Shown: positions 1-64,000 of the stretch, piece after piece
Numbering within the stretch: position 1 is the first letter of the stretch
Layout: each line of letters starts with the position of its first letter
IMG/VR virus record: IMGVR_UViG_3300035180_000678
Origin: a virus
Taxonomy: Duplodnaviria; Heunggongvirae; Uroviricota; Caudoviricetes
DNA: 64,000 nt
Strand: one strand, 5' to 3'
Position numbers and translations under genes: made by a program
The notes under the pieces: generated by a model
Databases searched by the model: none
Told to the model about the DNA's origin: nothing
What the model saw: only the letters and a program-made list of their open reading frames with translations

Positions 1-13
1 TGGCGAGAAGGAA

Positions 14-733
14 GTGCCGCGTCACGACGCGCCGAAGCCCCCGAGCAACAGCATGTGGGTCCACGCGCTGCAAGACGCGGGCGGCTTCCACCGTGACGCG
101 CTGCAACTCGAACTCGCGGTCGGCCTCTCCCTGTTCGCCTCGAAGGCGGACGCGGCGAAGGCCACTCTCGAAGCGAAGAAGGCGCTGCGCGAGGTGTACG
201 CGGAAGCGGGCTACGCCTGTGCCACTCCGCAGGGTGCCGACTACAAGACGGTCATGCGCCGGATCAACGTGTCGGCCGACCTCTACCAGTACCTCGGTGG
301 TCGCGAGACGGTCACCGACTGGGTGGAGGACGCGCAACCCCGCGTGCAGATCGCCCGCATCGTGGAGAAGCTGAAGGAGTTCAACTTCGACGGCATCAAC
401 TCCGTGCTGGCGCACATGGGCAAGGCCGTGGCCGTCAAGCGTCCGCGTGAAGGCACCACGGAGCCCAGCGGCGTCGCGAGCGGCGGGACGGGCACCACGG
501 CCCAGCCGTCCGAGAAGGACAAGATGGTGATGGCCTACGTGCAGGAGCGTCTGAAGGAGGAAGCCAGCCTTCCTCCGGAGCGCGTCTTCAACCACGGCAA
601 GGTCCACTGCGCGATCCCCGTCGATGCCACCTACGACGACGTGATGGCGATGGTCGCGGACCTCACCATCTTCGCGGCAACGAAGCTGAAGGTGGCGACT
701 CCGGTTGCTGCCCCGGCAGCCGTCACGGCCTGA
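14..733 (+). CDS. hypothetical phage protein (GTG start)
   Basis: 239-aa ORF with a GAGAAGGAA SD upstream of a GTG start. Followed by a hairpin terminator at ~753-776. No recognizable motifs. Confidence 0.5.
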   Translation: MPRHDAPKPPSNSMWVHALQDAGGFHRDALQLELAVGLSLFASKADAAKATLEAKKALREVYAEAGYACATPQGADYKTVMRRINVSADLYQYLGGRETVTDWVEDAQPRVQIARIVEKLKEFNFDGINSVLAHMGKAVAVKRPREGTTEPSGVASGGTGTTAQPSEKDKMVMAYVQERLKEEASLPPERVFNHGKVHCAIPVDATYDDVMAMVADLTIFAATKLKVATPVAAPAAVTA

Positions 734-752
734 GCAATCATGCCAAGAGGAC

Positions 753-776
753 AAGGCCCCTTCGGGGGCCTGTCCC
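753..776 (+). terminator. rho-independent terminator
   Basis: GGCCCCTTCGGGGGCC perfect GC hairpin followed by a T-rich tract (ctatttctg). Confidence 0.6.
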
Positions 777-795
777 TATTTCTGAAAGCCAAAAT

Positions 796-1356
796 TTGAA
801 AAAAATTGTGAAGTCGATTTTGGTGTTTTGCGTTTTTGCCTTTTTCCTAGCCAAAATCGAAGACCCAGCACCACCCCCTCCACCTCCACCCGATCCCTGT
901 CTAGTCTCTGCTGTCTACCGAGAGGCCCGAGGGGAGAGCATCGAAGGCCAGAGAGCCGTGCTCGATGTCATCTACAACAGGGCAGATGCCACAGGTAAGA
1001 CAGCTTGTCAAGTGATCGCCGAGCCTCACCAGTTCCAGTGGGTGCATTGGAAGAAGAGCGGACTTGTGGAGCTTGACGAGGACAAGGTTGCGTTGTACAA
1101 TGCAGCCTCCCAACATCCCCGCGTTCTCAACAATGAGAAGTTCTTCTTCAGCATCAAGCTGAAGCCGACGTGGGCCAAACACATGCTCTGCCACAAGATA
1201 GGCGGGCACAGCTTCTGCAAGGAGAAACCATCATCCTCACCATCGAAGGCAAGCACGGCGTCAAGGCCACCATCCTCAAGGACAGCCTCGCACGCAACGG
1301 CTCCCGGTTCATCAGCTATGAACTGGAGTACCCCCGCATCATCCTCGCTGAACTGA
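796..1356 (+). CDS. secreted SleB-like cell-wall hydrolase (Hydrolase_2 family) with N-terminal signal/TM and a proline run
   Basis: N-terminal hydrophobic segment then PPPPPPPP linker. Motifs AVYREARGE...VIYNR...HQFQW...IGGHSFC match the SleB / cell wall hydrolase domain. The 3' ~40 codons overlap the next gene and may be spurious read-through. Confidence 0.55.
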   Translation: MKKIVKSILVFCVFAFFLAKIEDPAPPPPPPPDPCLVSAVYREARGESIEGQRAVLDVIYNRADATGKTACQVIAEPHQFQWVHWKKSGLVELDEDKVALYNAASQHPRVLNNEKFFFSIKLKPTWAKHMLCHKIGGHSFCKEKPSSSPSKASTASRPPSSRTASHATAPGSSAMNWSTPASSSLN

Positions 1357-2249
1357 ACACCCATCGGGCCGACTCCAAGAGCAGTGCATCGAGCCGGGCG
1401 ATTCCGTTCGCCAAGATGGTGCAGCAACTCACCGGCCGCCCGATCCGTTTCGGGGAAGCCAACAAGGGAATGCAGGACAAGGGCGAGGATTTCGATGGCC
1501 TCGTGGACATCGGTCCGGCTCTCGGCTTCGCTCATGCGTTCCCCGTGACCCCGGAACAAGCGTGGGAACTCGCCAAGAACAGCGCCATGCTCTACTCCAA
1601 GGGCTTCGCCGACGCGGGCTTCCACAAACAGGTGTACAACCGCCTGACGGAAGCCTTCCAGATGATGAAGACCATCTTCTCGGGCACCGAACTGGAGAAC
1701 TTCTTCTGGCTCCGCCACCACGAGGCAGCGGACCCGTCGCTGGCTGAACTGGCTCGCGTGATGTACGAGGCTCGCGAGCAATCAATGCCGCAGGTTCTCA
1801 ACCCGGGGGAGTGGCATCTGCCCTACGTGGAGAACGTCCGTGTCAATGGCGGGATGCGGTACTTCATCACCGAGGAAGCCGAAGACGGCACCTCCTACCC
1901 CGTCTGGCTCGACGTGGAGACTGCACGCAAGGTGAGCGCCGCTCGTTCTGCTGCCGTGTCCTTCCGCAACGTGGACTACGGTGTCGCGAAATGCGAGGAA
2001 GTGTTCCAACGTCTCGTCGGCGATGACCGCAAGCACGCTTCGGCGTTCGAGCACCAAGGGACTCCGATGCAAGCTCGACAGAGCGGCAATGAGGACGACA
2101 ACGAGCCCACCATCAACGAGCCGATGTTCCCCCGTTCGTGGGAGCCCGGCGTGTCGCACATGGATCGCGACGGCAACTTCTGGTCTGGCAACCTGAAAGG
2201 GTTTGTTCAATTCCGCAAGCTGATCCCCGGCGAAAACTACACTGGCTGA
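1170..2249 (+). CDS. ThyX-like flavin-dependent thymidylate synthase homolog (divergent motif)
   Basis: 359 aa. Contains THR-ADSKSSA-S-S-R, i.e. the ThyX signature RHR-x7-S-x-R with the first R replaced by T, preceded by an F..EL..P..hh.EL context as in ThyX. Longer than canonical ThyX. Confidence 0.5.
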   Translation: MGQTHALPQDRRAQLLQGETIILTIEGKHGVKATILKDSLARNGSRFISYELEYPRIILAELNTHRADSKSSASSRAIPFAKMVQQLTGRPIRFGEANKGMQDKGEDFDGLVDIGPALGFAHAFPVTPEQAWELAKNSAMLYSKGFADAGFHKQVYNRLTEAFQMMKTIFSGTELENFFWLRHHEAADPSLAELARVMYEAREQSMPQVLNPGEWHLPYVENVRVNGGMRYFITEEAEDGTSYPVWLDVETARKVSAARSAAVSFRNVDYGVAKCEEVFQRLVGDDRKHASAFEHQGTPMQARQSGNEDDNEPTINEPMFPRSWEPGVSHMDRDGNFWSGNLKGFVQFRKLIPGENYTG

Positions 2250-2266
2250 AAGGACTTGACACTCTC

Positions 2267-2440
2267 ATGAAGAACGCGCTAACATTCGTCATCGTTTGGT
2301 TGCTGGTGACCGCTGCCTACCAAGGCTACAAACACGCCACCCGCGCCGAACGCAAGTCGATCTGGAAAGCCATTGCAGTCGGGGCCTTGACGGCAACCGT
2401 CGCAACGATTACACTGGCAGTCATCGTCGCCCTGTTCTGA
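2267..2440 (+). CDS. small membrane protein (2 predicted TM helices)
   Basis: Internal ATG at 2267 with a GAAAGGA SD. The product MKNALTFVIVWLLVTAAY...ITLAVIVALF is strongly hydrophobic. Confidence 0.4.
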   Translation: MKNALTFVIVWLLVTAAYQGYKHATRAERKSIWKAIAVGALTATVATITLAVIVALF

Positions 2441-2463
2441 ACCAACACAAGGAGAACCACCAC

Positions 2464-2652
2464 ATGCAAGACATCCTGAACGCCTACGCCGACGCCTTCA
2501 CCCGCTGCTACCCCACCTACACCGTGGGCTTCCAGAAGGCGAAGAGCCGCGAGGGCAAGCCCGTGTTCAACGTGGTCCTGAACGGCGACAAGGGCAACCG
2601 TCCGATGACGCTGGACGAAATCCGCGAAGCCGCCGCCGCCCTGAGCCGCTGA
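2464..2652 (+). CDS. hypothetical protein
   Basis: AAGGAGAA SD 7 nt upstream of ATG. 62 aa. Confidence 0.45.
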   Translation: MQDILNAYADAFTRCYPTYTVGFQKAKSREGKPVFNVVLNGDKGNRPMTLDEIREAAAALSR

Positions 2653-2840
2653 TGGACAACTACGCGATCATCGAGTCACCCAACCTCGCGGGGTTACAGA
2701 AGCAAGTGGACTTGATGATTGACGAAGGCTTCCTGCCTCAAGGTGGTGTCGGCGTCAACAACTACTACGAAGGCACGGTGCGATTCGTTCAAGCCATGCT
2801 GCGTCACCCTCTCATCCCTAAGGAGAACCAACCCTCATGA
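2652..2840 (+). CDS. hypothetical protein
   Basis: ATGA start/stop overlap with the upstream gene. 62 aa. Confidence 0.45.
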   Translation: MDNYAIIESPNLAGLQKQVDLMIDEGFLPQGGVGVNNYYEGTVRFVQAMLRHPLIPKENQPS

Positions 2841-3673
2841 ATCCGATCCGATCTTTCGTCAACTCCCGCATCCTCAACATCCTGTGCATCGCCCTGATGG
2901 CGGGCGTGCTGGCCTGCGCCTCGGGCTGTGCCCGCATCGCCACGGGTGAAGTCGGCCTCCGCGTGGACGTGAACAACCAGACGCTGCCCGGCGAACTGAT
3001 GCCCGGCTCGTGGAACCAGACCCTCGTCGGTCACGTGCTCGAATTCCCGGTGCGTGACGTTCCCCTCGTCATCAACAACGCCCACCCGATCACCAAGGAC
3101 AACACCGCGCTCGACGAGTTCGACCTGACGGCTGCCTACTCGATCAACCAAGCGTGCGTCTTCGACCTCTGGACCAAAAAGTCCCGCACGTTCCACGGCT
3201 CTTCCGAGTCGGGTGAATGGCTCCTGATGCAGAGCTTCGTGCAGAACACGCTGAACTCCGCCGCCTACAAGGCCGTCCGCTCCTACGATGCCCTCGTGGT
3301 CAACGACAATCGTGACCAGATCGGCGCACAGGTCCACGAACTCGCCAAGGAAGTCTTCAAGGAGAACGGTTTGGAGACGTGCCTGAGCATCAACAGTGTG
3401 CAGGTCAAGACGGCCAAGCCTGCCGAGATGATCCTTCAGAGCGCCCGCCTCGTCGTCACCAAGGCCAACGAACTGAAGGCCAAGGAAGCTGAAGTCGCCA
3501 TCGCCGAAGCCGAAGCACATCGCCTGTCCGCCCTGTCGCAGAACACCGGCAACATGGCCCTGATGCAATTGGAGAACCAGAAGCTCATCGCCCAAGCCAT
3601 CCACGAGGGCAAGGTGCAGACCATCGTCCTGCCGATGGACTTCAAGGGCATGGTCAACTTGGGCGGCAAGTGA
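2837..3673 (+). CDS. SPFH/band-7 (stomatin/prohibitin-like) domain lipoprotein
   Basis: Signal peptide with lipobox LACASGC. The central region and Ala/Glu-rich coiled-coil tail (AKEAEVAIAEAEAHRL) are typical of SPFH/HflC-like proteins. Confidence 0.6.
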   Translation: MNPIRSFVNSRILNILCIALMAGVLACASGCARIATGEVGLRVDVNNQTLPGELMPGSWNQTLVGHVLEFPVRDVPLVINNAHPITKDNTALDEFDLTAAYSINQACVFDLWTKKSRTFHGSSESGEWLLMQSFVQNTLNSAAYKAVRSYDALVVNDNRDQIGAQVHELAKEVFKENGLETCLSINSVQVKTAKPAEMILQSARLVVTKANELKAKEAEVAIAEAEAHRLSALSQNTGNMALMQLENQKLIAQAIHEGKVQTIVLPMDFKGMVNLGGK

Positions 3674-3936
3674 GCTACAAGACGCACAGCACGGAAGCCG
3701 CCATCACGGCGGTTTTTCCCAAGCCGGTCATCCCGGAAGCCAAGGAGAGTCACTGGCTGACGCCCCGTAGTGGGCGCATCGTCGCCTTGTCTCCTGCCAC
3801 CCGGGCGGACTGCGGTTACACAAGGGCGAATGTCAACATCAGCGGTCCGGTGGACAAGTATGACGCGAGTCAGATCGCCGAATACTTCGCTGCCCTCAGC
3901 CTCGCCCTCCATGAACAAGACGGAACCACTCCCTGA
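3670..3936 (+). CDS. hypothetical protein (GTG start)
   Basis: GTGA overlap with the upstream SPFH gene. 88 aa. Confidence 0.35.
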   Translation: MSYKTHSTEAAITAVFPKPVIPEAKESHWLTPRSGRIVALSPATRADCGYTRANVNISGPVDKYDASQIAEYFAALSLALHEQDGTTP

Positions 3937-3945
3937 AAGGAATCC

Positions 3946-4248
3946 ATGAGCGCCCCGAAAAGCATCCGCCATCTCCAGAGCCGCATCGACCGTCGCGGCA
4001 ACTTCATCGCCGAACTGGAACTCCGTGCCAGCTACTTCTCCATCCGTGCCATGACCAGCAAGCACGCCAAGTACACGCTGTGGGCTTTGCGTGATGAAAT
4101 CAAGGAACTGGCGAAGGAGCAGCGCGAGGACCGGCAAGCCATGAAGGTGCTACACGCATCGGTCAACGTGACCCGTCAACACGCCAAGCTTCTCGGCAAG
4201 CTCATCCAAAGTATCGGCTGGGCTGCCACTGCTGAACTGCTGCGCTGA
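3946..4248 (+). CDS. hypothetical protein
   Basis: 100-aa ORF with a GAAAGGAA SD. Confidence 0.4.
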   Translation: MSAPKSIRHLQSRIDRRGNFIAELELRASYFSIRAMTSKHAKYTLWALRDEIKELAKEQREDRQAMKVLHASVNVTRQHAKLLGKLIQSIGWAATAELLR

Positions 4249-6044
4249 TGTCACCAGCCGAGAAATACGGCCTCGACCTCAGCTACGAACACAAGACCGC
4301 TTGCCCGCGTTGCCGTCGAAAAGGACGAGACAATGCGGGCAACAACCTCCACGTGTACGGCTCTGGACAAGGAGCCTATTGTTGGTCTTGCAACTTCACA
4401 ATCCCCTCTGACGAGCACATGGAGAAGATGGGATGGAACGAAGAAGAGGAAGACGAGGATGAAGAAGTGACTACCCGAGAACCCCTGACACAAGAACAAC
4501 ACGACGAAATCAAAAGCTACACGGGCCTGAAGGGTTACGGCTACCGTGGCATCCGGGATGAGACGAGCCGCTATTTCGGCGTTCGTTACCAGTACGACGA
4601 AGAGACTGGCAAGCCCATCAAGCAATTCGTCCCAACGACGGTAGACGGCAACATCGTCGGCTACCGTACTCGCGTTTTCCCCAAGGACTTTTCCAACCCC
4701 ATCGGTGTCGTGGGTAAGGAATGTGACATGATCGGCCAGTTCCGATTCAAGTCGGCCCGACGTGACTGCATCATCGTCGGCGGGGAGACGAAGCTTCTGA
4801 ACACGTACCAGATGCTCAAGGACTACAACGAGCAGCGAGGCAAGGACTACGATCCGCCTGCCGTGGTATGCTCCACTCTCGGGGAGTCCGGGGCGTGGAA
4901 GCAAGTCCAAGCGCAGTACGAGTTCTTCAACCAGTTCGAGCGTGTCATCGTCTGCATGGACCAAGACGAAGCCGGACACGAAGCCACTGAGAAAATCTGC
5001 AAGGTGTTGCCCAAGGGCAAGGCCCACGTCATGACCATGCGGTACAAGGACGCGGATGACTACGTGGTAGACAAGAGCGGTGCGCCTCTTGGCAGGGAGA
5101 AGGAGTTCATCAACGACTACTGGGGCTCGAAGCCCTATACGCCTGCGGGCATCGTTGGCTCCGGTGACCTGTCTGCACGGATGCGTTTGGAAGTGTCGGT
5201 CCCGAAGGTCACGTTCCCTGTGTTCATGCGTGAGGCGAACGAGATGACGGCCGGGGGCATGACCCTCAGCAGTATCGTCAACATCGGTGCAGCGTCGGGC
5301 CTCGGCAAGACGACGTGGGTGGATGAAATCGTCGAGCATCTGGCATTCAACAGCCCTCACCTCGTTGGTGTGGTGTCGATGGAAGCCACGGCTGGGCAGT
5401 ATGGCATCTCGATGTTGTCTCGGTACATCCGCTACAACATCAACAGCATCCAAGACCCTGCCGAGAAGCAGAAGTTTCTCGAACAGGACTGGGTGAAGGC
5501 GAAGGAAAAGGAACTGTTCTTCCGTGAGGATGGCAGTCACCGCTTCTACTTGGTGGACGACCGTGACGGAACGCTTGACGACCTCAAGGCTGTTGTGGAA
5601 CAATTGGTCGTTCAATGTAACGTCAAGGTGATCGTCCTCGACCCGCTGCAAGACATCCTCGATGGTTTGTCCATCGACGAGCAAGCGGTCTTCCTGAAGT
5701 GGCAGAAGAGTCTCAACAAGAGCCACGGGGTGTTGTTCATCAACATCAACCACGTCCGGAAGTCACAAGGTGGTGGACAGCAGAACAGCAGCGGTGCTAT
5801 GATTTCGGAAGAGGACTTTCAAGGTTCCTCCACGATCTTCAAGAGTGCTTCGCTGAACATCTTGCTGGTGCGTGACAAGATGGCAGAAGACCCCATCGAG
5901 CGCAACACCACCAAGGCTTACATCTCGAAGAATCGTATGAATGGTATCACCGGCCCGGCTGGGGAATACTACTACGAGAACAGCGAGAAGAAGATGTACC
6001 ACAAAGCCGACTGGATGGCCCAGCACGGTCCGAAAGACTTCTGA
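4248..6044 (+). CDS. T7 gp4-like bifunctional DNA primase/helicase
   Basis: N-terminal Zn ribbon CPRC...CWSC, TOPRIM acidic motif VIVCMDQDEAGHEA, DnaB/RecA-like Walker A GAASGLGKTT and Walker B VIVLDPLQ. 598 aa. Confidence 0.85.
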   Translation: MSPAEKYGLDLSYEHKTACPRCRRKGRDNAGNNLHVYGSGQGAYCWSCNFTIPSDEHMEKMGWNEEEEDEDEEVTTREPLTQEQHDEIKSYTGLKGYGYRGIRDETSRYFGVRYQYDEETGKPIKQFVPTTVDGNIVGYRTRVFPKDFSNPIGVVGKECDMIGQFRFKSARRDCIIVGGETKLLNTYQMLKDYNEQRGKDYDPPAVVCSTLGESGAWKQVQAQYEFFNQFERVIVCMDQDEAGHEATEKICKVLPKGKAHVMTMRYKDADDYVVDKSGAPLGREKEFINDYWGSKPYTPAGIVGSGDLSARMRLEVSVPKVTFPVFMREANEMTAGGMTLSSIVNIGAASGLGKTTWVDEIVEHLAFNSPHLVGVVSMEATAGQYGISMLSRYIRYNINSIQDPAEKQKFLEQDWVKAKEKELFFREDGSHRFYLVDDRDGTLDDLKAVVEQLVVQCNVKVIVLDPLQDILDGLSIDEQAVFLKWQKSLNKSHGVLFININHVRKSQGGGQQNSSGAMISEEDFQGSSTIFKSASLNILLVRDKMAEDPIERNTTKAYISKNRMNGITGPAGEYYYENSEKKMYHKADWMAQHGPKDF

Positions 6045-6053
6045 AAGGAGAAC

Positions 6054-6266
6054 ATGAGCACGCAACAAGAACTGAACCAGAAGATGTCCGCCCTCGTGGA
6101 TGCCATCAACACGGCTGTGGCGGAGGCGGAAGCCTTCGCTGACGAGCACGGTCTGGAATTCACCCTCGACATCGCCTACGGCATGGGCGGCACCTACGTC
6201 AGCGAGAAGGCTGCCGAAGGCTGGTCCTTTTCGGCTGGCTGGATGCCTTCGTCGCAGTCCTGCTAA
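6054..6266 (+). CDS. small hypothetical protein, C-terminal GWMPSSQSC
   Basis: 70-aa ORF with a GAAAGGAGAA SD. First of three tandem small genes sharing a W-x-SS-x-C C-terminus. Confidence 0.4.
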   Translation: MSTQQELNQKMSALVDAINTAVAEAEAFADEHGLEFTLDIAYGMGGTYVSEKAAEGWSFSAGWMPSSQSC

Positions 6267-6275
6267 GGGGCCAGC

Positions 6276-6455
6276 ATGGAAGACACCGAACACCAAACCC
6301 CGTGGCCCTTTCCTCCTGATGATATGGTTGTCGGGGCGAGGGTGAACGGTCAAATCCAACGCTTCAACATCGAAACACGAGACTGGACCGTAGCCTACCA
6401 TACGGTCAAGGACAACGTGGAGGGCGCGAAGCCCATCCTCGTTCGCGTCAAGTAG
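6276..6455 (+). CDS. small hypothetical protein (59 aa)
   Basis: Open frame MEDTEHQTPWPFPPDDMVVGARVNGQIQRFNIETRDWTVAYHTVKDNVEGAKPILVRVK with an AAGGGG SD. Below the ORF-track cutoff. Confidence 0.25.
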   Translation: MEDTEHQTPWPFPPDDMVVGARVNGQIQRFNIETRDWTVAYHTVKDNVEGAKPILVRVK

Positions 6456-6491
6456 GGCTACAGCCCACAACCTCAAGGAGAAAGAAACCAA

Positions 6492-6728
6492 ATGACCATC
6501 GTACTGAACGGTGTCCCGCTGTCGGACATCGCCGCCTCCACTGCCGTCACCACGCGTGCAGCCATCGAGGCCATCGCCGAACGTGTTCAACTCATCAAGA
6601 GCACGCTCGACGAAATCAACCAGATTTCCCGCGCCACGGGTGCCCCGGCTGACCTCGCCTCCCTCCGCTGGGACATCGAGAGCGCCGACACGGTGACGGA
6701 CTGGAACTCGTCTTCCGCCTACTGCTGA
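6492..6728 (+). CDS. small hypothetical protein, C-terminal TDWNSSSAYC
   Basis: 78 aa with an AAGGAGAAAGAAA SD. Paralogous C-terminus to the next gene. Confidence 0.4.
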   Translation: MTIVLNGVPLSDIAASTAVTTRAAIEAIAERVQLIKSTLDEINQISRATGAPADLASLRWDIESADTVTDWNSSSAYC

Positions 6729-6730
6729 AC

Positions 6731-7159
6731 ATGACCAACGACATCGTCATCGGCGGCATCTCGATTGCCACCCTCCGCGCCCAACAGGCAGCGATCCGCA
6801 AGGATGCCGTCACGTTCGTGGCCCAAGCCATCAGTTCCGGACGCGAAGCGTTCGACCGACTGAAGGAAGCCTCCAGCGTGAGCGAGGCGGAAGCCCTCGC
6901 CAACGAAGCGGCGGAGCATTTCGAGAACGCTCAACTCGTGGCGGGCGTGGCGAACATCACGTTCAGCCTCCCGTACTACGAGGAATACGGTCCCTACGAG
7001 TCGGAAGACATCATCTCCCACGCCCTCGACAACATCGAGAACGAGAATGTCACGGCCCTCGGTTCCTACTGGCGCAGCGAGAACGCTCTCGGTCGCCTGT
7101 ACAATGTCGTCAGCGACATGGAATCGTCCGCCCGCGACTGGAACTCATCGCGCTGCTAA
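6731..7159 (+). CDS. hypothetical protein, C-terminal RDWNSSRC
   Basis: 142 aa. The 3' end DNA gactggaactcatc is nearly identical to gactggaactcgtc at the 3' end of the preceding gene. Confidence 0.4.
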   Translation: MTNDIVIGGISIATLRAQQAAIRKDAVTFVAQAISSGREAFDRLKEASSVSEAEALANEAAEHFENAQLVAGVANITFSLPYYEEYGPYESEDIISHALDNIENENVTALGSYWRSENALGRLYNVVSDMESSARDWNSSRC

Positions 7160-7180
7160 ACCATTGAAGGAGAACACCGA

Positions 7181-8101
7181 ATGCTTATGATTGGCTCGAC
7201 TGCCATTGCTCACCATCTCGACCGAGAGCCTGCTGACCTTGACTTGGTCGGCACCTACGACGAGGCAGTTGCCTTTCGCAAAGTGTTCGGTGCCGTCTCC
7301 TTCTACCCCATCAACGACGGGAACAGCATCTTCATGCGCCGGGCATCGGGCCTCATCTGCGAAGTCGAAATCGCGTGGCCCGATTCCCGTGCCGAGCGTC
7401 TGCTGGCGTTCGTGAAGGAACACCCGGAGTCCGTCTACTCGTCAGGCTGGGCTGGAGTTCCGATGGACGCTGCCCGGAAGGATTTGGTGTACACCCTCAA
7501 GATGTCGCACCGCTTCCTGAAGAACAGCCCGCATTTCTGGAAGACGATGGCGGACATTCGTCTGCTGCGTGAGATGAACTGCACCATCCCGGAAGAGTGG
7601 ATGGAGTTCTATCGTCAGCGTGAGGTGGACACCTACACGTACAAGCACCCGAACCTCTCCGTGGGCAAGGGTGAGTTCTTCGACGCAACGATGACGGGCG
7701 TGATCCAGAAGTACGACCACGACACTGTGCATGAAGCCGTGGCGGTCTTCGACCGTCCCGCCTACACCTACTACCTTGACGGGCCGGTCAAGTGCAGCCG
7801 GGAACTGTTCGAGGCGCAGCCTGAAGCCATCCGCCTTGCTGGGGTGGTGGAAGAGGCAATGGTGCTGGCTCTCGAACGATCCCTCATCCCGTTTCCCGGT
7901 GGCAAGACGCCCGAAGAGGCGTTCCGTTTCGCTCTGATGAAGGTCTGCACCTCGATCACGAGCGGTTGGTTCCGGGACTACGCGTGGGAAAAGCACGACG
8001 CAGCCCTCAACTTTTTCCTTGAAAGTCAGCGTCTCCAGTGCTACACTGAACGCTTCAACGCCGCTCTGGAGGCTGGCGTGGTCAAGCTCAAGCAAGACTG
8101 A
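7181..8101 (+). CDS. nucleotidyltransferase-fold (Pol-beta superfamily) protein, function unknown
   Basis: N-terminal IGSTAIAHHLDREPADLDLVG matches the minimal NTase hG[GS]...D-h-D-h signature. 306 aa with a large C-terminal domain. Confidence 0.45.
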   Translation: MLMIGSTAIAHHLDREPADLDLVGTYDEAVAFRKVFGAVSFYPINDGNSIFMRRASGLICEVEIAWPDSRAERLLAFVKEHPESVYSSGWAGVPMDAARKDLVYTLKMSHRFLKNSPHFWKTMADIRLLREMNCTIPEEWMEFYRQREVDTYTYKHPNLSVGKGEFFDATMTGVIQKYDHDTVHEAVAVFDRPAYTYYLDGPVKCSRELFEAQPEAIRLAGVVEEAMVLALERSLIPFPGGKTPEEAFRFALMKVCTSITSGWFRDYAWEKHDAALNFFLESQRLQCYTERFNAALEAGVVKLKQD

Positions 8102-8117
8102 AAGACTCCCAACCTTA

Positions 8118-8564
8118 ATGAAAGGAACCCACCCCTTGCGCGATTTCTTCTTCGGCTCCCTGACGCGTGTCATCATCACCGTCCTGCTGTCCATCCTGCT
8201 GTTCGCTCTCGTCCTCAACGCGTGCTCGCCCGCCCCGCAATACGCCCCGCCCGTGGCGCAAGTGCAGCAAGGCCCGGTCGTCGCGGGTCAAGCCCCCGTG
8301 ATCGTCCAACAAGCCCCGCAACACGACGGCTTCATGTCGGGCTTCATGATGGGCCACCTCTTCAGCGGCGGCTATGGCTACCGTGCCCCGGTCGTCGTCC
8401 AACACACGATCATCGCTCCCACCGTGGTCCGTCCGACCTACGTGGCCCCGCGTGCCATCGTGCCGAGCTACACGCCCCGCCCCTCTGCGTGGACTAGCAC
8501 CAACAGCCGTGGCATCTCGACCACGACCAGCCGCTCGTCCATCTCGGTCGGTCGTCGCCGCTGA
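8118..8564 (+). CDS. Pro/Gly/Val-rich lipoprotein or membrane protein
   Basis: ATG at 8118. Hydrophobic N-terminus ending in lipobox-like LNAC, then a low-complexity Q/P/V-rich region. Confidence 0.45.
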   Translation: MKGTHPLRDFFFGSLTRVIITVLLSILLFALVLNACSPAPQYAPPVAQVQQGPVVAGQAPVIVQQAPQHDGFMSGFMMGHLFSGGYGYRAPVVVQHTIIAPTVVRPTYVAPRAIVPSYTPRPSAWTSTNSRGISTTTSRSSISVGRRR

Positions 8565-8566
8565 CG

Positions 8567-8737
8567 CATGAAGGCCCACCCTCACGCATTCACGGTGAAG
8601 CTGGGCCACCGTAAGGCTCCCTTGCCGTGGCTCTACTGCGCCAAGTGCGGGCTTCTCAGACTGAACAACGAAGCGTCCCGTAGGGCAGCCAATAGAGCTT
8701 GCCCCGGGACCGAAGAGGAAAGGAAACAAACCCCATG
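8567..8737 (+). CDS. small Cys-containing protein (56 aa, possible Zn ribbon)
   Basis: MKAHPHAFTVKLGHRKAPLPWLYCAKCGLLRLNN...ACPG. ATGA overlap with the next gene start. Below the ORF-track cutoff. Confidence 0.25.
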
Positions 8738-9160
8738 AGCAAAGCATACAACCCCCTGAGCCGCGACAACTTGCGTGTGCTGAACCCCAAGGTCTTCGAG
8801 CGGGCGGCGGAGATGATCCTGAAGGGCGAGGCCGAAATGTCGTGCTGCGCCCTCTCCTACGCCAGCGAAGAACTGAACGGCACCTACTGGTGTCCGGAGC
8901 GGGATGTCTACCGTGAAGTGATGGGTCCGAAGACCCTGAAGGAAGAGGTGGCCCACCCGTTTTGGGACAAGCTCGTCACGTCCAAGCGCAAGCCCTACCG
9001 TGCCAACGCCCTCCTGTTCGTGGCGGCGGCGATCCGTGATGCCAAGAGCCGTCGCGGCAAGAAGGCCAAGAAGTCCCTCGGGGCAACCCACGGCCCTGCG
9101 CGTGAGTTCCGCCACGTGCCGGACCCGTCGAGCCAATGGCCCTTCCCGTTGGAGTCGTGA
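8735..9160 (+). CDS. hypothetical protein
   Basis: Internal ATG with a GAAAGGAAA SD. 141 aa. Terminator immediately downstream. Confidence 0.45.
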   Translation: MSKAYNPLSRDNLRVLNPKVFERAAEMILKGEAEMSCCALSYASEELNGTYWCPERDVYREVMGPKTLKEEVAHPFWDKLVTSKRKPYRANALLFVAAAIRDAKSRRGKKAKKSLGATHGPAREFRHVPDPSSQWPFPLES

Positions 9161-9172
9161 TTCTCACGGATG

Positions 9173-9206
9173 AGAAGCCCCACCTAGCCGTGGGGCTTTT
9201 CTCTTG
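9173..9206 (+). terminator. rho-independent terminator
   Basis: AAGCCCCAC-ctagcc-GTGGGGCTT hairpin followed by TTTCTCTT. Confidence 0.65.
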
Positions 9207-9268
9207 TGTGGACCTGAAGTCCTAGGCATAATGAACACATCAACGAACGCACCCCACAGGAGAATCCA

Positions 9269-10906
9269 ATGAGCCGCACCCCCACCCCGCAACAACAAGC
9301 CGTCTGCGACTACGTTGCCAATCTCGTGAAGGCTGGTGCCAAGGGGATGCTGAAGGTGGAAGCCTGTGCGGGCTCTGGCAAGACCTCGACGCTGGTCGTC
9401 ACGGCAGAAGCCTCCCCCGTCCCTTCGATCTACCTTGCCTTCAACAAGGTGACTGCCACCGAGGCGGCGGAAAAGTTCCCGAAGCACGTGGAGTGCCGCA
9501 CGACGCACTCGCTGGCATACGCTGCCTACGGTGCGAAGCTCAATGACAAGCTCTCCCGTCCGCGTGGCAAGTACGTCAACGTGGCTGGCACGGGCTCGGA
9601 GATTGCCCGCTTCTACGGCATCCGCAATCTGGTGATCGATGAAGACCTCATCATCCCGGCGAACTTCCTCGGTCTGCTGGTCAAGGAAACCGTCGCGCTG
9701 TTCGAGCAGTCGGCTGACCTCGCCATCAAGATGAAGCACGTCCCCACGGCAGACCTCTTCGAGAAGTGCAAAGGCAACTCTTCGGCCGTCAACGTTGCCA
9801 AGAAGATCATCCTCGCCAACGCGGAGAGCCTGTGGGAAGACCGCATCAACCTGCGCTCGGAAGTGCTCGCCACGCACGACACCTACCTCAAGTTGTACCA
9901 GATGTCGAAGCCGAAGCTGGCGGGCAAGAGCATCGTCTACGTGGACGAGTTCCAAGACACGACCCCCTGCGTGCTGGACATCGTCATGCAACAGACCGAA
10001 CACGCCATCGTCGTCATGGTGGGCGATGCCCGTCAGGCCATTTATGGCTGGCGCGGTGCTGTCAACGCGATGCAGATGGTCAACGCTGACGCGCTGTACC
10101 TGACGAAGAGCTTCCGCTACGGTCAGTCCATCGCCGACCTCGCCACTGCGGTTCTGGAACGTGACATGGTGATCGATGGCAACGAGAAGATTCAATCGGT
10201 CGTGGCACCCTACAACCTCGTGGACCGCTCTGCCCCCTACACCCGCCTCTTCCGCACCAACACGGCCCTGCTGACGGCTGCTGTGGAGGAAATCCAGAAG
10301 GGCACGGAAGTGTCGCTGGAAATCGACGTGCGGGATTTCGTGAAGCTCCTGCAATCGGCTGTCGCTCTCAACCGAGGCGACATGAAGAACGTCAAGCACG
10401 ATTCCCTGCTGGCCTACTCCAACTGGGGTGAACTGGTGGAAGAGTCGAAGCACTCGGCGGAACTGGGCCGCATCGTCAAGGTGGTCAAGGAGGGCAAGGC
10501 CGACCAGTGGATTCAAGTGCTGGAGCGTCACCAGAACTCGAAGAACCCCCACATCACCTTCACCACGGCTCACAAGTCGAAGGGCCGGGAGTTCGAGCAA
10601 GTCATCGTGGAGAACGACTTCAAGAGCGGCTATGACGAGAACGGTGACTGGGTGGGCCTGCCCGTCGAAGAGCAGAACCTGCTGTACGTGGCCCTGACCC
10701 GAGCCATCCTGAAGCTGGAGTACAACGCCACCACGGAAGAGTACCTGTCACAGTCTTCTGCGCACGACCACATCGACCACGACTGCGCGGAAGCGGACCC
10801 GGAAAGCGACGGCTCGCTGCCGGACATCCAGAGCCGCATGGACACCTTTGTGAAGGGGCAACTGGCCCCGCTGATCCGCGACGTGCAAGACGCGCTCGCA
10901 GCGTAA
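9269..10906 (+). CDS. UvrD/Rep-family SF1 DNA helicase
   Basis: Walker A ACAGSGKTSTL, motif II VYVDEFQD, motif III YGWRGA, motifs V/VI TAHKSKGREF and LLYVALTRA. Confidence 0.8.
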   Translation: MSRTPTPQQQAVCDYVANLVKAGAKGMLKVEACAGSGKTSTLVVTAEASPVPSIYLAFNKVTATEAAEKFPKHVECRTTHSLAYAAYGAKLNDKLSRPRGKYVNVAGTGSEIARFYGIRNLVIDEDLIIPANFLGLLVKETVALFEQSADLAIKMKHVPTADLFEKCKGNSSAVNVAKKIILANAESLWEDRINLRSEVLATHDTYLKLYQMSKPKLAGKSIVYVDEFQDTTPCVLDIVMQQTEHAIVVMVGDARQAIYGWRGAVNAMQMVNADALYLTKSFRYGQSIADLATAVLERDMVIDGNEKIQSVVAPYNLVDRSAPYTRLFRTNTALLTAAVEEIQKGTEVSLEIDVRDFVKLLQSAVALNRGDMKNVKHDSLLAYSNWGELVEESKHSAELGRIVKVVKEGKADQWIQVLERHQNSKNPHITFTTAHKSKGREFEQVIVENDFKSGYDENGDWVGLPVEEQNLLYVALTRAILKLEYNATTEEYLSQSSAHDHIDHDCAEADPESDGSLPDIQSRMDTFVKGQLAPLIRDVQDALAA

Positions 10907-10928
10907 AGAACCACAGCCTTTGGCTCCC

Positions 10929-10966
10929 CGTCTTCGCGGGGGGCCTTTTCTTTTTGTGGGCTGCGT
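10929..10966 (+). terminator. rho-independent terminator
   Basis: CCCCGTCTTCGCGGGG hairpin followed by CCTTTTCTTTTTG. Confidence 0.6.
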
Positions 10967-11006
10967 GGTAGAATCCCTCGAACCCACCTCACACTGGAGA
11001 ACAATG

Positions 11007-11432
11007 GACATCAATCAAATTGAACTTGCCAAGCATATCGCTGCCAAGTTCCACGCGGGCCAAAAGTACGGGGACTACGCGTACACCGAACACGTCTCAC
11101 AAGTGGCTATCAAGGTCAAGCGAGCCTTCCCGGGTGACGAACGACTTGAAGTCATCGCATGGCTTCATGACATCCTCGAAGACACCGTTTGCACCTACGA
11201 GATGCTGCTGGCCCTGTTCGGGGATGAAGTCGCGGATGCTGTGAAGGCGATGACCAAGCGAGAGGACGAGAGCCGTGACGACTACATCTTCCTTCGCGTC
11301 AAGCCGCATCCGCTGGCCCGCAAGGTCAAGCTGTGCGATGCCTTCTGCAACCTGCATGAAAGCCTGATGCGAAACGATGAGAGGCGTATCAAGCGGTACG
11401 GTGAAACTCTCGGGAAGCTGGCAATCGCATGA
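11007..11432 (+). CDS. HD-domain phosphohydrolase, SpoT/MESH1-like ((p)ppGpp hydrolase-like)
   Basis: HxxxxxxY..HD pattern: AAKFHAGQKYGDYAYTEHVSQVA...IAWLHDILEDT is typical of the RelA/SpoT hydrolase HD domain. 141 aa with a GGAGAACA SD. Confidence 0.6.
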   Translation, partial: DINQIELAKHIAAKFHAGQKYGDYAYTEHVSQVAIKVKRAFPGDERLEVIAWLHDILEDTVCTYEMLLALFGDEVADAVKAMTKREDESRDDYIFLRVKPHPLARKVKLCDAFCNLHESLMRNDERRIKRYGETLGKLAIA

Positions 11433-11644
11433 CCACGTTCTTCGATCCTCTCTCCCAAGAGAAGCGAGAGTTCGTCTTCGGTCGCAGAGCCCCGCCCGAC
11501 AACACGAAGTACGAGCCTCTGTGGTGCGAACGCCACAACTACGGGCACAACTGGGCTGACTCGCTGGACGACTTCTGCAAGTGCAGCTATTGCGGCATCA
11601 GCGTGGTGGCCTCCCGAGCCAAGAGAAACCTCAACAAGAACTAG
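11429..11644 (+). CDS. hypothetical protein with a C-terminal Cys cluster
   Basis: 71 aa. ATGA overlap with the HD gene. Contains CERHNYGHNW...CKCSYCG. Confidence 0.4.
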   Translation: MTTFFDPLSQEKREFVFGRRAPPDNTKYEPLWCERHNYGHNWADSLDDFCKCSYCGISVVASRAKRNLNKN

Positions 11645-11653
11645 AAAGGACGC

Positions 11654-14086
11654 ATGAAGCGATTCGTAACCGACATCGAGTCGAACAACCTGCTGAACGA
11701 GCAGAGCATCGACTACCTGAGCGCACCGTTCAAGCTGAAGCCCACTTTCGTCATCCACTGTGCCGTCATCATCGACGTGGACACTGGCGCGACGTGGCGG
11801 TTCGTCGGCGAAGAAATTCGTGGCGCGTACATAGATAAGCTGAAGGAAGCAGATGTCATCATCGGCCACAACATCCTCGACTTCGATTTGCTGGCTATCA
11901 AGCTCTACTGTGACATCGAGTACACGGTGGGGGATCGTTCGTTCGGAGAACGCGACACCTTCTGTGGAAAACCTGTGGATATCTTTGACACCCTCGTGGC
12001 GTCGAAGTGTCTGAACCCGGACCGCTTCGGTGGACATTCGCTGGACGAATGGGGCATCCGCCTCGGCGAGCACAAGATCGACTGGCGGGCGAAGGCTCTT
12101 GAACTGGGCTTGATCCACTACTCCGATCCAAAGGGTGCCGAGTTCCGTGTCTACCATCCGGAGATGCTGGTCTACAACGAGCAGGACTGCAAGACGAACG
12201 TCAAGCTCTACCTGCATCTGCTGGACGAGATGGAGGGCTGGGACTGGGCTTCCGCGATGAACCTCGAACACCTCGTGCGAGACATCGTGACGCGGCAATC
12301 CCACCGTGGCTTCGCGTTCAACGAGACGCTGGCCCGGGAGAACATCAAGTTCCTCGACGAGAAGATGGAAGAAATCCGTCTCATCGTCGAGCCGCTGCTG
12401 CCTCCGAAGCCGATGGGCATTACGAAGGCGAAGGCATACTGTCCCCCGAAGATTCAGTTCAAGAAGAACGGGGAGATGTCTTCGCACATGCAGAAGTTCA
12501 TCGAGAAGCACAACGGGAAGTTCAACGAGGAAGAGCGTACCGCTGAGTTCTTCGGGACTGTCTGGAAGCTTCCGATGGACCCGGAGGTGCCCATCCTGAC
12601 CACGGAGCCTGCCACCGTGAAGGACACGACGCACATCAAGGGCTGGCTGGTGGAGCTTGGCTGGGTTCCCTCTCAGTACAAAGAACGTGACCTCACGTGC
12701 GACTCGAAGAAGAACAAGCTGTCTCCCGACAAGTTCGCGGATGCAGTGGAACGCTACGTCGAGCAAACGCTGGCGTCTCCCTTCTGCAAGGACCGTTGTG
12801 ACAACCTCGGTGTGAGGCCCGACAAGCTGCGCAACAAACTGATGCTGCACAAGCCCGGGCGTCCGTTGAAGGTCTACACCAACCCGACGTTCACCGTGGG
12901 GCAGGAAAAGGAAATGGACCCGGCTCTGCTGGAACTGTCTGACAAGTTCCCGCACGCCAAGCTCATCTCTGAGTACCTGACCTACTCCCACCGCCGCAAC
13001 TCGATCCTCGGGGGCATGGTGGACCCTGATGAGATGGATGAAGATGATGAATTTGCGGGCAAGGGCTATCTGGCATCGGATCGTATTGCTGTGGATGGAC
13101 GCATCCCGACTCCTGCTGACTCGTGCGGAGCGGGAACTTCTCGCTTCAAGCATCGGTTGGTTGCTAACATCCCTCGCATCACGTCTCTCTTCGGGGAGAA
13201 CATGCGGGGCATGTTTGGCTCGGACGTTAAGGGCGGCTTCTACCAAATGGGCTACGATTTCGCCTCGCTTGAGGCGATGATCGAGTCGCACTACTGCTGG
13301 CGGTATGACGACGAAGACCACAGCTATTGCCTGTCGCTGACGATGGAGAAGCCGAACGACGTTCACACGAAGACGGCGAAGCTCATCGAGACGTTGGTGT
13401 CTCAGGCGATTGGCAAGGCATTCCCGTTCGCTCGGCAGAGTGCGAAGCCTGTGAAGTACGCGTGCGCCTACGGTGCCATGCCGAAGCGAGTGGCGAAGAC
13501 TGTGGGCGTCTCCGAGGATATCGGTGCGCTGATCCACGGGGCCTACTGGCAAGCGGCGAAGCCTCTGGCTGCGTTGGGCGAGAAGCTGAAGGAATACTGG
13601 GAGACGACGGGCGGTAAGAAGTACATCCTCGGGCTGGACGGTCGCAAGATTCCCACCCGCAGTGCTTCGGCCCTCATCAACTCTCTGTTCCAATCGGCGG
13701 GCGTCATCTGCGCCAAGCGGGCGATGGTGCTGCACGAACGGAAGATGCGAGAGGCTGGGCTGACTGTTGACTTCTTCCGGGATGACTGGAAGAATGCTGC
13801 ATTCGTCCAACAGATGATCGCCTACCACGACGAAGCGCAGTTGGAAGTCCACAAGTCGCGCATCAAGTGGAAGACGTTCAAGGAAGAGGCTGATGCCAAG
13901 GCGTTCCGCAAGGAAAACCCTACGTGGTCTGAAGTCGGTCACTCCGATAAGGGCTACTACGTCGGCTACACTCTCGCGGGTGAACTGATTCAAGAGGCAG
14001 TCCGTGAGACGAGTGCTTTCTACAAACTCAACGTCACGTTGTCGGCCGACTACATTCTCGGGCGCAATTGGGCCGAATGCCATTAA
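11654..14086 (+). CDS. family A DNA polymerase (T7 gp5-like) with 3'-5' exonuclease domain
   Basis: Exo motif DIESNNL / GHNILDFD. Pol A motif A DFASLEAM, motif B RQSAKPVKYACAYGA, motif C HDE. 810 aa. Confidence 0.85.
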   Translation: MKRFVTDIESNNLLNEQSIDYLSAPFKLKPTFVIHCAVIIDVDTGATWRFVGEEIRGAYIDKLKEADVIIGHNILDFDLLAIKLYCDIEYTVGDRSFGERDTFCGKPVDIFDTLVASKCLNPDRFGGHSLDEWGIRLGEHKIDWRAKALELGLIHYSDPKGAEFRVYHPEMLVYNEQDCKTNVKLYLHLLDEMEGWDWASAMNLEHLVRDIVTRQSHRGFAFNETLARENIKFLDEKMEEIRLIVEPLLPPKPMGITKAKAYCPPKIQFKKNGEMSSHMQKFIEKHNGKFNEEERTAEFFGTVWKLPMDPEVPILTTEPATVKDTTHIKGWLVELGWVPSQYKERDLTCDSKKNKLSPDKFADAVERYVEQTLASPFCKDRCDNLGVRPDKLRNKLMLHKPGRPLKVYTNPTFTVGQEKEMDPALLELSDKFPHAKLISEYLTYSHRRNSILGGMVDPDEMDEDDEFAGKGYLASDRIAVDGRIPTPADSCGAGTSRFKHRLVANIPRITSLFGENMRGMFGSDVKGGFYQMGYDFASLEAMIESHYCWRYDDEDHSYCLSLTMEKPNDVHTKTAKLIETLVSQAIGKAFPFARQSAKPVKYACAYGAMPKRVAKTVGVSEDIGALIHGAYWQAAKPLAALGEKLKEYWETTGGKKYILGLDGRKIPTRSASALINSLFQSAGVICAKRAMVLHERKMREAGLTVDFFRDDWKNAAFVQQMIAYHDEAQLEVHKSRIKWKTFKEEADAKAFRKENPTWSEVGHSDKGYYVGYTLAGELIQEAVRETSAFYKLNVTLSADYILGRNWAECH

Positions 14087-14099
14087 CACGAAAGGAATT

Positions 14100-14312
14100 A
14101 TGACTTCTCAACCGCACACCATCGACTCCCTTATCACCGCATTGGAGGCCCTGAAGACCAAGGAAGCCGGTTCGACGCCTGTCATGACACGAGAAACCTA
14201 CCTCGCAGGGAGCCTTAGCACGGCTAACGATACGCTGGGCATCGAAACGATCTACATGGCAAACCCGGATGGCACGGACTCCAGTACCGTGCTTTGCATC
14301 GTCCTCTCGTAA
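14100..14312 (+). CDS. hypothetical protein
   Basis: Internal ATG with a GAAAGGAA SD. 70 aa. Confidence 0.4.
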   Translation: MTSQPHTIDSLITALEALKTKEAGSTPVMTRETYLAGSLSTANDTLGIETIYMANPDGTDSSTVLCIVLS

Positions 14313-14315
14313 GTC

Positions 14316-14477
14316 ATGAACTTCTTCCAAGGACTCGGGCTCGTTGCCCTGCTGGTGTGGAACAACTCCCTCGTGTCGAAGGGCAGCCTGTGGTGCCTTC
14401 TGGTCATGCTGCTGATCGTCCTGTACGTAAGGTCGATGGTCAACGATGCTGCCAAGACCAAGTACAGCGACTGGTAA
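14316..14477 (+). CDS. small membrane protein (53 aa)
   Basis: MNFFQGLGLVALLVWNN...WCLLVMLLIVLY is hydrophobic. Below the ORF-track cutoff. Confidence 0.25.
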   Translation: MNFFQGLGLVALLVWNNSLVSKGSLWCLLVMLLIVLYVRSMVNDAAKTKYSDW

Positions 14478-14818
14478 TGGCAAAGAACCGCATGGGCCGT
14501 CCCACGTTGGAGCAACAACGTGTTGCCCAGTGGGCCAAAGACAAGGTGGTGAGGCTGTTGTACGCCACCGTGAAAGTCTTGATCGACGGAGGCAGCCATG
14601 TTACAGTGGCTGCTTCCTATGTGATGAAGTTCCCTGAAGACTTCCCCCGAGCGTGGAACGTCAAGAAGGAAGGCGACATCAACATCTACCGCTTCCGAGC
14701 AAACAAAGTTCTTGACTGGCTTCGAGCACATGGTTACACTGACCTCGACACGGAGATAATTCGTGCAGCCAAGATCAAATTCACAATGAAAGAAAAGGAG
14801 CTTGATGATTCTCTGTGA
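14477..14818 (+). CDS. hypothetical protein
   Basis: ATG at 14477 overlaps the upstream stop (TAATG). 113 aa. Confidence 0.4.
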   Translation: MAKNRMGRPTLEQQRVAQWAKDKVVRLLYATVKVLIDGGSHVTVAASYVMKFPEDFPRAWNVKKEGDINIYRFRANKVLDWLRAHGYTDLDTEIIRAAKIKFTMKEKELDDSL

Positions 14819-15107
14819 CCCCGAGGCGCTGCTGCGCCACACCATCATCGGCATCAACGTCGTGGGTGATGAACTCATCGAAATCTTCACCGAAGACGGC
14901 AACCCGGACGAACCCCGGTACATCGTCCAGCCCGTCGAAGGCATCATCGACAGCATCGAAGGCGACCTCGCCGACCTGTGCGAGTGCAAGCCGCTCCATT
15001 CCGAGGTGTTCTTCACCGAAGGGCTGCCGGTCTTCCGGATGTACTCCTTCTACGGGGAAGTGGACATCATCTTCTCCGCCCTCGACGTGGCGATCTTCCA
15101 ATGCTGA
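14802..15107 (+). CDS. hypothetical acidic protein
   Basis: 101-aa ORF with a AAGGAG SD. Confidence 0.4.
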   Translation: MMILCDPEALLRHTIIGINVVGDELIEIFTEDGNPDEPRYIVQPVEGIIDSIEGDLADLCECKPLHSEVFFTEGLPVFRMYSFYGEVDIIFSALDVAIFQC

Positions 15108-15895
15108 AGGTTCAATCTGGTGGCCTCGACCTGACCGTCAAGCAATGGCGCTTTCCTTGCGGTGAAGCTGGCTTCAAGATCGAATCCGCTCCCAGCCTCA
15201 TCGAGTTCCAAGACGTGTGGATTCATCTGCACTGGGAGGGCAACGATGACCTGATGGCGCTGGCGCAAGCTGTCGATGCCGTGCGTCATGCGGGTGCCAA
15301 GCGCATCTTCCTCCGGATGCCGTACTTCCCGTACAGTCGTCAGGATCGCCGATGCAACCCGGGCGAAGGCCATGCGTTGAAGATGGTGGCTCAGTTCATC
15401 AACAGCCTTGACTTCGAGTTCGTGGAAACGTATGATGCCCACAGCACCGTGCTCGAAGCCGTGGTGGATCGACTGAACGTGATGCCGCAAGCTGAATGCG
15501 CCATCCGTCTTCCGATCCATGACATCCTGATCGCTCCGGATGCTGGCGCTGCGAAGAAGGTCTTCAAGCACGGCCAAGTCGTGAATGGCATGGCTGAAGC
15601 TCTGGTGGCGGACAAGGTTCGAGGCGAGCGCGGCGTCATCCTCTCCACGCGCATCTACGATGCCTCGAAGGTCAAGGGCAAGCGGGTCTGCGTGGTGGAC
15701 GACCTCTGTGACGGAGGTGCTACGTTCATCGAACTGGCGAAGGTGCTGTGGGCAAACGACCCGGCCGAACTGAACCTGTACGTCACACACGGGTTCTTCA
15801 CGAAGGGTGCTGATGTTCTGCTGCCCTACTACGACAACATCTACGTGGCAAATCTCATGAATGAGAACGCCCGAAACCAAGTCAAGGAGATTTGA
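15101..15895 (+). CDS. ribose-phosphate pyrophosphokinase (Prs)-like enzyme; candidate ADPR-pyrophosphate synthetase (Adps) of a NARP1-type module
   Basis: PYFPYSRQDR matches the Prs catalytic loop PYFGYARQDR. VVDDLCDGGATF matches the PRPP/ribose-phosphate binding loop. Start taken at the internal ATG (15101) after the upstream stop. Confidence 0.75.
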   Translation: MLKVQSGGLDLTVKQWRFPCGEAGFKIESAPSLIEFQDVWIHLHWEGNDDLMALAQAVDAVRHAGAKRIFLRMPYFPYSRQDRRCNPGEGHALKMVAQFINSLDFEFVETYDAHSTVLEAVVDRLNVMPQAECAIRLPIHDILIAPDAGAAKKVFKHGQVVNGMAEALVADKVRGERGVILSTRIYDASKVKGKRVCVVDDLCDGGATFIELAKVLWANDPAELNLYVTHGFFTKGADVLLPYYDNIYVANLMNENARNQVKEI

Positions 15896-15899
15896 CCAC

Positions 15900-17468
15900 A
15901 TGAAGAGCTTCCCCCTCCACGCCGCCGACTTCTACAAACTGTCCCACCGCAAGTTCATGCGCGAGGGCACGACGTTCCTCTACGCCAACCTGACCCCGCG
16001 TGCGGGCAAGTACATGGCGTGGGCGGATGACAACCAGCAAGTCGTCGTCCTCGGCCTCCAGCACTTCCTGAAGGACTTCCTGATCGGCGAGTTCAACGAA
16101 GCGTTCTTCAACCGCCCCAAGGCGGAAGTCATCGCCAAGTTCAAACGCCGCTGTGACACGTCCCTCGGGCCGGACTCCATCCCGACCGATCACATCGAGG
16201 CCCTGCACGACCTCGGCTACCTGCCGCTGTGCATCAAGGCCCTGCCCGAAGGCTCACTGGTGAACTTCAAGGTGCCGGTCCTGACGGTGTTCAACACGCA
16301 CCCGGACTTCGCGTGGCTGGTGACATACATCGAGAGCGTCCTGTCCGATGAACTGTGGCCCGTGATGACCAGCGCCACTACGGCTTTCCAGTTCCTCAAG
16401 GTGTGCAACGAGTATGCCGACAAGACCGTGGGCCATCGTCTGCACGTGCCGTTCCAGTGCCACGACTTCTCCATGCGTGGCATGATGGGTCGTCAAGCTG
16501 CTGCCCTGTCGGGCATCGGCCACCTTGCCTCGTTCACAGGCACGGACACCATCCAAGCCATCGATCTGATCGAGGACTACTACAACGTGGACGCGGAGAC
16601 GTTCTTCATCGCGGGCTCCGTCCCGGCTTCGGAGCACAGCGTGACCTCGCTGGGCATCGCAGTGGATGGCGAGATGGAGACGCTGCGCCGCTGGATTTCG
16701 GTGGACTACCCGGAAGGCATCGTGTCCATCGTGTCGGACACCATCGACTACTGGAAGGTGCTGACCGAGTACCTGCCCGCGCTGGAGCCGGAAATCCGTG
16801 CTCGCAAGAAGAACGCTCTCGGCTTCGCCAAGGTGGTCGTCCGTCCGGACTCGGGTGACCCCGTGCGGATCATCTGTGGCTACGACGAGTCGGAACTGAA
16901 CCGTCGCCCGGGCCTGATCGCGCAAGGTCTGGTCATGGTGCGGGAAGACAACAGCCTCATCACGCTCGAAGAGGCGGACGGTTCCATCGTGACGCTCTAC
17001 CGCAAGTTCGGTGGCACGGTGAACGCCAAGGGCTACAAGGAACTCGACCCCTGCATCGGCCTGATCTATGGTGACTCGATCACCCTCGACCGTGCCAAGG
17101 AAATCTTCGCCCGCCTCGAACGCAAGGGCTTCGCGTCCTCGAACGTCGTGTTCGGCGTCGGCTCCTACACCTACCAGCACGTCACCCGTGACACGCTGGG
17201 CATCGCTGTGAAGGCCACCTACGCTGTGGTGGATGGCGAAGGCAAGGAACTGTTCAAAGACCCGAAGACGGACTCCGGTGTCAAGAAGAGTGCCCGTGGC
17301 CTGTTGGTCGTCGGCAAGAAGGGCGACACGGACGAGTACGTGCTGGTCGATCAAGTCGGTGTCGAAACCGAGAAGTCGGGCTTCCTCCGTGAAGTCTTCC
17401 GCGACAGCACGATCCTCGTGGAAGAGGACTGGGGCACGATCCGCAACCGCTTGCAATCGCAGGCGTAA
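15900..17468 (+). CDS. nicotinamide phosphoribosyltransferase (NAMPT/NadV)-like enzyme; candidate Namat
   Basis: Full-length match of the characteristic NAMPT segments (HDFSMRGM, GTDT, SVPASEHS, RPDSGDP, GLIYGDS, FGVGS). Lies immediately downstream of the Prs-like gene. Confidence 0.85.
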   Translation: MKSFPLHAADFYKLSHRKFMREGTTFLYANLTPRAGKYMAWADDNQQVVVLGLQHFLKDFLIGEFNEAFFNRPKAEVIAKFKRRCDTSLGPDSIPTDHIEALHDLGYLPLCIKALPEGSLVNFKVPVLTVFNTHPDFAWLVTYIESVLSDELWPVMTSATTAFQFLKVCNEYADKTVGHRLHVPFQCHDFSMRGMMGRQAAALSGIGHLASFTGTDTIQAIDLIEDYYNVDAETFFIAGSVPASEHSVTSLGIAVDGEMETLRRWISVDYPEGIVSIVSDTIDYWKVLTEYLPALEPEIRARKKNALGFAKVVVRPDSGDPVRIICGYDESELNRRPGLIAQGLVMVREDNSLITLEEADGSIVTLYRKFGGTVNAKGYKELDPCIGLIYGDSITLDRAKEIFARLERKGFASSNVVFGVGSYTYQHVTRDTLGIAVKATYAVVDGEGKELFKDPKTDSGVKKSARGLLVVGKKGDTDEYVLVDQVGVETEKSGFLREVFRDSTILVEEDWGTIRNRLQSQA

Positions 17469-17477
17469 GGAGGTAGA

Positions 17478-18212
17478 ATGAGCAACGTCATCATGACCAG
17501 CACGGGAAGCTACTTCCCGTTCGAGAATCCGGAGTCGCACAACTTCGACATCAAGGAGATTGCTTGGGCACTCTCCAACCTCTGCCGATACACGGGGCAC
17601 GTGAGCAAGTTCTACAGCGTGGCCCAGCACTCGGTGTGGGTGAGCCGCATGGTGCCTCCGGAACTGGCTCTGGCTGCCCTGATGCACGATGCTTCGGAAG
17701 CCTACCTCGGGGACGTGGCGAGCCCGCTCAAGCGTCTCCTGCCCGACTACAAGCTCATCGAAGAGCGTGTCGAGCGTGCCATCTGCGCCCACTTCGGTCT
17801 GCCGTTCCCGCTGGACGCCCGGATCAAGGAAGCGGACCTCCGGATGCTGATGACCGAACGTCGCAGCCTGCTGCCCGCTGACGAGTTGAACGTGGGCCAC
17901 TGGCCCCTGTACAAGCCCTACGACTTCAACGTGGAGCCCCTTCAACCCGTGGACGCCCACGCCCTGTTCCTCGAACGCTATGAGGAACTGAAGAACGTGG
18001 CACCTCCGCCCGAAGTGGAAGTTCCGACCGGCCGCGTGCTTCGAGACAGGTTTGAAGATGCGGAGCCGGGAGACATCTTCTTCCTCAATGGCAGCCGGTA
18101 CGTTGCTGAAGACTACAAAGAGGGCGGATGCTCGAACTGTGCTGGTTACGGAAAGGGTCCGTGTAACTTCTTGCCCGGTTGCTCGGGCATCATCTGGCTC
18201 AAAAAGAATTGA
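17478..18212 (+). CDS. HD-domain 5'-deoxynucleotidase (YfbR-like)
   Basis: LCRYTGH...SVAQHS...AALMHDASEAYLGD HD-domain metal ligands, as in YfbR-type nucleotidases. 244 aa. Confidence 0.65.
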   Translation: MSNVIMTSTGSYFPFENPESHNFDIKEIAWALSNLCRYTGHVSKFYSVAQHSVWVSRMVPPELALAALMHDASEAYLGDVASPLKRLLPDYKLIEERVERAICAHFGLPFPLDARIKEADLRMLMTERRSLLPADELNVGHWPLYKPYDFNVEPLQPVDAHALFLERYEELKNVAPPPEVEVPTGRVLRDRFEDAEPGDIFFLNGSRYVAEDYKEGGCSNCAGYGKGPCNFLPGCSGIIWLKKN

Positions 18213-18239
18213 CAAGAAAGGACACATCATCGACAATCA

Positions 18240-18849
18240 AGTGCTGGAGGGTCCGCAAGTCGCGGCTCTCCCGGGTGGCTGTAGCCTGCCTCCCAACGTC
18301 TTCCCTCCCATCGCCTACCGTGGCCCCCAATTGATCGGGCTGACGGGTAAGGCACGCAGCGGCAAGGACACCGTTGCAGGGATGTTGAAGGACGCCTTCC
18401 AAGTGGAAACTCTCGCCTTCGCCCGGCCTCTCAAGGAAGGGCTCAAGACGATGCTGAACCTCACGGACGAACACGTCCACGGCAGTCTCAAGGAGACGGT
18501 CATCGAGGACTTCGGCAAGAGCCCTCGCCAGATGCTCCAAACCCTCGGCACCGATTGGGGGCGGGAACTGGTGACCAACGACATCTGGCTCATCGTGGCC
18601 CAACGGCAGATCGCCGCGTGGCTGGACGAAGACAAGAGCGTCGTCATCACGGACGTTCGTTTCGACAACGAAGCGGACCTGATCCGGAAACTGGGCGGCT
18701 CCGTCTGGCACGTGCGTCGAAATGACGCCCAAGCCGTCAACGCTCATGCAAGCGAAGCTGGTGTCCTGTTCCACAGCGATACCGACAAGATCATTGACAA
18801 CAATGGAACTCTGGCCGAACTGTTCGATACGGTTTGCGATGAGTTCTGA
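18240..18849 (+). CDS. deoxynucleoside monophosphate kinase (phage dNMP kinase-like)
   Basis: P-loop GLTGKARSGKDT, typical of T4 gp1-like dNMP kinases, in the 18052 ORF frame. The true start is uncertain; GTG at ~18240 is the first candidate after the upstream stop. Confidence 0.55.
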
Positions 18850-18868
18850 ACCAAGGAGAAGAGAACAC

Positions 18869-19087
18869 ATGAGCAAGAAAGTCGTCCAATACAGCGCGAT
18901 TCATTCGCCGATCCATGTCGGCCTCAGCGTCACGCTGACGCCCGTCGATCACCCGGACACCTACAACGTGACGAACGGGATGCCCGCTTACACATCGGAT
19001 GTCGTCTCCTATGACGAAACCACCGGGTTCATCGAGACGAAGTACACACTGTACGTCCCGGAAGGTGCAGTGGGGGTTGACGCCTGA
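18869..19087 (+). CDS. hypothetical protein
   Basis: AAGGAGAAGAGAA SD before ATG at 18869. 72 aa. Confidence 0.4.
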   Translation: MSKKVVQYSAIHSPIHVGLSVTLTPVDHPDTYNVTNGMPAYTSDVVSYDETTGFIETKYTLYVPEGAVGVDA

Positions 19088-19104
19088 TGGCGTCTGTGGT
19101 ATAA
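19076..19104 (+). promoter_or_regulatory. sigma70-like promoter (TTGACG-17-TATAAT)
   Basis: ttgacg cctgatggcgtctgtgg tataat read directly from the sequence, upstream of the 19121 gene. Confidence 0.5.
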
Positions 19105-19120
19105 TTCCAATCCCGCCGCA

Positions 19121-19471
19121 ATGACACAACAAGAAAAGCCCGCGACTCGCATCGCGGAACTCGCTGGCAAGCTGAACGAAGTCCTGATGGACAGCGAAGC
19201 GAACTACTCCTTCACGGAAGTGTTCAACGCGCTGGGTCAGATTGTGACCCTCGTCACGCTCGACTACCTGAGCTTCACCGAACGCCTGTCCACGGAGGAA
19301 AACTTCGCGGAGCAGTTCAACAAGTTCATCCGTCTCGTGGGCTCGCAAGCCAAGTACGCCATCGAGCAGGAACGCATCGCAGCGTCCATCGCCGAGTTCG
19401 CGAAGAGCGGACTCATTCTCCCGGAGCAGGGTGTGGTTGCCCCGCCTCAAGGGATCATTCTCACCCCCTAA
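19121..19471 (+). CDS. hypothetical protein
   Basis: 116-aa ORF. Confidence 0.45.
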   Translation: MTQQEKPATRIAELAGKLNEVLMDSEANYSFTEVFNALGQIVTLVTLDYLSFTERLSTEENFAEQFNKFIRLVGSQAKYAIEQERIAASIAEFAKSGLILPEQGVVAPPQGIILTP

Positions 19472-19487
19472 CCACAAGGAGAATCAC

Positions 19488-19757
19488 ATGAGCATCAAGC
19501 AAGTCGTCACCGACCTCATCAACAAGGTCAAGTCCGCTGTCGGCATCGCCGTCGCTGCCCCTTCCGTCCAGACCGCTGTCGCGGCTCTGCACAAGGCCGT
19601 CGCCGACCTCGAAGTCGTGGCCTCGCATCACACGGGCCTGTCGGCTGCTGCGGACAAGCTGATCGCCGAAGCCGCTGCTGCCAAACTGGCTGCCGAACAG
19701 GAAATCGCCTCCGCACAACGCGTCGCGACGAACCTGAAGAACCTGCTGGGCCTGTAA
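19488..19757 (+). CDS. hypothetical Ala-rich coiled-coil protein
   Basis: AAGGAGAA SD before the internal ATG. 89 aa. Confidence 0.45.
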   Translation: MSIKQVVTDLINKVKSAVGIAVAAPSVQTAVAALHKAVADLEVVASHHTGLSAAADKLIAEAAAAKLAAEQEIASAQRVATNLKNLLGL

Positions 19758-19824
19758 GCCCTGCACCCATCGTGCCCTGCGTAGGCACCAATCAACTTTC
19801 CTCTGAGTAAAGGAACCATACCAA

Positions 19825-20766
19825 ATGGCATTCAAGCCCAAGTCCGAAACCGACCGTCCGCAACGCGAATACGAGCCCCGCAACATCCCCGTCCCCCGTG
19901 GCGGTCTGCGCAAGGGTCGCATCTCGCTCATCGTGGACCTCGGTGTCCAAGAGAACGAAGAGTACGTGGACCCCAAGACGCAAGAGACGCGCCAGCCGAA
20001 GCCCTGTCAACAAGTCGCGGTCTTCATCGACCTGACACATGACGTGGTGGACTACGGTGGTCAGATCGGCACCGCTCCGTACCGCATCTCTGTGAACCAC
20101 AACTTCGCGGGTGAGTGGACCGGCATCAACTTCAAGCCGGGTCCGCAGCGTGATCCTCAGGGCAACATCCTGAAGGACGCCAACGGCAAGTGGCTGCCGA
20201 AGGTGATCCCCCCGACGAACATGATTGCCAAGCTCTGCAAGGCTGTCGGTCGTTCGGACATCGCCGTCGAAGGCAACAAGCACTCGTTCGACCTCGAACA
20301 GCTTCTCAACCAGCCCCTCACGGTGACGGTGGAAGTCAAGGAGACGCCGGACAAGAACGGGAAGAAGGACAAGGAAGGCAACACCATCGTCTACAAGAAC
20401 GTCAACTTCAAGTCGGTCACCCCGGTCCCTGAAGACGACGATGGCAACCCGCAGAACGTGAACCCGCTCGCGATGCCTGCCCGAGTCATCAGCTTCGATT
20501 CCGCCACGAAGGAAGACATCAAGTTCATCCGTTCGGGCCTCATCAAGAAGATCAAGCTGGCGCAAGACTACGCGGGTTCCGCGATGCAACGCGCCATCGA
20601 AGCCTTCGAGAGCGAGCAGAACCAAGACGAAGGTGACGAGGACGAAGCTCCGGCTCCGACCCCGGCTCCCGCGCCGAAGCCTGCTGCCAAGGCCCCGAAG
20701 AAGAACGCTCCTGCGCCGAAGTCCGACACCGGCTTCGACGACATGGACGACGATGTGCCCTTCTAA
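19825..20766 (+). CDS. single-stranded DNA-binding protein (gp2.5/SSB-like) with acidic C-terminal tail
   Basis: Ends in ...DTGFDDMDDDVPF, the SSB-Ct partner-binding motif (compare DDDIPF). Sits in the T7-like replication gene set. The central region is basic/aromatic. Confidence 0.55.
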   Translation: MAFKPKSETDRPQREYEPRNIPVPRGGLRKGRISLIVDLGVQENEEYVDPKTQETRQPKPCQQVAVFIDLTHDVVDYGGQIGTAPYRISVNHNFAGEWTGINFKPGPQRDPQGNILKDANGKWLPKVIPPTNMIAKLCKAVGRSDIAVEGNKHSFDLEQLLNQPLTVTVEVKETPDKNGKKDKEGNTIVYKNVNFKSVTPVPEDDDGNPQNVNPLAMPARVISFDSATKEDIKFIRSGLIKKIKLAQDYAGSAMQRAIEAFESEQNQDEGDEDEAPAPTPAPAPKPAAKAPKKNAPAPKSDTGFDDMDDDVPF

Positions 20767-20789
20767 CCAGTTCCGGCTGGACTAAGGAC

Positions 20790-20822
20790 GCCCGCTCCCT
20801 TGATCGGGGAGTGGGCTTTTCC
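20790..20822 (+). terminator. rho-independent terminator
   Basis: CCCGCTCCC-ttgatc-GGGGAGTGGG hairpin followed by CTTTTCC. Confidence 0.55.
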
Positions 20823-20836
20823 GTTGAAAGGAGTCA

Positions 20837-21889
20837 ATGACACGAGTCTGTTTTGACTTTGATCCTATCCTGTACACCGCTGGCTTTGTTGGCGAGAAGC
20901 GGACGATCAAGGTTGTTCACCGTGAGAGCGGTGACGAGTATGAGTTCGGCAATCGAACTCAGTTTTGGGGACACCACAAGAAGAAGGCTGGCGGGTATCT
21001 AGCAGAATGGAACTCCGCCAAGAGTGAAGAGAAGAAGCGCAAGCCGGAAGAGTTCGACATCACAGATGTCCAAACCCCGGAGCCCTTCGAGAACTGCGTG
21101 CGAACGATGGACTCTCTCATCAAGGGGTACGTCGAAGCGATTGGTGCGGACGGTGGCTACTACGGCTACTCGGGTAGGGGCACGACATTCCGGGAGGATG
21201 TGTCCACGCTCATCAAGTACAAAGGCAATCGCGATGGTGCGTTGCGTCCGGTGCATCTGGACCAGATGAAGGAATACCTCATCAACAACCACGACTGTCG
21301 CATCGTGACGGGTATCGAAGCGGATGACGCGTGCAGCATCGACAGCTACAGTGCATACAAGCTCTGGAAGCGCACGGGGCTCGACAAGGACAAGCTGGTG
21401 CTGGCCTACGTGGACAAGGACTACCTGCAATGTGCGGGGCACCTCTACAACACGATGACTGGCAACGGCATCGACACGTATGGCGAAGGCTTCGGCAGTC
21501 TGTTCATCGACACGAGCGGCAAGGAGGCCAAGGTGCGTGGACGTGGTCGGATGTGGCTGTACTACCAGACCATGAACGGCGACGACGCGGACAACTACTT
21601 CGCGAATGTGGCATCCCCGGTGAAGTGGGCGGACATGAGCGCCTACAACGTGCTGAAGGATGCGAAGAACGACAAGGAAGCTCTCGAAGCAATGGTGCGT
21701 GGCTACAAGACGCTCTACCCTGCGCCGAAGACGGTGAAGGGCTGGCGTGGCGAGGACATCGACATCGATTGGCTCTACGTGATGCGGGAGAACTTTACGC
21801 TGGCTCGGATGCTCCGTTGGGAGGACGACAAGGTGGACGTTCTTGATGTGATGGACAAACTGGGAGTGAAGTTCGATGGAACTGCCTAA
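20837..21889 (+). CDS. 5'-3' exonuclease, T7 gp6 / FEN-like
   Basis: TGIEADDACS and AYVDKDYLQ align with the T7 gene 6 motifs EGDDVMG and ISCDKDF. The C-terminal RMLRWEDDKV resembles gp6 ARILRFNEYN. Confidence 0.65.
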   Translation: MTRVCFDFDPILYTAGFVGEKRTIKVVHRESGDEYEFGNRTQFWGHHKKKAGGYLAEWNSAKSEEKKRKPEEFDITDVQTPEPFENCVRTMDSLIKGYVEAIGADGGYYGYSGRGTTFREDVSTLIKYKGNRDGALRPVHLDQMKEYLINNHDCRIVTGIEADDACSIDSYSAYKLWKRTGLDKDKLVLAYVDKDYLQCAGHLYNTMTGNGIDTYGEGFGSLFIDTSGKEAKVRGRGRMWLYYQTMNGDDADNYFANVASPVKWADMSAYNVLKDAKNDKEALEAMVRGYKTLYPAPKTVKGWRGEDIDIDWLYVMRENFTLARMLRWEDDKVDVLDVMDKLGVKFDGTA

Positions 21890-22073
21890 CAACTTCCGAT
21901 TCGTCCATCGTCGGGACGGCCCAACCTACACGGCAGAGTTTGTGGATGATTGGGTGAGGAAGCACGGCTTCTTGTATAAGGTGAAGCGTGATGACAAACC
22001 TGATGCTCCAGTCTACTTCCGTGAAGACGCCATCATGAACTTCATTGAAAGCGAAGCATGGGAGATGGTTTAG
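21876..22073 (+). CDS. hypothetical protein
   Basis: 65-aa ORF overlapping its neighbours by a few codons. Confidence 0.35.
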   Translation: MELPNNFRFVHRRDGPTYTAEFVDDWVRKHGFLYKVKRDDKPDAPVYFREDAIMNFIESEAWEMV

Positions 22074-22615
22074 TGGAGCCTTGGGAAGCCTACCCGAGCA
22101 TCTGGAAAACGAAGGCTGCGTTCTTTGCGTACCTGCGGGGCGGACTCCGGTCAGTCTGGAGCCGCTACCCCGCGAAGTTGAAGTGGAAGGATTCTCAAAC
22201 CACTACGGAGAAGCCTGAGGGCTACACCGGGCGAGGTAAGAGTTTCGGCAAATGCCATTACTGCGGAGAGATGTTCACGAAGAGTTCTCTCGAAGTTGAC
22301 CACGTTCAGCAAGCGGGCACCTGCAACTCGTGGGAGACAGCCAACGAATTCCTGCACAACCTTCTCGACGTGAACAACAATTGGGTGCTGGCATGTCGCC
22401 CGTGCCACAAGATCAAGAGCTATGCCGAACGCAGCGGCACAGACTTTGCGGAAGCCATGTTGCAGAAGCAAGTGATCGCGTTCATGAAGAGGGGTAAAGA
22501 TGAAATTCTCAACTTCTGTCACGCCAACGGATACCCTCGGGCATCGCTCAAGACGGTGGCCCAGCGAAAGCAAGCTGTGACCGAAATTCTCCGACAACAG
22601 AAGGAGTCTGGATGA
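22058..22615 (+). CDS. HNH endonuclease
   Basis: CHYCG...LEVDHV...N....ACRPCH is an HNH motif with flanking Cys pairs. Confidence 0.65.
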   Translation: MGDGLVEPWEAYPSIWKTKAAFFAYLRGGLRSVWSRYPAKLKWKDSQTTTEKPEGYTGRGKSFGKCHYCGEMFTKSSLEVDHVQQAGTCNSWETANEFLHNLLDVNNNWVLACRPCHKIKSYAERSGTDFAEAMLQKQVIAFMKRGKDEILNFCHANGYPRASLKTVAQRKQAVTEILRQQKESG

Positions 22616-23499
22616 CTGAAAACTGGCGGCAACAAGCCGCGACGATGGCAGACGCGGGCACATCGTGGCGAGGGATCGCTGCGGCTCTCAACCTGCCGAA
22701 GAGCACGGTGAGCGATTACCTGCGGAAGCTTGCGGAGGCTGGTCCCGCTCAGGAGCCCGCCTTGGATAGCCGGTGGTACACCGTCCCTGTCAAGGCTCCA
22801 CTGATCGTTCCACAAGCCAACAGCGTGCATGACAACAGCCGAGTGCTTCTCATCTCGGACATGCACATTCCCTACCACCACAAGAGGCTCATCCCCTTCC
22901 TGAAGGGATTGAAGGACAAGTACCAACCGACGCGGGTGATCTGCCTCGGTGACGAACTGGACAAGCACGCTCTGTCGTTCCACGACTCTGACCCTGACCT
23001 CGACTCGGCAGGACAAGAACTGGAGAAGTCGCTACCCGTCATCGCCGAACTGAAGCATCTCTTCCCGACGATGGACCTCGTGGACTCGAACCACGGCTCC
23101 ATGATCTACCGGAAGGCGAAGCATCACGGTCTGCCTCGTCGGTACATCCGAAGCTACAACGAGGTGCTGGATGTGGACGACGGTTGGCAATGGCATGAAG
23201 ACCTGACCATCGAACTTCCGAACGGCCAGTTCGTGTACATCTGCCACGGCAAGACGGTGGAAGCGATTCGCACCAGCCAGATGTACGGCATGAACCACAT
23301 CTGCGGTCACTACCACGAGAGTTTCGCTCTGAAGTATTGGAGCACTCCCCGTGATCTGCTGTGGGGCATGAATGGTGGTTGCCTCATCGACAACAAATCT
23401 CTGGCGTTCGCATACAACCGTGTGAACCCCAAGCGCCCGGTCATCGGCACGGGCCTCATCATCAACGGCGTCCCTCTGCTGGAAGCCATGTCTCTCTGA
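22612..23499 (+). CDS. calcineurin-like metallophosphoesterase with N-terminal HTH
   Basis: N-terminal HTH (GIAAALNLPKSTVSDYLRK). Metallophosphatase motifs SDMHIPYHH (DxH), CLGDELD (GDxxD), SNHG (GNH[ED]) and CGHYH. Confidence 0.65.
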   Translation: MTENWRQQAATMADAGTSWRGIAAALNLPKSTVSDYLRKLAEAGPAQEPALDSRWYTVPVKAPLIVPQANSVHDNSRVLLISDMHIPYHHKRLIPFLKGLKDKYQPTRVICLGDELDKHALSFHDSDPDLDSAGQELEKSLPVIAELKHLFPTMDLVDSNHGSMIYRKAKHHGLPRRYIRSYNEVLDVDDGWQWHEDLTIELPNGQFVYICHGKTVEAIRTSQMYGMNHICGHYHESFALKYWSTPRDLLWGMNGGCLIDNKSLAFAYNRVNPKRPVIGTGLIINGVPLLEAMSL

Positions 23500-23510
23500 A
23501 AGGAATCTCA

Positions 23511-24125
23511 ATGTTCCATCAAGTTCAAGTTCCGCTGGGCATGTTGCCCTTCGTCCTCATCCTCCGCGCTGTGTCCCCGACCGATGGTCAAGTGGCTGTG
23601 CTGAAGACCCCGTTCTTCACCTCGGACATCATCGACAACGATGAAGGTCAAGACGTTCGTGGCGAGTTCTACGCGGACTACTTCCGCCTCATCAGCGCCG
23701 ACAGCACGGACGACTTCGCCTACGGCCAACTGTACTCGTACAAGTACATCCCGAACCTGCTGGCCTACCTGCAAGCGCAGAACGTCCAGAACCCGTTCCC
23801 CACTCCGGAGCCTGACCCGGAACCGGAGCCCGGCTGGCAGCCTGCTGAACCGGAAGTCGGTGAGCAACCTGCCCCGGTCGATCCCGTGGTGTTCGTGAAC
23901 GTCCCGGCTGAAGATGGCCTGACGGAGCACGTGCAGATGACGGCCTCTGAAGCAGCGGCTCAGGGCCACGTGGATGCCTCTCTGGCTACCACCCCCGCCC
24001 CCATCGTCGAAGAAGCGCCTGTGGAGGCTCCTGCCCCGGTTGCTGAGGCTCCTGTGGTCGAAGCTGCCCCTGCCGAACCCGCTGCTGCGGAAGAAGCCCC
24101 GGCTGAAGAACACGAGGACGCGTAA
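23511..24125 (+). CDS. hypothetical protein with acidic Pro/Ala/Glu-rich C-terminal tail
   Basis: AAAGGAAT SD before ATG. The C-terminal 90 aa are low-complexity PEPDPEPEP / APVEAPAPVAEAPVVEAAPAE. Confidence 0.4.
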   Translation: MFHQVQVPLGMLPFVLILRAVSPTDGQVAVLKTPFFTSDIIDNDEGQDVRGEFYADYFRLISADSTDDFAYGQLYSYKYIPNLLAYLQAQNVQNPFPTPEPDPEPEPGWQPAEPEVGEQPAPVDPVVFVNVPAEDGLTEHVQMTASEAAAQGHVDASLATTPAPIVEEAPVEAPAPVAEAPVVEAAPAEPAAAEEAPAEEHEDA

Positions 24126-24319
24126 TGAGTGAGCCCTGCACCATCTGCGGGGCGGAGGCCACCCGGCTTTTCGGGGCCTCCACGCTCCTGTGCGACAACC
24201 CGGCCTGTGAGCAAGCTGTCCTGAACGAAGCGAACTTCGCTCTCGACGAAGCTGCCCGGACGGCATGGGAAGCTCAAATGGCCCGGGAATATCCGGTCGC
24301 CAATCCGCTTCTCGATTGA
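24125..24319 (+). CDS. small Zn-ribbon-like protein
   Basis: CTICG...C..PAC Cys pairs in a 64-aa protein. ATGA overlap with the upstream gene. Confidence 0.4.
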   Translation: MSEPCTICGAEATRLFGASTLLCDNPACEQAVLNEANFALDEAARTAWEAQMAREYPVANPLLD

Positions 24320-24341
24320 CAACTAGAGACAAGGAGAAAGA

Positions 24342-24860
24342 ATGTCCCGAGTGTTTTCCTTCCGTGATCTGCAACTGATCCCGGAACTTTCCGAATACAA
24401 CGAAATCGAACTGCTGCACCCGTCGATGGACGATCTGGTGAACAGCTTCCTGAGCCAGCTTGGCTTCAACATCCATCAGTCGGTGCTCTACGTTCCGGCT
24501 CTGCATCGGGACATGCAGGGGAACGTCGGCGTGGGCTTCCGTGCAGTCGGCTCCATCACCACATCGCGTGAATTCCTGAACAGCAAGCTGTGCTCGCCCA
24601 TCGAGCGCCTGATCGCTGCCTCGACGTATGACATGAGCCTGACGAAAGAACTGTCGAAGCTCATGGGCTCCAGCGTCTCGCTCTTCACCCGGGCGGATGG
24701 CGAAGACCCCGACTTCCCTGAGGAACTGGTCGAGCCGGACTGCGAAGACATCTCGAATCAGATCGCGATGCTTGAAGCTCTGCGAGATGACATCCGTGGC
24801 ACGCCCTATAACGAATGGGGTGCTCTGAAGACTCCTGAAGAGTATAAGGTGGCGGCATGA
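24342..24860 (+). CDS. hypothetical protein
   Basis: 172-aa ORF with a AAGGAGAAAGAATG SD. Confidence 0.4.
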   Translation: MSRVFSFRDLQLIPELSEYNEIELLHPSMDDLVNSFLSQLGFNIHQSVLYVPALHRDMQGNVGVGFRAVGSITTSREFLNSKLCSPIERLIAASTYDMSLTKELSKLMGSSVSLFTRADGEDPDFPEELVEPDCEDISNQIAMLEALRDDIRGTPYNEWGALKTPEEYKVAA

Positions 24861-25165
24861 GTGGCCCGAGCCCGTGGGTGCCTGAGAACGACGTGTGTCG
24901 TTTGAAGGTGCTGGGCAAAGCTCTGGAAGAAGGTGGGGAGTACGTCTCCGCTGTCGCCCGGTGTCTCATCCAAGGCATTGCCGAAAGCGAGCCAACAACG
25001 GGCAAACCGAACAGGCAATGGCTGGAGGAAGAGATGGCGGACGTGATGGCAACCATGCAGCATCTCGTGCGGGAGTTCGACTTGGACATCCACGCGATGT
25101 CTCAGCGGGTCGAGAAGAAGTACGCGTACCTGAGGAAGTGGTTCGACTTCGAGGTGGAAGCATGA
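24857..25165 (+). CDS. MazG-like nucleotide pyrophosphohydrolase
   Basis: All-alpha 102-aa protein with an EExxE/D pattern (LEEGGEYVSA...WLEEEMADVMATMQHLV...LDIHAMSQRVEKKYAYLRKW), typical of the small MazG/NTP-PPase fold. Confidence 0.5.
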   Translation: MSGPSPWVPENDVCRLKVLGKALEEGGEYVSAVARCLIQGIAESEPTTGKPNRQWLEEEMADVMATMQHLVREFDLDIHAMSQRVEKKYAYLRKWFDFEVEA

Positions 25166-25335
25166 AGCTCGAAGACGTGGTTCCGATTGATGACCTAACG
25201 GAACATCAATTCCAAATGTACATGGAGGCGCGTGGAGGCTGTACATGCTTCATCAGCCCTCCGTGCCACGCCTGCATCGAGCCGCCCACCCGGGAAGAAC
25301 TGGAAGACGTGGGATTTGAACTGGAGGACGAATGA
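25162..25335 (+). CDS. small Cys-rich protein
   Basis: Internal ATG overlapping the MazG stop. CTCFISPPCHAC motif. 57 aa. Confidence 0.35.
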   Translation: MKLEDVVPIDDLTEHQFQMYMEARGGCTCFISPPCHACIEPPTREELEDVGFELEDE

Positions 25336-25763
25336 AGCTTTTCGCCAAACGCAAAGATGGTGGACCTGATTCCAACGTCACGGGCTACTGGCTCATCGAG
25401 TGGAAGGGCCTCTTCTCCATCGCCCTGCTGCGATTCAGCGACGGAAGCCGCGAGGCTTACCACTCACACGCGTTCAACAGCGTGTCGTGGGTGCTCCGTG
25501 GGCACCTCGAAGAAGAACGGCTCATCGAGTTGAAGTTGCCGCTCATCGGATATTTCATCCCGGGCTTCAAGAATGTGGTGCGTCGCACTCACTTCAAGCC
25601 GAGCCTGAAACCCATCGTCACGACACGCGACAATCTGCACAAGGTCTACAGCCACGGCACTACATGGGCTCTGACCTTCCGGGGTCCGTGGAGCAAGACG
25701 TGGATGGAGCGTCGGCCTGACGGTGACGTGACCCTGACCAATGGTCGCAAGATCGTCGGATGA
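25332..25763 (+). CDS. hypothetical protein
   Basis: 143-aa ORF with ATGA overlap to the upstream gene. Confidence 0.4.
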   Translation: MKLFAKRKDGGPDSNVTGYWLIEWKGLFSIALLRFSDGSREAYHSHAFNSVSWVLRGHLEEERLIELKLPLIGYFIPGFKNVVRRTHFKPSLKPIVTTRDNLHKVYSHGTTWALTFRGPWSKTWMERRPDGDVTLTNGRKIVG

Positions 25764-25948
25764 ACAAGACCTACATCATTGCCTACCGCATCCCGATGCT
25801 TCGCTGGATGCGAGTAGACACCGTTCGCATTGATGCCGCATCGCCTGAAGAAGCGGTGCGGCTCTTTTGCCTTTCCTTTCCAACGTACCGCATCGAGCAC
25901 GTTGCCACGTTGGATGAACTACAAACCTTTCCTGAAGAGAGTGAATGA
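25760..25948 (+). CDS. hypothetical protein
   Basis: 62-aa ORF translationally coupled to both neighbours. Confidence 0.35.
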   Translation: MNKTYIIAYRIPMLRWMRVDTVRIDAASPEEAVRLFCLSFPTYRIEHVATLDELQTFPEESE

Positions 25949-27858
25949 CAACTGAAATTCAAACCCCGTGGTCGTCTGTCGGCTACCTCACCTTCAAGCG
26001 CACCTACGCCCGCCGTCTGTTCGAGAACGACCCTGAGTCCTCAACGGAAGAATTCACTGACACTGTTGACCGTGTGGTTCGTGCTGCCAACGATCAACTG
26101 AAGTGTGACTTCGGCGTCTCGGAATCCGAACGTCTCCGTCGCTACCTGCTGGAACTGAAGGGCACCGTTGCTGGCCGCTTCCTCTGGCAACTGGGTACGA
26201 AGACGGTGGACACGCTGGGTCTTTCGTCCCTCCAGAACTGTGCGTTCGTCGTGGTGGACACTCCGGTGCGTCCGTTCACGTGGGCGATGGACATGCTGAT
26301 GCTGGGCTCTGGCGTTGGCTACAACATCCAGCGCAAGAACGTGGACAAGCTCCCGGCTGTGAACGCAGAGTTCAAGGCTCCGAAGCGTCAGGACTCGGCG
26401 GATGCTGACTTTGTCGTACCTGATACACGCGAAGGTTGGGTTGCCCTGCTGGCGAAGACGCTGAAAGCTGCCTTCCTGTCGGACAAGGACAACCCTCACT
26501 TCACCTACTCGACGCAACTGATCCGCTCGAAGGGTGCTCCGATCAAGGGCTTCGGTGGGACGGCCTCCGGTCCTGAGGACTTGTGCAAAGGCATCGCACA
26601 GATTTCCGCTGTGCTGGAGAAGCGGGCTGGCAAGAAGATTCGCCCGATTGATGCTCTCGACATCATGAACATCATCGGTGCCATCGTGGTTGCTGGTAAT
26701 GTCCGTCGCTCTGCGCAGATCGCGATTGGTGATCCGGATGACGTGGAGTACCTGCTGGCGAAGCGTTGGGACATGGGCAACATTCCTTCGTGGCGTGCGA
26801 TGTCCAACAACTCGGTGGTCTGTGATCGCATCAGCGACCTCCACGAGTATTTTTGGGATGGCTACACCGGCAAGGGCGAGCCCTACGGCCTCATCAACCT
26901 GAAGCTCTCGCGTCAGATGGGCCGACTGGGTGAGACGCAGTATCCGGACCCCGAGGTTCAGGGCTACAACCCGTGTGCCGAACAGAGTCTGGCGTCTTAC
27001 GAGACGTGCTGCCTTGCGGAAGTCTACCTGCCGAACATCTCGTCGAAGGAAGAACTGCTGGATGTGGTGAAGCTCCTGTACCGAGTGAACAAGCATTCGC
27101 TGATGCTGCGCTCGCACCATAAGGAAACGGAAGCCATCGTCCACAAGAACCTGCGCATGGGTATCGGCATGACCGGCATCCTGCAAGCGACAGCGGAACA
27201 GCGTTCGTGGTTGGACGAGACGTACAAGGCTCTCCGGGAGTATGACAAGGAGTATTCGGCTGCACGTGGCTGGCCCATCTCCGTCAAGCTGACGACTGTG
27301 AAGCCTTCGGGCACACTGTCGCTGCTGCCGGGCGTGACTCCGGGCATCCACCCTGCCTACGCTCAGTACATGATCCGTCGCATTCGGATTGCTGCTGGTC
27401 ATCCGCTGATTCAGGTCTGCCGCGATCACGGCTACCCGGTGGAGTACCAACGCAACTTCGACGGCACGGAGGACTACGGCACTGTGGTGGTGAGCTTCCC
27501 GTTCGCCTACCCCGAGGGCACTGTGCTGGCGAAGGACATGAGTGCGGTTGACCAACTGAAGATGGTCAAAGAGATGCAATCGGTCTGGTCGGACAACAGC
27601 GTGTCGTGTACCGTATACTACCGGAAGGAAGAGCTTCCCGAGATTCAAACCTACCTCGCGAAGAACTACGCGAAGGGCCACAAGTCTCTGAGCTTCCTCC
27701 TGCACTCGGAACATGGCTTCGACCAAGCTCCGTATGAGGAAATCTCGAAGGAGCAGTACGATGCTCTCGTGGCTTCCACCCGTCTCATCTCGTCCATCGG
27801 CTCTGCTGAGTTTGACGGTGGGGATGAATGTGCAACGGGTGCTTGCCCCATCAAGTAA
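25945..27858 (+). CDS. ribonucleotide reductase, class II-like (NrdJ-like) catalytic subunit
   Basis: Active-site loop YNPCAEQ (NPC[AG]E thiyl-radical Cys), KPSGTLS loop and C-terminal Cys pair CATGAC. 637 aa. Confidence 0.7.
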   Translation: MTTEIQTPWSSVGYLTFKRTYARRLFENDPESSTEEFTDTVDRVVRAANDQLKCDFGVSESERLRRYLLELKGTVAGRFLWQLGTKTVDTLGLSSLQNCAFVVVDTPVRPFTWAMDMLMLGSGVGYNIQRKNVDKLPAVNAEFKAPKRQDSADADFVVPDTREGWVALLAKTLKAAFLSDKDNPHFTYSTQLIRSKGAPIKGFGGTASGPEDLCKGIAQISAVLEKRAGKKIRPIDALDIMNIIGAIVVAGNVRRSAQIAIGDPDDVEYLLAKRWDMGNIPSWRAMSNNSVVCDRISDLHEYFWDGYTGKGEPYGLINLKLSRQMGRLGETQYPDPEVQGYNPCAEQSLASYETCCLAEVYLPNISSKEELLDVVKLLYRVNKHSLMLRSHHKETEAIVHKNLRMGIGMTGILQATAEQRSWLDETYKALREYDKEYSAARGWPISVKLTTVKPSGTLSLLPGVTPGIHPAYAQYMIRRIRIAAGHPLIQVCRDHGYPVEYQRNFDGTEDYGTVVVSFPFAYPEGTVLAKDMSAVDQLKMVKEMQSVWSDNSVSCTVYYRKEELPEIQTYLAKNYAKGHKSLSFLLHSEHGFDQAPYEEISKEQYDALVASTRLISSIGSAEFDGGDECATGACPIK

Positions 27859-27872
27859 GCCTGTGCTACACT

Positions 27873-27908
27873 AGGGACTGGTCCTTCGGGGCTAGTCCCT
27901 TTTTCTTT
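27873..27908 (+). terminator. rho-independent terminator
   Basis: AGGGACTGGTCC-ttcg-GGGCTAGTCCCT followed by TTTTCTTTT. Confidence 0.65.
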
Positions 27909-28279
27909 TGGAGGAAGCCATGTACAAGAAGTTCACCATTGCCATTGATCCACTGGGAGAGCGGTGCGTTCATGCCCTGACTGAGAAGGATGCCAAGGTC
28001 ATTCTGTGGCGAAGCCTGTCCGATGACGAGCAGAACCGGGTTTCCTCAATGGAAGTTGTGGAGGTGGAAGGTGGCCTCGCCAACGAAGAGTTCTTCGCGG
28101 AGCATTGCGAGCACATATCCATCAACAAGTGGCTCGTGCAACTCGTCTCGAAGGGCGTGTGGTACACTGCTTATTTCAAGGCACCCGACGCGATGAAGCC
28201 TCCGCCCGCCGTCCTTTACGCTTCAAAGACGGAAGCCCTCGCTGCTGTGTTCGCAGCGGCTCGAAAAGGGCTGTCGTGA
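27908..28279 (+). CDS. hypothetical protein
   Basis: 123-aa ORF with a GGAGGAAGCC SD. Confidence 0.4.
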   Translation: MEEAMYKKFTIAIDPLGERCVHALTEKDAKVILWRSLSDDEQNRVSSMEVVEVEGGLANEEFFAEHCEHISINKWLVQLVSKGVWYTAYFKAPDAMKPPPAVLYASKTEALAAVFAAARKGLS

Positions 28280-28438
28280 AGGCTGAAGACATCAAGCACA
28301 AGGACCGACTGACGCCCGAACAAATCGGGGCGATTCCGTTGGAACAGGTGTACGAGTGGGTCCGCACGGGTGCGTGGAAGCAGCGTGACTTCCTCCGCTG
28401 GTGCTGGGCTGTCCAACTGACCGATAAGGAGCACTGAC

Positions 28439-28810
28439 ATGGAGAAGATCGACATCGAAAAATTCAAGCGGAGGTTGGCTGCCATCGAACGCCTCGAACA
28501 GAAGGCAAGCGACATTCGCGACGAACTGGAAGAACCCATCCGCAAGCTCATCAAGGAGGCTGGTGTCGGCTCGTTGCTGTGCGAGAAGATCACCGACATC
28601 TACATCCGCTCGACGGAAATCGAGATTCGGACGGAGACGACCCGTGGTGACTTCGACACGAACTACTACAAGCTGCCGCTGTCAATCCTGAAGGCCGACG
28701 ATCCGATGATCGCCGCTGCTGAGTACAAGCGCCGCAAGGCCAGCGCGGCGGATGACGCCCGGCGTGCCCGGACGCTGGCCGAAATCGAACGACTGAAAAG
28801 GAGCCTGTGA
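28439..28810 (+). CDS. hypothetical coiled-coil protein
   Basis: 123-aa ORF with charged heptad-like repeats. Confidence 0.4.
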   Translation: MEKIDIEKFKRRLAAIERLEQKASDIRDELEEPIRKLIKEAGVGSLLCEKITDIYIRSTEIEIRTETTRGDFDTNYYKLPLSILKADDPMIAAAEYKRRKASAADDARRARTLAEIERLKRSL

Positions 28811-29199
28811 TGAAGCAACTCGAACTCGGAAAGACGTACACCACACAAGACAGTCGCCGTGTGACCATGATGGAGGTGAGCGCCAAGTACAAGGGCTACG
28901 AAACGATGGCGGACCAGTACGGTCATCATCGCTACAACCGTTCCACGCAGGACAGCGACAACGGTCGTTCCACGGGTACGGATCACAACTACTCCCATCC
29001 GGGCAACATCGACTGGAGCGTCCCGCCCTTCGAGCCCACGACGGAAGAGATGTATGAGGCAAAGTTCACCCACAGTGTCATCAAGCGCCTCAACGGGCGG
29101 CTGCACGACCTCGAAACTCTCACCCGGGAGTACGTGGAGCACATGAGCTACGCCAAGGGCTTGAGGGTAAAGCTCGACAACATCCTCTACAGCGAATAA
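28807..29199 (+). CDS. hypothetical protein
   Basis: 130-aa ORF with ATGA overlap to the upstream gene. Confidence 0.4.
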   Translation: MMKQLELGKTYTTQDSRRVTMMEVSAKYKGYETMADQYGHHRYNRSTQDSDNGRSTGTDHNYSHPGNIDWSVPPFEPTTEEMYEAKFTHSVIKRLNGRLHDLETLTREYVEHMSYAKGLRVKLDNILYSE

Positions 29200-29484
29200 G
29201 ATGGTGGTCGTCCCACACATCTTTGTGCAGCCTGCGCATCACTGCCACACTTGCGTGGCCTCCCACGCGCACATGAGCCTCACAACGGCCTTGGTGCTCG
29301 GCAGCATCTTCCTCGTCGTGATCGGCCTCTTCGTGTGGGTGCTCGACAAGGCGATGGAATGAGAAGGCGAAAGCCTACAGGGATGAGCGAATGCATCGCT
29401 CGTCTTCGCAAATGGGAGGGCTGGAACAGCAAGCGCCTCTTGAAAAGAAAGAAGAACGAACCTCTTGACATCACGGAAGGAACC

Positions 29485-29697
29485 ATGCAACAATCCCTCA
29501 TCGTTTACTCGAAAAACCGCTGCCAAGGCTGCGACACCCTCAAAGCCCGACTGAAGTCTGCGGGTATTGACTTCGAGGAACGAAACATCGACAATGACGA
29601 GGACGCCAAGAACTTCCTCCTGAGCCACGGCCACCGCAGCGTGCCCGTCGTCTACCGGAACGGCATCCACGTCCCCGCCAGCGAAGTGCTGGCCTAA
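29485..29697 (+). CDS. glutaredoxin/NrdH-like redoxin
   Basis: VYSKNRCQGCDTLK (CxxC after a beta strand), GIDFEERNID and SVPVVY are the glutaredoxin fold signatures. GGAAGGAACC SD. An upstream in-frame ATG at 29359 is also possible. Confidence 0.6.
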   Translation: MQQSLIVYSKNRCQGCDTLKARLKSAGIDFEERNIDNDEDAKNFLLSHGHRSVPVVYRNGIHVPASEVLA

Positions 29698-29716
29698 CAC
29701 AAGGAGAACGACACTC

Positions 29717-30271
29717 ATGCATTTCGACGGTTCCACGTACACGCACGACCGTGACGGCAAGCGCCTCGGCCAACAGTACCTCCGCGTCTTCGGCGTCATG
29801 AAGGACGGCCAGTGGCGATCCCTCAGCGACATCCGTCGCGTGACGAAAGACCCCGAGAGCAGCGTGAGTGCGCGTCTCCGCGACATGCGCAAGGAACGCT
29901 TCGGTAGCCTGCAAGTCGAACGCCGCTACGTCGCGGACGGTCTGTACGAGTACAAGCTGAACCTCGGCGACACGGCTCCCGTTCTCAAGGATGAGAAGCC
30001 CGCCTACGAGCCCGGCAAGGTCACGATGACCGTGGATGGCTGGACGCTTCACGACGGCAAGAGTGTCCCGGTGATCCCGAAAAATGCAGTCGTCCATGTC
30101 AAGTTCCGTGATGGCTACATCGACGACAGCGGCTCCCCGAACACGGTGCAATATTGGACCACGGTTTGTGGTCACAACAACTGGCTCACGGCGGGTACGC
30201 CCGGATCGGGCCGTGGCGGCAAAGGTGCCGAAGACTTCGACATCGTGGCCTACAAGATCGTCAAGCCCTGA
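29717..30271 (+). CDS. hypothetical protein
   Basis: 184-aa ORF with a AAGGAGAACGACACTC SD. Confidence 0.45.
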   Translation: MHFDGSTYTHDRDGKRLGQQYLRVFGVMKDGQWRSLSDIRRVTKDPESSVSARLRDMRKERFGSLQVERRYVADGLYEYKLNLGDTAPVLKDEKPAYEPGKVTMTVDGWTLHDGKSVPVIPKNAVVHVKFRDGYIDDSGSPNTVQYWTTVCGHNNWLTAGTPGSGRGGKGAEDFDIVAYKIVKP

Positions 30272-30279
30272 TTTCTTCC

Positions 30280-30356
30280 GGGCGTGGTGATATGTTAGGT
30301 CATCGCTGCTGGCTACAGGCAGGTTATCGCGGGTTCAAGTCCCGCCACGTCCACCA
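30280..30356 (+). tRNA. tRNA-like element with CUA in the anticodon position (candidate amber-reading tRNA); non-canonical loop
   Basis: Hand-folded 77-nt cloverleaf. Acceptor gggcgtg/cacgtcc (6 WC + 1 GU), discriminator A, encoded CCA. D arm gata-tgttaggt-catc. Anticodon stem ctgct/ggcag, loop g-g-CTA-c-a. T arm gcggg-TTCAAGT-cccgc. G33 and C37 are atypical. Confidence 0.35.
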
Positions 30357-30382
30357 CTCACAATACAAGGAGAACCAACACA

Positions 30383-30514
30383 ATGTACTTCCGCCACGAA
30401 TGGGACCGCAAGGCCCTCGCCACCCACACGAAGAACCAGATCGAGAACGCCCGGGATCGCCTCAAGGCCGTCGCTGCGAAGAAGAAGCTGAAGAAGATGG
30501 GGCGTCTCTCGTGA
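30383..30514 (+). CDS. small basic protein (43 aa)
   Basis: Strong SD CAAGGAGAACC then ATG. MYFRHEWDRKALATHTKNQIENARDRLKAVAAKKKLKKMGRLS. Below the ORF-track cutoff. Confidence 0.35.
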   Translation: MYFRHEWDRKALATHTKNQIENARDRLKAVAAKKKLKKMGRLS

Positions 30515-30873
30515 TCGACACCTCCAAGACCTACACCGTGGGCGGGCGTCCGGCCGTGTTCGTGCGCCGCCTGTCGGGCGACACCGAATACCCGCTGGTC
30601 TTCATCTGCCAGCACACGAGCGGTGATGAGTACGTCGAGACGTTCGCTGAGAACGGCCGCGTGTACCGACATGAAGTCAACCCGGACTGCGACCTGATCG
30701 AAGTCATCCCGCCGAAGTACAAGCTCGTCTGGAACGACGGCACGACGATCCCGAATGGCATGGCTGCGTGGGCCGACCGCGACGAACTGGACGCTGGCTA
30801 CCAAGGCTACGACCGAGCGGGCTGGCTCGTCCTTCAGGGCGACAAGGTGACGTGGGAGCCCATCAAGCAATGA
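30511..30873 (+). CDS. hypothetical protein (GTG start overlapping upstream stop)
   Basis: GTGA overlap. The frame continues 120 aa to the stop at 30873. Confidence 0.4.
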   Translation: MIDTSKTYTVGGRPAVFVRRLSGDTEYPLVFICQHTSGDEYVETFAENGRVYRHEVNPDCDLIEVIPPKYKLVWNDGTTIPNGMAAWADRDELDAGYQGYDRAGWLVLQGDKVTWEPIKQ

Positions 30874-31253
30874 ACCTCCAAGACATTGCGTCGGACTGGC
30901 GCATCAACCTCGACGTGCTTGACGGGGTTACCCCGCTGGTGTACGATTACACCTACGCCGACTACTCGGGCAGCGCCTACGGCCTGTTCCAACGCATCGA
31001 CGGCTCGCTCTTCGAGGTGCATGGCAGCCACTGTTCCTGCTACGGCCTCGAAGACCAGTGGTGCGAAGAAGACGTGACCATCGAGTTCGTGCGGGATCGT
31101 CTCGCCAACGGCACCTATGTGTCGCGTTCCTACAGCGCGGTGGAAGCCGAACTGCAAGCGGTGGTCAATTTTCTGGCACCTTCCGAAGAGGAAGCAGCGG
31201 GCACGGCTTTCGGTGAGGCCGTGTTCAACAACATCGTCAACCAACTCACCTGA
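30870..31253 (+). CDS. hypothetical protein
   Basis: ATGA overlap. 127 aa. Confidence 0.45.
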   Translation: MNLQDIASDWRINLDVLDGVTPLVYDYTYADYSGSAYGLFQRIDGSLFEVHGSHCSCYGLEDQWCEEDVTIEFVRDRLANGTYVSRSYSAVEAELQAVVNFLAPSEEEAAGTAFGEAVFNNIVNQLT

Positions 31254-31270
31254 CCACAAGGAGAACTACC

Positions 31271-31542
31271 ATCAGCAAGACCACCATCACGCTCGGCGAC
31301 GGGCAAGACTACGAAGTCGATGTCGAAGCGTTCAGCAACGGCAAGGGCGAGGCCAACGACGCGCTCGACGCGCTGGAGGAAGCCAAGTCCGCCTTCAAGA
31401 CGGCTGTCGAAGAACTGGCTGAAGCCACGGGCATCAAGAAGGCCGTCCTGTCGAAGTACCTGAAGGCGAAGCACGCCGCGAAGCTCAAGGAAGCCCGCGC
31501 CACGGCCGACACCTTCGACGCGCTGGACTCGGTGCGGTAAGG
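31271..31542 (+). CDS. hypothetical coiled-coil protein with apparent non-AUG (ATC) start
   Basis: Near-perfect SD AAGGAGAA 5 nt upstream of ATC at 31271. A 90-codon frame (SKTTITLGDGQDYEV...ALDSVR) with no in-frame ATG/GTG/TTG upstream. Confidence 0.3.
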
Positions 31543-31618
31543 AACTACGGGTTTTCCCTAGCTTTACACGTGTCTCAAAACGTGGCAGAATCAAAGAGCA
31601 ACAACCGTAGGAGGTGCC

Positions 31619-31741
31619 ATGTTGCCGAGACACACCCGTGAAGAAGAGAAGCCCGTCATCCCGTTCGTTGTCATCGTTGCCCTGTGCATGATGGTTGTGG
31701 GCGTGATGGCAGCCGTCGCAGTGTTCTGGCCTGACAAATGA
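31619..31741 (+). CDS. small membrane protein (40 aa)
   Basis: GTAGGAGGTGCC SD then ATG. MLPRHTREEEKPVIPFVVIVALCMMVVGVMAAVAVFWPDK. Confidence 0.35.
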   Translation: MLPRHTREEEKPVIPFVVIVALCMMVVGVMAAVAVFWPDK

Positions 31742-31744
31742 AAA

Positions 31745-31776
31745 AAGGGACACACCCCGAAAGGTGTGTCCCTGAA
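31745..31776. terminator. bidirectional rho-independent terminator at the strand switch
   Basis: AAAAAGGGACACACC-ccgaaa-GGTGTGTCCCTGAAAA: perfect 10-bp GC-rich inverted repeat flanked by A-run and T-run. Confidence 0.7.
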
Positions 31777-31837
31777 AATGCTTACCACAGCATAAAACTG
31801 GATTGCCCCTCTGTCCTCACGGATGGAGGGGCTTTGT

Positions 31838-32305
31838 TCATTTCCGCTGGAGGTATTCCAGCGCGCGATTCAATCCTGTCACGTTGTCTCCCAACAGGCC
31901 CAAGCCTGTGTTACAGCCCGTACAAAGCAAACCACGTACTCTCCCGGTTTGGTGGCAGTGATCTATACAGTAGCCAACCCTCTCAGGCGTGTCTTCAAAA
32001 GGTTGCTCACACAACGCACAGCTTCGGTTTTGGCTCTCCAATCGTGCTTCGACCTGAGCTTTGCTCAGGCCATACTTAGCCTCAATCGAGTTCCACCTTT
32101 TGCACTCCAAGTCCCTTGCCCTCTTTTCCGGGTTGGAAGCTCTCGCCTCAGCATACCCGTCAAACTTATCAGCATGGGTTTCTCGGTATTGCGTGAAGTA
32201 GTCTGCACGCTTGGGCCTCTTTCGATTGTGCTCTCGGTTGTAGCACGTTCGACAAAGACCTTTACCGTAATACTTCTGGTCCGGATGACAGTCAGCTACT
32301 CGCAT
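31838..32305 (-). CDS. endonuclease VII-like Holliday-junction resolvase
   Basis: GYCIDHCHQTGRVRGLLCTGCNTGLG matches the T4 endo VII family signature (HxDHCH...RGLLC..CN). Confidence 0.75.
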   Translation of the reverse strand: MRVADCHPDQKYYGKGLCRTCYNREHNRKRPKRADYFTQYRETHADKFDGYAEARASNPEKRARDLECKRWNSIEAKYGLSKAQVEARLESQNRSCALCEQPFEDTPERVGYCIDHCHQTGRVRGLLCTGCNTGLGLLGDNVTGLNRALEYLQRK

Positions 32306-32831
32306 TTATTTGGACTGGAGGGGAGCGGGCGATGATGTCGGTCTTTGCTTGACTCGAAGCGGTGGTGCCGAACCAGTAAGCCACGACGCCTGTGAAGGCT
32401 GTCGCAAACGAGCCGAGCATCAGCATGAGAGCTTGGTTGTCCTTGTATTGGAGGACACCTGTCATCATGCCAGTGAGCAGGCCGAAGAATCCGATTGTGA
32501 TGAAGGAGGACAACAGGGCAGGCATGATGCTCTTCGTGTTGACTTCCAGAGCCCGGGCGTCCTTGCGGTCGCTCGCGGCAATCGTTTCCAGATCGGTGAC
32601 TTGCTTGAACCCGAGGGTCTGCATAGTCTCTTGGAAGTTCTGATCCGCCTGCTTCAGCTTGAGGATGTCTTCCTGAGTCACCCCAGCAAGGGCGTTTTTA
32701 AGCCCGTCAGCGGACTTATCCGACAGTCCCAAGGCAGAGGTAGCGGCATCAACCGCCAAGCCTCCCAACGGGCCTCCTAGGGCCGTTCCGATCCACGGGG
32801 CGACTGTCTTGAGCAAAGAACCGAGGTCCAT
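32292..32831 (-). CDS. lysis-cassette membrane protein (coiled-coil N-domain, two C-terminal TM helices)
   Basis: Start taken at the internal ATG (MDLGSLL) just after the endolysin stop. TM segments IMPALLSSFITIGFFGLLTGMMTG and LMLMLGSFATAFTGVVAYWFG. Confidence 0.4.
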   Translation of the reverse strand: MDLGSLLKTVAPWIGTALGGPLGGLAVDAATSALGLSDKSADGLKNALAGVTQEDILKLKQADQNFQETMQTLGFKQVTDLETIAASDRKDARALEVNTKSIMPALLSSFITIGFFGLLTGMMTGVLQYKDNQALMLMLGSFATAFTGVVAYWFGTTASSQAKTDIIARSPPVQINASS

Positions 32832-32844
32832 GTTGTCCTTTCGT

Positions 32845-33378
32845 TTAGGCGGCGAGCGCCTTCTTGGCAGCTTCCCACAGGGCTTGGCGTGAAGCCAGTC
32901 CGTTCGTGCCACCGTTGACGCGCTTTGTCAGGGTGATGAAGTCACCCGAGTCTGCGTACTGGTTGAGGTTGTGCTTCTTCCAGAACCAGCCTGCACTCCG
33001 GGCCGCATTGTACGGTTGCTCCATGAGTTCAGGATGCTCCACACAATCGAGCTTCAGGTCCGCCGCGAGGGCGATGTAGTTCGCCTTACCCGTGATCTGA
33101 AGGAGGCCCCGGCCCTTGTACTTCACGCCATCGCCCGGAGAGGTGTTGCCAAGGTCATGACGACCTTCGTAGGCTTCACCCGAGGCGAGTTCCTTGACGT
33201 ACACCAGTTCGCCGCTTTCGTGCCCGACTTGAGCAAGGAAGGCAGCCGCACGGGCCGGGGTGTCGATGCCGAATTCGTACATCGCAGCGTTCAGCGGTGC
33301 GAGGAACATCGACGCACGCATGTGGTTCTTCGCGTTCGGCATAATCGCGAGAAGCTGGTCGATTGTGAGTTGGATCAT
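32845..33378 (-). CDS. endolysin, glycoside hydrolase family 19 (chitinase-like) fold
   Basis: AAFLAQVGHESG...KYKGRGLLQITGKANY matches the GH19 catalytic region. Adjacent to the holin. Confidence 0.7.
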   Translation of the reverse strand: MIQLTIDQLLAIMPNAKNHMRASMFLAPLNAAMYEFGIDTPARAAAFLAQVGHESGELVYVKELASGEAYEGRHDLGNTSPGDGVKYKGRGLLQITGKANYIALAADLKLDCVEHPELMEQPYNAARSAGWFWKKHNLNQYADSGDFITLTKRVNGGTNGLASRQALWEAAKKALAA

Positions 33379-33737
33379 TGCTTCTTGTCTCCGTTTTCAT
33401 CCAGCCCTTCAGCCTTCAACACTTCGCGAACGATCTTGAACTTCGACGCGAGCTTCAGGAGAGCAGGAGTGCCCATGTGCGCTGCGACACCGCAGAAGAT
33501 ACCGACGAGCGGACCGCTGATGTGAGCGTACTGGCAACCGAGGAATGTCATCCAACCTGCGAAGGACGACGACGAAAGGTGAGCAAACAAACTCACCCAT
33601 GAGAACTTTTCTTTCTTCTCGAAGAACGACACGAGGCCACCCCAAATCGAAATCACAAGGACACCGGCATAGGTGAGCCAGTCGGCAGAGATGAAGTTAG
33701 AGTTCTTTGCTGGCTCAAGGTTTTCAAACATGGTCAA
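33375..33737 (-). CDS. holin (three predicted TM helices)
   Basis: 120 aa. TM helices AGVLVISIWGGLVSFF, VSLFAHLSSSSFAGWMTFLG and LVGIFCGVAAHMG. Charged C-terminus. Overlaps the endolysin start. Confidence 0.6.
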   Translation of the reverse strand: MTMFENLEPAKNSNFISADWLTYAGVLVISIWGGLVSFFEKKEKFSWVSLFAHLSSSSFAGWMTFLGCQYAHISGPLVGIFCGVAAHMGTPALLKLASKFKIVREVLKAEGLDENGDKKQ

Positions 33738-34606
33738 AGGAGATAGGTTCCAGAAATCCAGAAGTTGCAGGAGGTGTCCATTGCCAGCGCAGCAACACCC
33801 GCACCTGTCGAGAACGTTTCAAGGTTGATCTGAGTTGTGTTCTTCGGGACCACTGCACTCAGTTGGTTGGAGAACGTCAGGTTGGTTGCCCGGATGTCCA
33901 CAGGGCAATCAATTGTGGATTGGCTCGTGAAGGGAAGACCTGTCACGATCATGTTGCCAGTGCCCGTGTGCGCAGTCTGGTTGATTTCAAGCACGAACGT
34001 CACCACGTTGCCGACACGTGTGTACTTGCCGTTCTGCGTGGTGTATGTACCCGCACCGGCTGTTGTTGTCCCAGCCACCACAGGGGTGAACGTACCCTCT
34101 TGGTAGTAGTCCAGCGTGTTCACGTCGGACGAAAGAGTCGTGCCGATCTTGTAGCCGGTTGCACTGACAGGCGCAGCATTGAACGTGATCGTCACCGTGC
34201 CCGAGGAAGGGCCGATGTTGATGTTCGTCGTCGCGGTGCCAACCACGCCAGTACCAATGTTGACAGTCTTGGTGTTGCCGTTGGCTGTAGCACCCGTGCC
34301 AAGGTTGATTGTGCCGTTGGCAGTGCCGCCCCCGAACGTGCTGTTGGCCGCGTTGAAGATGTTGTTGCCTGTCCACGTCTGGCCTTGGTTCAGTAGTCCG
34401 AGGGTGCCAGAGGCGTTGGGCAACGTATACGTGTTCGTAGTTGCTGTCGTGAAGCCAGAGCAATCGAACTTGGCAATCTTGGTGGTGTCAGTCGTGTCGT
34501 AAATCGCGAAGGCTGTCGTTGTGTATGTCGTCGTAGACGCCAGAGCCACAAGGGCATTCAACTGCGTGATGTAGTCAAGCTGACCAATCGAGAAGGCAAT
34601 GGTCAT
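33734..34606 (-). CDS. tail fiber protein (Thr/Gly/Asn-rich)
   Basis: 290-aa low-complexity T/G/N/A-rich beta-type sequence, typical of fiber shafts. Lies in the tail gene block. Confidence 0.55.
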   Translation of the reverse strand: MTIAFSIGQLDYITQLNALVALASTTTYTTTAFAIYDTTDTTKIAKFDCSGFTTATTNTYTLPNASGTLGLLNQGQTWTGNNIFNAANSTFGGGTANGTINLGTGATANGNTKTVNIGTGVVGTATTNINIGPSSGTVTITFNAAPVSATGYKIGTTLSSDVNTLDYYQEGTFTPVVAGTTTAGAGTYTTQNGKYTRVGNVVTFVLEINQTAHTGTGNMIVTGLPFTSQSTIDCPVDIRATNLTFSNQLSAVVPKNTTQINLETFSTGAGVAALAMDTSCNFWISGTYLL

Positions 34607-35454
34607 CAGATTTCCTCAAGGTCAAGGGATGTGGCGAACTGATTCATGTAGGTGTAGTTGATGATCGCACCCTTCGTCAGCTTGCCGTAGATCGAGAAGA
34701 TTTGCTCTTCCATCGTGTCCGTGTTTTCAGGGGCAAGACTCACCCACATTGGCTTGTACATCCCATTGCCGCGAGCAATCCGCCAGATGTAGTCACGGTC
34801 TTGAGAAGGCATCAGCGAAAGGTCAAGACTGAGAGTCTTGAACATCGAGCCCCGATCTGTGCGAAGATCACCAGCATCCGAGCGTTCGTTCTTCGATGTC
34901 TCCCCAACACCAACCTTCACAGAGCCGTGAGCAGGGTTGTAAGTGGGAGAGAAGTACGGACCCAAGACAATCTTGCCCGCTTCGATATAGCTCGCACCGG
35001 AGGCGGAGTCATCGAAGAGGATGATGACCTTCTGTCCCGAGACGGCCGGGAAATACATCACCGCAGCCGAAGAGCCGCCGTAGGAGTAGGCGTTGACGCC
35101 GAACGGGATCACACCCCAGTCGGCAGAGTAGCCTTGCAGTGAAGAAGGCGAGCACAGCTTCCAACCCGAGTCGTAAACCGGAGAGGCGTCCCCAGCAAGC
35201 GTGAATACCTTGACGCGCATCGCGCATGTCGAAGTGAAAGAGCCGAATGGAAAGGCCACGCAAGAGAACGTCTCAGTCGTGGGCCACGTGAGCGTGAGGT
35301 AGGGAGTGTTTGTTGTGGACCGCCACACTTCCGACTTGATGTCTGTGAGAAGGTTGGTGACGGCGAGGCTACCTGCCGTGTTGCTGGCAGTGAAGAGGTT
35401 ATTGCGATCCGCTGCATTGTTGTAGCAGATGCGGAGATTGTAGGCTGTGGTCAT
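34606..35454 (-). CDS. tail fiber / distal tail protein
   Basis: 282-aa ORF translationally coupled between the tail fiber genes. Confidence 0.5.
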   Translation of the reverse strand: MTTAYNLRICYNNAADRNNLFTASNTAGSLAVTNLLTDIKSEVWRSTTNTPYLTLTWPTTETFSCVAFPFGSFTSTCAMRVKVFTLAGDASPVYDSGWKLCSPSSLQGYSADWGVIPFGVNAYSYGGSSAAVMYFPAVSGQKVIILFDDSASGASYIEAGKIVLGPYFSPTYNPAHGSVKVGVGETSKNERSDAGDLRTDRGSMFKTLSLDLSLMPSQDRDYIWRIARGNGMYKPMWVSLAPENTDTMEEQIFSIYGKLTKGAIINYTYMNQFATSLDLEEI

Positions 35455-35511
35455 GCTTTCTCAGAAATGGGAACGGGAGGCCGAAGCCTCCCGATTCGAT
35501 TGACGTTAGCG

Positions 35512-38505
35512 TCACACCTTGTTTTGAAGAACCGTCAACTTGGAGTCGTAGACCCCGAAGGCATTGCTGCCGCTGCCGAGACAAGCCGCACCTGAGTTGG
35601 TAAACGCTCGGATGCCTGTTATTGTCACACGAACCCGGTAGTTATGCCCGGCGACAAGGTCCGATGCCGCTGTCGAAAGCGTTGTAGTCACATTAGCCAC
35701 GGCTTCCGATGTATTGGAACTTGTCTGACCACCTGCACAACGAATGATGCGATCAGAGGAGGCGATCATCGTGCTTGTCGTCGTATCATCCAATTGGATT
35801 CGCACAGAGCAGTTGTACAAAGACGGCCAACCTGTAGTGGAGCCGAGATAAAAGTCCAAGTCAACTTGATGAAGGAAGGTCACGAAACCGTTTGTCGCGG
35901 CAGTGAACGACACATCATGCACTGGAGAACTGAGCGGGTATGCATCCCAAGCTGTAGTGACAGCGGGCCAAACCGAATTGGTGGTTGAGAAGGAGTTGAT
36001 GACAACCGCCGTCACCGCACCAATCGCAATTTGGCTAGTCGTCAGCGTGCCACGAATGTTCGCTGCACCAACTTCCATTGCTCCAGAGCCACCAACACCC
36101 TTCGCCAGAACCCAACCTTGCGTACCGGGCGTGGTGATGATGCCGCTGCTGTTCACAACGCCATCCCAATCACTCGACGCGATGTAGTTGCCGATCTGAG
36201 CGTTCTGGATGGCTGCGGTGCCGATCATCACAGCCACATTGGACGCAGTGATCGGTTGATTGATCGCGAACGACATCGGGCCGAACTGAATCACGTTACC
36301 CGAGGCTGCATAGCTGCCCGGCATACCGGACCACGAGGCCATTTGGTAAATGTGAATCCGGTAGATCGCCGCACCACCAGCACCCGCAATCCAAGGGAAC
36401 TTCTGCCAGCCCGAAGTCGTCTGACTTGGAATGGTGATGATGTTGTCCACGTAGGTCGTGTGCGCCGAATTGGTGTACAGACGAACGAGATAGCCCGAGG
36501 GACCTCCGCCGTTGTTCGTCACCATGTTCATCATGAACGTGCCCGACAGGAACGAGCCTGCGGGGACCGGCACAGCGAAATCGTAGAAGTTCTGGATGCC
36601 TTGGTTGGCAGAGGCCGATGTCGTGTACTGGGCCACGTAAGGCGCATTCGACAGCGTGCTTGCTGTGCGGGCAGGCGCAGTGCCGTTCCAGTTTGCCCAA
36701 CCGTTCGGATAGGTGGATGTCCAGTCCGAGAAGTAAGGGTTGAAGCCGAGAGGGGCACTATCGTCGCCGCCCGGAATCTGAGCCGCAGACAGGATCGTAT
36801 TGCCCAGCGAGTCCTTGATGTCAAGGCCCGTCGAGTTGATCTTCGATGCACCAACCGTACCAGTGACCAGCAGGTTACCGTCAACCACTGCGCTGATGGT
36901 GACCCACGCAGAACCACTCCAGAACTTCGAGAGGCTGAAGTTGGCAGAGTTGTTGTACTCGCAAACGATGTCGTTGACGATGGGGCCACCAGAAGCTGAA
37001 GCAGCGGATGTAGCCGTCGAATCACTCCACGTCGAGCCAGCAATCGAGACGTAGAACGTCATCGAGCCACGTTGACCCGGAGAGCCGGTGGAACCTGTCG
37101 CTCCACCCTTCGACTTAGCGAAGGTGTAGACGAGGTCGATGTTCTTGCCAGCGTAGGTGCCACGGAGCGTTGCGCTCGATGTGTCCGATGTACAGCCCGT
37201 GACCGTGTAGATGCCGGTTGCAGCACCAATCGAAATGGTCAGGTTGCCCGAGGACTGCACAGAGAAGGCAGAGGACGTGGTGACATCCGTTGTGCCGCTG
37301 AAGACCTTGAAGACACCACCGGCCCCGCCGAACGTGCCACCATTACCTGCGCTGTCGGTTGCGACAGTGACCGCAGGGTTCGTCAGGTAGCCGACGATGT
37401 TGCCGGAACCTGCCACGAGCTTGACGACAGTGGTCTGGTCAGTGAAGCCAGAGAGTGATGCGCTCACCACTGCGTAGGCCACAGTCGAGCCCACAGCGAG
37501 GAACTGCGCATTCGTCATCGTGCGCTGGTTGCCAGTGCCCGAGAGCGAGATGGAGCCGAGAGACGTACCAGACGAGTCATAGCCCGTAGCCGTCCACGTC
37601 ACGGTGCCAGAGAGATTCTGAAGCTGTGCCGTGAAGGTGATCGTCTGCGAGGACGGGTTCGCCACAGGGGCGTTCGTGCCAACAGGACCGTCATACGTGA
37701 AGGTCTGAGCCGTGTAGGTCAGGGCTAGGTTTTGAGCCGTCGCACCGTTCGTGCCAGCCTTGGCACGGGACAAGGTGAAAATCTTGTCGAGGTTGATCGA
37801 GCCGAAGGTTGCCCGCAGCGTGATCGTTGTTTGGTCCTTCGCGCTGGGCCAGTTGCCAGTGAAGGAGTAGGAGCCGGTGGTGCCGTTGATCGAGCCCGTG
37901 ATGCTGTCGGGGTTGCCGCCAGAAGGGATCGAGAAGGTACAGGCACTGGTGACATCGTTGATGCCCTGATAGACCTTGAAGTTGCCAGAGGCACCCGTCC
38001 AAGTCAGGATGTTGCCGAGATAGTCGGCAGGCATCGTCAGGTTTTCGTTCGTCAGGAAGCCGTTCAGGGAGTCGATACCCTCCCGGCACTTGACGAACGT
38101 CATCGTGTCAGTATACGTGTGTCCACCTTCAGTAGCCGAGATTTGCAGAGTCACCGTGTCGGTGGTCATCTGCGTGTCGGTAAAGGTGAATTGCAGCGAG
38201 CCGTTCAGGCTCGGTGTAACTGACATTGTACCACCACCCGAGGCAATTGTCAACGTCGGTGTTGCGGTGATGTTACGAACCACCGCTGTCAGGGTAATCG
38301 AGGATGGACTTGTAGAGCCCGTCTTCGGAATCTGGAAGATTTGGGACGAGGCTTGAATGAAGATTTGCTTCGTCCCCTCCACCACCAGCCCAAGGCCAGT
38401 GACGTTCGATTGGGGAATGCTGACGTTTCCGCCAATCGTCACGCCGAGAAGCCGAGGGCTAGTAGCCTGAAGCTGAACGTCCCGAGCATTGACAATTGTT
38501 GCCAT
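35512..38505 (-). CDS. large tail fiber / host-specificity protein
   Basis: 997 aa. Repetitive T/S/G-rich beta-rich composition. Directly downstream of the tail tip protein. Confidence 0.6.
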   Translation of the reverse strand: MATIVNARDVQLQATSPRLLGVTIGGNVSIPQSNVTGLGLVVEGTKQIFIQASSQIFQIPKTGSTSPSSITLTAVVRNITATPTLTIASGGGTMSVTPSLNGSLQFTFTDTQMTTDTVTLQISATEGGHTYTDTMTFVKCREGIDSLNGFLTNENLTMPADYLGNILTWTGASGNFKVYQGINDVTSACTFSIPSGGNPDSITGSINGTTGSYSFTGNWPSAKDQTTITLRATFGSINLDKIFTLSRAKAGTNGATAQNLALTYTAQTFTYDGPVGTNAPVANPSSQTITFTAQLQNLSGTVTWTATGYDSSGTSLGSISLSGTGNQRTMTNAQFLAVGSTVAYAVVSASLSGFTDQTTVVKLVAGSGNIVGYLTNPAVTVATDSAGNGGTFGGAGGVFKVFSGTTDVTTSSAFSVQSSGNLTISIGAATGIYTVTGCTSDTSSATLRGTYAGKNIDLVYTFAKSKGGATGSTGSPGQRGSMTFYVSIAGSTWSDSTATSAASASGGPIVNDIVCEYNNSANFSLSKFWSGSAWVTISAVVDGNLLVTGTVGASKINSTGLDIKDSLGNTILSAAQIPGGDDSAPLGFNPYFSDWTSTYPNGWANWNGTAPARTASTLSNAPYVAQYTTSASANQGIQNFYDFAVPVPAGSFLSGTFMMNMVTNNGGGPSGYLVRLYTNSAHTTYVDNIITIPSQTTSGWQKFPWIAGAGGAAIYRIHIYQMASWSGMPGSYAASGNVIQFGPMSFAINQPITASNVAVMIGTAAIQNAQIGNYIASSDWDGVVNSSGIITTPGTQGWVLAKGVGGSGAMEVGAANIRGTLTTSQIAIGAVTAVVINSFSTTNSVWPAVTTAWDAYPLSSPVHDVSFTAATNGFVTFLHQVDLDFYLGSTTGWPSLYNCSVRIQLDDTTTSTMIASSDRIIRCAGGQTSSNTSEAVANVTTTLSTAASDLVAGHNYRVRVTITGIRAFTNSGAACLGSGSNAFGVYDSKLTVLQNKV

Positions 38506-40578
38506 TTAGATAAGCACCTCAAAGTCTACGTGAGGGTTGAGCAAGTCAACCGAAATGGATGTGATTTGCCCCGTCTTACCGGACACCAAACCAAACCGAG
38601 GATGTGTGAGGGTCTGCGCACCCCCCAGCGTCTCATTGATGAGATGGTAGAAGCCGGTGTACTTCAGAACCATGCGCTGATGGTTGAACATATTGAGCCG
38701 ACGAACAGCCTCTGTAGCCGCATCAGAAGCCGTCTGGAGCAACGTTTCCGTCATCACAGGGGTCTGGTACAGGTTGTAGTTCGCAGCCGCCGCAGAGTCC
38801 GTTTGCGTGCTCGTCAGCCACTCTTCTTGGAAGAGAGCAGCGGAGGACGTATCCAGCCCAGCAGCAAGGTCCGACTGCACTGTCCAGTTCTTGCAGTAGC
38901 CGAGAGAGATGCCCGCACTCACGGGAGGGAGGGATGCAATCTCAAGCGTGTGCTCAAGAATGTCCGTCGTCGTGATCTGCGTGCCTGTCCCTGCCGTCTG
39001 GTCAGCGAACTGAACCACCTGAACAAGACCAGTACCGTCGATAACCAAACGAGCACCTACGCTTGCAGCAAGCTGGTTGCACACGTCGATCATGTTGGCG
39101 CGATCCTTCAGGAAGATGCCAACGGGCTGCCGGAAAGTTGCTTCCGACTTGATCCAAGCCAGAGAGTTGTAGTCCGCGTCCGTGAACAGGTTCGCGGCGA
39201 CAGAACTCCACACCTTCGTGATGTACTTGATGATTTCGCAAGGCGAGTTGCGGAAGACCGCACCAGCACTCACCACAGCACCATTCCAGAAGCTAGAGGG
39301 GTACGTGGTGTATTCCAACTGAGCGCCGCCCACATACGCGTAAGTGGTGGAGCCATCTCCTGCGAAGGTGAAAGAGTTGGATGCATCCCGGAGGCGAATT
39401 CGGCAAGAGCGGCCTGTCGTGGAGCTATTGGGCTTGCCCGCGAGCCACACACGCCACCAACCGTTCGCCAGAGCGACAGCCCCGTAGCCGTCAATGCTGA
39501 AGCCTGTGCCAGCGTTGTTCGCCACAGTCACAACACCAGTGGTTGTGTTGACGTTGCTAGTGATGTAGTCCGCGCCCCCACCGTCGTACATGATGAGGTC
39601 AACCTGCGTACCAACCGCGAGCTTCACAAACACCGAGAAACAAGTTGTGGTGTTTGCCGTGATGCCGCTCGATGTGATTCGGTAAAGCTGATGAGCCGAG
39701 TTGGTTACGGTTGGAACCATCCCGTAAGACGAGCAACCTCCCACCGCGCCGTAAGGCCCCGTCACCGGGTTTGTGGAGAGGCTGTTAATGTTCAACCGGG
39801 TCCAACTACCAGAGGTCAGAACGTCATCCGTCCAGAGGATGTTGGTGGGGATAACCGCACCTTGCACGCTGCACGTGATTTGACCGATTGGGGCTTGGTT
39901 CAAAGTGAACTTGCCCGTCGCTGGCGTCGAAGAGAAAGAAACAGGAACCCCGTTGTCCCGAACCTCGATGATGCTCTCGATAGGGCCTTGATGGACCTGA
40001 TACTCAAGGAGCGAGGGATTCGTAAGGAGCGGAGACACATTGTGACATTCGCCAAAGCAAAGAGGGAGCAGGCTATCGTAAAGCTGCGTTGTGCCTCCCA
40101 GCTTAGTCTCAGTCAACGTCGTGTTGAGACGTTGGAGTTTGTCACTGATGTGAATGTTGAGCACGGTGCGGCTCTTGGCGTCAATGCCAAGCGTCGTCCC
40201 GCTGAATACGGAGCGGAAGTCACTGCGAGCCCAAGTCACGTCTCCGAGGTACACACGAAATGTGCGATTCGCCCAGTAGTCGTAGACCCAAGAGTCCAGT
40301 GCTCCGTCGTTGTTTGCCAGTTCGATGTCACCGAAACTGAGCGACACGTCGCCCCCGTCCAACGAGAAGCTGCGTGTGAACTTAATGCCGTCGTTGATTC
40401 GAGGGAGGTAGTAGACATTCGCGGGCGTGTCCGTGGGGAACGTGTTGTACCCCTTATTGGACAAATAGCGGGTGGTTGTCCCACCCGCTGCCAGTCCGAT
40501 ATCTACTTCAACCAGAATGCAACGCACAGCCAGCGGGCTGCGAAGCCACGCTGTGTACTGTGTGTCACTGATCGTCAT
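38506..40578 (-). CDS. tail tip / host specificity (gpJ-like) protein
   Basis: 690-aa ORF immediately downstream of the tape measure gene, which is the canonical siphovirus position. Confidence 0.55.
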   Translation of the reverse strand: MTISDTQYTAWLRSPLAVRCILVEVDIGLAAGGTTTRYLSNKGYNTFPTDTPANVYYLPRINDGIKFTRSFSLDGGDVSLSFGDIELANNDGALDSWVYDYWANRTFRVYLGDVTWARSDFRSVFSGTTLGIDAKSRTVLNIHISDKLQRLNTTLTETKLGGTTQLYDSLLPLCFGECHNVSPLLTNPSLLEYQVHQGPIESIIEVRDNGVPVSFSSTPATGKFTLNQAPIGQITCSVQGAVIPTNILWTDDVLTSGSWTRLNINSLSTNPVTGPYGAVGGCSSYGMVPTVTNSAHQLYRITSSGITANTTTCFSVFVKLAVGTQVDLIMYDGGGADYITSNVNTTTGVVTVANNAGTGFSIDGYGAVALANGWWRVWLAGKPNSSTTGRSCRIRLRDASNSFTFAGDGSTTYAYVGGAQLEYTTYPSSFWNGAVVSAGAVFRNSPCEIIKYITKVWSSVAANLFTDADYNSLAWIKSEATFRQPVGIFLKDRANMIDVCNQLAASVGARLVIDGTGLVQVVQFADQTAGTGTQITTTDILEHTLEIASLPPVSAGISLGYCKNWTVQSDLAAGLDTSSAALFQEEWLTSTQTDSAAAANYNLYQTPVMTETLLQTASDAATEAVRRLNMFNHQRMVLKYTGFYHLINETLGGAQTLTHPRFGLVSGKTGQITSISVDLLNPHVDFEVLI

Positions 40579-43500
40579 GCGAGAGTAGCCTTAGCCTTTC
40601 CTGCGTAGTTGGTTGTCTTCGCCGCTTCCTTCTGACCGTTCACAATCGTGCGAGCCGATTGATCGTGGGCAGCCATGTTCGACGTGATGAGAGCCGATGT
40701 TTGCTTCGCAGCATCTTCTCGGAGAGCCGTCACTTCCATCCGCAGGTTGCGAATTTCTTGAGCCATGTCGCCAGTGTCCGAACCTTGTTGGTTGTAGGCA
40801 CGGGCTTCAGAGGCCGTCAGGACTCGTTCGCCTTGGTGGAGTTCAGCACGGTAGCCGTCGAACGGCACGCTTGCCAGACCCATTGCGTGAGAACCATCAA
40901 GCTGACCGCTGCCATCCGTGAGGGTGACAGTGCCCGCCACAATGGTGTTCGCTTCGATCACCGCTTGGAGAGCGGCAATCGCGTCCGTCACCGACATCAC
41001 GCTCGTGTTGATCGTGATGAGGGAACCGACTTGCGTGTTCAGCGCATCGAGTTGCTGTTGGGCCACCGAGACTTGATCTGCCGTGTACGAGGCCATCGCA
41101 GCGGTGTCGCTGGCAACCTTGCTGTAGTCAGACGAGTATTGGTCACCCGAAGCGTACATGCCCCGCGAGGCATTCAGGAAGTCCGTCGCGGCTTGTTGGT
41201 ATTCACCAATCGCTGTCTGGTCACCCGCCATCGCGCGCTGTTGCACGTCTTGGTAGTGAGCCAGTTCGTCCTGATACTTCTGCATCGGCGTCTCTGTAGA
41301 GAGGTCGCCAACCTTCAGTGTCAGTTGGAAGTCCGACAGGGTCTTCGCAAAGCCTTGGAACGTGCTGATCGTGTTGTCCAGCGCGTCCTTCTGAGCGTTG
41401 TAGGCATCGGTCAGCTTGCCTTGAGCATCGCTGATTGCCGACGACATGCCGTCCATCAGATCACTGAACGAACCCGACAGTCCGATCACCTTCACTGCGA
41501 GTGCTTGACTTGCAGCGTCACCCGACATGAGCGAGTTGACGAGGTCACGGAAAGCTTGCTTCGATGCGGGCATTTGGAGTCCGAGGGCAGCGAACTGACC
41601 GCTCATATCCGCAAGACCCATCTGAACGCGTTCGGCGTCCGAGAAGAAGTTCTTGTTGTAGTCCGACAGCGATTGCGTCAGCACGTCCATACCACCAGCC
41701 GCACGAATGAGGTCGGAGGTGACGTTCACAGCACCGAGGCCAACGTCCTTGAAGCCCTTGCGGATGTCAAGAAGCGCAGCATACGTCTTCGCGATTTCAG
41801 CCGCCGTGCCTTGCATGGTCTGGATGATGTCACCGATGCCGGTGCCAGCTTCCTTCACTTCAATGCTTTGACGGACGATTTCCGCGCCGATGTCACCTTG
41901 CTTGTTGATTATATCCGTGAAGGACACGGCTGTCAAGCCAAGCTTGCCGAGTTCGTAGTTCGCTTGATCGACGCCAGTCGCAACACGCACGGCAGTGTCG
42001 AGCAGACCTTCACCCGCATGTTGGAACGACGAGATGGTAGGACCGAGAGCCGCAGTAGCGAGTTGGTCACCGAACGCAGAGAACACAGCTTCAAGTTGCT
42101 TTTGAATCTCGTCCGAGCTAAGACCCTTGAGCGAGAGGTTGCCGAGATTCAGTTGAACCTTGGCGAGTTCCGCACTCACAGTCGTCGCGTCCATGCCGAG
42201 AGCCGTAGCAGCCTGAGTCACCGTGGACACCATTTGAGCAATCACGTCAGTGAACTGCGCAGATGTCGTCGGGTCGAGAGATTGCGTATTGCGTTGCGTC
42301 GAATCGCTGTACGTCATCCACAGCGCCTTCTTCTTCGTCTCGATGTCTTGGTACGTAGAGCCTTGGAAGCCGCCAGAGAGGATGTCACCAACCGATTGAG
42401 AACCGGCAGTGATGCCCGAGTCAACCAGCGATGTCGAAGTGCCGAAGCCGGAAATCTTCTGCATGAACGAGCCCAGCGGACCGAGCAGATTCATGAGGAA
42501 GTCAGGGTGCAGACTGAGCGCACCAACGAGGCCGTTACCAGCACCGTAGGTCTTGCTGTTCTGATACCCAGCACCAGTCAGGAGCGAAGAGTTACCACGA
42601 AGCAGGTAGCTCGTGACGCCCGCGAGAGAGTCTTGAATGCTTTGCAGCGAGTAGAGCATCCCTTGCGAGTAGGACAGCGAGATGTCGCTGTTGTCCTTGA
42701 GCGCCTTGATGCCGTCAGCAATCGATGTGGATTGCTTGGAAGCGTCACCGAGGACGGTGCCAGTGCCTTGCACAGCCTGACGATCCGCAGCGAGGTGAGC
42801 GCCACCAGAGCCACCAGCAGTAACCGCGAAGCCCAACGCAGCCATGATCGCAGCCATAGCTGCCATCCGGAAGAACGCCGAGTACGGATCACCGTTAGCT
42901 TGGTTGGCAACACCAGCCACAGCAGCCGATGTACCCATAGCCATGTTCGCACCGATGACCGCAGGAGCCGCTGCAACAGCCGAGGCCGCGACAATTTCGT
43001 GCCCAGCCACTTGCGCTGTAGTAGCCGCCGTGGTTTGCGTCATCTGCATCGTGAACTGTTCAAGCTGCATAGCCATCTGGTAGAGCCGGAAGCCCTTCTC
43101 GATGTCGGCCATGATCTTGTAGCCACGCGAGTTCTCCTTGAAGAACCCCTTCGCAGATTCAGCCATGTCCGCGTATGCGCCAGCTTGAGCTTCAGATTGA
43201 GCAACCGCAAGTTCCTTGAAAGCTTCTTCTTGCTTCTTCGGGTCTTGAATCTTGCTGGCATCTTCTGCCGCAGCCTTGAACTGGCCTTGCTTGTCCATCC
43301 ACTTCTGAGCAGCGAGGACCATGCCGCCGAAAGCCTGCCCGATCTTCCCGAACGACTTTTGAGCCGCTGTGGAGAAGTCTTCAAGCTTCTTGGCGTCCAT
43401 CGCCTTAGCGAAAGCAGACTCAGCGTCCTTGCCGCCGATGATGCCCTTCCAGTGGGCGATCTGTTGGAGAGCGTCACGTTGACGGATGAGAGCCGCGAGG

Positions 43501-45740
43501 TACTTTTCGTCCCGCGAATCGTCGCTCATGCCTTCAAGCTCCGCGATCTTCGCGTTGAGTTGAGCAGCCGTGTACTCTTCCACTGCGCCCTTCAGCAGAC
43601 CATACGTGACGGCCTTAGCTTGGAGTTGTGCAGCTTCTTGTTCCAGCGTTGTCGCACGCGATTCAGCGTTCTTGTCGAGCTTCGCTTCCGCGTCAATCGC
43701 ACCTTGAAGACTGTTGACGTACTGTTCGAGGCCCGCGTTGATCTTTGCTTGCCCGATCTGTGCGTCGAGGTCTGCCTTCTTTTGAGCCGCGAGGCGGGCG
43801 TCCAGACCCTTCGAGGCGTCACCGTCGAGGGCGATGCGTTCGGCGAGAAGCTTGTTCAGTTCTCGTTGTGCCGGACCCAGCTTGTCAGCTTCAGAGCCCA
43901 TCGAGAGAAGACGGGTCTTCTTCTCAATCAGGTCTGCATACTGAGCATTGAGTTGGGCCATCGCATTCGCAGCATGACGAGCATCCGCGTCGAGAGCCTT
44001 TTCAATCTTGTCGTCAGTGTGAGGGGGTTCAGGCGGACCCTTCTTGTCACTCACCTTGTCGATGTGCTTCTGCATCTTGTCAAAAGCTGCACCAACATCC
44101 TCTGCACCACTGAGCAGAGTTTCGAGCGCGCCATGACCTTCCGCAATAGGCTTCTCAAGAGAGTTGGCCCATGCGTGGCCCTTCGCGAAGAAGGACTCGA
44201 TCTTGGCATCTGCACCCGCGAACTCATCCGTCAGGTTGGAGGCACGTTGGCTGGCTTCTTGGAGGGACTTCGACAGGCCATCCATGTGCAGCTTCGATGC
44301 CACTTCTGCCATGTACTTGAACATGCCCGTGAGCAGTTCTTCAAGCGTACCAAGCAGTTCGATAACGATTTGCAGAGGCGAGACGAGCACTGCACCAATG
44401 GTGAGGCCAACATCCGCAAACGAGGCAACAACGACCTTCAGGATGTCTTCGATACCCGCCAGCATGACGCGAGCGGTGAACAGCCCAAGACCGATGACGT
44501 TGACTTCGCCACCCGCCGTGGAGATAGAACCGAGCAGACCACCGAAGGCTGTTGCGATGCCCCAAGCGTCCTTAGCAATGCCCTTCACTTGAAGCCAAAT
44601 CTGGCCCAGCGAATCGCGGTTCTCATTCACCCACTTCAGGATTTCCGTGAAGGCTTGACCCAGCGAGTTAGCAACCTCCGGGATGATGCTGCGCAGAAGG
44701 TCGAGAACGCCAACGACGCCGCTGGAGAACTGCGTCTCCTGACCCATCTGGCCGATGGAGCGTTCCCATTCGTTCTTGACTTGAACCCACGCTTGAGCAA
44801 CGGTGCGAGGCATCTCGTTGAACTCAGCGTCGAGCTTGTCCTTGTTTGCCTTCAGGGCTTCAACGATCTTGTCGCCCGTGATTTCACGGTTGGTCACAGC
44901 CTTACGGAATTCCGAGGCAGTCATGCCAAGTTGATCGCGAAGAATCTGGAGGAACTTCGGAGCTTCCTGAGCCATCGAGTTGTACGCCCGGCCCGTCATC
45001 CAACCTTCCGTCATGGAGTGGTTGAACGCCAGCATCGCGGATTGCGTTTCACGTGTGCTCAGACCCGAGACTCGGATGACCTTCGAGAACGTATCGACGG
45101 TGTCAACCACGTCCTTTGTGGAGTAGCCCATCTTCTGCATCACAGGCTGCAAACGGGTGAGCATGTTCACCTGTTCTTCGAGCGGGATGCGGACGGACTG
45201 CGAGGACTTGAAGAGCGCGTCCTGCACGGCGGCAGCTTGGCTCGCCGAGCCCGTGACGATCTTCAAACGGGCAGCTTGGTTTTGCCACGCATCGTTCACT
45301 TCGACGATGCTGTGAGCAAGCTCGATGCCCTTGTAAATGACGAATGCCGAAGTCATCGCACGGAAGGTCGTGCTGAAGATGCTCATGCGTTCGTGAGATT
45401 CGCGAGTGGCGGCAGACAAGTCCTTCGTCTTCTTCGTCACATCTTCCATCGTGGCAGCCATCTGAGAGATGGCCTTCGATGCAGTGGCAGCCTGCGCATT
45501 GATCTGCGCGAGGACAGTGCCGAGATTACCGAGGCTTGCTGCCCACGCGGAGGCTGTACCCGACGTGTTCAGAGCCATCATCTTGCCAAGCGAGTCCGTC
45601 AGCTTGGTGACATTGCGTTCAGCGGTCGCAGCAGCGCCAGCAAGACCCCCACGGCCATTACCACCGTTGAGGGCCTTCGTTGCTGTCTCGATACCATTCG
45701 AGGTGACTTCAATGGCAAGACGAGAAACGTCCATCGTCAT
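40575..45740 (-). CDS. tail tape measure protein
   Basis: 1721 aa, largely alpha-helical A/Q/L/E-rich. Sits downstream of the G/GT chaperone pair. Confidence 0.8.
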   Translation of the reverse strand: MTMDVSRLAIEVTSNGIETATKALNGGNGRGGLAGAAATAERNVTKLTDSLGKMMALNTSGTASAWAASLGNLGTVLAQINAQAATASKAISQMAATMEDVTKKTKDLSAATRESHERMSIFSTTFRAMTSAFVIYKGIELAHSIVEVNDAWQNQAARLKIVTGSASQAAAVQDALFKSSQSVRIPLEEQVNMLTRLQPVMQKMGYSTKDVVDTVDTFSKVIRVSGLSTRETQSAMLAFNHSMTEGWMTGRAYNSMAQEAPKFLQILRDQLGMTASEFRKAVTNREITGDKIVEALKANKDKLDAEFNEMPRTVAQAWVQVKNEWERSIGQMGQETQFSSGVVGVLDLLRSIIPEVANSLGQAFTEILKWVNENRDSLGQIWLQVKGIAKDAWGIATAFGGLLGSISTAGGEVNVIGLGLFTARVMLAGIEDILKVVVASFADVGLTIGAVLVSPLQIVIELLGTLEELLTGMFKYMAEVASKLHMDGLSKSLQEASQRASNLTDEFAGADAKIESFFAKGHAWANSLEKPIAEGHGALETLLSGAEDVGAAFDKMQKHIDKVSDKKGPPEPPHTDDKIEKALDADARHAANAMAQLNAQYADLIEKKTRLLSMGSEADKLGPAQRELNKLLAERIALDGDASKGLDARLAAQKKADLDAQIGQAKINAGLEQYVNSLQGAIDAEAKLDKNAESRATTLEQEAAQLQAKAVTYGLLKGAVEEYTAAQLNAKIAELEGMSDDSRDEKYLAALIRQRDALQQIAHWKGIIGGKDAESAFAKAMDAKKLEDFSTAAQKSFGKIGQAFGGMVLAAQKWMDKQGQFKAAAEDASKIQDPKKQEEAFKELAVAQSEAQAGAYADMAESAKGFFKENSRGYKIMADIEKGFRLYQMAMQLEQFTMQMTQTTAATTAQVAGHEIVAASAVAAAPAVIGANMAMGTSAAVAGVANQANGDPYSAFFRMAAMAAIMAALGFAVTAGGSGGAHLAADRQAVQGTGTVLGDASKQSTSIADGIKALKDNSDISLSYSQGMLYSLQSIQDSLAGVTSYLLRGNSSLLTGAGYQNSKTYGAGNGLVGALSLHPDFLMNLLGPLGSFMQKISGFGTSTSLVDSGITAGSQSVGDILSGGFQGSTYQDIETKKKALWMTYSDSTQRNTQSLDPTTSAQFTDVIAQMVSTVTQAATALGMDATTVSAELAKVQLNLGNLSLKGLSSDEIQKQLEAVFSAFGDQLATAALGPTISSFQHAGEGLLDTAVRVATGVDQANYELGKLGLTAVSFTDIINKQGDIGAEIVRQSIEVKEAGTGIGDIIQTMQGTAAEIAKTYAALLDIRKGFKDVGLGAVNVTSDLIRAAGGMDVLTQSLSDYNKNFFSDAERVQMGLADMSGQFAALGLQMPASKQAFRDLVNSLMSGDAASQALAVKVIGLSGSFSDLMDGMSSAISDAQGKLTDAYNAQKDALDNTISTFQGFAKTLSDFQLTLKVGDLSTETPMQKYQDELAHYQDVQQRAMAGDQTAIGEYQQAATDFLNASRGMYASGDQYSSDYSKVASDTAAMASYTADQVSVAQQQLDALNTQVGSLITINTSVMSVTDAIAALQAVIEANTIVAGTVTLTDGSGQLDGSHAMGLASVPFDGYRAELHQGERVLTASEARAYNQQGSDTGDMAQEIRNLRMEVTALREDAAKQTSALITSNMAAHDQSARTIVNGQKEAAKTTNYAGKAKATLA

Positions 45741-46213
45741 TGGTCTGTGTCCTTTTCTACAAGTGCCTCTTCGGCGGGTTCTGTCGGAGTCTTTCGGATG
45801 AACTTCGAGAGCACAGACAGAATCTTCGTCTGAACACGCTCACGGTCGATGTTGTCCAGGTCTTCTTCGTGAATGTACGGAGCCGGTCGGTCAGCCTTTG
45901 TGGCCTGCACCAACTCAGAAACGTATTCCTCGCTGAGTCGCTTGATGGTGGTCCGCTCCCACATGGAGAGTTCACGTTCGGTGACCCGAAGCCATGCATC
46001 AATTTCGACCCATGAAATAGGAACTGGCCCCATGCCACCAGAGGACATGAGGCCAGCTTCTTGCAGCAGACCTAGGAGGTAACCAGCCGCGTGTTCAGTT
46101 TCGATGTCGGGCATACGCAGCAACGGATGTTCGGGGTCCGAGGCTGTGTATTTCGCGAATCGTGATTTCTTGTCCCCTTCTGGTATCGCGTGCAGCCACC
46201 CGAGGTGGCGCAC
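45737..46213 (-). CDS. tail assembly chaperone, T portion (expressed by -1 frameshift as G-T fusion)
   Basis: The frame is continuous with the -1 frame of the upstream G gene from the slippery site. The ORF begins VRHLGWLHAIPEG. Confidence 0.5.
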   Translation of the reverse strand: MRHLGWLHAIPEGDKKSRFAKYTASDPEHPLLRMPDIETEHAAGYLLGLLQEAGLMSSGGMGPVPISWVEIDAWLRVTERELSMWERTTIKRLSEEYVSELVQATKADRPAPYIHEEDLDNIDRERVQTKILSVLSKFIRKTPTEPAEEALVEKDTDQ

Positions 46214-46233
46214 GTACAGACTAAGCGACTCGC

Positions 46234-46641
46234 TTACTGGGCCAAAAAATTCGACGTGTCAGCGAGAGCTTCGTCAACCTGATCCTTCACCCACGAGTAG
46301 GCGGGATTGGAGTACAGGTTCCGGAAGTCGTCCTCGGTGATGACCGGGTTGCCATCGAGCACGAGGTTCTTGGAGCCAGCCGAGACAGCGAGCAGGAGGC
46401 GAATGCCTTCTTCACGCATCACTTCGGCAGTGGGCTTTTCCTTCTTCGCTTGGCGCTTCAGGGCGCGGTTCTGCATCTCAGCAACAGCGTTGCGGTACTG
46501 CTTGGAAGCGGAGCCCCACAGGCTGACCGTCACAGGCTCCGTCTTGTCTTCGTCAGCGAAGAGCAGTTCACCCGAAACAGGGTGACGGAGTTGGATTTCG
46601 GTGTCCGCCTTGAGAGCGAGGGAAGCGAGGTCGAGCGTCAT
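46234..46641 (-). CDS. tail assembly chaperone G
   Basis: 135 aa immediately upstream of the TMP. The 3' end carries the TTTTTTG heptamer. Confidence 0.55.
   Translation of the reverse strand: MTLDLASLALKADTEIQLRHPVSGELLFADEDKTEPVTVSLWGSASKQYRNAVAEMQNRALKRQAKKEKPTAEVMREEGIRLLLAVSAGSKNLVLDGNPVITEDDFRNLYSNPAYSWVKDQVDEALADTSNFLAQ
46240..46252 (-). other. programmed -1 ribosomal frameshift slippery site (A-AAT-TTT-TTG-G) for G/GT
   Basis: The minus-strand sequence aattttttgg sits 3 codons before the G stop. The -1 frame reads FFGPVSESLSLYVRHLGW into the downstream ORF without a stop. Confidence 0.5.
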
Positions 46642-46726
46642 TTGATGTATGCCTTTCGTGGTAAGTAATGGAGTAGACCGTAGGGTCTTTCTTGACGTAG
46701 CTGATCTTTGCAGCTATCGTGTAGAG

Positions 46727-46748
46727 GCTGGGGGATTTCTCCCCCAGC
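46727..46748 (-). promoter_or_regulatory. intergenic stem-loop between major tail and chaperone genes
   Basis: gctggggga-tttc-tcccccagc, a 9-bp GC hairpin in the 125-nt gap after the major tail protein stop. Confidence 0.35.
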
Positions 46749-46766
46749 TTTCAACCGAAGTCAGGA

Positions 46767-47204
46767 TTAGACTTCGACGATGTCGGAAACGAGTTCCACC
46801 GTGCTCGAAGCAGCGGTCACTTGGTCAACAGAGCCGACCTTGTACTTGAAGTCCATCACGAGGCCCGTGAAGTAGAGCTTCTTGCCGTTCTGGAGCACCA
46901 TACGGAACGAGTAGGCCGTGTCCACACCGAGAGCGGTGAGGAACGCAGTCTGGCCCGCGTCCGAGAAGTCCCGGCCGAACTGGAACTGGAGGGAGCCGTT
47001 GTTGAACGAGCCCTTCAGCTTGATGATCCGGCGCGAACCAACCGGCGAGTGGTTGACAGTGTTGAAAGCCTTGCCCGCTTCGCCGAGGTCGGTCACTTCG
47101 CCGACGACAGTCCACGAGAGGGCGTTGTAACCCGTGGCGTCATACGTCGCGGGCAGAGTAGCGGACAGCGCAAGCGTCGAGCCCGCTGTGGTCATGACAG
47201 TCAT
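46767..47204 (-). CDS. major tail (tube) protein
   Basis: 145 aa. Position immediately upstream of the chaperone/TMP genes. Confidence 0.6.
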   Translation of the reverse strand: MTVMTTAGSTLALSATLPATYDATGYNALSWTVVGEVTDLGEAGKAFNTVNHSPVGSRRIIKLKGSFNNGSLQFQFGRDFSDAGQTAFLTALGVDTAYSFRMVLQNGKKLYFTGLVMDFKYKVGSVDQVTAASSTVELVSDIVEV

Positions 47205-47233
47205 GAGATTTCCTTTTGAGGGTTAAGCGTCGA

Positions 47234-47599
47234 TTACGCTTGGAACAGGAAGACGAACAGGCCAGCGAGCGAGGAAGTCGCAGTCACAGTGCCGTTGCCA
47301 GTGAGATACGCAGAGATGTCGTCAAGGTCAACAAACGTAGCACCGTTGTTGAGGACAGTGACGGCCTTGCCGCCAGCGGTGGAGAAAGTGCCGCCGCCGC
47401 CCGGAAGGTTGATCGGTGTGGGAGACGTGCCAACGAAGGTCACGGTCACAGTCGAACCAAGGTTCGGGTTGTATAGCATGGCGACCATACCTTGACCTTG
47501 CGCATAGGTGAAGGTATCGGAAGTCGTCATGGTTTGCTTGGTCACAGCAACAGGACCGTTCGTGCTGGTGACGCCAGTCGTGAAGGTAAGTGCAGCCAT
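47234..47599 (-). CDS. hypothetical structural protein (Thr/Gly-rich)
   Basis: 121-aa ORF within the tail/neck gene block. Confidence 0.4.
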   Translation of the reverse strand: MAALTFTTGVTSTNGPVAVTKQTMTTSDTFTYAQGQGMVAMLYNPNLGSTVTVTFVGTSPTPINLPGGGGTFSTAGGKAVTVLNNGATFVDLDDISAYLTGNGTVTATSSLAGLFVFLFQA

Positions 47600-47617
47600 T
47601 GGATTTTCCTTTCAGCG

Positions 47618-48028
47618 TTACGATTCGTAACGATACTTGACAAGAACTGGAACGATGACCCAACTTGCATCGTCGAGGATGGCCGGATCAATCGTAGGAG
47701 GTTGTTCAATGAAGACAGGCCCGTTCTTAGGGAGCGGACCGAAGAGAGATGCAATACTTTCCGCCAGAGCTTCCGCGATGCCCATGCCAGCACCCTGAGG
47801 ACACCACACATTGATCTGGAAGAGGCCGTAGCGACGTTGCTTGGTTTGGGCAACGTCCCGGCTCATGACCGTGTTGGGAATCAGGAAGCATTCAAGGAAC
47901 GGCGTCTCATCGTCAGCGGGCTTGTTGAAAGCCACGTTCTGATAAGAGACGATGATCGGAGGGGATTGGATTGCAGCCCAAGTAGCGAGCCGCGATTCAA
48001 GAGCGGCCCGGATGATTGGATTGCTCAT
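47618..48028 (-). CDS. tail terminator / tail completion-like protein
   Basis: 136 aa. Position and size are consistent with gpU-like terminators. Confidence 0.4.
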   Translation of the reverse strand: MSNPIIRAALESRLATWAAIQSPPIIVSYQNVAFNKPADDETPFLECFLIPNTVMSRDVAQTKQRRYGLFQINVWCPQGAGMGIAEALAESIASLFGPLPKNGPVFIEQPPTIDPAILDDASWVIVPVLVKYRYES

Positions 48029-48453
48029 TGGTACTTAGCGGCGACCGCTTGAATAGCACGCGCCACCATACGATAAGGCCCTTGGCGACCCGACCAGCCA
48101 TCTTCGATGGGCCAGCCGACTGCTTCGGCGCGATAGGCGTAGGGGACGTTGTTGGTGAAGGTGAGCTTCCCGTCCTTCCCGAAGAACGTACTACCGATGA
48201 CGGCAGCAATTCGAGACTTGCTTCCCGCTCCATCGGAGCTAGTGGAAGGGCTCAGTTCGTCGGAAAAGTCCCCAACCTCGGGATACCATTGATCGGCGAG
48301 ATGGCCGGTGGCATAGGGGCCGGGATTTGACGGAGAGGGCGTAAGATCGACGGTGAGGGTAAACAACTCCCGGGCGATCTTGTGAACGTCTGCATTGACT
48401 TTGGTCAGCACTGCATAGACGTTGTTGCTGACGGACGCAGCAAAACTAGCCAT
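48025..48453 (-). CDS. head-tail joining protein (HK97 gp10-like)
   Basis: 142 aa, overlapping start/stop with neighbours. In the neck gene block. Confidence 0.4.
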   Translation of the reverse strand: MASFAASVSNNVYAVLTKVNADVHKIARELFTLTVDLTPSPSNPGPYATGHLADQWYPEVGDFSDELSPSTSSDGAGSKSRIAAVIGSTFFGKDGKLTFTNNVPYAYRAEAVGWPIEDGWSGRQGPYRMVARAIQAVAAKYQ

Positions 48454-48506
48454 TTTTCTCCCAAGTGAATGAGATTATAGCACGGCCAGCACTGTTTGTC
48501 AATGCC

Positions 48507-48902
48507 TTACCGGCGCAAGTACAGGGAATACAGAATCGGCGTGGTGCCGTCCGGATTGGTTTCCTTGTACGAGACGATTGTGTAGGTGTAGGGGCCGACA
48601 GTCAGCGTGTCATTCACCACGTCGATAGGAGCGATGGACGTGCCACCAGTCTTCTCGGGAGGGATGAGATACGCTTCCTTGTCACCCGCAACCACTTCCG
48701 TGCCGTACTTCAGCGACGTACCGTTGCTCCGAAGCTGGAGGTCGGTAATCGCTACCTTGACCGTCTGCGATGTAGTGGTACGCGTAGCCTTGCCAGTGGC
48801 AGGGTTGTACGCGCCCACTGTGTACCGTGTGTATGTCCCAGTCCCGCCGAACTCCTGCACGATGGCAAGAGCCGCCGTGTCAAAGTCGTTAGATTGGTTC
48901 AT
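48507..48902 (-). CDS. head closure / head-tail adaptor-like protein
   Basis: 131-aa ORF in the neck gene block. Confidence 0.4.
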   Translation of the reverse strand: MNQSNDFDTAALAIVQEFGGTGTYTRYTVGAYNPATGKATRTTTSQTVKVAITDLQLRSNGTSLKYGTEVVAGDKEAYLIPPEKTGGTSIAPIDVVNDTLTVGPYTYTIVSYKETNPDGTTPILYSLYLRR

Positions 48903-49329
48903 TCACGATCACCGGAGAAGGAGCAGGGGTGTACGGATCAAACGGCACAACCACAGCACCACGTTCGTAGCCAGCCTTCCAGTTCTCGATGAACTGTTCG
49001 ATGGGATTCTCGACGCCCGAATCGACCACGTAAGGCACCGGAGCGATGCCAGAGAGGTGAGGGTTGAGAACCGTCATCTGAAGGAATTTGACGTAGTTGT
49101 CGAACTGTTCCGACGACCACGTTTCAAGTTGGGCCAGCTTGCGGTGTGTCTTTGCAGTCAGTGTCGCGAGGATGTACTGAGCACAAAGTTGACTCGCACG
49201 GATCACATTGTTGTTACAATCCGTGAGGGTCTGGTTGACTACCGTGTCAGGAAGGATCGGGATGTCGGACCAATCACCCACCCGAAGTCGGACCTTGCCG
49301 AGATTTGTGGACGGATCGATGGTCGTCAT
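48889..49329 (-). CDS. head-tail connector (gp6-like) protein
   Basis: 146-aa ORF in the neck gene block. Confidence 0.4.
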   Translation of the reverse strand: MTTIDPSTNLGKVRLRVGDWSDIPILPDTVVNQTLTDCNNNVIRASQLCAQYILATLTAKTHRKLAQLETWSSEQFDNYVKFLQMTVLNPHLSGIAPVPYVVDSGVENPIEQFIENWKAGYERGAVVVPFDPYTPAPSPVIVNEPI

Positions 49330-49338
49330 TGGAATCCT

Positions 49339-49773
49339 TTACGCGTAGCTGAGGTCGAGCAGGATGTCGCCAGCACCAATCGCGGTAGCGTCGTTGTCAG
49401 CGATACCCGCCACGACAGCGATGCCGATGCCGTTCGAGAAGCCGATGCCGTTCGGAATCGAAACACTGAGAGTGCCGGATGCCGGAATCTGGTATGTCTT
49501 CAGGGGCGTGTCAGACGCAGGAGCGGGAGCCGTCGCCTTGTTGTAGAGCTTCAGATACCGGATCGAAGCCACCGTGTTGATCGCGTTGATGACGAACACA
49601 CGCCCGGCTTGTGCCTTGACGTTTGCAGCGTTCGTATTCGCAGCAGAGAGGGCGTGAAGGTTGTTCGTGGCAAACAGCGGGACACCGTTCAGGTCAGCGG
49701 GAATGCTGCCCTCAGCGAATGTCGCAGGCGTCGTGCCAAGGTCGAACATCTTCAGCGTGGGAGATTGAGACAT
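49339..49773 (-). CDS. hypothetical structural protein
   Basis: Internal ATG (MSQSPTLK) with an AGGGGAAAACC SD just downstream of the capsid gene. Confidence 0.4.
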   Translation of the reverse strand: MSQSPTLKMFDLGTTPATFAEGSIPADLNGVPLFATNNLHALSAANTNAANVKAQAGRVFVINAINTVASIRYLKLYNKATAPAPASDTPLKTYQIPASGTLSVSIPNGIGFSNGIGIAVVAGIADNDATAIGAGDILLDLSYA

Positions 49774-49852
49774 TGGTTTTCCCCTAAACGAGAAAAGCCC
49801 CTCCCCGTCAGGAGGGAGGGGCTTCGCCAATCAAAAGCCCGAAGGCTCTAGA

Positions 49853-50866
49853 TTAGTTGGACGAGAAGAACTTGACCACGAGGTTCGGACGCAGGAGAGC
49901 GTTCACGAAGTTCGACTCGGATTCGAGGTCGATGCGCGTGCCGCTGAGGTTCTGAGTCTCGAACAGGTACACTTGTTCGCCGAGCGTGTTCACCAGACCG
50001 AAACGGTTGGCAGGCGAGAAGTACGTCTTGAACGTCGTGCTCGTGCCCAGCGGAACCATGTACGCTTCACCCGTGGGGATGAGACGCTGACCCGCGTAGG
50101 TGTCGCGCATTTCGATGAACTTCGTGCCGCCGAACTCGAAAGTGCGGTGCATCGAGAAGCCACCGAGGCGATCACGCAGCGGTTGCTGGTTGCCAGCCAT
50201 GTAATACTGGTAGGCAGTCTTCACAGCGGCGTGCGAGATGAGCTTCGCGAAGAATTCCGGCGAAGTCAGCACGACGGTGCCAGTCACGGTTTCACCAAAC
50301 GCGTAGTCTTGGATGCGGGCCGTGCCCTGTTCGATTGCGCCGATCACGTCGGTCGTCGAGGTGCCGAGCGTGAAGTCCACGGTCAGGCGGGTCACGCCGA
50401 ATTCAGCATTCCAGTCTTGCGACACGGTGCCGTTCGGAGCGTACACAGTACCTGCGACGATGGCCTTGGCGCGGGCGTATTCCAGCGTCCAAGCGTGGTT
50501 CTGGCGAATGCGCTCCATCTTGCGAGTGCGGACCAGTTCCAGCGTTTCCACGTTCATCGAGCCATAAGCACGCTTGCCTTGGAGGTCTTGCGGGCTGATG
50601 TAGTCGTCATACGGGAAGTGAGGCACAGCGAAGGTGTGCAGCTTGCGGCTGTAGTCCTTGCCCACGTTGCCACGGTCACCGCGCACACGGTCGAGCAGAA
50701 GCGCGCCGTCCTTGTCGATTTCCTCGAACACGACCACGTGTTCAGCAACAGGTTCTTCAGCGAAGAGGCCCAGTTGACCGATCGTGCCCCATTGGTTCGG
50801 GATGAACGAAACTTCCTGAGTCCAGTCTTGGACTTCAAAGCCGTTCGAGAAACTACGGATAATCAT
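49853..50866 (-). CDS. major capsid protein (lambda gpE-like family)
   Basis: 337 aa immediately downstream of the decoration and scaffold genes. Confidence 0.7.
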   Translation of the reverse strand: MIIRSFSNGFEVQDWTQEVSFIPNQWGTIGQLGLFAEEPVAEHVVVFEEIDKDGALLLDRVRGDRGNVGKDYSRKLHTFAVPHFPYDDYISPQDLQGKRAYGSMNVETLELVRTRKMERIRQNHAWTLEYARAKAIVAGTVYAPNGTVSQDWNAEFGVTRLTVDFTLGTSTTDVIGAIEQGTARIQDYAFGETVTGTVVLTSPEFFAKLISHAAVKTAYQYYMAGNQQPLRDRLGGFSMHRTFEFGGTKFIEMRDTYAGQRLIPTGEAYMVPLGTSTTFKTYFSPANRFGLVNTLGEQVYLFETQNLSGTRIDLESESNFVNALLRPNLVVKFFSSN

Positions 50867-50906
50867 TGTGATTGTTCCTTGTGGATGTTTAGATCGGGGT
50901 CAGGGC

Positions 50907-51323
50907 TTACAGGCCCGTTTCCACGAGGACCGGAGGCACGAGAGCAGCGAAAGCTGTCTTGCACGCAGAGACGGTCGGTTGGTTGGCAGCGCCGAAAGCG
51001 AGGCCAATGTCAGCGACGATGGCAGGACCGCGAGCGAGCACGATTGCCTTGGTGTCAGTCGCAGCAGCCAGCGTCAGCGGACCCGACAGGCCAAGACCGT
51101 CAGCGATGTAGATGGCAGCAGGGGTCTGCGAACCGTCAACAGCGTTGGTCTGGCAGACCTTGTACTTGCCAGTGCCCGTAACCTTGCCGAGCACGGTGCC
51201 CACAGCAAGAGTCGCAGCGATGTCGTTGATGATGATGGATTCGCGGCAGTATTGGCTCTGCGGCTCGAATTCCATCTTGACAACGCCACTCAGGCGTGTC
51301 GTGTCGGTGGAGAGAACAGTCAT
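50907..51323 (-). CDS. head decoration protein (gpD-like)
   Basis: 138-aa Gly/Ala-rich protein between scaffold and major capsid, as in lambda. Confidence 0.55.
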   Translation of the reverse strand: MTVLSTDTTRLSGVVKMEFEPQSQYCRESIIINDIAATLAVGTVLGKVTGTGKYKVCQTNAVDGSQTPAAIYIADGLGLSGPLTLAAATDTKAIVLARGPAIVADIGLAFGAANQPTVSACKTAFAALVPPVLVETGL

Positions 51324-51356
51324 TGTGTTTCCTTTTTCCTAGCTAGGGAGATGGGC

Positions 51357-51902
51357 TCAAGCGCCCTGAGATTGGTTTGCGCTGGCTGCGTACTTCTCGC
51401 GAAGAATCTTCATTTCCGCAGATTCGACAGCAGGAGCAGCGGCTTGGGCGGGAGAGGGTTCACCCGTCACACCGACTTCGGTGAAAAGCTTCGAGGAAGC
51501 TTCAGCCGACGCGCTGGTGACAAGAGCACCAATCACGCTGTCGAAAGCAGCATCTTCGAGATTGCTTGTCGCAGCGAACAGGGCGTCAGCCCGGGCCGTG
51601 CCGACAGCAGCAACGATCTTTTCCTTGCGTGCATTCGCCTTGGCTTCAGCAGCCTTGGCAACCATCGCAGCCTTCTCGGCAACAGCGGCTTCCACAGCAG
51701 CAGAAAGTTCAGCGACGCGAGCGTCAGCTTCCTTGACCGCAGTCAGCGCAGTTTCCAGCGCGGCGGACAGTTCAGCGGTTTGTGCCGAAGCTTCGAGCTT
51801 GAACGCGTCGAATTCGGCTTGGAGGGATGTGAGAGCTTCGGGCGCAGCGACTTCTTCGCCGCCAAACTTGCCGAGAAGCGTCTTCAGCATGGATTGCTTC
51901 AT
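51357..51902 (-). CDS. capsid scaffolding protein
   Basis: 181 aa, Ala/Glu-rich predicted coiled coil between the protease and decoration/capsid genes. Confidence 0.6.
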   Translation of the reverse strand: MKQSMLKTLLGKFGGEEVAAPEALTSLQAEFDAFKLEASAQTAELSAALETALTAVKEADARVAELSAAVEAAVAEKAAMVAKAAEAKANARKEKIVAAVGTARADALFAATSNLEDAAFDSVIGALVTSASAEASSKLFTEVGVTGEPSPAQAAAPAVESAEMKILREKYAASANQSQGA

Positions 51903-52777
51903 TGGTTTCCTTGGAGTGACGCGACGTAGGCCGCGAATTGCTTGTTGGTCATCACGGCGTTGGCGAGGCCCTTTTGCACAGCGGTTTCAGCGTCAAAGAC
52001 ACCAGCTTCAAACGAGCGAATGATCTTCGCGTCAATGCCGGTATTGGCTGCCACGTGTGCGGTGAACTCATCGTTCAGCCGGTCAACGTCAGCTTGAATT
52101 TCCTCAAGGAACGATTCCTTGAAAGAGCCGTCTGCATCGAAGGGCACCTTGTTCTCACCGGAAGTGATGAAGATGCGCTTCAGGCCCGCTTGCTCCATTG
52201 CCTTCGAGGTGTCGAGCAGAGAGACGACACAGCCGATGGAACCGAGCGAGGCAGAGGGATTGGCAATCACTACATCGCACACGCAGATCAACGCGTAGGC
52301 GGCGGAGCACGCCATCGTGTCGGCGTAGCCGATGAGTTGGATGTTGTTGTCGTCGCAGATGGCACGAATGTCATTTGCAGCTTGGAAACAGTGAGAGGCT
52401 TCGCCGCCACCCGAACTGACTTCCATAACGATGAGCTTGTGACCGGCTTCAGCCAGTTCCTCGAAGGTTTCAACGAGGGCTTGGTAGCTGGTTCCAACTT
52501 CACCGCACATCGACATGACCGGCTTGTACGTCAGGGTGCCATCAACGGAAACGACAGGAATCTGGTTCGTGTCGTCGTCAAGGGGAGACGGGCCGGGATC
52601 AACGTCGTCGTCCATCGACTCCTGATTGTCGTCGTCCAGAGGGACAGACGTAGGAGCGAAGAGCGGAGAGTTCCGTGCATCCAGATAATTGAGGATGAAG
52701 TGGAACTCGTCCGGGACGATCAAGTGAGGTGTGTTGTGAACCCGCGAAGCCAGCCGATAAAGGCTGTGAGGATGCAT
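51899..52777 (-). CDS. prohead maturation protease (S49/ClpP-fold)
   Basis: MEVSSGGGEA Ser-Gly-Gly nucleophile elbow. Acidic N-terminal extension. Immediately downstream of the portal gene. Confidence 0.7.
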   Translation of the reverse strand: MHPHSLYRLASRVHNTPHLIVPDEFHFILNYLDARNSPLFAPTSVPLDDDNQESMDDDVDPGPSPLDDDTNQIPVVSVDGTLTYKPVMSMCGEVGTSYQALVETFEELAEAGHKLIVMEVSSGGGEASHCFQAANDIRAICDDNNIQLIGYADTMACSAAYALICVCDVVIANPSASLGSIGCVVSLLDTSKAMEQAGLKRIFITSGENKVPFDADGSFKESFLEEIQADVDRLNDEFTAHVAANTGIDAKIIRSFEAGVFDAETAVQKGLANAVMTNKQFAAYVASLQGNQ

Positions 52778-52788
52778 TCGGGTTCCTG

Positions 52789-54309
52789 TTACGCAGAGTT
52801 GTTGGCGTTGTTGTCCGACTTGTTCTGCTTGCTGTTCTTGGCGGGGTTCTTTGCGGTGCCCTCGCCAGTCGTGCCTACCTCCATTCCGGCCCCTGCACCA
52901 CTGGATTGCCCAGTGAGAGTGGCGGGGAGGTTGTCCTTGTCCACAGGTTCGTCATCCGGCTTGAGCGGGATACCCATGATCTGACGCACACGGTTCAGAA
53001 CGTCTCGGTCAACTTCAATGGCGCTTGTCGAGAAGATGCGTTGAATGGCCTTCGAGAACTCTTCGAGGCTCACGTCTTCGATGTCCGCGTACACAAACTT
53101 TGCTGTGTTGCTTGCATCCCAGCCGTTAAGCTCGTACAATTGCCGCATCAGGTCGTTGTTCAGAACCTCAGCAATTTCACGAAGACGGTAGTCGATGGCG
53201 AGCGCGAGCACCGACGACTTCTGTTCCGCGAGGGAGAACGAGCCGGAACCGTCTGAGCCAAGCTTCAGAACGTCCACCGACAGGGCAGAGAGGATGTCAC
53301 CTTGAAGGCGACGGATCACGCTCTCCGTGTCGTACTTCGCCAGACCCTTCGACTCCATGAGGTCGTAGGTGAACAGCGGTTGCTTCGTCTCCGGGTCAAT
53401 CATGTTCGGGACCAGAAGACCCCGTTGAGTGCCCGCGTTGTAGTTGTCGATGATCTGCTGGAACGCTGCGACGACCGCTTGATCTTCCGGGGAAGCATTC
53501 GGGTCGAGGTAGCGAGGCGGAATCGCGATCTTCAGGATACCTTGCACGTCCTTGGTGATGCCAAGGAGTTCTTGATTCTGGAGCAACGCGAGTTGCTTGA
53601 ACGCAAGGTAGATGTTCTTGTAGATCGAATTGCCTTCCGGGTTACCCTTGGTAGGGCTCGCCGTGAACAGGAGAATCTTTTCCCGGTCAATCTTCAGCAT
53701 ACCCCGCTCGTCAAAGCGGTCTGCGAAGAGATAGGCATGTTCGACATATCGGAGGTTCTGTTCAACCGCGAGCAGTTCTTGACCGTCCGGGCTAAAGCAC
53801 CAACCACCAATGGTTTCTTGGCTTCGAGGGGCGAGCTTCTTGAGGCCAATCAAGCCGTCATCGAACTTAGAACCGTTTCGCTTGAGGCGACGACGGTAGA
53901 CCTTTTCGTTGATGGCAAACCCATATTCGAGATACGGGATGACGCTTTCAATGAACGTAGACCACGAGTGGTCCATATCGTCCATCATCGTCTTGATAAT
54001 GGCGGCTCGCGCCTTGTCTGTTTCTGTTGCGTTCGCGGGGGGTTCGATATCCCACTTCACGCGGGAAATCATCATCCGGTAGACGTTCATTGCAGCACCA
54101 ACCGTGGGGTTGTTGCGCATCTCGTTAACAGTCTGGATGAAGGCCGGGAACCGGAAGGCGGCTTGCGCCTCTTCTAGAATTCGTCGGTTGCTCGTCTTCA
54201 GGCCGAGGACACCTTGCTCACCAAGCTTCATGCGTGGGATAATGGCGTCCTGATCGGGCTGGAGAGCCGCCGTGGAGTCTACGCCCTGTGGCGTGCTCGC
54301 TTCAGGCAT
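52789..54309 (-). CDS. portal protein (lambda gpB-like)
   Basis: 506 aa with an acidic/basic C-terminal tail, between TerL and the protease. Confidence 0.75.
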   Translation of the reverse strand: MPEASTPQGVDSTAALQPDQDAIIPRMKLGEQGVLGLKTSNRRILEEAQAAFRFPAFIQTVNEMRNNPTVGAAMNVYRMMISRVKWDIEPPANATETDKARAAIIKTMMDDMDHSWSTFIESVIPYLEYGFAINEKVYRRRLKRNGSKFDDGLIGLKKLAPRSQETIGGWCFSPDGQELLAVEQNLRYVEHAYLFADRFDERGMLKIDREKILLFTASPTKGNPEGNSIYKNIYLAFKQLALLQNQELLGITKDVQGILKIAIPPRYLDPNASPEDQAVVAAFQQIIDNYNAGTQRGLLVPNMIDPETKQPLFTYDLMESKGLAKYDTESVIRRLQGDILSALSVDVLKLGSDGSGSFSLAEQKSSVLALAIDYRLREIAEVLNNDLMRQLYELNGWDASNTAKFVYADIEDVSLEEFSKAIQRIFSTSAIEVDRDVLNRVRQIMGIPLKPDDEPVDKDNLPATLTGQSSGAGAGMEVGTTGEGTAKNPAKNSKQNKSDNNANNSA

Positions 54310-54354
54310 ATATGGCTGCTCCTATCAGTTGAAAGCAATTATAGCATACAACCC

Positions 54355-55833
54355 TTAACTTGTCAAGGGCAGTTGGCCGGGATGGTAAGGAATTTGACTA
54401 GGTTGTGTCAAATTCGGGACCGCGAAGTTGGGAAGGTTCAGTTGACGGGAGAGGGTGTTGAAGGCGTCGGACGTGGCGTCCACTTGGTCGTCCTTCTGTC
54501 CACGGATACCCTCGAACAGTTCAAGCTCCGTCAGCCAAGCCTCATTCCAATCCCCTCGGACGATCCGTACAAACCCCGATTCGGCAAGCGTACAAAAAGG
54601 GGAGAATCGTGCAAGCTTGCCAGAGTGCCCGGAGACGACAACCGAGGTTGCGTTCACACCGTTCTCAGCAAGGTGTCGAAGCTGAAAGGCGTTGGCAGTC
54701 TTGCCGCCAGCGCCGGGATCGCGAGGGATCGTCACCTTGCAATCCTCCAGTCCATCCGAGTAGGCAGTGGCTGCGAGTTCCTTGATGACCCCGTCCGCGA
54801 GCTTACGGAAGCGGTTCACGTCCTCTACGTAGTAGAATCCGTCCTTGGCACGGCTCATCTTGACACCCGCCGTCCAGTCAGGATCGCGGTTCGTCTCAGA
54901 TGGAACGGAAGCTGCCAAGTCCCACGAACGAACCCGGGAGATGGGGTTGTTGGGAGGGTAATCCACAATCTCCACCCATTCACGCCGGAAACGGCCAGAG
55001 CCTTCAGCACGTGCCGTCCACGAGCCGTGGAGGTAACGAAGCTGGTTGACGCGAGGCTGCGACAGCAGGTTGGCGAGATAGCCGGGATTGTTCTTCAGTA
55101 GGATGGGGTTGTCATACACCGTGAGCGGAATGAACCGGAAACTCTTGGGCATGAAGTTGATAGGGCCGTTCGCGGGATCGCGATTCATGCCGAACTTCGT
55201 GCCGTACTCTTGCCACAGTTCTTCTACGCTCTCACCCCAGTAAACCTTACCACTGACGTTGATGAACCAACGAACACGATCTTCGGTGCCGCCGATTGGG
55301 ATACCCGTAGCTTCGTCCAGTGAGAACTTGACCCACTCGTACAGGAAGGACTCCCGGGAGGGGTTGCACGTCAGGATGATGCTCAGGTGGCCCTTGTAAC
55401 GCACCGCACGAAGCCGGGAGATGAGGAAGAGGATTTCATCCTCAGTGAACTCAGCCGCTTCGTCAACGAGGATGTGACTGGCCTGAAGGCCCTGCCACTC
55501 ACTCACAGGTTCAGGGATCGGGGCGAACTGGATGCTCGCGCCGTTCGGGAAGACCCACGTCGATGTCTGAACGAGGAACTTACCCTTGAAGTGCTTGTAG
55601 ATGCCCTTCGATTCGTCAATCAGACCCCCCGGAAGCTTCAGCATAGGATAGGAACGACGGACGATGATGACCCGGGCTGCCGGGTCGTTGATGAACTTGA
55701 GCGCCTTTGTAAGACAGGTGTGCGACTTACCGCCGCCAGCCCCGCCGCCGCAAAGAAGCACGTCCGTGGTGTCGTCGGTTAGAATGAGTCGCTGCTTTTC
55801 GCTGCATGGCCCGAAGACGGGACGTTCACTCAT
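54355..55833 (-). CDS. terminase large subunit
   Basis: Walker A LCGGGAGGGKSH and Walker B-like ILVDEAAEF, with a C-terminal nuclease region. Start taken at MSERPVF with a GGAGG SD. Confidence 0.85.
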   Translation of the reverse strand: MSERPVFGPCSEKQRLILTDDTTDVLLCGGGAGGGKSHTCLTKALKFINDPAARVIIVRRSYPMLKLPGGLIDESKGIYKHFKGKFLVQTSTWVFPNGASIQFAPIPEPVSEWQGLQASHILVDEAAEFTEDEILFLISRLRAVRYKGHLSIILTCNPSRESFLYEWVKFSLDEATGIPIGGTEDRVRWFINVSGKVYWGESVEELWQEYGTKFGMNRDPANGPINFMPKSFRFIPLTVYDNPILLKNNPGYLANLLSQPRVNQLRYLHGSWTARAEGSGRFRREWVEIVDYPPNNPISRVRSWDLAASVPSETNRDPDWTAGVKMSRAKDGFYYVEDVNRFRKLADGVIKELAATAYSDGLEDCKVTIPRDPGAGGKTANAFQLRHLAENGVNATSVVVSGHSGKLARFSPFCTLAESGFVRIVRGDWNEAWLTELELFEGIRGQKDDQVDATSDAFNTLSRQLNLPNFAVPNLTQPSQIPYHPGQLPLTS

Positions 55834-55953
55834 GAAACCTCCAAAAGAAACACCCCGCGACGGCGAACCGGGCGGGGCGGAATACACTCACCACTGCACT
55901 CCAGACAAGGAGAAAGAAGAAACCGAAGTGCAGAGGAAAGGATACGTGAATGG

Positions 55954-56026
55954 TGGGGTGACCGTGGGAATCGAACCCGTCTGCCGAGGTCACAACTCGG
56001 AGTGCTCGCCATTACACTAGGGCCAC
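55954..56026 (-). tRNA. tRNA-His(GUG)-like (weak T stem)
   Basis: Anticodon arm ccgag-TTGTGAC-ctcgg (GUG). Discriminator C with encoded CCA. 6-bp acceptor. T loop TTCGATT but only 3 GC pairs plus two A.C mismatches in the T stem. Confidence 0.35.
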
Positions 56027-56036
56027 GACAGAAATC

Positions 56037-56113
56037 TGGTCAGGGTGGGTGGGCTCGAACCACCGGCCTCAAGCTTCCAAAGCTCGCCGTCTACCAACTG
56101 ACATTACACCCTG
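56037..56113 (-). tRNA. tRNA-Pro(UGG)
   Basis: Perfect 7-bp acceptor cagggtg/caccctg with encoded CCA. T arm ggtgg-TTCGAGC-ccacc. Anticodon loop tttggaa. Confidence 0.55.
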
Positions 56114-56118
56114 AAATC

Positions 56119-56206
56119 TGGCGGAAGAAGTAGGAGTCGAACCTACGGGGCGTTGCCGCCCGGGACGTTAGCACCGTCCTGCAATAGACCACTCTGCCAT
56201 TCTTCC
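56119..56206 (-). tRNA. tRNA-Ser(GCU), long variable arm
   Basis: 88 nt. Acceptor ggaagaa/ttcttcc with encoded CCA. T arm gtagg-TTCGACT-cctac. Anticodon arm ggacg-GTGCTAA-cgtcc. 17-nt variable hairpin. Confidence 0.6.
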
Positions 56207-56207
56207 T

Positions 56208-56283
56208 TGGCAAGCACCCACGGAATCGAACCGCGCCAGCAAGGTTTGGAGCCTCGCTCGCCAGCCTTGGAACATTGGCACCC
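56208..56283 (-). tRNA. tRNA-Trp(CCA) (acceptor with several GU pairs)
   Basis: Encoded CCA. T arm cgcgg-TTCGATT-ccgtg. Anticodon arm cgagg-CTCCAAA-ccttg. The acceptor pairing needs 4 wobble pairs, so the 5' boundary is uncertain. Confidence 0.4.
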
Positions 56284-56290
56284 GCTGAAT

Positions 56291-56367
56291 TGGTGGAGCC
56301 GGTGAGAATCGAACTCACCACAGGAAAGGTGCAAACCTTCCTCGCCGCCCTTGGCACATGCGACCCC
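56291..56367 (-). tRNA. tRNA-Ala(UGC)
   Basis: Encoded CCA. T arm gtgag-TTCGATT-ctcac. Anticodon arm ggaag-TTTGCAC-ctttc (one GU). Acceptor ggggtcg/cggctcc with 2 wobble pairs. Confidence 0.5.
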
Positions 56368-56375
56368 ATGAATTT

Positions 56376-56451
56376 TGGTGGACGGGGCTGGCTCTGCCCC
56401 AGCGACACCCGGATTTTCAATCCGGTGCTCTACTATCTGAGCTACCCGTCC
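56376..56451 (-). tRNA. tRNA-Phe(GAA) with non-canonical D and T loops
   Basis: All four stems are perfect WC: acceptor ggacggg/cccgtcc, D gctc/gagc, anticodon ccgga-TTGAAAA-tccgg, T gctgg/ccagc. Encoded CCA. The D loop AGATAGTA lacks GG and the T loop GGCAGAG lacks TTC. Confidence 0.55.
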
Positions 56452-56453
56452 GA

Positions 56454-56520
56454 GAGGTGGTGGCACAGTGTCTTTCGACCGAGGCCGGACTTACTAGCCT
56501 CTAACGTCCCCACCTTGAAA
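56454..56520 (-). ncRNA. unresolved tRNA-like segment
   Basis: Complementary ends aggtggt/cccacct and internal hairpins (gaggc-11 nt-gcctc), but no canonical T loop. Packed between two tRNAs. Confidence 0.2.
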
Positions 56521-56523
56521 ACT

Positions 56524-56610
56524 TGGTGCGTGCCCTAGGGATCGAACCTAGCATGGCCTAGAGGCCGGGAGGGTTACAGCCTCCTGTCCCACCTTTGGAA
56601 CATGACACGC
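56524..56610 (-). tRNA. tRNA-Tyr(GUA), long variable arm
   Basis: 87 nt. Encoded CCA. Acceptor gcgtgtc/ggcacgc (one GU). T arm ctagg-TTCGATC-cctag. Anticodon arm ggagg-CTGTAAC-cctcc. Variable hairpin ggcc-taga-ggcc. Confidence 0.6.
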
Positions 56611-56616
56611 GTATTT

Positions 56617-56695
56617 TGGCTCCGGAGGTTGGAATCGAACCAACCTAACCTCTGATTAACAGTCAGGCCCATGCACCTTGCTCGGGTTCACCGGA
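56617..56695 (-). tRNA. tRNA-Asn(GUU)
   Basis: Encoded CCA. T arm ggttgg-TTCGATT-ccaacc. 4-bp anticodon stem with loop CTGTTAA. Acceptor has one U.U mismatch. 11-nt D loop. Confidence 0.4.
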
Positions 56696-56704
56696 ATTGA
56701 TCTT

Positions 56705-56778
56705 TGGTCGGCCTCCACGGTATTGAACCGCATTCTACTGGGTAAGAGCCAGTTGCATCACCTTAATGCTTGAAACCG
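56705..56778 (-). tRNA. tRNA-Lys(CUU)
   Basis: Encoded CCA. T loop TTCAATA. Anticodon arm actgg-CTCTTAC-ccagt. D arm atgc-7 nt-gcat. Acceptor with 2 GU pairs. Confidence 0.5.
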
Positions 56779-56779
56779 A

Positions 56780-56855
56780 TGGCGCCCCGTGCCAGAATCG
56801 AACTGGCGGCTTCTCCCTAGACAGGGGAGCACTCTGACCGCTGAGTTAACGAGGC
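56780..56855 (-). tRNA. tRNA-Asp(GUC)
   Basis: Encoded CCA. T arm gccag-TTCGATT-ctggc. Anticodon arm ctccc-CTGTCTA-gggag (U at position 37). D arm actc/gagt. Acceptor gcctcgt/acggggc. Confidence 0.5.
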
Positions 56856-56862
56856 AAATGTT

Positions 56863-57105
56863 TGGACAGGGCTTTGCACCCCGATGGAGGTCACTTCGTA
56901 GGCCCGGTTGCCCGAACCCACGTCCTCTAAGATTGTCACCCGAGAAAGCCCTTTGCCTTGTACCCTCGCCGACCGAATCAGGCTCGGATGCGGGGAGAGC
57001 GTGCTACGCCTTTCCTCTGCGTACACTTCAATTCCGACTTTTCACTGCCGTGGTCCGTATGCATCGGTTTCCACAGCCACGTGTTTCTCGTTTCGGGCGA
57101 GTGAC
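56863..57105 (-). ncRNA. unresolved tRNA-like region (room for ~3 tRNAs)
   Basis: No ORF. CCA-complement tgg at 56863 and complementary 7-mers agggctt/aagccct 80 nt apart. Contains variable-arm-like hairpin ggtt-gcccg-aacc and several 5-bp hairpins. T loops are not canonical. Confidence 0.25.
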
Positions 57106-57110
57106 AAATT

Positions 57111-57187
57111 TGGCACCCTCAGCGAGAATCGAACTCGCATCCCCGGATTGAAAGTCCGGCGTCCTGAACCAGTTAGACGATGAGGGC
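57111..57187 (-). tRNA. tRNA-Glu(UUC)
   Basis: Encoded CCA. Perfect T arm gcgag-TTCGATT-ctcgc. Perfect anticodon arm ccgga-CTTTCAA-tccgg. Acceptor gccctca/tgagggt. Confidence 0.65.
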
Positions 57188-57193
57188 AAATCT

Positions 57194-57269
57194 TGGCAAG
57201 GGGTGTAGGACTCGAACCTACGACCAACGGGATCAAAACCCGTTGCTCTACCAACTGAGCTAACCCCCA
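57194..57269 (-). tRNA. tRNA-Gln(UUG)
   Basis: Encoded CCA. T arm gtagg-TTCGAGT-cctac. Anticodon arm acggg-TTTTGAT-cccgt. D arm gctc-AGTTGGTA-gagc. U1.U72 terminal mismatch. Confidence 0.6.
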
Positions 57270-57272
57270 ACT

Positions 57273-57363
57273 GAATTCGTGCCAGCAGTTAAGGTCCGCT
57301 GGTCAGGACCGACACAAGATTTTAACGTCGCTTGTTGAGACGCTTCCCACCCCATGAGAATTT
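57273..57363 (-). ncRNA. unresolved tRNA-like segment (91 nt)
   Basis: Exactly fills the gap between two tRNAs. Contains the ends gaattcg/agaattt and stable hairpins (ggtcc-8 nt-ggacc). No canonical T loop. Confidence 0.2.
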
Positions 57364-57439
57364 TGGTTGCCAGAACTGGACTCGAACCAGTGACCTAACG
57401 GTTATCGGCCGTTTGCTCTACCAACTGAGCTACCCGGCA
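57364..57439 (-). tRNA. tRNA-Ile(GAU) (C33 in anticodon loop)
   Basis: Encoded CCA. Perfect T arm actgg-TTCGAGT-ccagt. Anticodon arm aacgg-CCGATAA-ccgtt. D arm gctc-AGTTGGTA-gagc. Acceptor with 2 GU pairs. Confidence 0.55.
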
Positions 57440-57586
57440 AGGGTAAGTGGCATACCTGCCTATTCGCTGTGCTCCGCATCTCGTTTGAGCGAGGTCTACT
57501 CCACCGTCGCAGAGTTCTTCTCACACTGCTGTTTGGAGCCGCCGACGAACGAAGGGCACGAGATTGCACCACCCTTCAGTATGTCT
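57440..57586 (-). ncRNA. unresolved structured non-coding segment (possible degenerate tRNAs)
   Basis: 147 nt with no ORF, bounded by tRNAs. Contains hairpins ctcg-tttgag-cgag and aaggg-15 nt-ccctt. Confidence 0.15.
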
Positions 57587-57663
57587 TGGTTGCGGGAGCG
57601 GGATTTGAACCCACGACCTTCGGCTTATGAGGCCGACGCTCTACCAGACTGAGCTATCCCGCA
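57587..57663 (-). tRNA. tRNA-Met(CAU), elongator type (or Ile-lysidine)
   Basis: Encoded CCA. Perfect acceptor tgcggga/tcccgca. T loop TTCAAAT. Anticodon arm tcggc-CTCATAA-gccga. D arm gctc/gagc. Confidence 0.65.
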
Positions 57664-57671
57664 TTTGTTCT

Positions 57672-57758
57672 TGGTGCCCACCGCAGGACTCGAACCTGCA
57701 CGACCTTTCGGTCCCCGGCCTCTCAAGCCGGTCCGTCTACCAGTTTCGGCAGGCGGGC
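57672..57758 (-). tRNA. tRNA-Leu(GAG), long variable arm
   Basis: 87 nt. Encoded CCA. T arm gcagg-TTCGAGT-cctgc. Anticodon arm ccggc-TTGAGAG-gccgg. Variable hairpin gacc-tttc-ggtc. Acceptor with one GU. Confidence 0.6.
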
Positions 57759-57764
57759 GTAATA

Positions 57765-57840
57765 TGGTGCCCTAGGTCCAGAATCGAACTGACGACCTAC
57801 CGCTTACAAGGCGGTTGCTCTACCACTGAGCTACAAGGGC
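57765..57840 (-). tRNA. tRNA-Thr(UGU)
   Basis: Encoded CCA. T loop TTCGATT. Perfect anticodon arm accgc-CTTGTAA-gcggt. D arm gctc/gagc. Acceptor has one U.U mismatch and an extra nucleotide before the T stem. Confidence 0.5.
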
Positions 57841-58040
57841 AAGTGTTCGGTACGGCTGACCAGACGTTCCACGTTTCTCGGCTCATGACTTCCGTTCCAC
57901 GCGGCTGGCGACCTACGGATTATGAGTCCGTTGCTCTACTCGTACTAATCCCCTTCCGCTCAATCGAGGGAGGGTCTAGAATTCCCTCTCTTGCTTGAGA
58001 GGGATTTTCTGAGCCACTGAGCTACAACCGTGAAGCTATT
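57841..58040 (-). ncRNA. unresolved tRNA-like region, including a second CAU anticodon arm and a GTAGCTCAGTGG D-arm-like motif
   Basis: No ORF. CCA-complement at 57904-57906. Perfect hairpin acgga-CTCATAA-tccgt (57915-57931). A 6-7 bp hairpin with 7-nt loop at 57984-58004. Minus-strand sequence gtagctcagtgg near 58020. Confidence 0.2.
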
Positions 58041-58069
58041 GTAGCACGGAACGCTTGTTTGTCAAGCGT

Positions 58070-58915
58070 TTAGCCAATCAAAGTTGTTCGCCAGAAATGC
58101 ATACCGAGATTGTCGGTGTTGGCGGAGCCCGTGTTGTTGAACTTCACGCACTTCAGTTGAAGGCCGGTTGTCCGAACGTTCGGGCTCATGGAAGTCACAT
58201 CTGTGTAGCTGCCGACGTTCTGCACGCCGAACAACTGATAGGCGCGACCTGTGAACGTGGTGTCACCTGTGATGATCGTCTGACCGTCCGCAGGAGCTTC
58301 CGCAGCAGCACCAGCAGCTGAGAACGAAGCACCGAACATGAATTGACTGTTCGCCATGACGCCAGCCAAAAGGCCCGCGCTGCTGGTCGTGCCAGCAATC
58401 CGCTTGCTCAGAAGCTCATGTCGAAGAATCGAACCGCTCTGAATGATGTTCGGACCAATGGTCGGAACAGCACCGGCAGCGTGCGTGATGTCCGTAGAGC
58501 CAAGGTTGGCGACAGAACCGGCACCAGACGAGCCCCAAGGGGTTGCAGCAGTGGCGTAAATCTCAACGAGGACGACCGACATGCCCGGAGCGGGAACCCA
58601 TCGCGTGCCGTTGGAACGGAGACGCCCACCGACGTTAGTGTAGCTGGTATCTCCCGGCATCGCACGGACGCCAAGGTCAGTCAGGAACACCGTCGCGCCT
58701 GTTCGGACATCTGTTGCCGCAGGACAGTTCGCCATGACACCTGTGAAGCTGTCACCGAGCGGAACCCACACCGCACCTGTTTCACCGTAGGTGGCCCGCC
58801 ATGCACAGATTTGAGGCTGTGGGCCTCGTTCCGCACAGAGCAGGATTTCCCCGATCATATCACTTGCAGGAGGCAGCGCAAGGCTGCTTTCATAAATTTC
58901 TTGTGAAGGCTTCAT
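58070..58915 (-). CDS. hypothetical structural (fiber-like) protein
   Basis: Internal ATG (MKPSQEIYESS) overlaps the upstream stop (TAATGA). Ala/Gly/Thr/Ser-rich 281 aa. Confidence 0.4.
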   Translation of the reverse strand: MKPSQEIYESSLALPPASDMIGEILLCAERGPQPQICAWRATYGETGAVWVPLGDSFTGVMANCPAATDVRTGATVFLTDLGVRAMPGDTSYTNVGGRLRSNGTRWVPAPGMSVVLVEIYATAATPWGSSGAGSVANLGSTDITHAAGAVPTIGPNIIQSGSILRHELLSKRIAGTTSSAGLLAGVMANSQFMFGASFSAAGAAAEAPADGQTIITGDTTFTGRAYQLFGVQNVGSYTDVTSMSPNVRTTGLQLKCVKFNNTGSANTDNLGMHFWRTTLIG

Positions 58916-60738
58916 TATGCCACCTGACGGAGAGTAGGACGACCAAAGCGGATGTAGAACGTGCCCGCAGAGTTCGCTTGGAGGAAGAGGGTGAACCCCA
59001 TGTTGGTGCAGTTGGTCCAACCAGTAGGGATGGTGATGCCGGGAAGGGCTTGGCCCATCTTCACAGGTTGCGAGAACGCGCCTTCGTTGTTGGTGCCGTC
59101 GAGGATACGGTCCGTGCTGAGGTAGCCAGTGCGGCCCGTGTCAGCGCCGAAGTCTGCCGTCATGCCGAAGTAGCACGAGGCTTCCGCGAGGGTGCCAGTT
59201 CGGGTAACAACCGTGGCGTCGATGTACGGAACGTACTTCGCGCCTTGAACCACCGTGGCAGAAAACTGCCGTGGAGACGGGTTGCCAATCTGGATCGAAA
59301 ATGTGTCGGAAGCCGCCGCTGCGACGATTTCGCACACGAGGTCATAACCAACACCGTCCGCCCGGGGCCAGTAGCTCCACGTCATGCTTCGCGAGGCGTT
59401 GCCCGTTGTGGAGATAGCAGTGACGATGGGATGCACGTTCCCGGAGTTCTTCACGGACAGGCCGGACGCGGCAATCGTATTTTCGCCCGCCCACATGCCG
59501 TCGCAGAGTTGCGTCGAGCCAGAGTCGGACTTGAGGTTGTCGTAAATCGAGGTGATCGCGACTTCCGCGCCCACGGTGTAGAATGGAGCTTCCTGTTGCG
59601 CAATCGCGTAGGAGAGCGCCACGACGCCTTGGTTGCTCGGGTGGGTCTGATCGCCGACACGGTAGAATCGGCTCTTGCCAATGCCACTGTTCGGGTCAAC
59701 GATGATGCTGAAGTCTTCAGTGATCCGGCACTTGTTCGCAGGAACGTTCGCAACAGCACGGACACCTTCGTACAGGGCACGAAGACCCGTGGTGTCAGCA
59801 CCTGTGGTATTCGTCTGCGGAGCAGGCATCTCGATGGTAGACGAGCCGCCAGCAGCGGCAATCTGTTGCACCATCGCAGTCACGTCGAACACTGCCTGAG
59901 CCACCGCTTGCGCCACCGTCCAACCGTGGTTGGAAGCGTAGATCAACGTGTTGCCCAAACCGAACGAGCCACGGATTTCATGCACCGTGCCGAGCAGGAT
60001 GTGCTTGATGACCAGCGGGAGACGTTCCCGGAGGTTCATCGTGTTGTTGGAGCCCGTCGCGAAATTCGCACCGAGACGAAGGTGACGGCCAAGACGGCGG
60101 GTCACTTCGGTCAGGATGCCGTTCGGGGTCATGTGCTCTTGGAAGCTCACGGTCCACGACTGCGTCGAAGTACCGGAGTAGCCACCAGTGGCAGGAAGCG
60201 TTTCACCGGGGAAAGACATCGTGAACGTCTTGTTGCCGGTGACGGTGATCGTGCCGTAGAAGTAGTTGTTGTCGAACGTCGCAATGCCGCCAGTGGCGAC
60301 GAGCGAACCGATGGTGCCGCCCGAAGAGAGGGCGATGGCATCGGCGTTTTCACAACTCATCAGAACCTTGTTGCCCGTGAGAGCATTATGGTTGTTGGAA
60401 GTTGTGACGGTGACGGTGTATCCTGTCGCATTGCCGGAAGCGTCGAGGATGGGAGTAGCGACCACGCCATTCGCTGATGTGGAGCGTTGGCGGCTTGTGC
60501 GGGCTGTGACAGAGCCCCCGAAAAGGCCGACGAGGCGTCCACGGGAGAAGGCTGGCGTGCCAGCTTGCAACTGCGTGAAGACCTTGTTGACGGGATCAAT
60601 TTCGTAGTAGACTGGAGGCGAAGCACCAATGACGTAGTACGAAACTCGGGGAGCCGCTGCAAGTTGCTTGGTTGTGGGACCGGCAGCGAGTTGGGCAAGG
60701 GTAATGCCCTCGATTGCGAGATTGTCGGTGTAGACCAT
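58915..60738 (-). CDS. tail fiber/spike-like protein with possible SGNH-hydrolase-like segment
   Basis: 607 aa, T/G/S/A-rich. The central segment GNTLIYASNHGWT...FSIIVDPNSGIGKS...VGDQTHPSNQG is loosely reminiscent of SGNH esterase blocks. Confidence 0.35.
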   Translation of the reverse strand: MVYTDNLAIEGITLAQLAAGPTTKQLAAAPRVSYYVIGASPPVYYEIDPVNKVFTQLQAGTPAFSRGRLVGLFGGSVTARTSRQRSTSANGVVATPILDASGNATGYTVTVTTSNNHNALTGNKVLMSCENADAIALSSGGTIGSLVATGGIATFDNNYFYGTITVTGNKTFTMSFPGETLPATGGYSGTSTQSWTVSFQEHMTPNGILTEVTRRLGRHLRLGANFATGSNNTMNLRERLPLVIKHILLGTVHEIRGSFGLGNTLIYASNHGWTVAQAVAQAVFDVTAMVQQIAAAGGSSTIEMPAPQTNTTGADTTGLRALYEGVRAVANVPANKCRITEDFSIIVDPNSGIGKSRFYRVGDQTHPSNQGVVALSYAIAQQEAPFYTVGAEVAITSIYDNLKSDSGSTQLCDGMWAGENTIAASGLSVKNSGNVHPIVTAISTTGNASRSMTWSYWPRADGVGYDLVCEIVAAAASDTFSIQIGNPSPRQFSATVVQGAKYVPYIDATVVTRTGTLAEASCYFGMTADFGADTGRTGYLSTDRILDGTNNEGAFSQPVKMGQALPGITIPTGWTNCTNMGFTLFLQANSAGTFYIRFGRPTLRQVA

Positions 60739-60786
60739 TTTGACCTGAGCAGGGTTGGGCGTGGCCTAAAACGGACACGCGGATTG

Positions 60787-61122
60787 TCACTCCGTCCGGC
60801 GAATCGTTGTGAAATCGACCAGAGGTGTGTTGTCGTCTTCTCCGGGGTAGAGAGACTTCTTGCCGCCTGCCAGAGTCAGCTTGACTTGGGCAATGAGGCG
60901 TTGGAGTTGTTCGCCGTTGATTTCCTTGGCGATGGCGACCTGAAACTCAAGAAGACGCGTAGCTGCCGTCAGGCGAGTCTTTTCGTCCTTGCTGTCGAGC
61001 AGACTGACGAGGGCGTCGATGGCTGGCTTACCGTGCTTGGCGATGTCTCGTTGGAGCTTCTTCAGGTCTACAGGCGTTTCAGTGAAGCTCGGAACATCGG
61101 TCAGCACCAATGAATTGCTCAC
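60787..61122 (-). CDS. hypothetical protein, first gene of the late operon (possible terminase small subunit)
   Basis: GTG start with a AAGGAG SD, directly downstream of a TTGACA-17-TACAAT promoter. 111-aa helical protein. Confidence 0.3.
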   Translation of the reverse strand: MSNSLVLTDVPSFTETPVDLKKLQRDIAKHGKPAIDALVSLLDSKDEKTRLTAATRLLEFQVAIAKEINGEQLQRLIAQVKLTLAGGKKSLYPGEDDNTPLVDFTTIRRTE

Positions 61123-61150
61123 TGGAACTCCTTATACGATTGAATGTTGC

Positions 61151-61180
61151 ATTGTATCATAGACACTCTCAATTGTCAAG
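61151..61180 (-). promoter_or_regulatory. sigma70-like promoter for the minus-strand late/structural operon
   Basis: Minus strand reads TTGACA-attgagagtgtctatga-TACAAT (17-nt spacer) ~25 nt upstream of the SD of the 60787..61122 gene. Confidence 0.5.
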
Positions 61181-61284
61181 ATCGTGTCCGTAGGACACAG
61201 GCATTTGCACAACAAGCCTCGGGCTGACGCCCGGCCACCGGACGAGGATGGGCGTTCTCAATGATGAGAAGTTGTCCTTCGGAC

Positions 61285-61313
61285 TTGACAAACAGCCATT
61301 GTCGTGCTACACT
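61285..61313 (+). promoter_or_regulatory. sigma70-like promoter for the rightward plus-strand genes
   Basis: TTGACA-aacagccattgtcgtgc-TACACT (17-nt spacer), divergent from the minus-strand promoter. Confidence 0.5.
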
Positions 61314-61314
61314 A

Positions 61315-61440
61315 TCTATTAATAGTACCTACAGAGTATTACTGTATATTATATTCAATATAGTATACAATAATAATTTAGTAGGTATTCAGTAATAGGC
61401 ATCCGGACGAAGGACGGACGTTTCTATAAGAATAACCTAT
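61315..61440 (+). promoter_or_regulatory. AT-rich island with inverted/direct repeats in the leader between divergent promoters
   Basis: ~125 nt at roughly 25-30 percent GC in a ~60 percent GC genome (ctatctattaatagtacctacagagtattactgtatattatattcaatatagtatacaataataatttagtaggtattcagtaatagg). Includes the inverted repeat tattactg / cagtaata. Confidence 0.4.
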
Positions 61441-61453
61441 TGAAAGGAGCCTT

Positions 61454-61587
61454 GTGCCCCGAAACCTCTCTGATGAGGCCCCCGAGTGGCCTGACGACGA
61501 CGCGTATCCCGACCTGACCGAAGTCCTCGAACGACTCGAACTCGCTGAAGACCTTGACCAACCTATCTTTCCGGAAGAAGACGAATG
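61454..61587 (+). CDS. small acidic protein (GTG start)
   Basis: GAAAGGAGCC SD then GTG. VPRNLSDEAPEWPDDDAYPDLTEVLERLELAEDLDQPIFPEEDE. Confidence 0.35.
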
Positions 61588-61941
61588 AATCAAAAGACCC
61601 TGATGGACCCGAACCTCATCGTGTTCGTGCAACTGATCCTCGACGCTGTGGCCGATGGCTGGACGCTCGATCCGCAGAACCCTCCGACGATGATCGGCTA
61701 CTGGTACGAGTGCATCGTCCAGCGTGAGGATGAACCTGTCCTGAAGCCCGGTCGTGCCGAGATTCTGGCGAAGGCACGCGCTGCCAAGGCTGCCAAGGCC
61801 GCTGCGGAAGCCGCTGGTAGCCTTGCTGCCCCTCTGACGGCTGACTCCGATGTCGTGGATGCCGTGCTCGCGGCTGGCGGCGAAGAAGCTGCGGAAGAAG
61901 CGCCCGCTGAAGACGCTCCTGCTGAACCCGCTGCGCAGTGA
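61585..61941 (+). CDS. hypothetical protein with Ala/Glu-rich C-terminal tail
   Basis: 118-aa ORF with ATGA overlap to the upstream gene. Confidence 0.45.
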   Translation: MNQKTLMDPNLIVFVQLILDAVADGWTLDPQNPPTMIGYWYECIVQREDEPVLKPGRAEILAKARAAKAAKAAAEAAGSLAAPLTADSDVVDAVLAAGGEEAAEEAPAEDAPAEPAAQ

Positions 61942-62141
61942 GTAACACCGCTGCCCTGAAGAGCCGTGCTCTGCGTGCCGAAGCCGAGCGCGACTTCTTG
62001 CAAAGCCTCATCGACTCCTTCTTCACTGGCGACGTGCCCGAGAGTGCATCTCTGGAGCACCTGATCCTTGCCAAGTGGGGCCGGAAGCGCATCGAAGAAC
62101 AGCGGTCGCAGCCTGCATTGCTCCGCAGTGGCAGCGATTGA
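61938..62141 (+). CDS. hypothetical protein
   Basis: 67-aa ORF. Confidence 0.4.
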   Translation: MSNTAALKSRALRAEAERDFLQSLIDSFFTGDVPESASLEHLILAKWGRKRIEEQRSQPALLRSGSD

Positions 62142-62168
62142 CGAATAACCAAAGGATCGGAGGTTTCC

Positions 62169-62960
62169 TTGGGACGAAAGAAGATTGCTCGGCCTACGCG
62201 TCGGGAAAAGATGATGATGGACTGCCATGCCGCTCGGGTGGCAGCTTACATCCCGCCTGAATCTCCTGCCGCTACGCCAGCGGTCACAATCACGGCGAAG
62301 ACGAACAACCAACGGGTCGCACTCGGCTACCTCAACGAAGGCCGACGTGTCGTATTCCTGACGGGCTCTGCGGGCACGGGCAAGTCCATGCTGGCGTGCT
62401 ACCGGGCCGCATCCCTCCTGCGGTCCAAAAAGGTCGAGAAGGTCTACCTCGCTCGCCCTGCTGTTGCAGTGGGCAAGTCCATCGGCCTCCTGCCGGGTGA
62501 AATCGAAGAGAAGATGGCACCCTACTTCAAGCAAACCATCGCTCACCTTGAGCGGTTCCTTGGCAAAGGCTTCACCCGCTACTGCCTTGAGAAGAAGGTC
62601 ATCGAGATGATCCCTGCGGAGTACCTGCGAGGGATGAGCTTCGAGGACTGCTTCGTACTGGTCGAAGAGGCGCAGAACTTCACTCATGACGAGATGGAGA
62701 TGGTGCTGACGCGACTTGGGGAGAACTGCCAGTTGGTGTTCACGGGTGACGAGAAGCAAAACGACCTCAAGGTGTCGAGTGGCCTGAAGACCACAATCGA
62801 CCTCATCAACCGAACGCTCCAGACCCATCCGGAATACATGGACCACGAGGACTTGGACGCGTTGGATGACGAGATTGGCGTCGTGCAGTTCAAGCCCGAA
62901 GACGTGGTGCGATCTGGTCTGACCCGTGCGTTCGTGAAGCTCTACTATCACACGTCATGA
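62169..62960 (+). CDS. phoH: PhoH-like ATPase
   Basis: Walker A VFLTGSAGTGKSMLA. YLARPAVAVGKSIGLLPGEIEEKMAPY, VLVEEAQNFT and LTRLGENCQLVFTGDEKQNDL match the PhoH family blocks. Confidence 0.8.
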   Translation: MGRKKIARPTRREKMMMDCHAARVAAYIPPESPAATPAVTITAKTNNQRVALGYLNEGRRVVFLTGSAGTGKSMLACYRAASLLRSKKVEKVYLARPAVAVGKSIGLLPGEIEEKMAPYFKQTIAHLERFLGKGFTRYCLEKKVIEMIPAEYLRGMSFEDCFVLVEEAQNFTHDEMEMVLTRLGENCQLVFTGDEKQNDLKVSSGLKTTIDLINRTLQTHPEYMDHEDLDALDDEIGVVQFKPEDVVRSGLTRAFVKLYYHTS

Positions 62961-63628
62961 AAGGCGACATCATGCAAACCAAGAATCCGAAGGCCCTGTC
63001 GCCTACGAAGGAAGCCACCAAGCGGCGCGGCATGTGGGAAGACAGCGGCATGTTCCGCGTGACCTACACACCTTCCCAAGCGGGGCGGTTCGCCATCTAC
63101 CTGTTCGGTGCCATCGAGTCCCCGGAGCAGTTCACAGAGGCCGTTGAAGCCTTCAGGGCTGCATCCGAGGGCGACATCGTGGAAGTGTTCCTCCAGAGCC
63201 CGGGAGGTGACGTGGACGCCACGGACCTGTTCCTGCAAGCCATGCACGAGTGCGAAGGGCGAGTCATCGTTCGGGCCACTGGCGGGTGCCACAGCGCGGC
63301 GAGCGTCATCCTCATGCACGCTCCCGAGTTTACCCTGAGCCCGGGCTTCAACTGCCTGATCCACAATGGCTCCATCGGGCACGGCGGCAAATATTCCGAC
63401 TGGAAGTCTGCTGGGAAGTTCTACACCGACTTCCTCGAAGACGACATGCGGCGCACCTACCGTGGCTTCCTGACCGAAGATGAAATCGAAGAGATGATCG
63501 ACGGGAAGGACTTCTGGCTCGACGCTCCTGCGTTCATCGAACGTTGGAAGGCTCGTGCTGCGTACTTCGGCATCGAAATCCCTGAAAATTTCGAGGGAGT
63601 GCTTGACACTGAAGAAGACGAGGCGTAA
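62957..63628 (+). CDS. ClpP/SDH-like serine protease (second ClpP-fold protease, outside the morphogenesis operon)
   Basis: VFLQSPGGDV Ser nucleophile elbow (ClpP INSPGG). Downstream His/Asp candidates (IHNGSIGHGG). Acidic C-terminus. Confidence 0.55.
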   Translation: MKGDIMQTKNPKALSPTKEATKRRGMWEDSGMFRVTYTPSQAGRFAIYLFGAIESPEQFTEAVEAFRAASEGDIVEVFLQSPGGDVDATDLFLQAMHECEGRVIVRATGGCHSAASVILMHAPEFTLSPGFNCLIHNGSIGHGGKYSDWKSAGKFYTDFLEDDMRRTYRGFLTEDEIEEMIDGKDFWLDAPAFIERWKARAAYFGIEIPENFEGVLDTEEDEA

Positions 63629-63699
63629 AGTACGCTTCGTGCTGGCCCCTGTGCTTCGGCGCAGGGGCTTTTTCTTTGCCTGTATGAAGGGAGCGAGTC

Positions 63700-64000
63700 A
63701 TGTCGAAGACGAACGAAAGAACGAACGCGGGCGCGATTTGGGTCGTGATCCTGATGATGCTGGTGCTGCTGCCCGCCTCGTGCAAGGCGGCGGACCTGTG
63801 GCTGGACACGATGGTCACGTCCTACCACAGCAACCACAACGCCAACTACAACCAGCAGAACCCGGGCATCGGCGTCGAGTACGCCCCGGCTGCCTCGGAT
63901 GTCGCCTACGGGGCGATGGTGTACGAGAACAGCTACAAGCGCACGGCTGTGCTGGCTGCTGCCACCTACACCCCGATCCACGTGTTCGGCCTGAAGGCGG
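63700..64000 (+). CDS. lipoprotein, 3'-truncated at window end
   Basis: ATG at 63700. Signal peptide with lipobox LLPASC. The frame is open to the end of the window. Confidence 0.4.
   Translation, partial: MSKTNERTNAGAIWVVILMMLVLLPASCKAADLWLDTMVTSYHSNHNANYNQQNPGIGVEYAPAASDVAYGAMVYENSYKRTAVLAAATYTPIHVFGLKA

Follow-up and report, generated by a model that had tools for sequence, protein, structure and literature searches.

Among the pathways by which phages restore NAD+, NAD+ reconstitution pathway 1 (NARP1) was described in 2024, is present in about 4% of sequenced phages, and is defined by three studies (bioRxiv 10.1101/2024.02.11.579819; PMC12774641; PMC13586617). It pairs Adps, a Prs-like ADP-ribose pyrophosphokinase, with Namat, a Nampt-like nicotinamide ADP-ribose transferase. 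Deletion of NARP1 from the BASEL phage Bas63 constitutes the published in vivo validation (bioRxiv 10.1101/2024.02.11.579819), and the Bas63 module restores NAD+ in a nadR- and pncC-deficient host. Structures of the Adps of Vibrio phage ICP1 are available in the apo form and with ADPR/ATP and ADPR-PP/AMP (PMC13586617). In Namat, the third residue of the clamp loop is Arg, Lys or Tyr, and with Lys or Tyr there, stacking falls to the residue that follows; the clamp helix has the consensus GS-X-phi-X-phi-X-phi-TRD, with position 7 "most often" Tyr or Phe; and the enzyme shows in vitro a PRPP-to-NMN activity of about half that of human Nampt (PMC12774641). A second pathway, NARP2, employs a KVP40-type Nampt and a bifunctional NMNAT/Nudix protein, NatV. 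Osterman et al. reported an Nmnat in 94% of the phages that encode a KVP40-type Nampt, and no phage carrying both pathways (bioRxiv 10.1101/2024.02.11.579819). A third, NARP3, consists of PnuC and NadR (PMC13464706).

We analyzed a stretch of 64,000 nucleotides (hereafter the window) from an uncultured tailed phage with a genome of ~87 kb (presumed 87.5 kb). Two adjacent genes (Table 1) very probably form a NARP1 module, a reading based on sequence comparison to which we assign a probability of roughly 0.88. As the first-pass annotation had recognized, the first encodes a Prs-like protein with a PYFPYSRQDR loop (residues 74-83; PHROG 619, E=1e-71) and the second a full-length Nampt homologue (PHROG 448, E=2.6e-186). 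Identical metagenome contigs from several samples yield the same products of 264 and 522 aa in independent gene calls. When positions 14000-19000 were searched by megablast against 50,697 phage records, a single 213-bp match was obtained; as there is no close cultured relative, the comparison was carried out at the protein level, where the best identities to deposited phage genomes are at most 41% for Adps and 52% for Namat. A protein encoded at the end of the flanking sequence L088 had no match in a scan of metagenome contigs. The capsid protein of the phage is closest to those of phages of freshwater Betaproteobacteria.

Table 1. Features of the putative adps-namat unit (positions in the window).
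Feature	Position	Strand	Basis and remarks
adps, putative ADP-ribose pyrophosphokinase (Prs-like), 264 aa	15101..15895	+	Pfam, PHROG 619, tree; start ATG 15101, stop TGA 15893-15895
Adps RQDR motif, R80-R83	15338..15349	+	Translation check; R80 = ICP1 Adps Arg87 (contacts ADPR adenine)
Adps catalytic lysine K172	15614..15616	+	Aligns with SPbetaL1 K162, ICP1 K185, E. coli Prs K194
Adps D200-D201, PP loop C203-D-G-G-A-T208 and F209 (DDLCDGGATF)	15698..15727	+	Predicted donor-ATP site
Shine-Dalgarno AAGGAG for namat	15884..15889	+	Read from sequence; in final adps codons, 10 nt 5' of namat ATG
namat, putative nicotinamide ADP-ribose transferase (Nampt-like), 522 aa	15900..17468	+	PDB, PHROG 448, tree; start ATG 15900, stop TAA 17466-17468
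Namat selectivity-clamp loop K37-Y38	16008..16013	+	K aligns with SPbetaL1 R40; next aromatic is the expected adenine stacker, as in Bas63
Namat catalytic histidine H246	16635..16637	+	Alignment to SPbetaL1, translation check
Namat R315	16842..16844	+	Alignment, translation check; = SPbetaL1 R306 (essential for activity)
Namat clamp-helix motif GSYTYQHVTRD, G421-D431	17160..17192	+	Motif alignment, translation check

The two genes were originally described as translationally coupled. The tight packing and the ribosome-binding site within adps agree with this, but a gap of 4 nt (CCAC) lies between the two frames, which do not overlap. The adps ATG overlaps the stop of an upstream 100-aa ORF by 7 nt, and an HD phosphohydrolase gene starts 9 nt past the namat stop, preceded by AAGGAGG. 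No terminator-like site was found on the + strand between these genes, the sole one on that strand being a weak 5-pair match at 15136-15150, inside adps. The pair belongs to a co-directional run of genes for replication and nucleotide metabolism, its neighbours being small ORFs without Pfam matches, the HD phosphohydrolase and a dNMP kinase. Given the 4-nt gap, the position of the namat ribosome-binding site and the co-directional run, adps and namat are probably expressed together. Two long antisense ORFs opposite the pair (15050-15901 and 16254-18236, - strand) were treated as high-GC shadow ORFs, both homology and the independent gene calls favouring the + strand. Two small upstream ORFs (14477-14818 and 14805-15107), considered as possible RyDEP or Macro accessories, gave no Pfam or NCBIfam match. 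The adps-namat unit is conserved in relatives with differing flanking genes: an Adps gene adjoins Namat in 71 of the 80 nearest viral-contig relatives of Namat, and none of the 80 has an NMNAT within 10 kb.

Membership of the two proteins in the Prs and Nampt superfamilies is also what would be expected of classical salvage, whether NARP2-like or as auxiliary metabolism, in which a true Prs makes PRPP, NadV/Nampt converts it to NMN, and host NadD/NadR or a phage NMNAT completes NAD+. We consider this very unlikely, and the Adps sequence provides a first set of arguments. The protein has the two-domain composition of PRPS-like phosphoribosyltransferases (Pribosyltran_N, E=4e-13; Pribosyltran, E=5e-6) and matches Prs structures in the PDB at E=1e-17. 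However, it reaches none of the curated NCBIfam Prs cut-offs, scoring 108.6 bits on TIGR01251 (cut-off 113) and 94.1 bits on NF002320 (cut-off 297). On the same two profiles SPbetaL1 Adps scores 106 and 74 bits, Bas62 Adps 118 and 98, and E. coli Prs 422.7 and 532.6; three known Adps span 74-100 bits on NF002320 and 106-138 bits on TIGR01251, where only that of SPbetaL1 also falls below 113. Moreover, Adps has 264 aa against the 315 aa of E. coli Prs, with short N and C termini like other Adps, and its alignment stops ~30 residues past the THG motif, so that the C-terminal alpha11-alpha12 regulatory/filament module of Prs is missing.

By blastp, Adps scores 155 to 118 bits against Namat-linked Adps from phages of Gram-negative hosts (including Bas62 and the Bas63 cluster), 78 bits against E. 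coli Prs and 70 bits against SPbetaL1 Adps. As BLAST alone does not put it nearer to the SPbetaL1 enzyme than to E. coli Prs, its placement rests on the tree and on motifs. In a neighbour-joining (rather than maximum likelihood) tree it is nested among Namat-linked Adps and separated from canonical Prs in 200 of 200 bootstraps, bracketed by the enzymes of ICP1 and SPbetaL1, both validated biochemically, and a representative of the Bas63 cluster, with Bas62 in the same clade. The Prs outgroup of this tree is narrow, comprising only gammaproteobacterial class I enzymes, because the genome-contig scan with E. coli Prs from which it was drawn returned only Prs of at least 80% identity, nearly all gammaproteobacterial. 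The genomic criterion applied to Adps is a Namat homologue within 10 genes; here namat follows directly, 4 nt downstream.

The motifs of the active site agree with this placement. The catalytic lysine K172 is invariant in 117 of 117 close homologues, and the DDLCDGGATF segment is of the Adps type, as opposed to the DDMIDTGGTL type of Prs (IDTGGT in E. coli Prs). F18, R87, H121, D161, K185, D212 and D213 of ICP1 Adps correspond to F18, R80, H114, D147, K172, D200 and D201, the ICP1 PP loop CDGAAS (C215-S220) to CDGGAT, and F221 to F209. Of the aromatic ligand contacts of ICP1 Adps, F18' on the ADPR adenine is kept, but F92, on the same adenine, is C85 here and F223, in the lid over the ATP adenine, is E211; these two changes count against the assignment. 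Since Bas62 Adps and most close homologues carry the same C85 and E211 substitutions, these contacts are not family-wide.

For the second protein, the best matches by phmmer against the PDB are SPbetaL1 Namat with NAM or NAD+ bound (9W5X/9W5W, E=4e-133) and 9KE8 (E=1e-115), compared with 2e-48 for the best true Nampt. Its identity is 49.5% with the Namat of SPbetaL1 and 46.5% with that of Bas62, compared with 29% for three NARP2-type Nampts, of which one adjoins an annotated NMNAT; in a bootstrapped neighbour-joining tree of 31 sequences, the NARP2 Nampts split from Namat and all Adps-linked sequences in 200 of 200 replicates, which argues against classical salvage. NCBIfam NF006629 does label the protein a nicotinate phosphoribosyltransferase, a point for salvage, but Namat and NARP2 Nampts pass this model alike, and we dropped it as a discriminator. 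The PRPP-to-NMN activity that Namat retains in vitro also favours salvage, and this classical reaction could conceivably occur as a side activity.

Seventeen of 21 positions mapped from SPbetaL1 Namat (20 NAD+-contact residues plus the clamp residue Tyr394) are identical, the four changes being R40K (then Y38), A362S, F392Y and Y396H. The core is kept: H246, R315, D10, Y12, F190, R193 and D216 correspond to the SPbetaL1 catalytic His, R306, D13'/Y15', F189, R192 and D215. The clamp loop reads TPRAGK37-Y38, compared with TPRSDK-W in Bas63. The clamp-helix motif GSYTYQHVTRD has the right length, with aromatic Y423 at position 3, Y425 at position 5, and T, Q and V at the phi positions, and GGGLLQxVTRD, the motif of NARP2 Nampts, is missing, a combination that again speaks against salvage. 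Position 7 is His427, where SPbetaL1 has Y396, an adenine contact. This departure from the Tyr/Phe consensus counts against the Namat assignment, although L, M or C occupies the position in other homologues linked to Adps. This histidine, together with the slightly divergent beta-hairpin of Adps (KVRGERGVI versus K-x-R-D-x-x-T-G-x-I), might suggest a decayed, non-functional remnant of NARP1. We regard this as extremely improbable: neither frame is interrupted or truncated, the catalytic residues are all kept, the motifs of Adps agree with those of its 117 close homologues, the ribosome-binding signals are strong, and identical copies occur in several samples.

Classical salvage would need an NMNAT, and the co-occurrence reported by Osterman et al. 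counts against it here. The first-pass annotation had noted none in the window, and we likewise found none: a Pfam census of ~80 window ORFs revealed no CTP_transf_like, NUDIX, NadR or PnuC domain, and tblastn searches of the window plus ~12.6 kb of flanks, with a phage NatV and with E. coli NadD as queries, gave no match better than E=2. Altogether, NMNAT, Nudix, NadR and PnuC were not found in 76.6 of the ~87.5 kb of the genome; the ~11 kb outside this search is a point in favour of salvage. The NARP2 signature (a KVP40-type Nampt clade plus a phage NMNAT) is absent from these 76.6 kb, and neither element of the NARP3 signature (a PnuC-like transporter and a NadR-like enzyme) appears in the Pfam census. 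The architecture proposed at the outset, Adps plus Namat rather than NadV plus Prs, is thus supported at the sequence level by the clades, the nearly identical NAD+-contact residues of Namat, the clamp motif, the PP loop, the sub-threshold Prs scores and the lack of an NMNAT in 76.6 kb. All sequence features by which NARP1 differs from classical Prs+NadV salvage fall on the NARP1 side.

We infer the enzyme activities of the pair and its role in counter-defence from homologues that have been characterised. During infection, NAD+ would be cut into ADP-ribose and nicotinamide by a NADase effector of the host (type I Thoeris, DSR1/2, SIR2-HerA, SEFIR or similar). Adps, with Lys172 as the predicted catalytic lysine and the CDGGAT loop expected to hold the donor ATP, would move the beta-gamma pyrophosphate of ATP onto the 1'' hydroxyl of ADP-ribose, yielding ADPR-PP and AMP. 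The Namat core (His246, Arg315, Asp10/Tyr12', Phe190, Asp216) would couple nicotinamide to ADPR-PP while the clamp (Tyr423, His427, Lys37/Tyr38') would grip the adenine, and this step would free NAD+ and PPi directly, with neither an NMN intermediate nor an NMNAT.

The pathway might be extended by a phage phosphatase feeding modified ADP-ribose, such as ADPR-1''-phosphate made by aRES, into NARP1; such an extension adds to the NARP1 reading and does not replace it. NARP1-AP provides a published precedent, and there are two candidates, a Macro-domain protein encoded ~3 kb past the window end and the HD phosphohydrolase directly 3' of namat. We consider the extension unlikely. The Macro gene (PF01661; L088, 9236-9688) belongs to the same phage, and 22 of 80 viral loci have a homologous Macro ORF next to NARP1. 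Its product shares 31% identity (E=1e-19) with a "phosphatase" encoded four genes past Namat in Pseudomonas phage Boevelstad, and weakly matches structures of ADPR-1''-phosphate phosphatases (6LFU, E=1e-4). However, the gene is separated from NARP1 by ~50 kb of sequence (by ~35 kb in the opposite direction, should the genome be circular), a distance at which it fails the published NARP1-AP criterion of "within two genes", and its neighbours, an RNA ligase and RtcB between which it is located, point to RNA repair. The HD gene has its close spacing and strong ribosome-binding site in its favour, but its product belongs to PHROG 318, "dNMP phosphatase" (E=1.6e-72), and adjoins the dNMP kinase. 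As a general NARP1 accessory it was rejected: it accompanies NARP1 in only one of 80 loci, and a 62%-identical relative has an unrelated 86-aa ORF instead. Taken jointly, the non-canonical variants of NARP1 (a trans-acting Macro protein as Adpp, an HD accessory, or a shift of donor specificity through His427) are distinctly unlikely. Were the first true, the distal Macro protein would double as Adpp and make the phage resistant to aRES-type ADPR-1''-phosphate defences; under the second, the HD phosphohydrolase would be a new accessory turning modified ADP-ribose into a substrate of Adps; under the third, the His427 clamp variant would alter the donor specificity of Namat.

Read as NARP1, the gene pair is a divergent member of an already described and common two-gene system, and involves no new mechanism. 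It would add an environmentally derived, divergent module to the known set, and its presence suggests that the hosts of this phage use NAD+-depleting immunity. The natural clamp variants (the Lys-Tyr loop and His at position 7) could help to define the residues that set ADPR-PP specificity. For genome annotation, this means in practice that Adps/Namat is the appropriate label for "Prs + NadV" pairs lacking an NMNAT.

Compared with known systems, the locus shares with NARP2 the Nampt superfamily fold, the predicted nicotinamide chemistry and the expected outcome, restoration of NAD+, but NARP2 Nampts are only 29% identical, form a separate clade with GGGLLQ in the clamp region, lack a Prs-like partner and require the NMNAT that was not found here. 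The same core pair occurs in RyDEP-NARP1 and in NARP1-AP (Vibrio phage Gary), where the Macro phosphatase Adpp accompanies Adps and Namat; the Macro gene of our phage is neither in nor beside the operon, and no RyR-domain protein was detected near its NARP1. Relative to ICP1 Adps, the differences are F92 to C85, F223 to E211 and CDGAAS to CDGGAT, whereas F18, R87, H121, D161, K185, D212, D213, F221 and the Cys-Asp-Gly start of the PP loop are shared, and both enzymes lack alpha11-alpha12 of Prs. The BASEL phages Bas63 (JohannRWettstein, Felix O1-like) and Bas62 (JohannJBalmer) differ in host and phage lineage, have unrelated flanking genes and, in Bas62, a longer Namat (577 aa); with identities of 34-38% for Adps and 46.5% for Namat, they share the clamp loop with Lys followed by an aromatic residue, the CDGG-x-T PP loop, and Cys at the position of ICP1 F92. 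Finally, Bacillus phage SPbetaL1 (Adps gp190, Namat gp191) has an Adps only ~34% identical over a partial alignment, R40 in place of K37-Y38, Tyr instead of His at position 7, and a Namat without the ~22-residue insertion seen here in the 340-385 region. Nevertheless, it has the same gene order, adps then namat, a Namat of ~50% identity with the same catalytic His and Arg and the GS-X-phi-X-phi-X-phi-TRD clamp, and an Adps whose K162 corresponds to K172.

The adjacent Prs-like and Nampt-like genes that the first-pass annotation had placed at 15101-17468 are confirmed by reading of the two open reading frames and by identical independent gene calls, and the PYFPYSRQDR loop that it had recognized in the first protein corresponds to residues 74-83. 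Alternative longer GTG starts are possible at 14978 for the first gene (adps) and at 15861 for the second (namat). We prefer the shorter readings (see table), because a 264-aa protein 100% identical to the window Adps is recorded in JGI and Logan assemblies, and independent calls on contigs with an identical Adps agree with them in position and in length (264 aa and 522 aa). The two genes are separated by 4 nt, with an AAGGAG within the 3' end of adps, whose ATG overlaps by 7 nt with the stop codon of the 100-aa ORF that precedes it. An HD-domain phosphohydrolase gene starts 9 nt downstream of namat, preceded by AAGGAGG, and is followed by a dNMP kinase gene. We found no terminator-like site on the + strand between the genes of the adps region, the sole + strand site being a weak match within adps itself. 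Neither of the two small ORFs directly 5' of adps has a Pfam or NCBIfam match. Two antisense ORFs opposite adps, namat and the HD gene were rejected as genes, having no gene call and no homology; they are shadow ORFs typical of a high-GC (58% GC) genome.

Features of the window and of L088, the metagenome contig carrying phage sequence past the window end (positions are those of the window unless L088 is named)
Feature	Position	Strand	Details
Replication/nucleotide-metabolism genes	1 to ~31 kb	+	primase-helicase, UvrD-like helicase, PolA, class II RNR, HNH endonuclease
ThyX-like stretch protein	1170-2249	+	359 aa
SPFH/Band 7 family protein	2837-3673	+	N-terminal hydrophobic segment
DUF7277/DUF7275 protein	7181-8101	+	E=1e-61
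Small ORFs	14477-15107	+	113 aa and 100 aa
Antisense ORF (rejected)	15050-15901	-	283 aa
adps	15101-15895	+	ATG 15101, TGA 15893-15895; 264 aa
Weak terminator-like site	15136-15150	+	within adps
AAGGAG	15884-15889
namat	15900-17468	+	ATG 15900, TAA 17466-17468; 522 aa
Antisense ORF (rejected)	16254-18236	-	660 aa
HD-domain phosphohydrolase	17478-18212	+	PHROG 318 'dNMP phosphatase' E=1.6e-72; PDB 2GZ4 (Atu1052) 2e-12
Structural and lysis block	~32 to 56 kb	-	tape measure, major capsid protein E, S49 protease, Mu-type portal, large terminase, holin
Major capsid protein	49853-50866	-
14 tRNA genes	55955-57840	-	His, Pro, Ser, Trp, Tyr, Asn, Lys, Asp, Glu, Gln, Ile, Met, Leu, Thr
Two further genes	58070-60738	-
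PhoH and ClpP-like gene	window end
RNA ligase, Macro-domain protein, RtcB	L088 7849-11522	+	409 aa, 150 aa (PF01661), 424 aa; ~1.9 to 5.3 kb past window end
Macro gene	L088 9236-9688

The first protein is predicted to be an Adps and not a housekeeping Prs. BLAST alone places it no nearer to the Adps of Bacillus phage SPbetaL1 than to Prs. Namat-linked Adps of phages with Gram-negative hosts, Bas62 and the Bas63 cluster among them (set drawn from Osterman's Table S1), match it at 118-155 bits, and E. coli Prs at 78 bits. Its scores with both NCBIfam Prs models fall below the cut-offs (TIGR01251, 108.6 bits for a cut-off of 113; NF002320, 94 for 297), as do those of the validated SPbetaL1 Adps (106 and 74). 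The Adps of Bas62 (118, 98) and of the Bas63 cluster (138, 100) pass the first and fail the second, and E. coli Prs reaches 423 and 533. Structures of the Adps of Vibrio phage ICP1 show which residues bind the acceptor, identify Lys185 as catalytic and reveal a remodelled PP loop (PMC13586617). The ICP1 residues kept in the window Adps are F18, R80, H114, D147, K172, D200, D201 and F209, and its PP loop reads C203-DGGA-T208. The ICP1 aromatic contacts F92 and F223 are instead C85 and E211, the same changes as in Bas62 Adps and most relatives. The N-terminal extension of Prs is missing from the protein, as is the alpha11-alpha12 region at the C terminus, and its motifs agree with those of 117 close metagenomic homologues. 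In a neighbour-joining tree with a narrow outgroup, including eight further gammaproteobacterial Prs, it lies inside the Namat-linked Adps, bracketed by the validated ICP1, SPbetaL1 and Bas63-type enzymes, and canonical Prs stand apart in 200/200 bootstraps.

The second protein is likewise best assigned from its sequence to Namat, and not to NadV/Nampt. Its best PDB matches by sequence search are 9W5X and 9W5W (E=4e-133), the crystallised SPbetaL1 Namat (PMC12774641), and 9KE8 (1e-115), while all true Nampts in PDB score 2e-48 or worse. Of the 20 residues that contact NAD+ in the SPbetaL1 structure plus the clamp position Tyr394, 21 in all, 17 are identical in the window protein, the changes being R40 to K37, A362 to S393, F392 to Y423 and Y396 to H427. 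The catalytic His (H246) is also kept, and R315 corresponds to the essential SPbetaL1 R306. The Namat signature, GS-X-phi-X-phi-X-phi-TRD (PMC12774641), appears as GSYTYQHVTRD, with His versus Tyr/Phe at clamp-helix position 7, whereas three NARP2-type Nampts (the KVP40-type enzymes that work with an NMNAT), one of which lies beside an annotated bifunctional NMNAT, have GGGLLQ(E/K/Q)(V/L)(T/N/D)RD in this region. The clamp loop, TPRAGK-Y, is of the Lys-then-aromatic type seen in Bas63 Namat. Identity is 49.5% with SPbetaL1 Namat, 46.5% with Bas62 Namat and 29% with the NARP2 Nampts, and a neighbour-joining tree splits the latter from the window protein and all Adps-linked Namats in 200/200 bootstraps and places two Adps-linked viral contigs as sister to the window protein.

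A classical salvage route would call for an NMNAT, which the first-pass annotation had not seen in the window. Look-ups from the terminal genes of the window extended the sequence by 3.0 kb on the upstream side, with dUTPase and DNA ligase, and by 9.6 kb on the downstream side, with RNA ligase, Macro and RtcB, for a total of 76.6 kb of phage sequence, and the longest contig bearing an identical Adps measures 87,459 bp. A Pfam census of the window ORFs and the recorded Pfam matches in the flanks include no CTP_transf_like, NUDIX, NadR, PnuC or RyR domain, and tblastn with the NatV of Stenotrophomonas phage Ps15 and E. coli NadD gave chance-level matches only. The absence holds both in the window and in these flanks, and NARP2 and NARP3, the latter consisting of PnuC plus NadR (PMC13464706), are therefore ruled out across the 88% of the genome seen. 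A metagenome scan aimed at extending the sequence into the other ~11 kb yielded no match.

An Adps gene adjoins Namat in 71 of the 80 viral contigs whose Namat is most closely related, and several others end there; a Macro gene is nearby in 22, and no NMNAT lies within 10 kb in any of the 80. The HD and dNMP-kinase neighbours occur in only one, the closest NARP1 relative; a 62%-identical relative has an 86-aa ORF in place of the HD gene, and a 53%-identical one carries the pair in a wholly different gene neighbourhood. The HD protein has a C-terminal extension of ~70 residues with a Cys-rich terminal stretch, CSNCAGYGKGPCNFLPGC. The same gene pair is present in cultured Klebsiella and Pseudomonas phages. 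This context supports a self-contained two-gene module. The deposited phage collection holds 1,531 records with an Adps-like gene and 2,027 with a Namat/Nampt-like gene, in agreement with the published NARP1 prevalence of 4.3% (bioRxiv 10.1101/2024.02.11.579819).

NARP1-AP, in which NARP1 is joined by the Macro phosphatase Adpp, is defined by a published rule of adjacency that the window locus does not follow, so that the locus is not a NARP1-AP. The Macro protein encoded on L088 is homologous to the NARP1-adjacent Macro ORFs of 22 of the 80 viral loci, and Pseudomonas phage Boevelstad encodes, four genes past its Namat, a 'phosphatase' with which it shares 31% identity (E=1e-19). The L088 Macro protein may serve in RNA repair, act as an Adpp-like ADPR-1''-phosphatase, or do both. 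Given this homology, there is a modest chance that NARP1 is extended in trans by the distal Macro protein.

The window comes from a tailed phage that has not been cultured, and a DNA-level search found no close cultured relative for it. Its major capsid protein shares 52% identity with that of Limnohabitans phage DC31, 50% with that of Curvibacter phage P26059A and 47-49% with those of PAK_P1/KPP10-like Pseudomonas myoviruses. This kinship is a hint of a betaproteobacterial host in fresh water, and of a distant relationship with a ~88-kb myovirus group commonly carrying NARP1. The tRNA array borders the structural block, just past the terminase and before two more genes on the same strand. A 359-aa protein that has no Pfam match at E<=0.01 contains a ThyX-like RHR...S...SxR stretch (LNTHRADSKSSASSRAIP); on the contig of a relative, a Thy1 (PF02511) gene occupies a comparable region. 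The early genes include one for an SPFH/Band 7 family protein, and another window ORF matched NfeD1b_N in a batch Pfam scan. The DUF7277/DUF7275 protein, between the primase-helicase and the UvrD-like helicase, is conserved, including in the 62%-identical relative.

Gene structure, close spacing with internal ribosome-binding sites, clades, catalytic and specificity residues, synteny and the lack of an NMNAT in the sequence covered make up the observed part of the case; the pair displays the testable defining features of NARP1 with two details that deviate, His at clamp-helix position 7 of Namat and the two changed aromatic contacts of Adps, and its reading as an NARP1-type Adps plus Namat, proposed in the first-pass annotation, is well supported by clades, residues, motifs, synteny and absence of NMNAT. 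By analogy with characterised homologues, Adps would pyrophosphorylate ADP-ribose with ATP to give ADPR-PP, which Namat would join with nicotinamide to form NAD+, and together they would refill an NAD+ pool depleted by NADase effectors. NARP1 is already known: it was described in 2024, its structures have since been solved, and it is common. The window pair would represent a divergent addition to this system.

Follow-up and report, generated by a model that had tools for sequence, protein, structure and literature searches.

The window, by which we mean the complete 64,000-nt stretch of caudoviral DNA that was analysed, contains a real tRNA-shaped RNA gene of 77 nt (GGGCGTGGTGATATGTTAGGTCATCGCTGCTGGCTACAGGCAGGTTATCGCGGGTTCAAGTCCCGCCACGTCCACCA; 30280..30356, + strand) that lies isolated between protein genes. 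The most informative feature of this element is the G3:U70 pair in its acceptor stem, since this pair is the alanine identity element common to tRNA-Ala and all tmRNAs. We read the element, with a confidence that comes near to but stays below an even chance, as a diverged mini-tmRNA that consists of the tRNA-like domain only, carries no tag, and would be charged with alanine and compete with the tmRNA-SmpB system of the host.

Structure and genomic setting of the element

The element can be divided into six consecutive parts, all on the + strand: the 5' strand of the acceptor stem, GGGCGTG (30280..30286), which forms 7/7 pairs with 30346-30352, including the pair of G3 with U70; a D-like region, GTGATATGTTAGGTCATCG (30287..30305), with a weak 3-bp stem (GAT/ATC) and with the GG present; a central hairpin, CTGCT-GGCTACA-GGCAG (30306..30322), in which we see tmRNA helix 2 reduced to a closed stub; a linker, GTTATC (30323..30328), at the position of the variable loop of a tRNA or of the GGAC/CAC of the tmRNA tRNA-like domain; a T arm, GCGGG-TTCAAGT-CCCGC (30329..30345), with 5/5 pairs in the stem and the loop TTCAAGT; and the 3' strand of the acceptor stem, CACGTCC, followed by the discriminator A73 and an encoded CCA (30346..30356). 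All 17 pairs of the acceptor, T and central stems are intact, and the tRNA residues U8, A14 and A21 are missing. The window was scanned with strict criteria (a TTCRA T loop, a T stem of 5/5 and an acceptor stem of 7/7 pairs, and an NCCA tail), which recovered 12 sites, 11 of them in the tRNA island and the twelfth being the element, and none in 300 shuffled windows, so that the cloverleaf-like outline with encoded CCA and TTCAAGT loop, as given by the sequence-only reading, holds. The folding z-score of the whole element is only -1.64. At least 4 metagenome contigs carry the element in identical form. When we looked for more G3:U70 elements with relaxed structural criteria, shuffled windows gave about 2 matches each, which made the scan too permissive. 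The G3:U70 pair had gone unmentioned in the sequence-only reading.

The element fills an intergenic gap of 111 nt: a 184-aa gene of unknown function (29717..30271, +) has its stop codon 9 nt upstream, and the ATG of a conserved basic ORF of 43 aa (30383..30514, +) follows 26 nt downstream. Neither a promoter nor a terminator belongs to the element, and a strong terminator follows only at about 31805. The separate tRNA island, at 55955-57840, holds 16 tRNAs according to the tRNA finders and not the 20 that had been counted. A duplication of one of the island tRNAs was considered as the origin of the element and rejected, as it is at most 61% identical to any of them. The only other RNA with G3:U70 in the window is the phage's own tRNA-Ala(UGC) (56291..56367, - strand), which served as a calibrator; it has a canonical anticodon loop (TTTGCAC) and is called by ARAGORN only at a relaxed threshold.

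The CUA triplet and stop-codon suppression

In the best-paired register the central arm has exactly 5 bp and a 7-nt loop, GGCTACA, with CTA at positions 34-36, and the unusual G33 and C37 that had been pointed out are indeed there, together with a G32. The arm thus invites the explanation that the element is a weak amber suppressor that inserts alanine, charged by AlaRS via G3:U70 and reading UAG with the CUA. An alanine-type body would be a workable scaffold for such a suppressor, since AlaRS ignores the anticodon (PMC3985003), and suppression would be tolerable in a phage in which TAG ends just 3 of 83 genes. We nevertheless consider this explanation very improbable. The element violates each of the rules Y32, U33 and R37, whereas among 15 island tRNAs none departs from more than one of them (U33, A37 and Y32 are each found in 14/15). 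Single odd loop bases do occur among the island tRNAs, with C33 in Ile, U37 in Asp and G32 in Ser, which counts somewhat in favour of a suppressor, but in the element the U-turn base is lost by G33 and the purine stacking 3' of A36 by C37, with G32 as a third deviation. Moreover, G32:C37 can pair, along with U31:A38, and so close the loop to a tetraloop; the minimum-free-energy fold indeed has a GCUA tetraloop, although this fold is hardly more stable than the one with the open 7-nt loop (-18.2 versus -17.9 kcal/mol).

The gene finders point in the same direction. Neither ARAGORN with default settings nor the Rfam tRNA covariance model at its gathering score called the element, a miss that the sequence-only reading had itself counted against its proposal, and in E-value mode the tmRNA model outcompeted the tRNA model. 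With relaxed settings ARAGORN selected a different, poorer register and reported a tRNA-Cys(ACA) instead of a CUA tRNA; the presence of CUA therefore depends on the register that is chosen. In addition, the sole homologue available (L006, see below) has neither an anticodon arm nor a CUA.

The use of stop codons likewise looks ordinary. The window holds 83 intact genes under the standard code, which end on TGA (49), TAA (31) or TAG (3). No in-frame TAG was found in the large genes and no gene needs read-through; the flanking ~13 kb of the genome are also densely coded. The three ORFs that end on TAG are ordinary, in that ribosome-binding sites and starts follow. In two of these three the frame stays open beyond the TAG and runs into the following gene, which in one case is the DNA polymerase; we judged this coincidental, since the spacers resemble ordinary ribosome-binding regions and the polymerase has a Met start of its own. 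The scarcity of TAG was also dropped as support for suppression: the related Limnohabitans phage DC31, which is free of the element, has 0 TAG stops in 80 genes.

Compared to tRNA-Ala and to the engineered tRNA-Ala(CUA) amber suppressors, the element thus shares the cloverleaf outline, G3:U70/A73, the T loop, the GG of the D loop and, in one register, the CUA at 34-36. It differs from both by G32, G33 and C37 in place of Y32, U33 and R37, by the missing U8, A14 and A21, by a score below the threshold of the tRNA model and by an anticodon that is not kept in the homologue. For annotation the lesson is that CUA in the anticodon position of a cloverleaf should not be taken to show that stop codons are suppressed, and that G3:U70, the anticodon-loop rules and conservation in homologues need checking too.

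Likeness to tmRNAs and to short phage RNAs

The Rfam family that matches the element best is tmRNA (26 bits, E = 5.7e-9), whereby both ends match and the middle of the model is deleted; the score is below the gathering score of 47. We do not treat this best match as decisive proof, as the phage's own tRNA-Ala(UGC) also has tmRNA as its best family, with 22 bits, ahead of the tRNA model. The tmRNA mode of ARAGORN, which covers permuted forms, found nothing at the element. A permuted two-piece tmRNA, as carried by the betaproteobacterial phages PHB04 and JWDelta, was considered and rejected, as the 5' strand is placed upstream with the spacing of a tRNA, and as this ARAGORN mode came back empty.

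In tmRNA, the third acceptor pair is a completely conserved G-U and constitutes the AlaRS determinant, and the deformed D arm of the tRNA-like domain binds SmpB (PMC3985003). The element has G3:U70, A73, CCA and the T arm in common with full-length tmRNA (Rfam RF00023), and its last 29 nt are only one base off the tmRNAs of viral contigs (CGCGGGTTCAAGTCCCGCCACCTCCACCA), with a change in the 5' strand that compensates. Unlike full-length tmRNA, it has no mRNA-like domain, pseudoknots or tag ORF, and it measures 77 nt instead of ~350-400 nt. It also has the two hallmark motifs of tmRNA at best in degenerate form: GGTCATCG, in the D-like region, takes the place of the D-loop motif GGNUUCGAC, of which it appears to be a degenerate counterpart, and GTTATC stands in place of GGAC before the T stem. 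Furthermore, the possible D stem and the 5-bp/7-nt arm would take up the room that belongs to SmpB in a genuine tRNA-like domain.

We then searched viral contigs for similar 3' ends (pattern GCGGG-N6-16-CCCGCYRCGTCCACCA). The 3' end CCCGC-YR-CGTCCACCA was recovered at 111 viral loci, 53 of which were identified by ARAGORN as full-length tmRNAs with tag peptides and about 24 of which are elements of 75-81 nt with a complementary 5' strand; canonical tRNA-Ala genes were not among them. The pattern was derived from the element's own 3' end, and the shared ends of the short elements are therefore partly circular evidence. The T arm of the element as such is found in tmRNAs as well as in tRNA-Ala genes of viral contigs. 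In an alignment of 13 of the short elements the acceptor stem is 100% paired, G3:U70 is present in 13/13 and compensatory changes occur at 4/7 pairs. Like the element, the 75-81-nt elements combine G3:U70, A73 and CCA with a similar size and an isolated position, and they are not called by ARAGORN; they differ in that they come from unrelated phages that share no proteins in the flanks. Three of them, L175, L236 and L171, have an acceptor stem (GGGCGTG/CACGTCC) identical to that of the element. L175 (75 nt), which has the canonical GGTTTCGAC and GGAC, scores 50.6 bits on the Rfam tmRNA model, and thus above the gathering score of 47, and L236 (77 nt) scores 42.2 bits; unlike the element, both keep GGNTTCG(A)C and (G)GAC/CAC. 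A second group of 78 and 81 nt (e.g. L162 and L223) differs from the element in the T arm, where the stem has 6 bp and the loop, TGCAACT, is not canonical. In the literature examined we found no description of such 75-81-nt elements, which we consider putative mini-tmRNA-like RNAs.

Similarity in the interior is more limited. The element and L171 share TCGCTGCT..GGCTAC (local alignment score of 21, where the 99th percentile of the null is 17), and the independent interior similarity comes from L171 alone, with p ~0.01 after multiple testing. GCTAC recurs in hairpin loops of L171 and L236, and the central hairpin of the element starts with GCTGC, like those of L175 and L171, although with 5 bp and 7 nt it has the size of an anticodon arm just as much.

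The closest described counterpart is found in Mycobacterium phage DS6A. In the literature the tmRNA of this phage is listed as '(TLD only)', and a similar molecule is stated to inhibit tmRNA strongly (PMC4131195; PMC11915505). We located this RNA (tmRNA Website tmID 11587) at JN698994 28478-28560. Like the element, it is a short phage RNA (83 versus 77 nt) that lies alone between protein genes of the same strand, with a 7-bp acceptor stem with G3:U70, A73, a canonical T arm and no tag reading frame, and its best Rfam match is also tmRNA, by both ends only (34.7 versus 26 bits). The predicted folds of the DS6A RNA, L236, the L006 homologue and the element have a common four-way layout of acceptor stem, small D-like hairpin, central hairpin and T arm. 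The DS6A RNA differs by keeping the D-loop motif GGTCGAC and GGCAC, by a longer helix-2 stub with internal loops and by ending on ACTA instead of ACCA, whereas in the element the D motif is degenerate, a 3-bp D stem may form and the central arm measures exactly what an anticodon arm does. The two phages are unrelated and there is no sequence similarity between the RNAs outside the tRNA-like core. By description alone, the element can also be likened to the tag-less tmRNAs of jakobid mitochondria and some plastids, which measure ~65-80 nt, comprise little beyond the tRNA-like domain and have no tag frame; these are organellar and, unlike the element, co-occur with a dedicated SmpB (PMC11915505). 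A tblastn search for an SmpB encoded by the phage itself, over ~77 kb of its sequence and with E. coli SmpB as an approximate query, returned only noise (E >= 0.78).

The resemblance of the last 29 nt to tmRNA 3' ends, which many temperate phages carry as attP, would also fit the suggestion that the element is the remnant of an integration site, in which the 3' end of a tRNA or tmRNA gene of the host would be duplicated. This suggestion, made in the sequence-only reading, is effectively refuted. The complementary 5' acceptor strand is present and covaries with the 3' strand, no integrase was found in the region examined, and the 26-nt 3' end occurs in 0 of 185,579 species-representative genomes. 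A 22-nt version without the CCA had a single match, to a class-II 'tRNA-Stop(UUA)' in a betaproteobacterial MAG, which shows no protein similarity to the phage; we judged this match to an unrelated tRNA coincidental.

Conservation in a related phage and the proposed role

Only one syntenic homologue of the element was recovered, at positions 3968-4051 of L006. The acceptor stem with G3:U70, the T stem and the ACCA match those of the element at 25/28 positions, with a T stem that is identical and with changes at 7:66 (G:C to A:U) and 6:67 (U:A to U:G) that keep the pairing, whereas the interior is identical at 21/45 positions. As a reference we took the third-codon positions of conserved fourfold residues in neighbouring genes, which match at 26/50, 10/16 and 7/11 (about 52-64%). 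Against this reference, the match of the stems compared to that of the interior argues for selection on the alanine-type minihelix and not on the anticodon. The central hairpin of the L006 copy has 8+3 bp and a CUC triloop. The copy has also lost both the T-loop motif and the D-loop GG, and it matches no Rfam family; it may be decaying or working differently, since a working tRNA-like domain should need both features.

Decay could be extended to the element itself, as the functionless remains of what was once a tRNA-Ala or tmRNA gene of the phage. Such a relic would be in line with the absence of the element from two of the four related lineages, with the loss of the T-loop motif in L006, and with the non-canonical loop and the missing U8, A14 and A21. 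It would agree too with the lack of further close relatives in scans of viral, genome and metagenome data. The searches for relatives gave the following: i) the region had no megablast match among 50,697 phage records; ii) in IMG/VR, nothing was found for the exact 28-mer or for the neighbouring 184-aa protein; iii) a metagenome scan for GGGCGTGG-N45-65-CCCGCCACGTCCACCA yielded only chance matches in high-GC coding sequence, whereby the phage's own JGI contigs were missed too; iv) none of 80 IMG/VR loci with a 75-81% identical ribonucleotide reductase has the element, while two have an ordinary tRNA-Thr downstream; and v) distant homologues of the 184-aa protein (P0004, P0006) reside in unrelated phages without the element. 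We consider a relic unlikely all the same, as the stem pairs are intact at 17/17 and the deviations are confined to three loop positions instead of being scattered, as the stems and ACCA are retained at 25/28 with compensatory changes where fourfold sites match only ~52-64%, and as the L006 copy folds as a clean four-way junction (z = -2.5).

The downstream ORF suggests another role that does without a function of the RNA as such. The acceptor/T-stem minihelix with its ACCA could act in cis as RNase P 'punctuation', cutting the polycistronic transcript upstream of the 43-aa gene and thereby setting the 5' end, stability or translation of its mRNA, with the excised RNA having no role. The spacing between element and ORF is 26-27 nt in both phages that carry the element, despite a differing gene order upstream; the conserved part, with G1, the 12-bp acceptor/T stack and RCCA, matches the needs of a minimal bacterial RNase P substrate, while the elbow and loops vary; and the element is without a promoter or terminator of its own. 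The 43-aa ORF is itself strongly conserved (79-95% identical across 4 lineages, with neighbouring proteins at 49-61%), and a profile of the protein found only these four lineages. In L005 and L156, however, the 43-aa gene and its leader persist without the element, and the gene is thus independent of it. Moreover, a processing signal needs neither the conserved sequence of pairs 1-5 nor G3:U70, and the same acceptor type occurs in other contexts, in tmRNAs and short elements of unrelated phages. We consider punctuation unlikely.

The gene content of the phage also brings to mind a decoy or special substrate for a host anticodon nuclease, a tRNA-modifying toxin or an Ala-tRNA-dependent transferase, which would operate alongside the RNA-repair genes of the phage. 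An RNA ligase, a Macro domain protein and RtcB are encoded just outside the window, RtcB is encoded by DS6A too, and the large tRNA island has altered anticodon loops. Neither a nuclease nor a transferase could be singled out as its partner, and the genes next to it are uninformative. That L006 does not keep the central loop speaks against the imitation of any given anticodon loop; we regard a decoy as a very doubtful explanation.

The reading that we prefer remains that of a mini-tmRNA restricted to the tRNA-like domain, for which the following course can be proposed. The element would be transcribed within the plus-strand early/replication operon, excised by RNase P at G1 and trimmed at the 3' side to the encoded CCA. 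Host AlaRS would then charge it with alanine, reading G3:U70 and A73 rather than an anticodon. Having no tag frame or usable anticodon, the charged RNA would engage host SmpB and/or EF-Tu and stalled ribosomes, and thus rival the host tmRNA. The outcome would be either that ssrA tagging and degradation of phage proteins is blocked or that ribosomes are rescued without a tag during infection. We infer the alanylation, the binding of SmpB and the inhibition of trans-translation from the G3:U70/A73 identity rules and from the work of Mao et al. 2009, which, as cited in later reports, showed that an RNA with only the tRNA-like domain inhibits tmRNA in E. coli (PMC4131195, PMC11915505). Of the options offered by the sequence-only reading, the tRNA-derived regulatory RNA comes close to this preferred reading.

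The variants in which the T loop has been replaced (L006 and the 78-/81-nt TGCAACT group) suggest, as far as their sequences go, that the function may need only the G3:U70 minihelix and the CCA. Such a minimal need would point to a target besides or instead of SmpB, with AlaRS and RNase P as candidates. More speculatively, and as a possibility that we hold with clear reserve, tag-less, alanine-accepting mini-tmRNAs of 75-84 nt could be widespread and largely undescribed accessory RNAs of unrelated environmental phages that jam or re-route host trans-translation, and the element in the window would then be an extreme, tRNA-shaped member. If this holds, phages beyond mycobacteriophage DS6A carry miniature tag-less tmRNAs. 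As one scan of IMG/VR with a narrow pattern recovered ~24 short elements beside 53 full-length tmRNAs, interference with ribosome rescue would then seem to be a recurrent strategy of phages, and standard tRNA and tmRNA finders would seem to miss the genes involved.

The element, its setting and the supposed anticodon

The cloverleaf parts that had been described for the 77-nt element at 30280-30356 (+; GGGCGTGGTGATATGTTAGGTCATCGCTGCTGGCTACAGGCAGGTTATCGCGGGTTCAAGTCCCGCCACGTCCACCA) were all present. The acceptor stem (GGGCGTG/CACGTCC) is paired in 7/7 positions, with a G:U as third pair, and ends in a discriminator A and an encoded CCA; the T arm has a 5/5 paired stem and the loop TTCAAGT, the D region contains the GG and a weak 3-bp stem, and the central arm comprises a 5-bp stem with the 7-nt loop GGCTACA. 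A strict top-half scan (TTCRA loop, 5/5 T stem, 7/7 acceptor stem and NCCA tail) retrieved 12 sites in the window, i.e. the element and 11 sites in the tRNA island; 300 shuffled windows gave no such site. The element occupies a 111-nt gap between two plus-strand genes, starting 9 nt past the upstream TGA stop and ending 26 nt ahead of the next ATG, and at least four of this phage's metagenome contigs carry identical copies. Because no promoter-like site was found directly upstream and the next strong terminator lies only at ~31805, the element must be cut from a polycistronic transcript. Further downstream, a ~366-nt non-coding stretch (31254-31618) that ends in a promoter-like site (31563-31591) is followed by two strong terminator hairpins in convergent orientation, 31746-31773 (-) and 31805-31832 (+), which mark the junction of the plus-strand and minus-strand gene blocks.

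The sequence-only reading had proposed an amber suppressor tRNA, against which tool scores, loop bases, gene set and the homologue treated in the next section all speak. Default ARAGORN made no call, the Rfam tRNA model scored the element below its gathering score and, in E-value mode, was outcompeted by the tmRNA model. Relaxed ARAGORN called a tRNA-Cys(ACA) by placing the anticodon arm on a stem that pairs far less well, so that the CUA depends on the register: it holds in the best-paired one and gives way to ACA in the other. In the best-paired register the loop carries G32, G33 and C37, three deviations, compared to at most one at these positions in each of 15 island tRNAs (e.g. C33 in tRNA-Ile(GAU), 57364-57439, U37 in tRNA-Asp, 56780-56855, and G32 in tRNA-Ser). 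Pairing of G32:C37 and U31:A38 would also be possible and leaves a GCUA tetraloop, with a nearly equal energy (-18.2 versus -17.9 kcal/mol for the open loop). Among the 83 intact genes (stops: TGA 49, TAA 31, TAG 3) no need for suppression was seen, and the three ORFs that end in TAG have an ordinary appearance. As a stop codon TAG is strongly avoided, despite being 2.4x as frequent as TAA among the trinucleotides on both strands of the window (646 versus 270). The related Limnohabitans phage DC31 avoids it likewise (0/80 genes, versus 22/70 in Mycobacterium phage DS6A), and the avoidance is therefore a lineage or host trait and no sign of suppression. A weak alanine-inserting amber suppressor, for which the CUA of the best-paired register would speak, is thus quite unlikely. 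In two TAG-ended ORFs the frame runs on into the next gene across a stop-free spacer (11429-11644/11654-14086 and 6342-6455/6492-6728), one of these next genes encoding the DNA polymerase; read-through would fuse the pairs, but the continuation is probably chance, since the spacers look like ordinary ribosome-binding regions.

The tRNA island (55955-57840, minus strand) had been counted as 20 tRNAs; the island is there, and the tools find 16 tRNAs in it, outside the gaps 56856-57110 and 57440-57586. Several are non-canonical and missed or low-scored by standard tools: tRNA-Ala(UGC) (56291-56367) is found by relaxed ARAGORN only, tRNA-Phe(GAA) (56379-56451) by Rfam only, and tRNA-Trp scores best as tRNA-Sec. 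U8 and A14 are missing from the Ala, Trp, Tyr and Lys tRNAs, and the first three of these share the D region ATGT(T/G)CCAA(A)GG.

The counterpart in related phages

Among the proteins encoded by the phage genome (~58% GC) are a class II ribonucleotide reductase, a family A DNA polymerase, a primase-helicase and a tape measure protein of 1721 aa. A search of 50,697 phage records returned no close relative. At ~50% identity, the polymerase and the capsid resemble those of Aeromonas, Pseudomonas, Limnohabitans and Curvibacter phages, which suggests that the host is probably a proteobacterium and perhaps a betaproteobacterium; Limnohabitans and Curvibacter belong to the latter class.

In the related viral contig L005 the two flanking genes are adjacent, with a 37-nt spacer and no element, and the same arrangement is seen in L156. 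The more distant relative L006 (identical in L158) has an element of 84 nt in the corresponding position, 27 nt ahead of the conserved 43-aa ORF that also follows the element in the window. Of the four lineages L006 is the most distant, which makes an ancestral element with later losses in L005 and L156 the probable history. Retained in the L006 copy are the 5' flank, both the acceptor and the T stem, ACCA and G3:U70, with changes at pairs 7:66 (G:C to A:U) and 6:67 (U:A to U:G); its T loop is 13 nt long and lacks the TTC, its D loop lacks the GG, and a CUC triloop caps its central arm, a hairpin of 8+3 bp. The copy still folds into a clean four-way junction (z = -2.5) and matched no Rfam family. 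With segments chosen after the fact and for this one homologue, identity to the element is 25/28 in the acceptor stem, T stem and ACCA against 21/45 in the interior, and the third positions of conserved fourfold residues in neighbouring genes match in 26/50, 10/16 and 7/11 cases; this argues that selection holds an alanine-type minihelix and not the anticodon. A decaying relic would fit the losses in L005 and L156 and of the L006 T loop, but intact stems and a conserved top half do not agree with decay, and we regard it as unlikely.

The downstream 43-aa lysine-rich ORF (30383-30514, plus strand, starting MYFRHEWDRKALATHTKNQIENARDRLK...) is 79-95% identical across the four lineages, compared to 49-61% for neighbouring proteins; it has no Pfam match and falls in only two 90% clusters among 5.8 billion proteins. 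The element could be an RNase P punctuation signal serving this gene, as its fixed position and conserved minihelix would allow, but it would leave unexplained why pairs 1-5 are conserved in sequence and why RNAs of this kind occur elsewhere, which makes this explanation improbable too. The one isolated tRNA of the related phage DC31 (46428-46502), which likewise lies among plus-strand replication genes and well away from the tRNA cluster, is a regular tRNA-Met(CAU) and not syntenic with the element.

Likeness to tmRNA

G3:U70 and A73 make up the AlaRS identity set, and the sole other G3:U70 RNA in the window is tRNA-Ala(UGC). Beyond tRNA-Ala the set also occurs in tmRNA, with complete conservation (PMC3985003). 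Among Rfam families the element matched tmRNA best (26 bits, E = 5.7e-9), the match spanning both ends and skipping the middle of the model. The tRNA-Ala(UGC), with its normal anticodon loop and missed by default tRNA finders, also matches tmRNA best (22 bits), and therefore this match alone does not tell whether an RNA is a tRNA-like domain or an unusual alanine tRNA. Phage DS6A carries a '(TLD only)' tmRNA with little beyond the tRNA-like domain; a similar RNA is reported, with reference to Mao et al. 2009, to be a strong inhibitor of tmRNA in E. coli, perhaps by SmpB titration (PMC4131195; PMC11915505). The DS6A element (28478-28560) scores 34.7 bits with the same two-ended match, and the predicted folds of DS6A, L236 (a short IMG/VR element), L006 and the element share a four-way layout.

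We tentatively favour a diverged, tag-less, alanine-charged mini-tmRNA that competes with host tmRNA: RNase P and 3' trimming would release the RNA, host AlaRS would load it with alanine, and it would then compete for SmpB, EF-Tu or stalled ribosomes. Against this, the tmRNA D-loop and GGAC motifs are missing, the possible D stem and anticodon-sized arm would fill SmpB's place, the T loop is gone from the L006 copy, and no SmpB gene was found in the phage (tblastn over ~77 kb with an approximate E. coli SmpB query). A decoy for another tRNA-directed activity, to which the RNA ligase, Macro domain protein and RtcB encoded just outside the window might point, is quite unlikely as well. PhoH (62211-62960), a ClpP-family protease (62957-63628) and, inside the ~6 kb that come next in the phage's own contig, the RNA ligase (PF09414), Macro domain protein and RtcB form an RNA-repair module beside the large tRNA island; DS6A also encodes RtcB.

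Short tmRNA-like elements on viral contigs

An IMG/VR scan with the pattern GCGGG-N6-16-CCCGCYRCGTCCACCA yielded 111 loci: 53 full-length tmRNAs with tag peptides (ARAGORN), ~24 elements of 75-81 nt with a fully complementary 5' strand at tRNA distance, and no canonical tRNA-Ala; a looser pattern did recover tRNA-Ala genes, whose acceptor stems are different. The acceptor stem of the phage element recurs unchanged in three short elements: L175 (75 nt, canonical GGTTTCGAC and GGAC, 50.6 bits on Rfam tmRNA, above the gathering score), L236 (77 nt, 42.2 bits) and L171 (77 nt), which shares TCGCTGCT..GGCTAC at the same relative position (local score 21; null 99th percentile 17, maximum of 2000 shuffles 22). 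The supposed anticodon CTA is thus part of a motif, GCTAC, which the hairpin loops of L171 and L236 also contain. Only L171 speaks for interior homology: L175 and L236 do not score beyond the null, and some island tRNAs score equally high. Acceptor-stem pairing is 100% in a set of 13 distinct short elements, with G3:U70 invariant and compensatory changes in 4/7 pairs, an outcome partly built in, since only sequences with a pairing 5' strand were kept. The complete and covarying stem excludes an integration-site (att) remnant, also considered in the sequence-only reading, as do scans of 185,579 species-representative genomes. The short elements are mostly isolated from tRNA genes, received no ARAGORN call and share no flanking proteins, the phages being unrelated.

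Several further RNAs were encountered. A 78-/81-nt group on at least 20 viral contigs (L160-L162, L165, L205, L215, L223-L225 and others) has the acceptor stem GGGCGCG/CGCGTCC (G3:U70), A73, CCA, a 6-bp T stem and the non-canonical T loop TGCAACT; it is without the tmRNA D-loop motif and an ARAGORN call, and absent from the Rfam matches at E ≤1 in a 58-kb search. The cultured betaproteobacterial phages vB_BbrM_PHB04 (Bordetella; 45525-46753) and JWDelta (Achromobacter; 19168-20395) are predicted by ARAGORN to encode circularly permuted two-piece tmRNAs with tag peptides, where their GenBank records annotate nothing. In a Betaproteobacteria MAG (JAAFJO010000007.1; locus L062, 4536-4704, minus strand) a class-II 'tRNA-Stop' with anticodon UUA adjoins a tRNA-Ala(UGC); it matches the element without a mismatch over 22 nt of T arm and 3' acceptor strand, its 5' acceptor strand GGACGTG differs at position 3 only (A3:U70), and the surrounding 8 kb have no proteins in common with the phage.

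Tag-less mini-tmRNAs are a known kind, represented by the DS6A RNA and by tag-less organellar tmRNAs, of which the element would be a new, unusually tRNA-shaped variant, a membership that is not fully proven. DS6A was the only phage example found in the literature on tag-less tmRNA (PMC4131195; PMC11915505), and the roughly two dozen tmRNA-like elements of 75-81 nt that a single narrow scan recovered on viral contigs are more interesting than the element itself.
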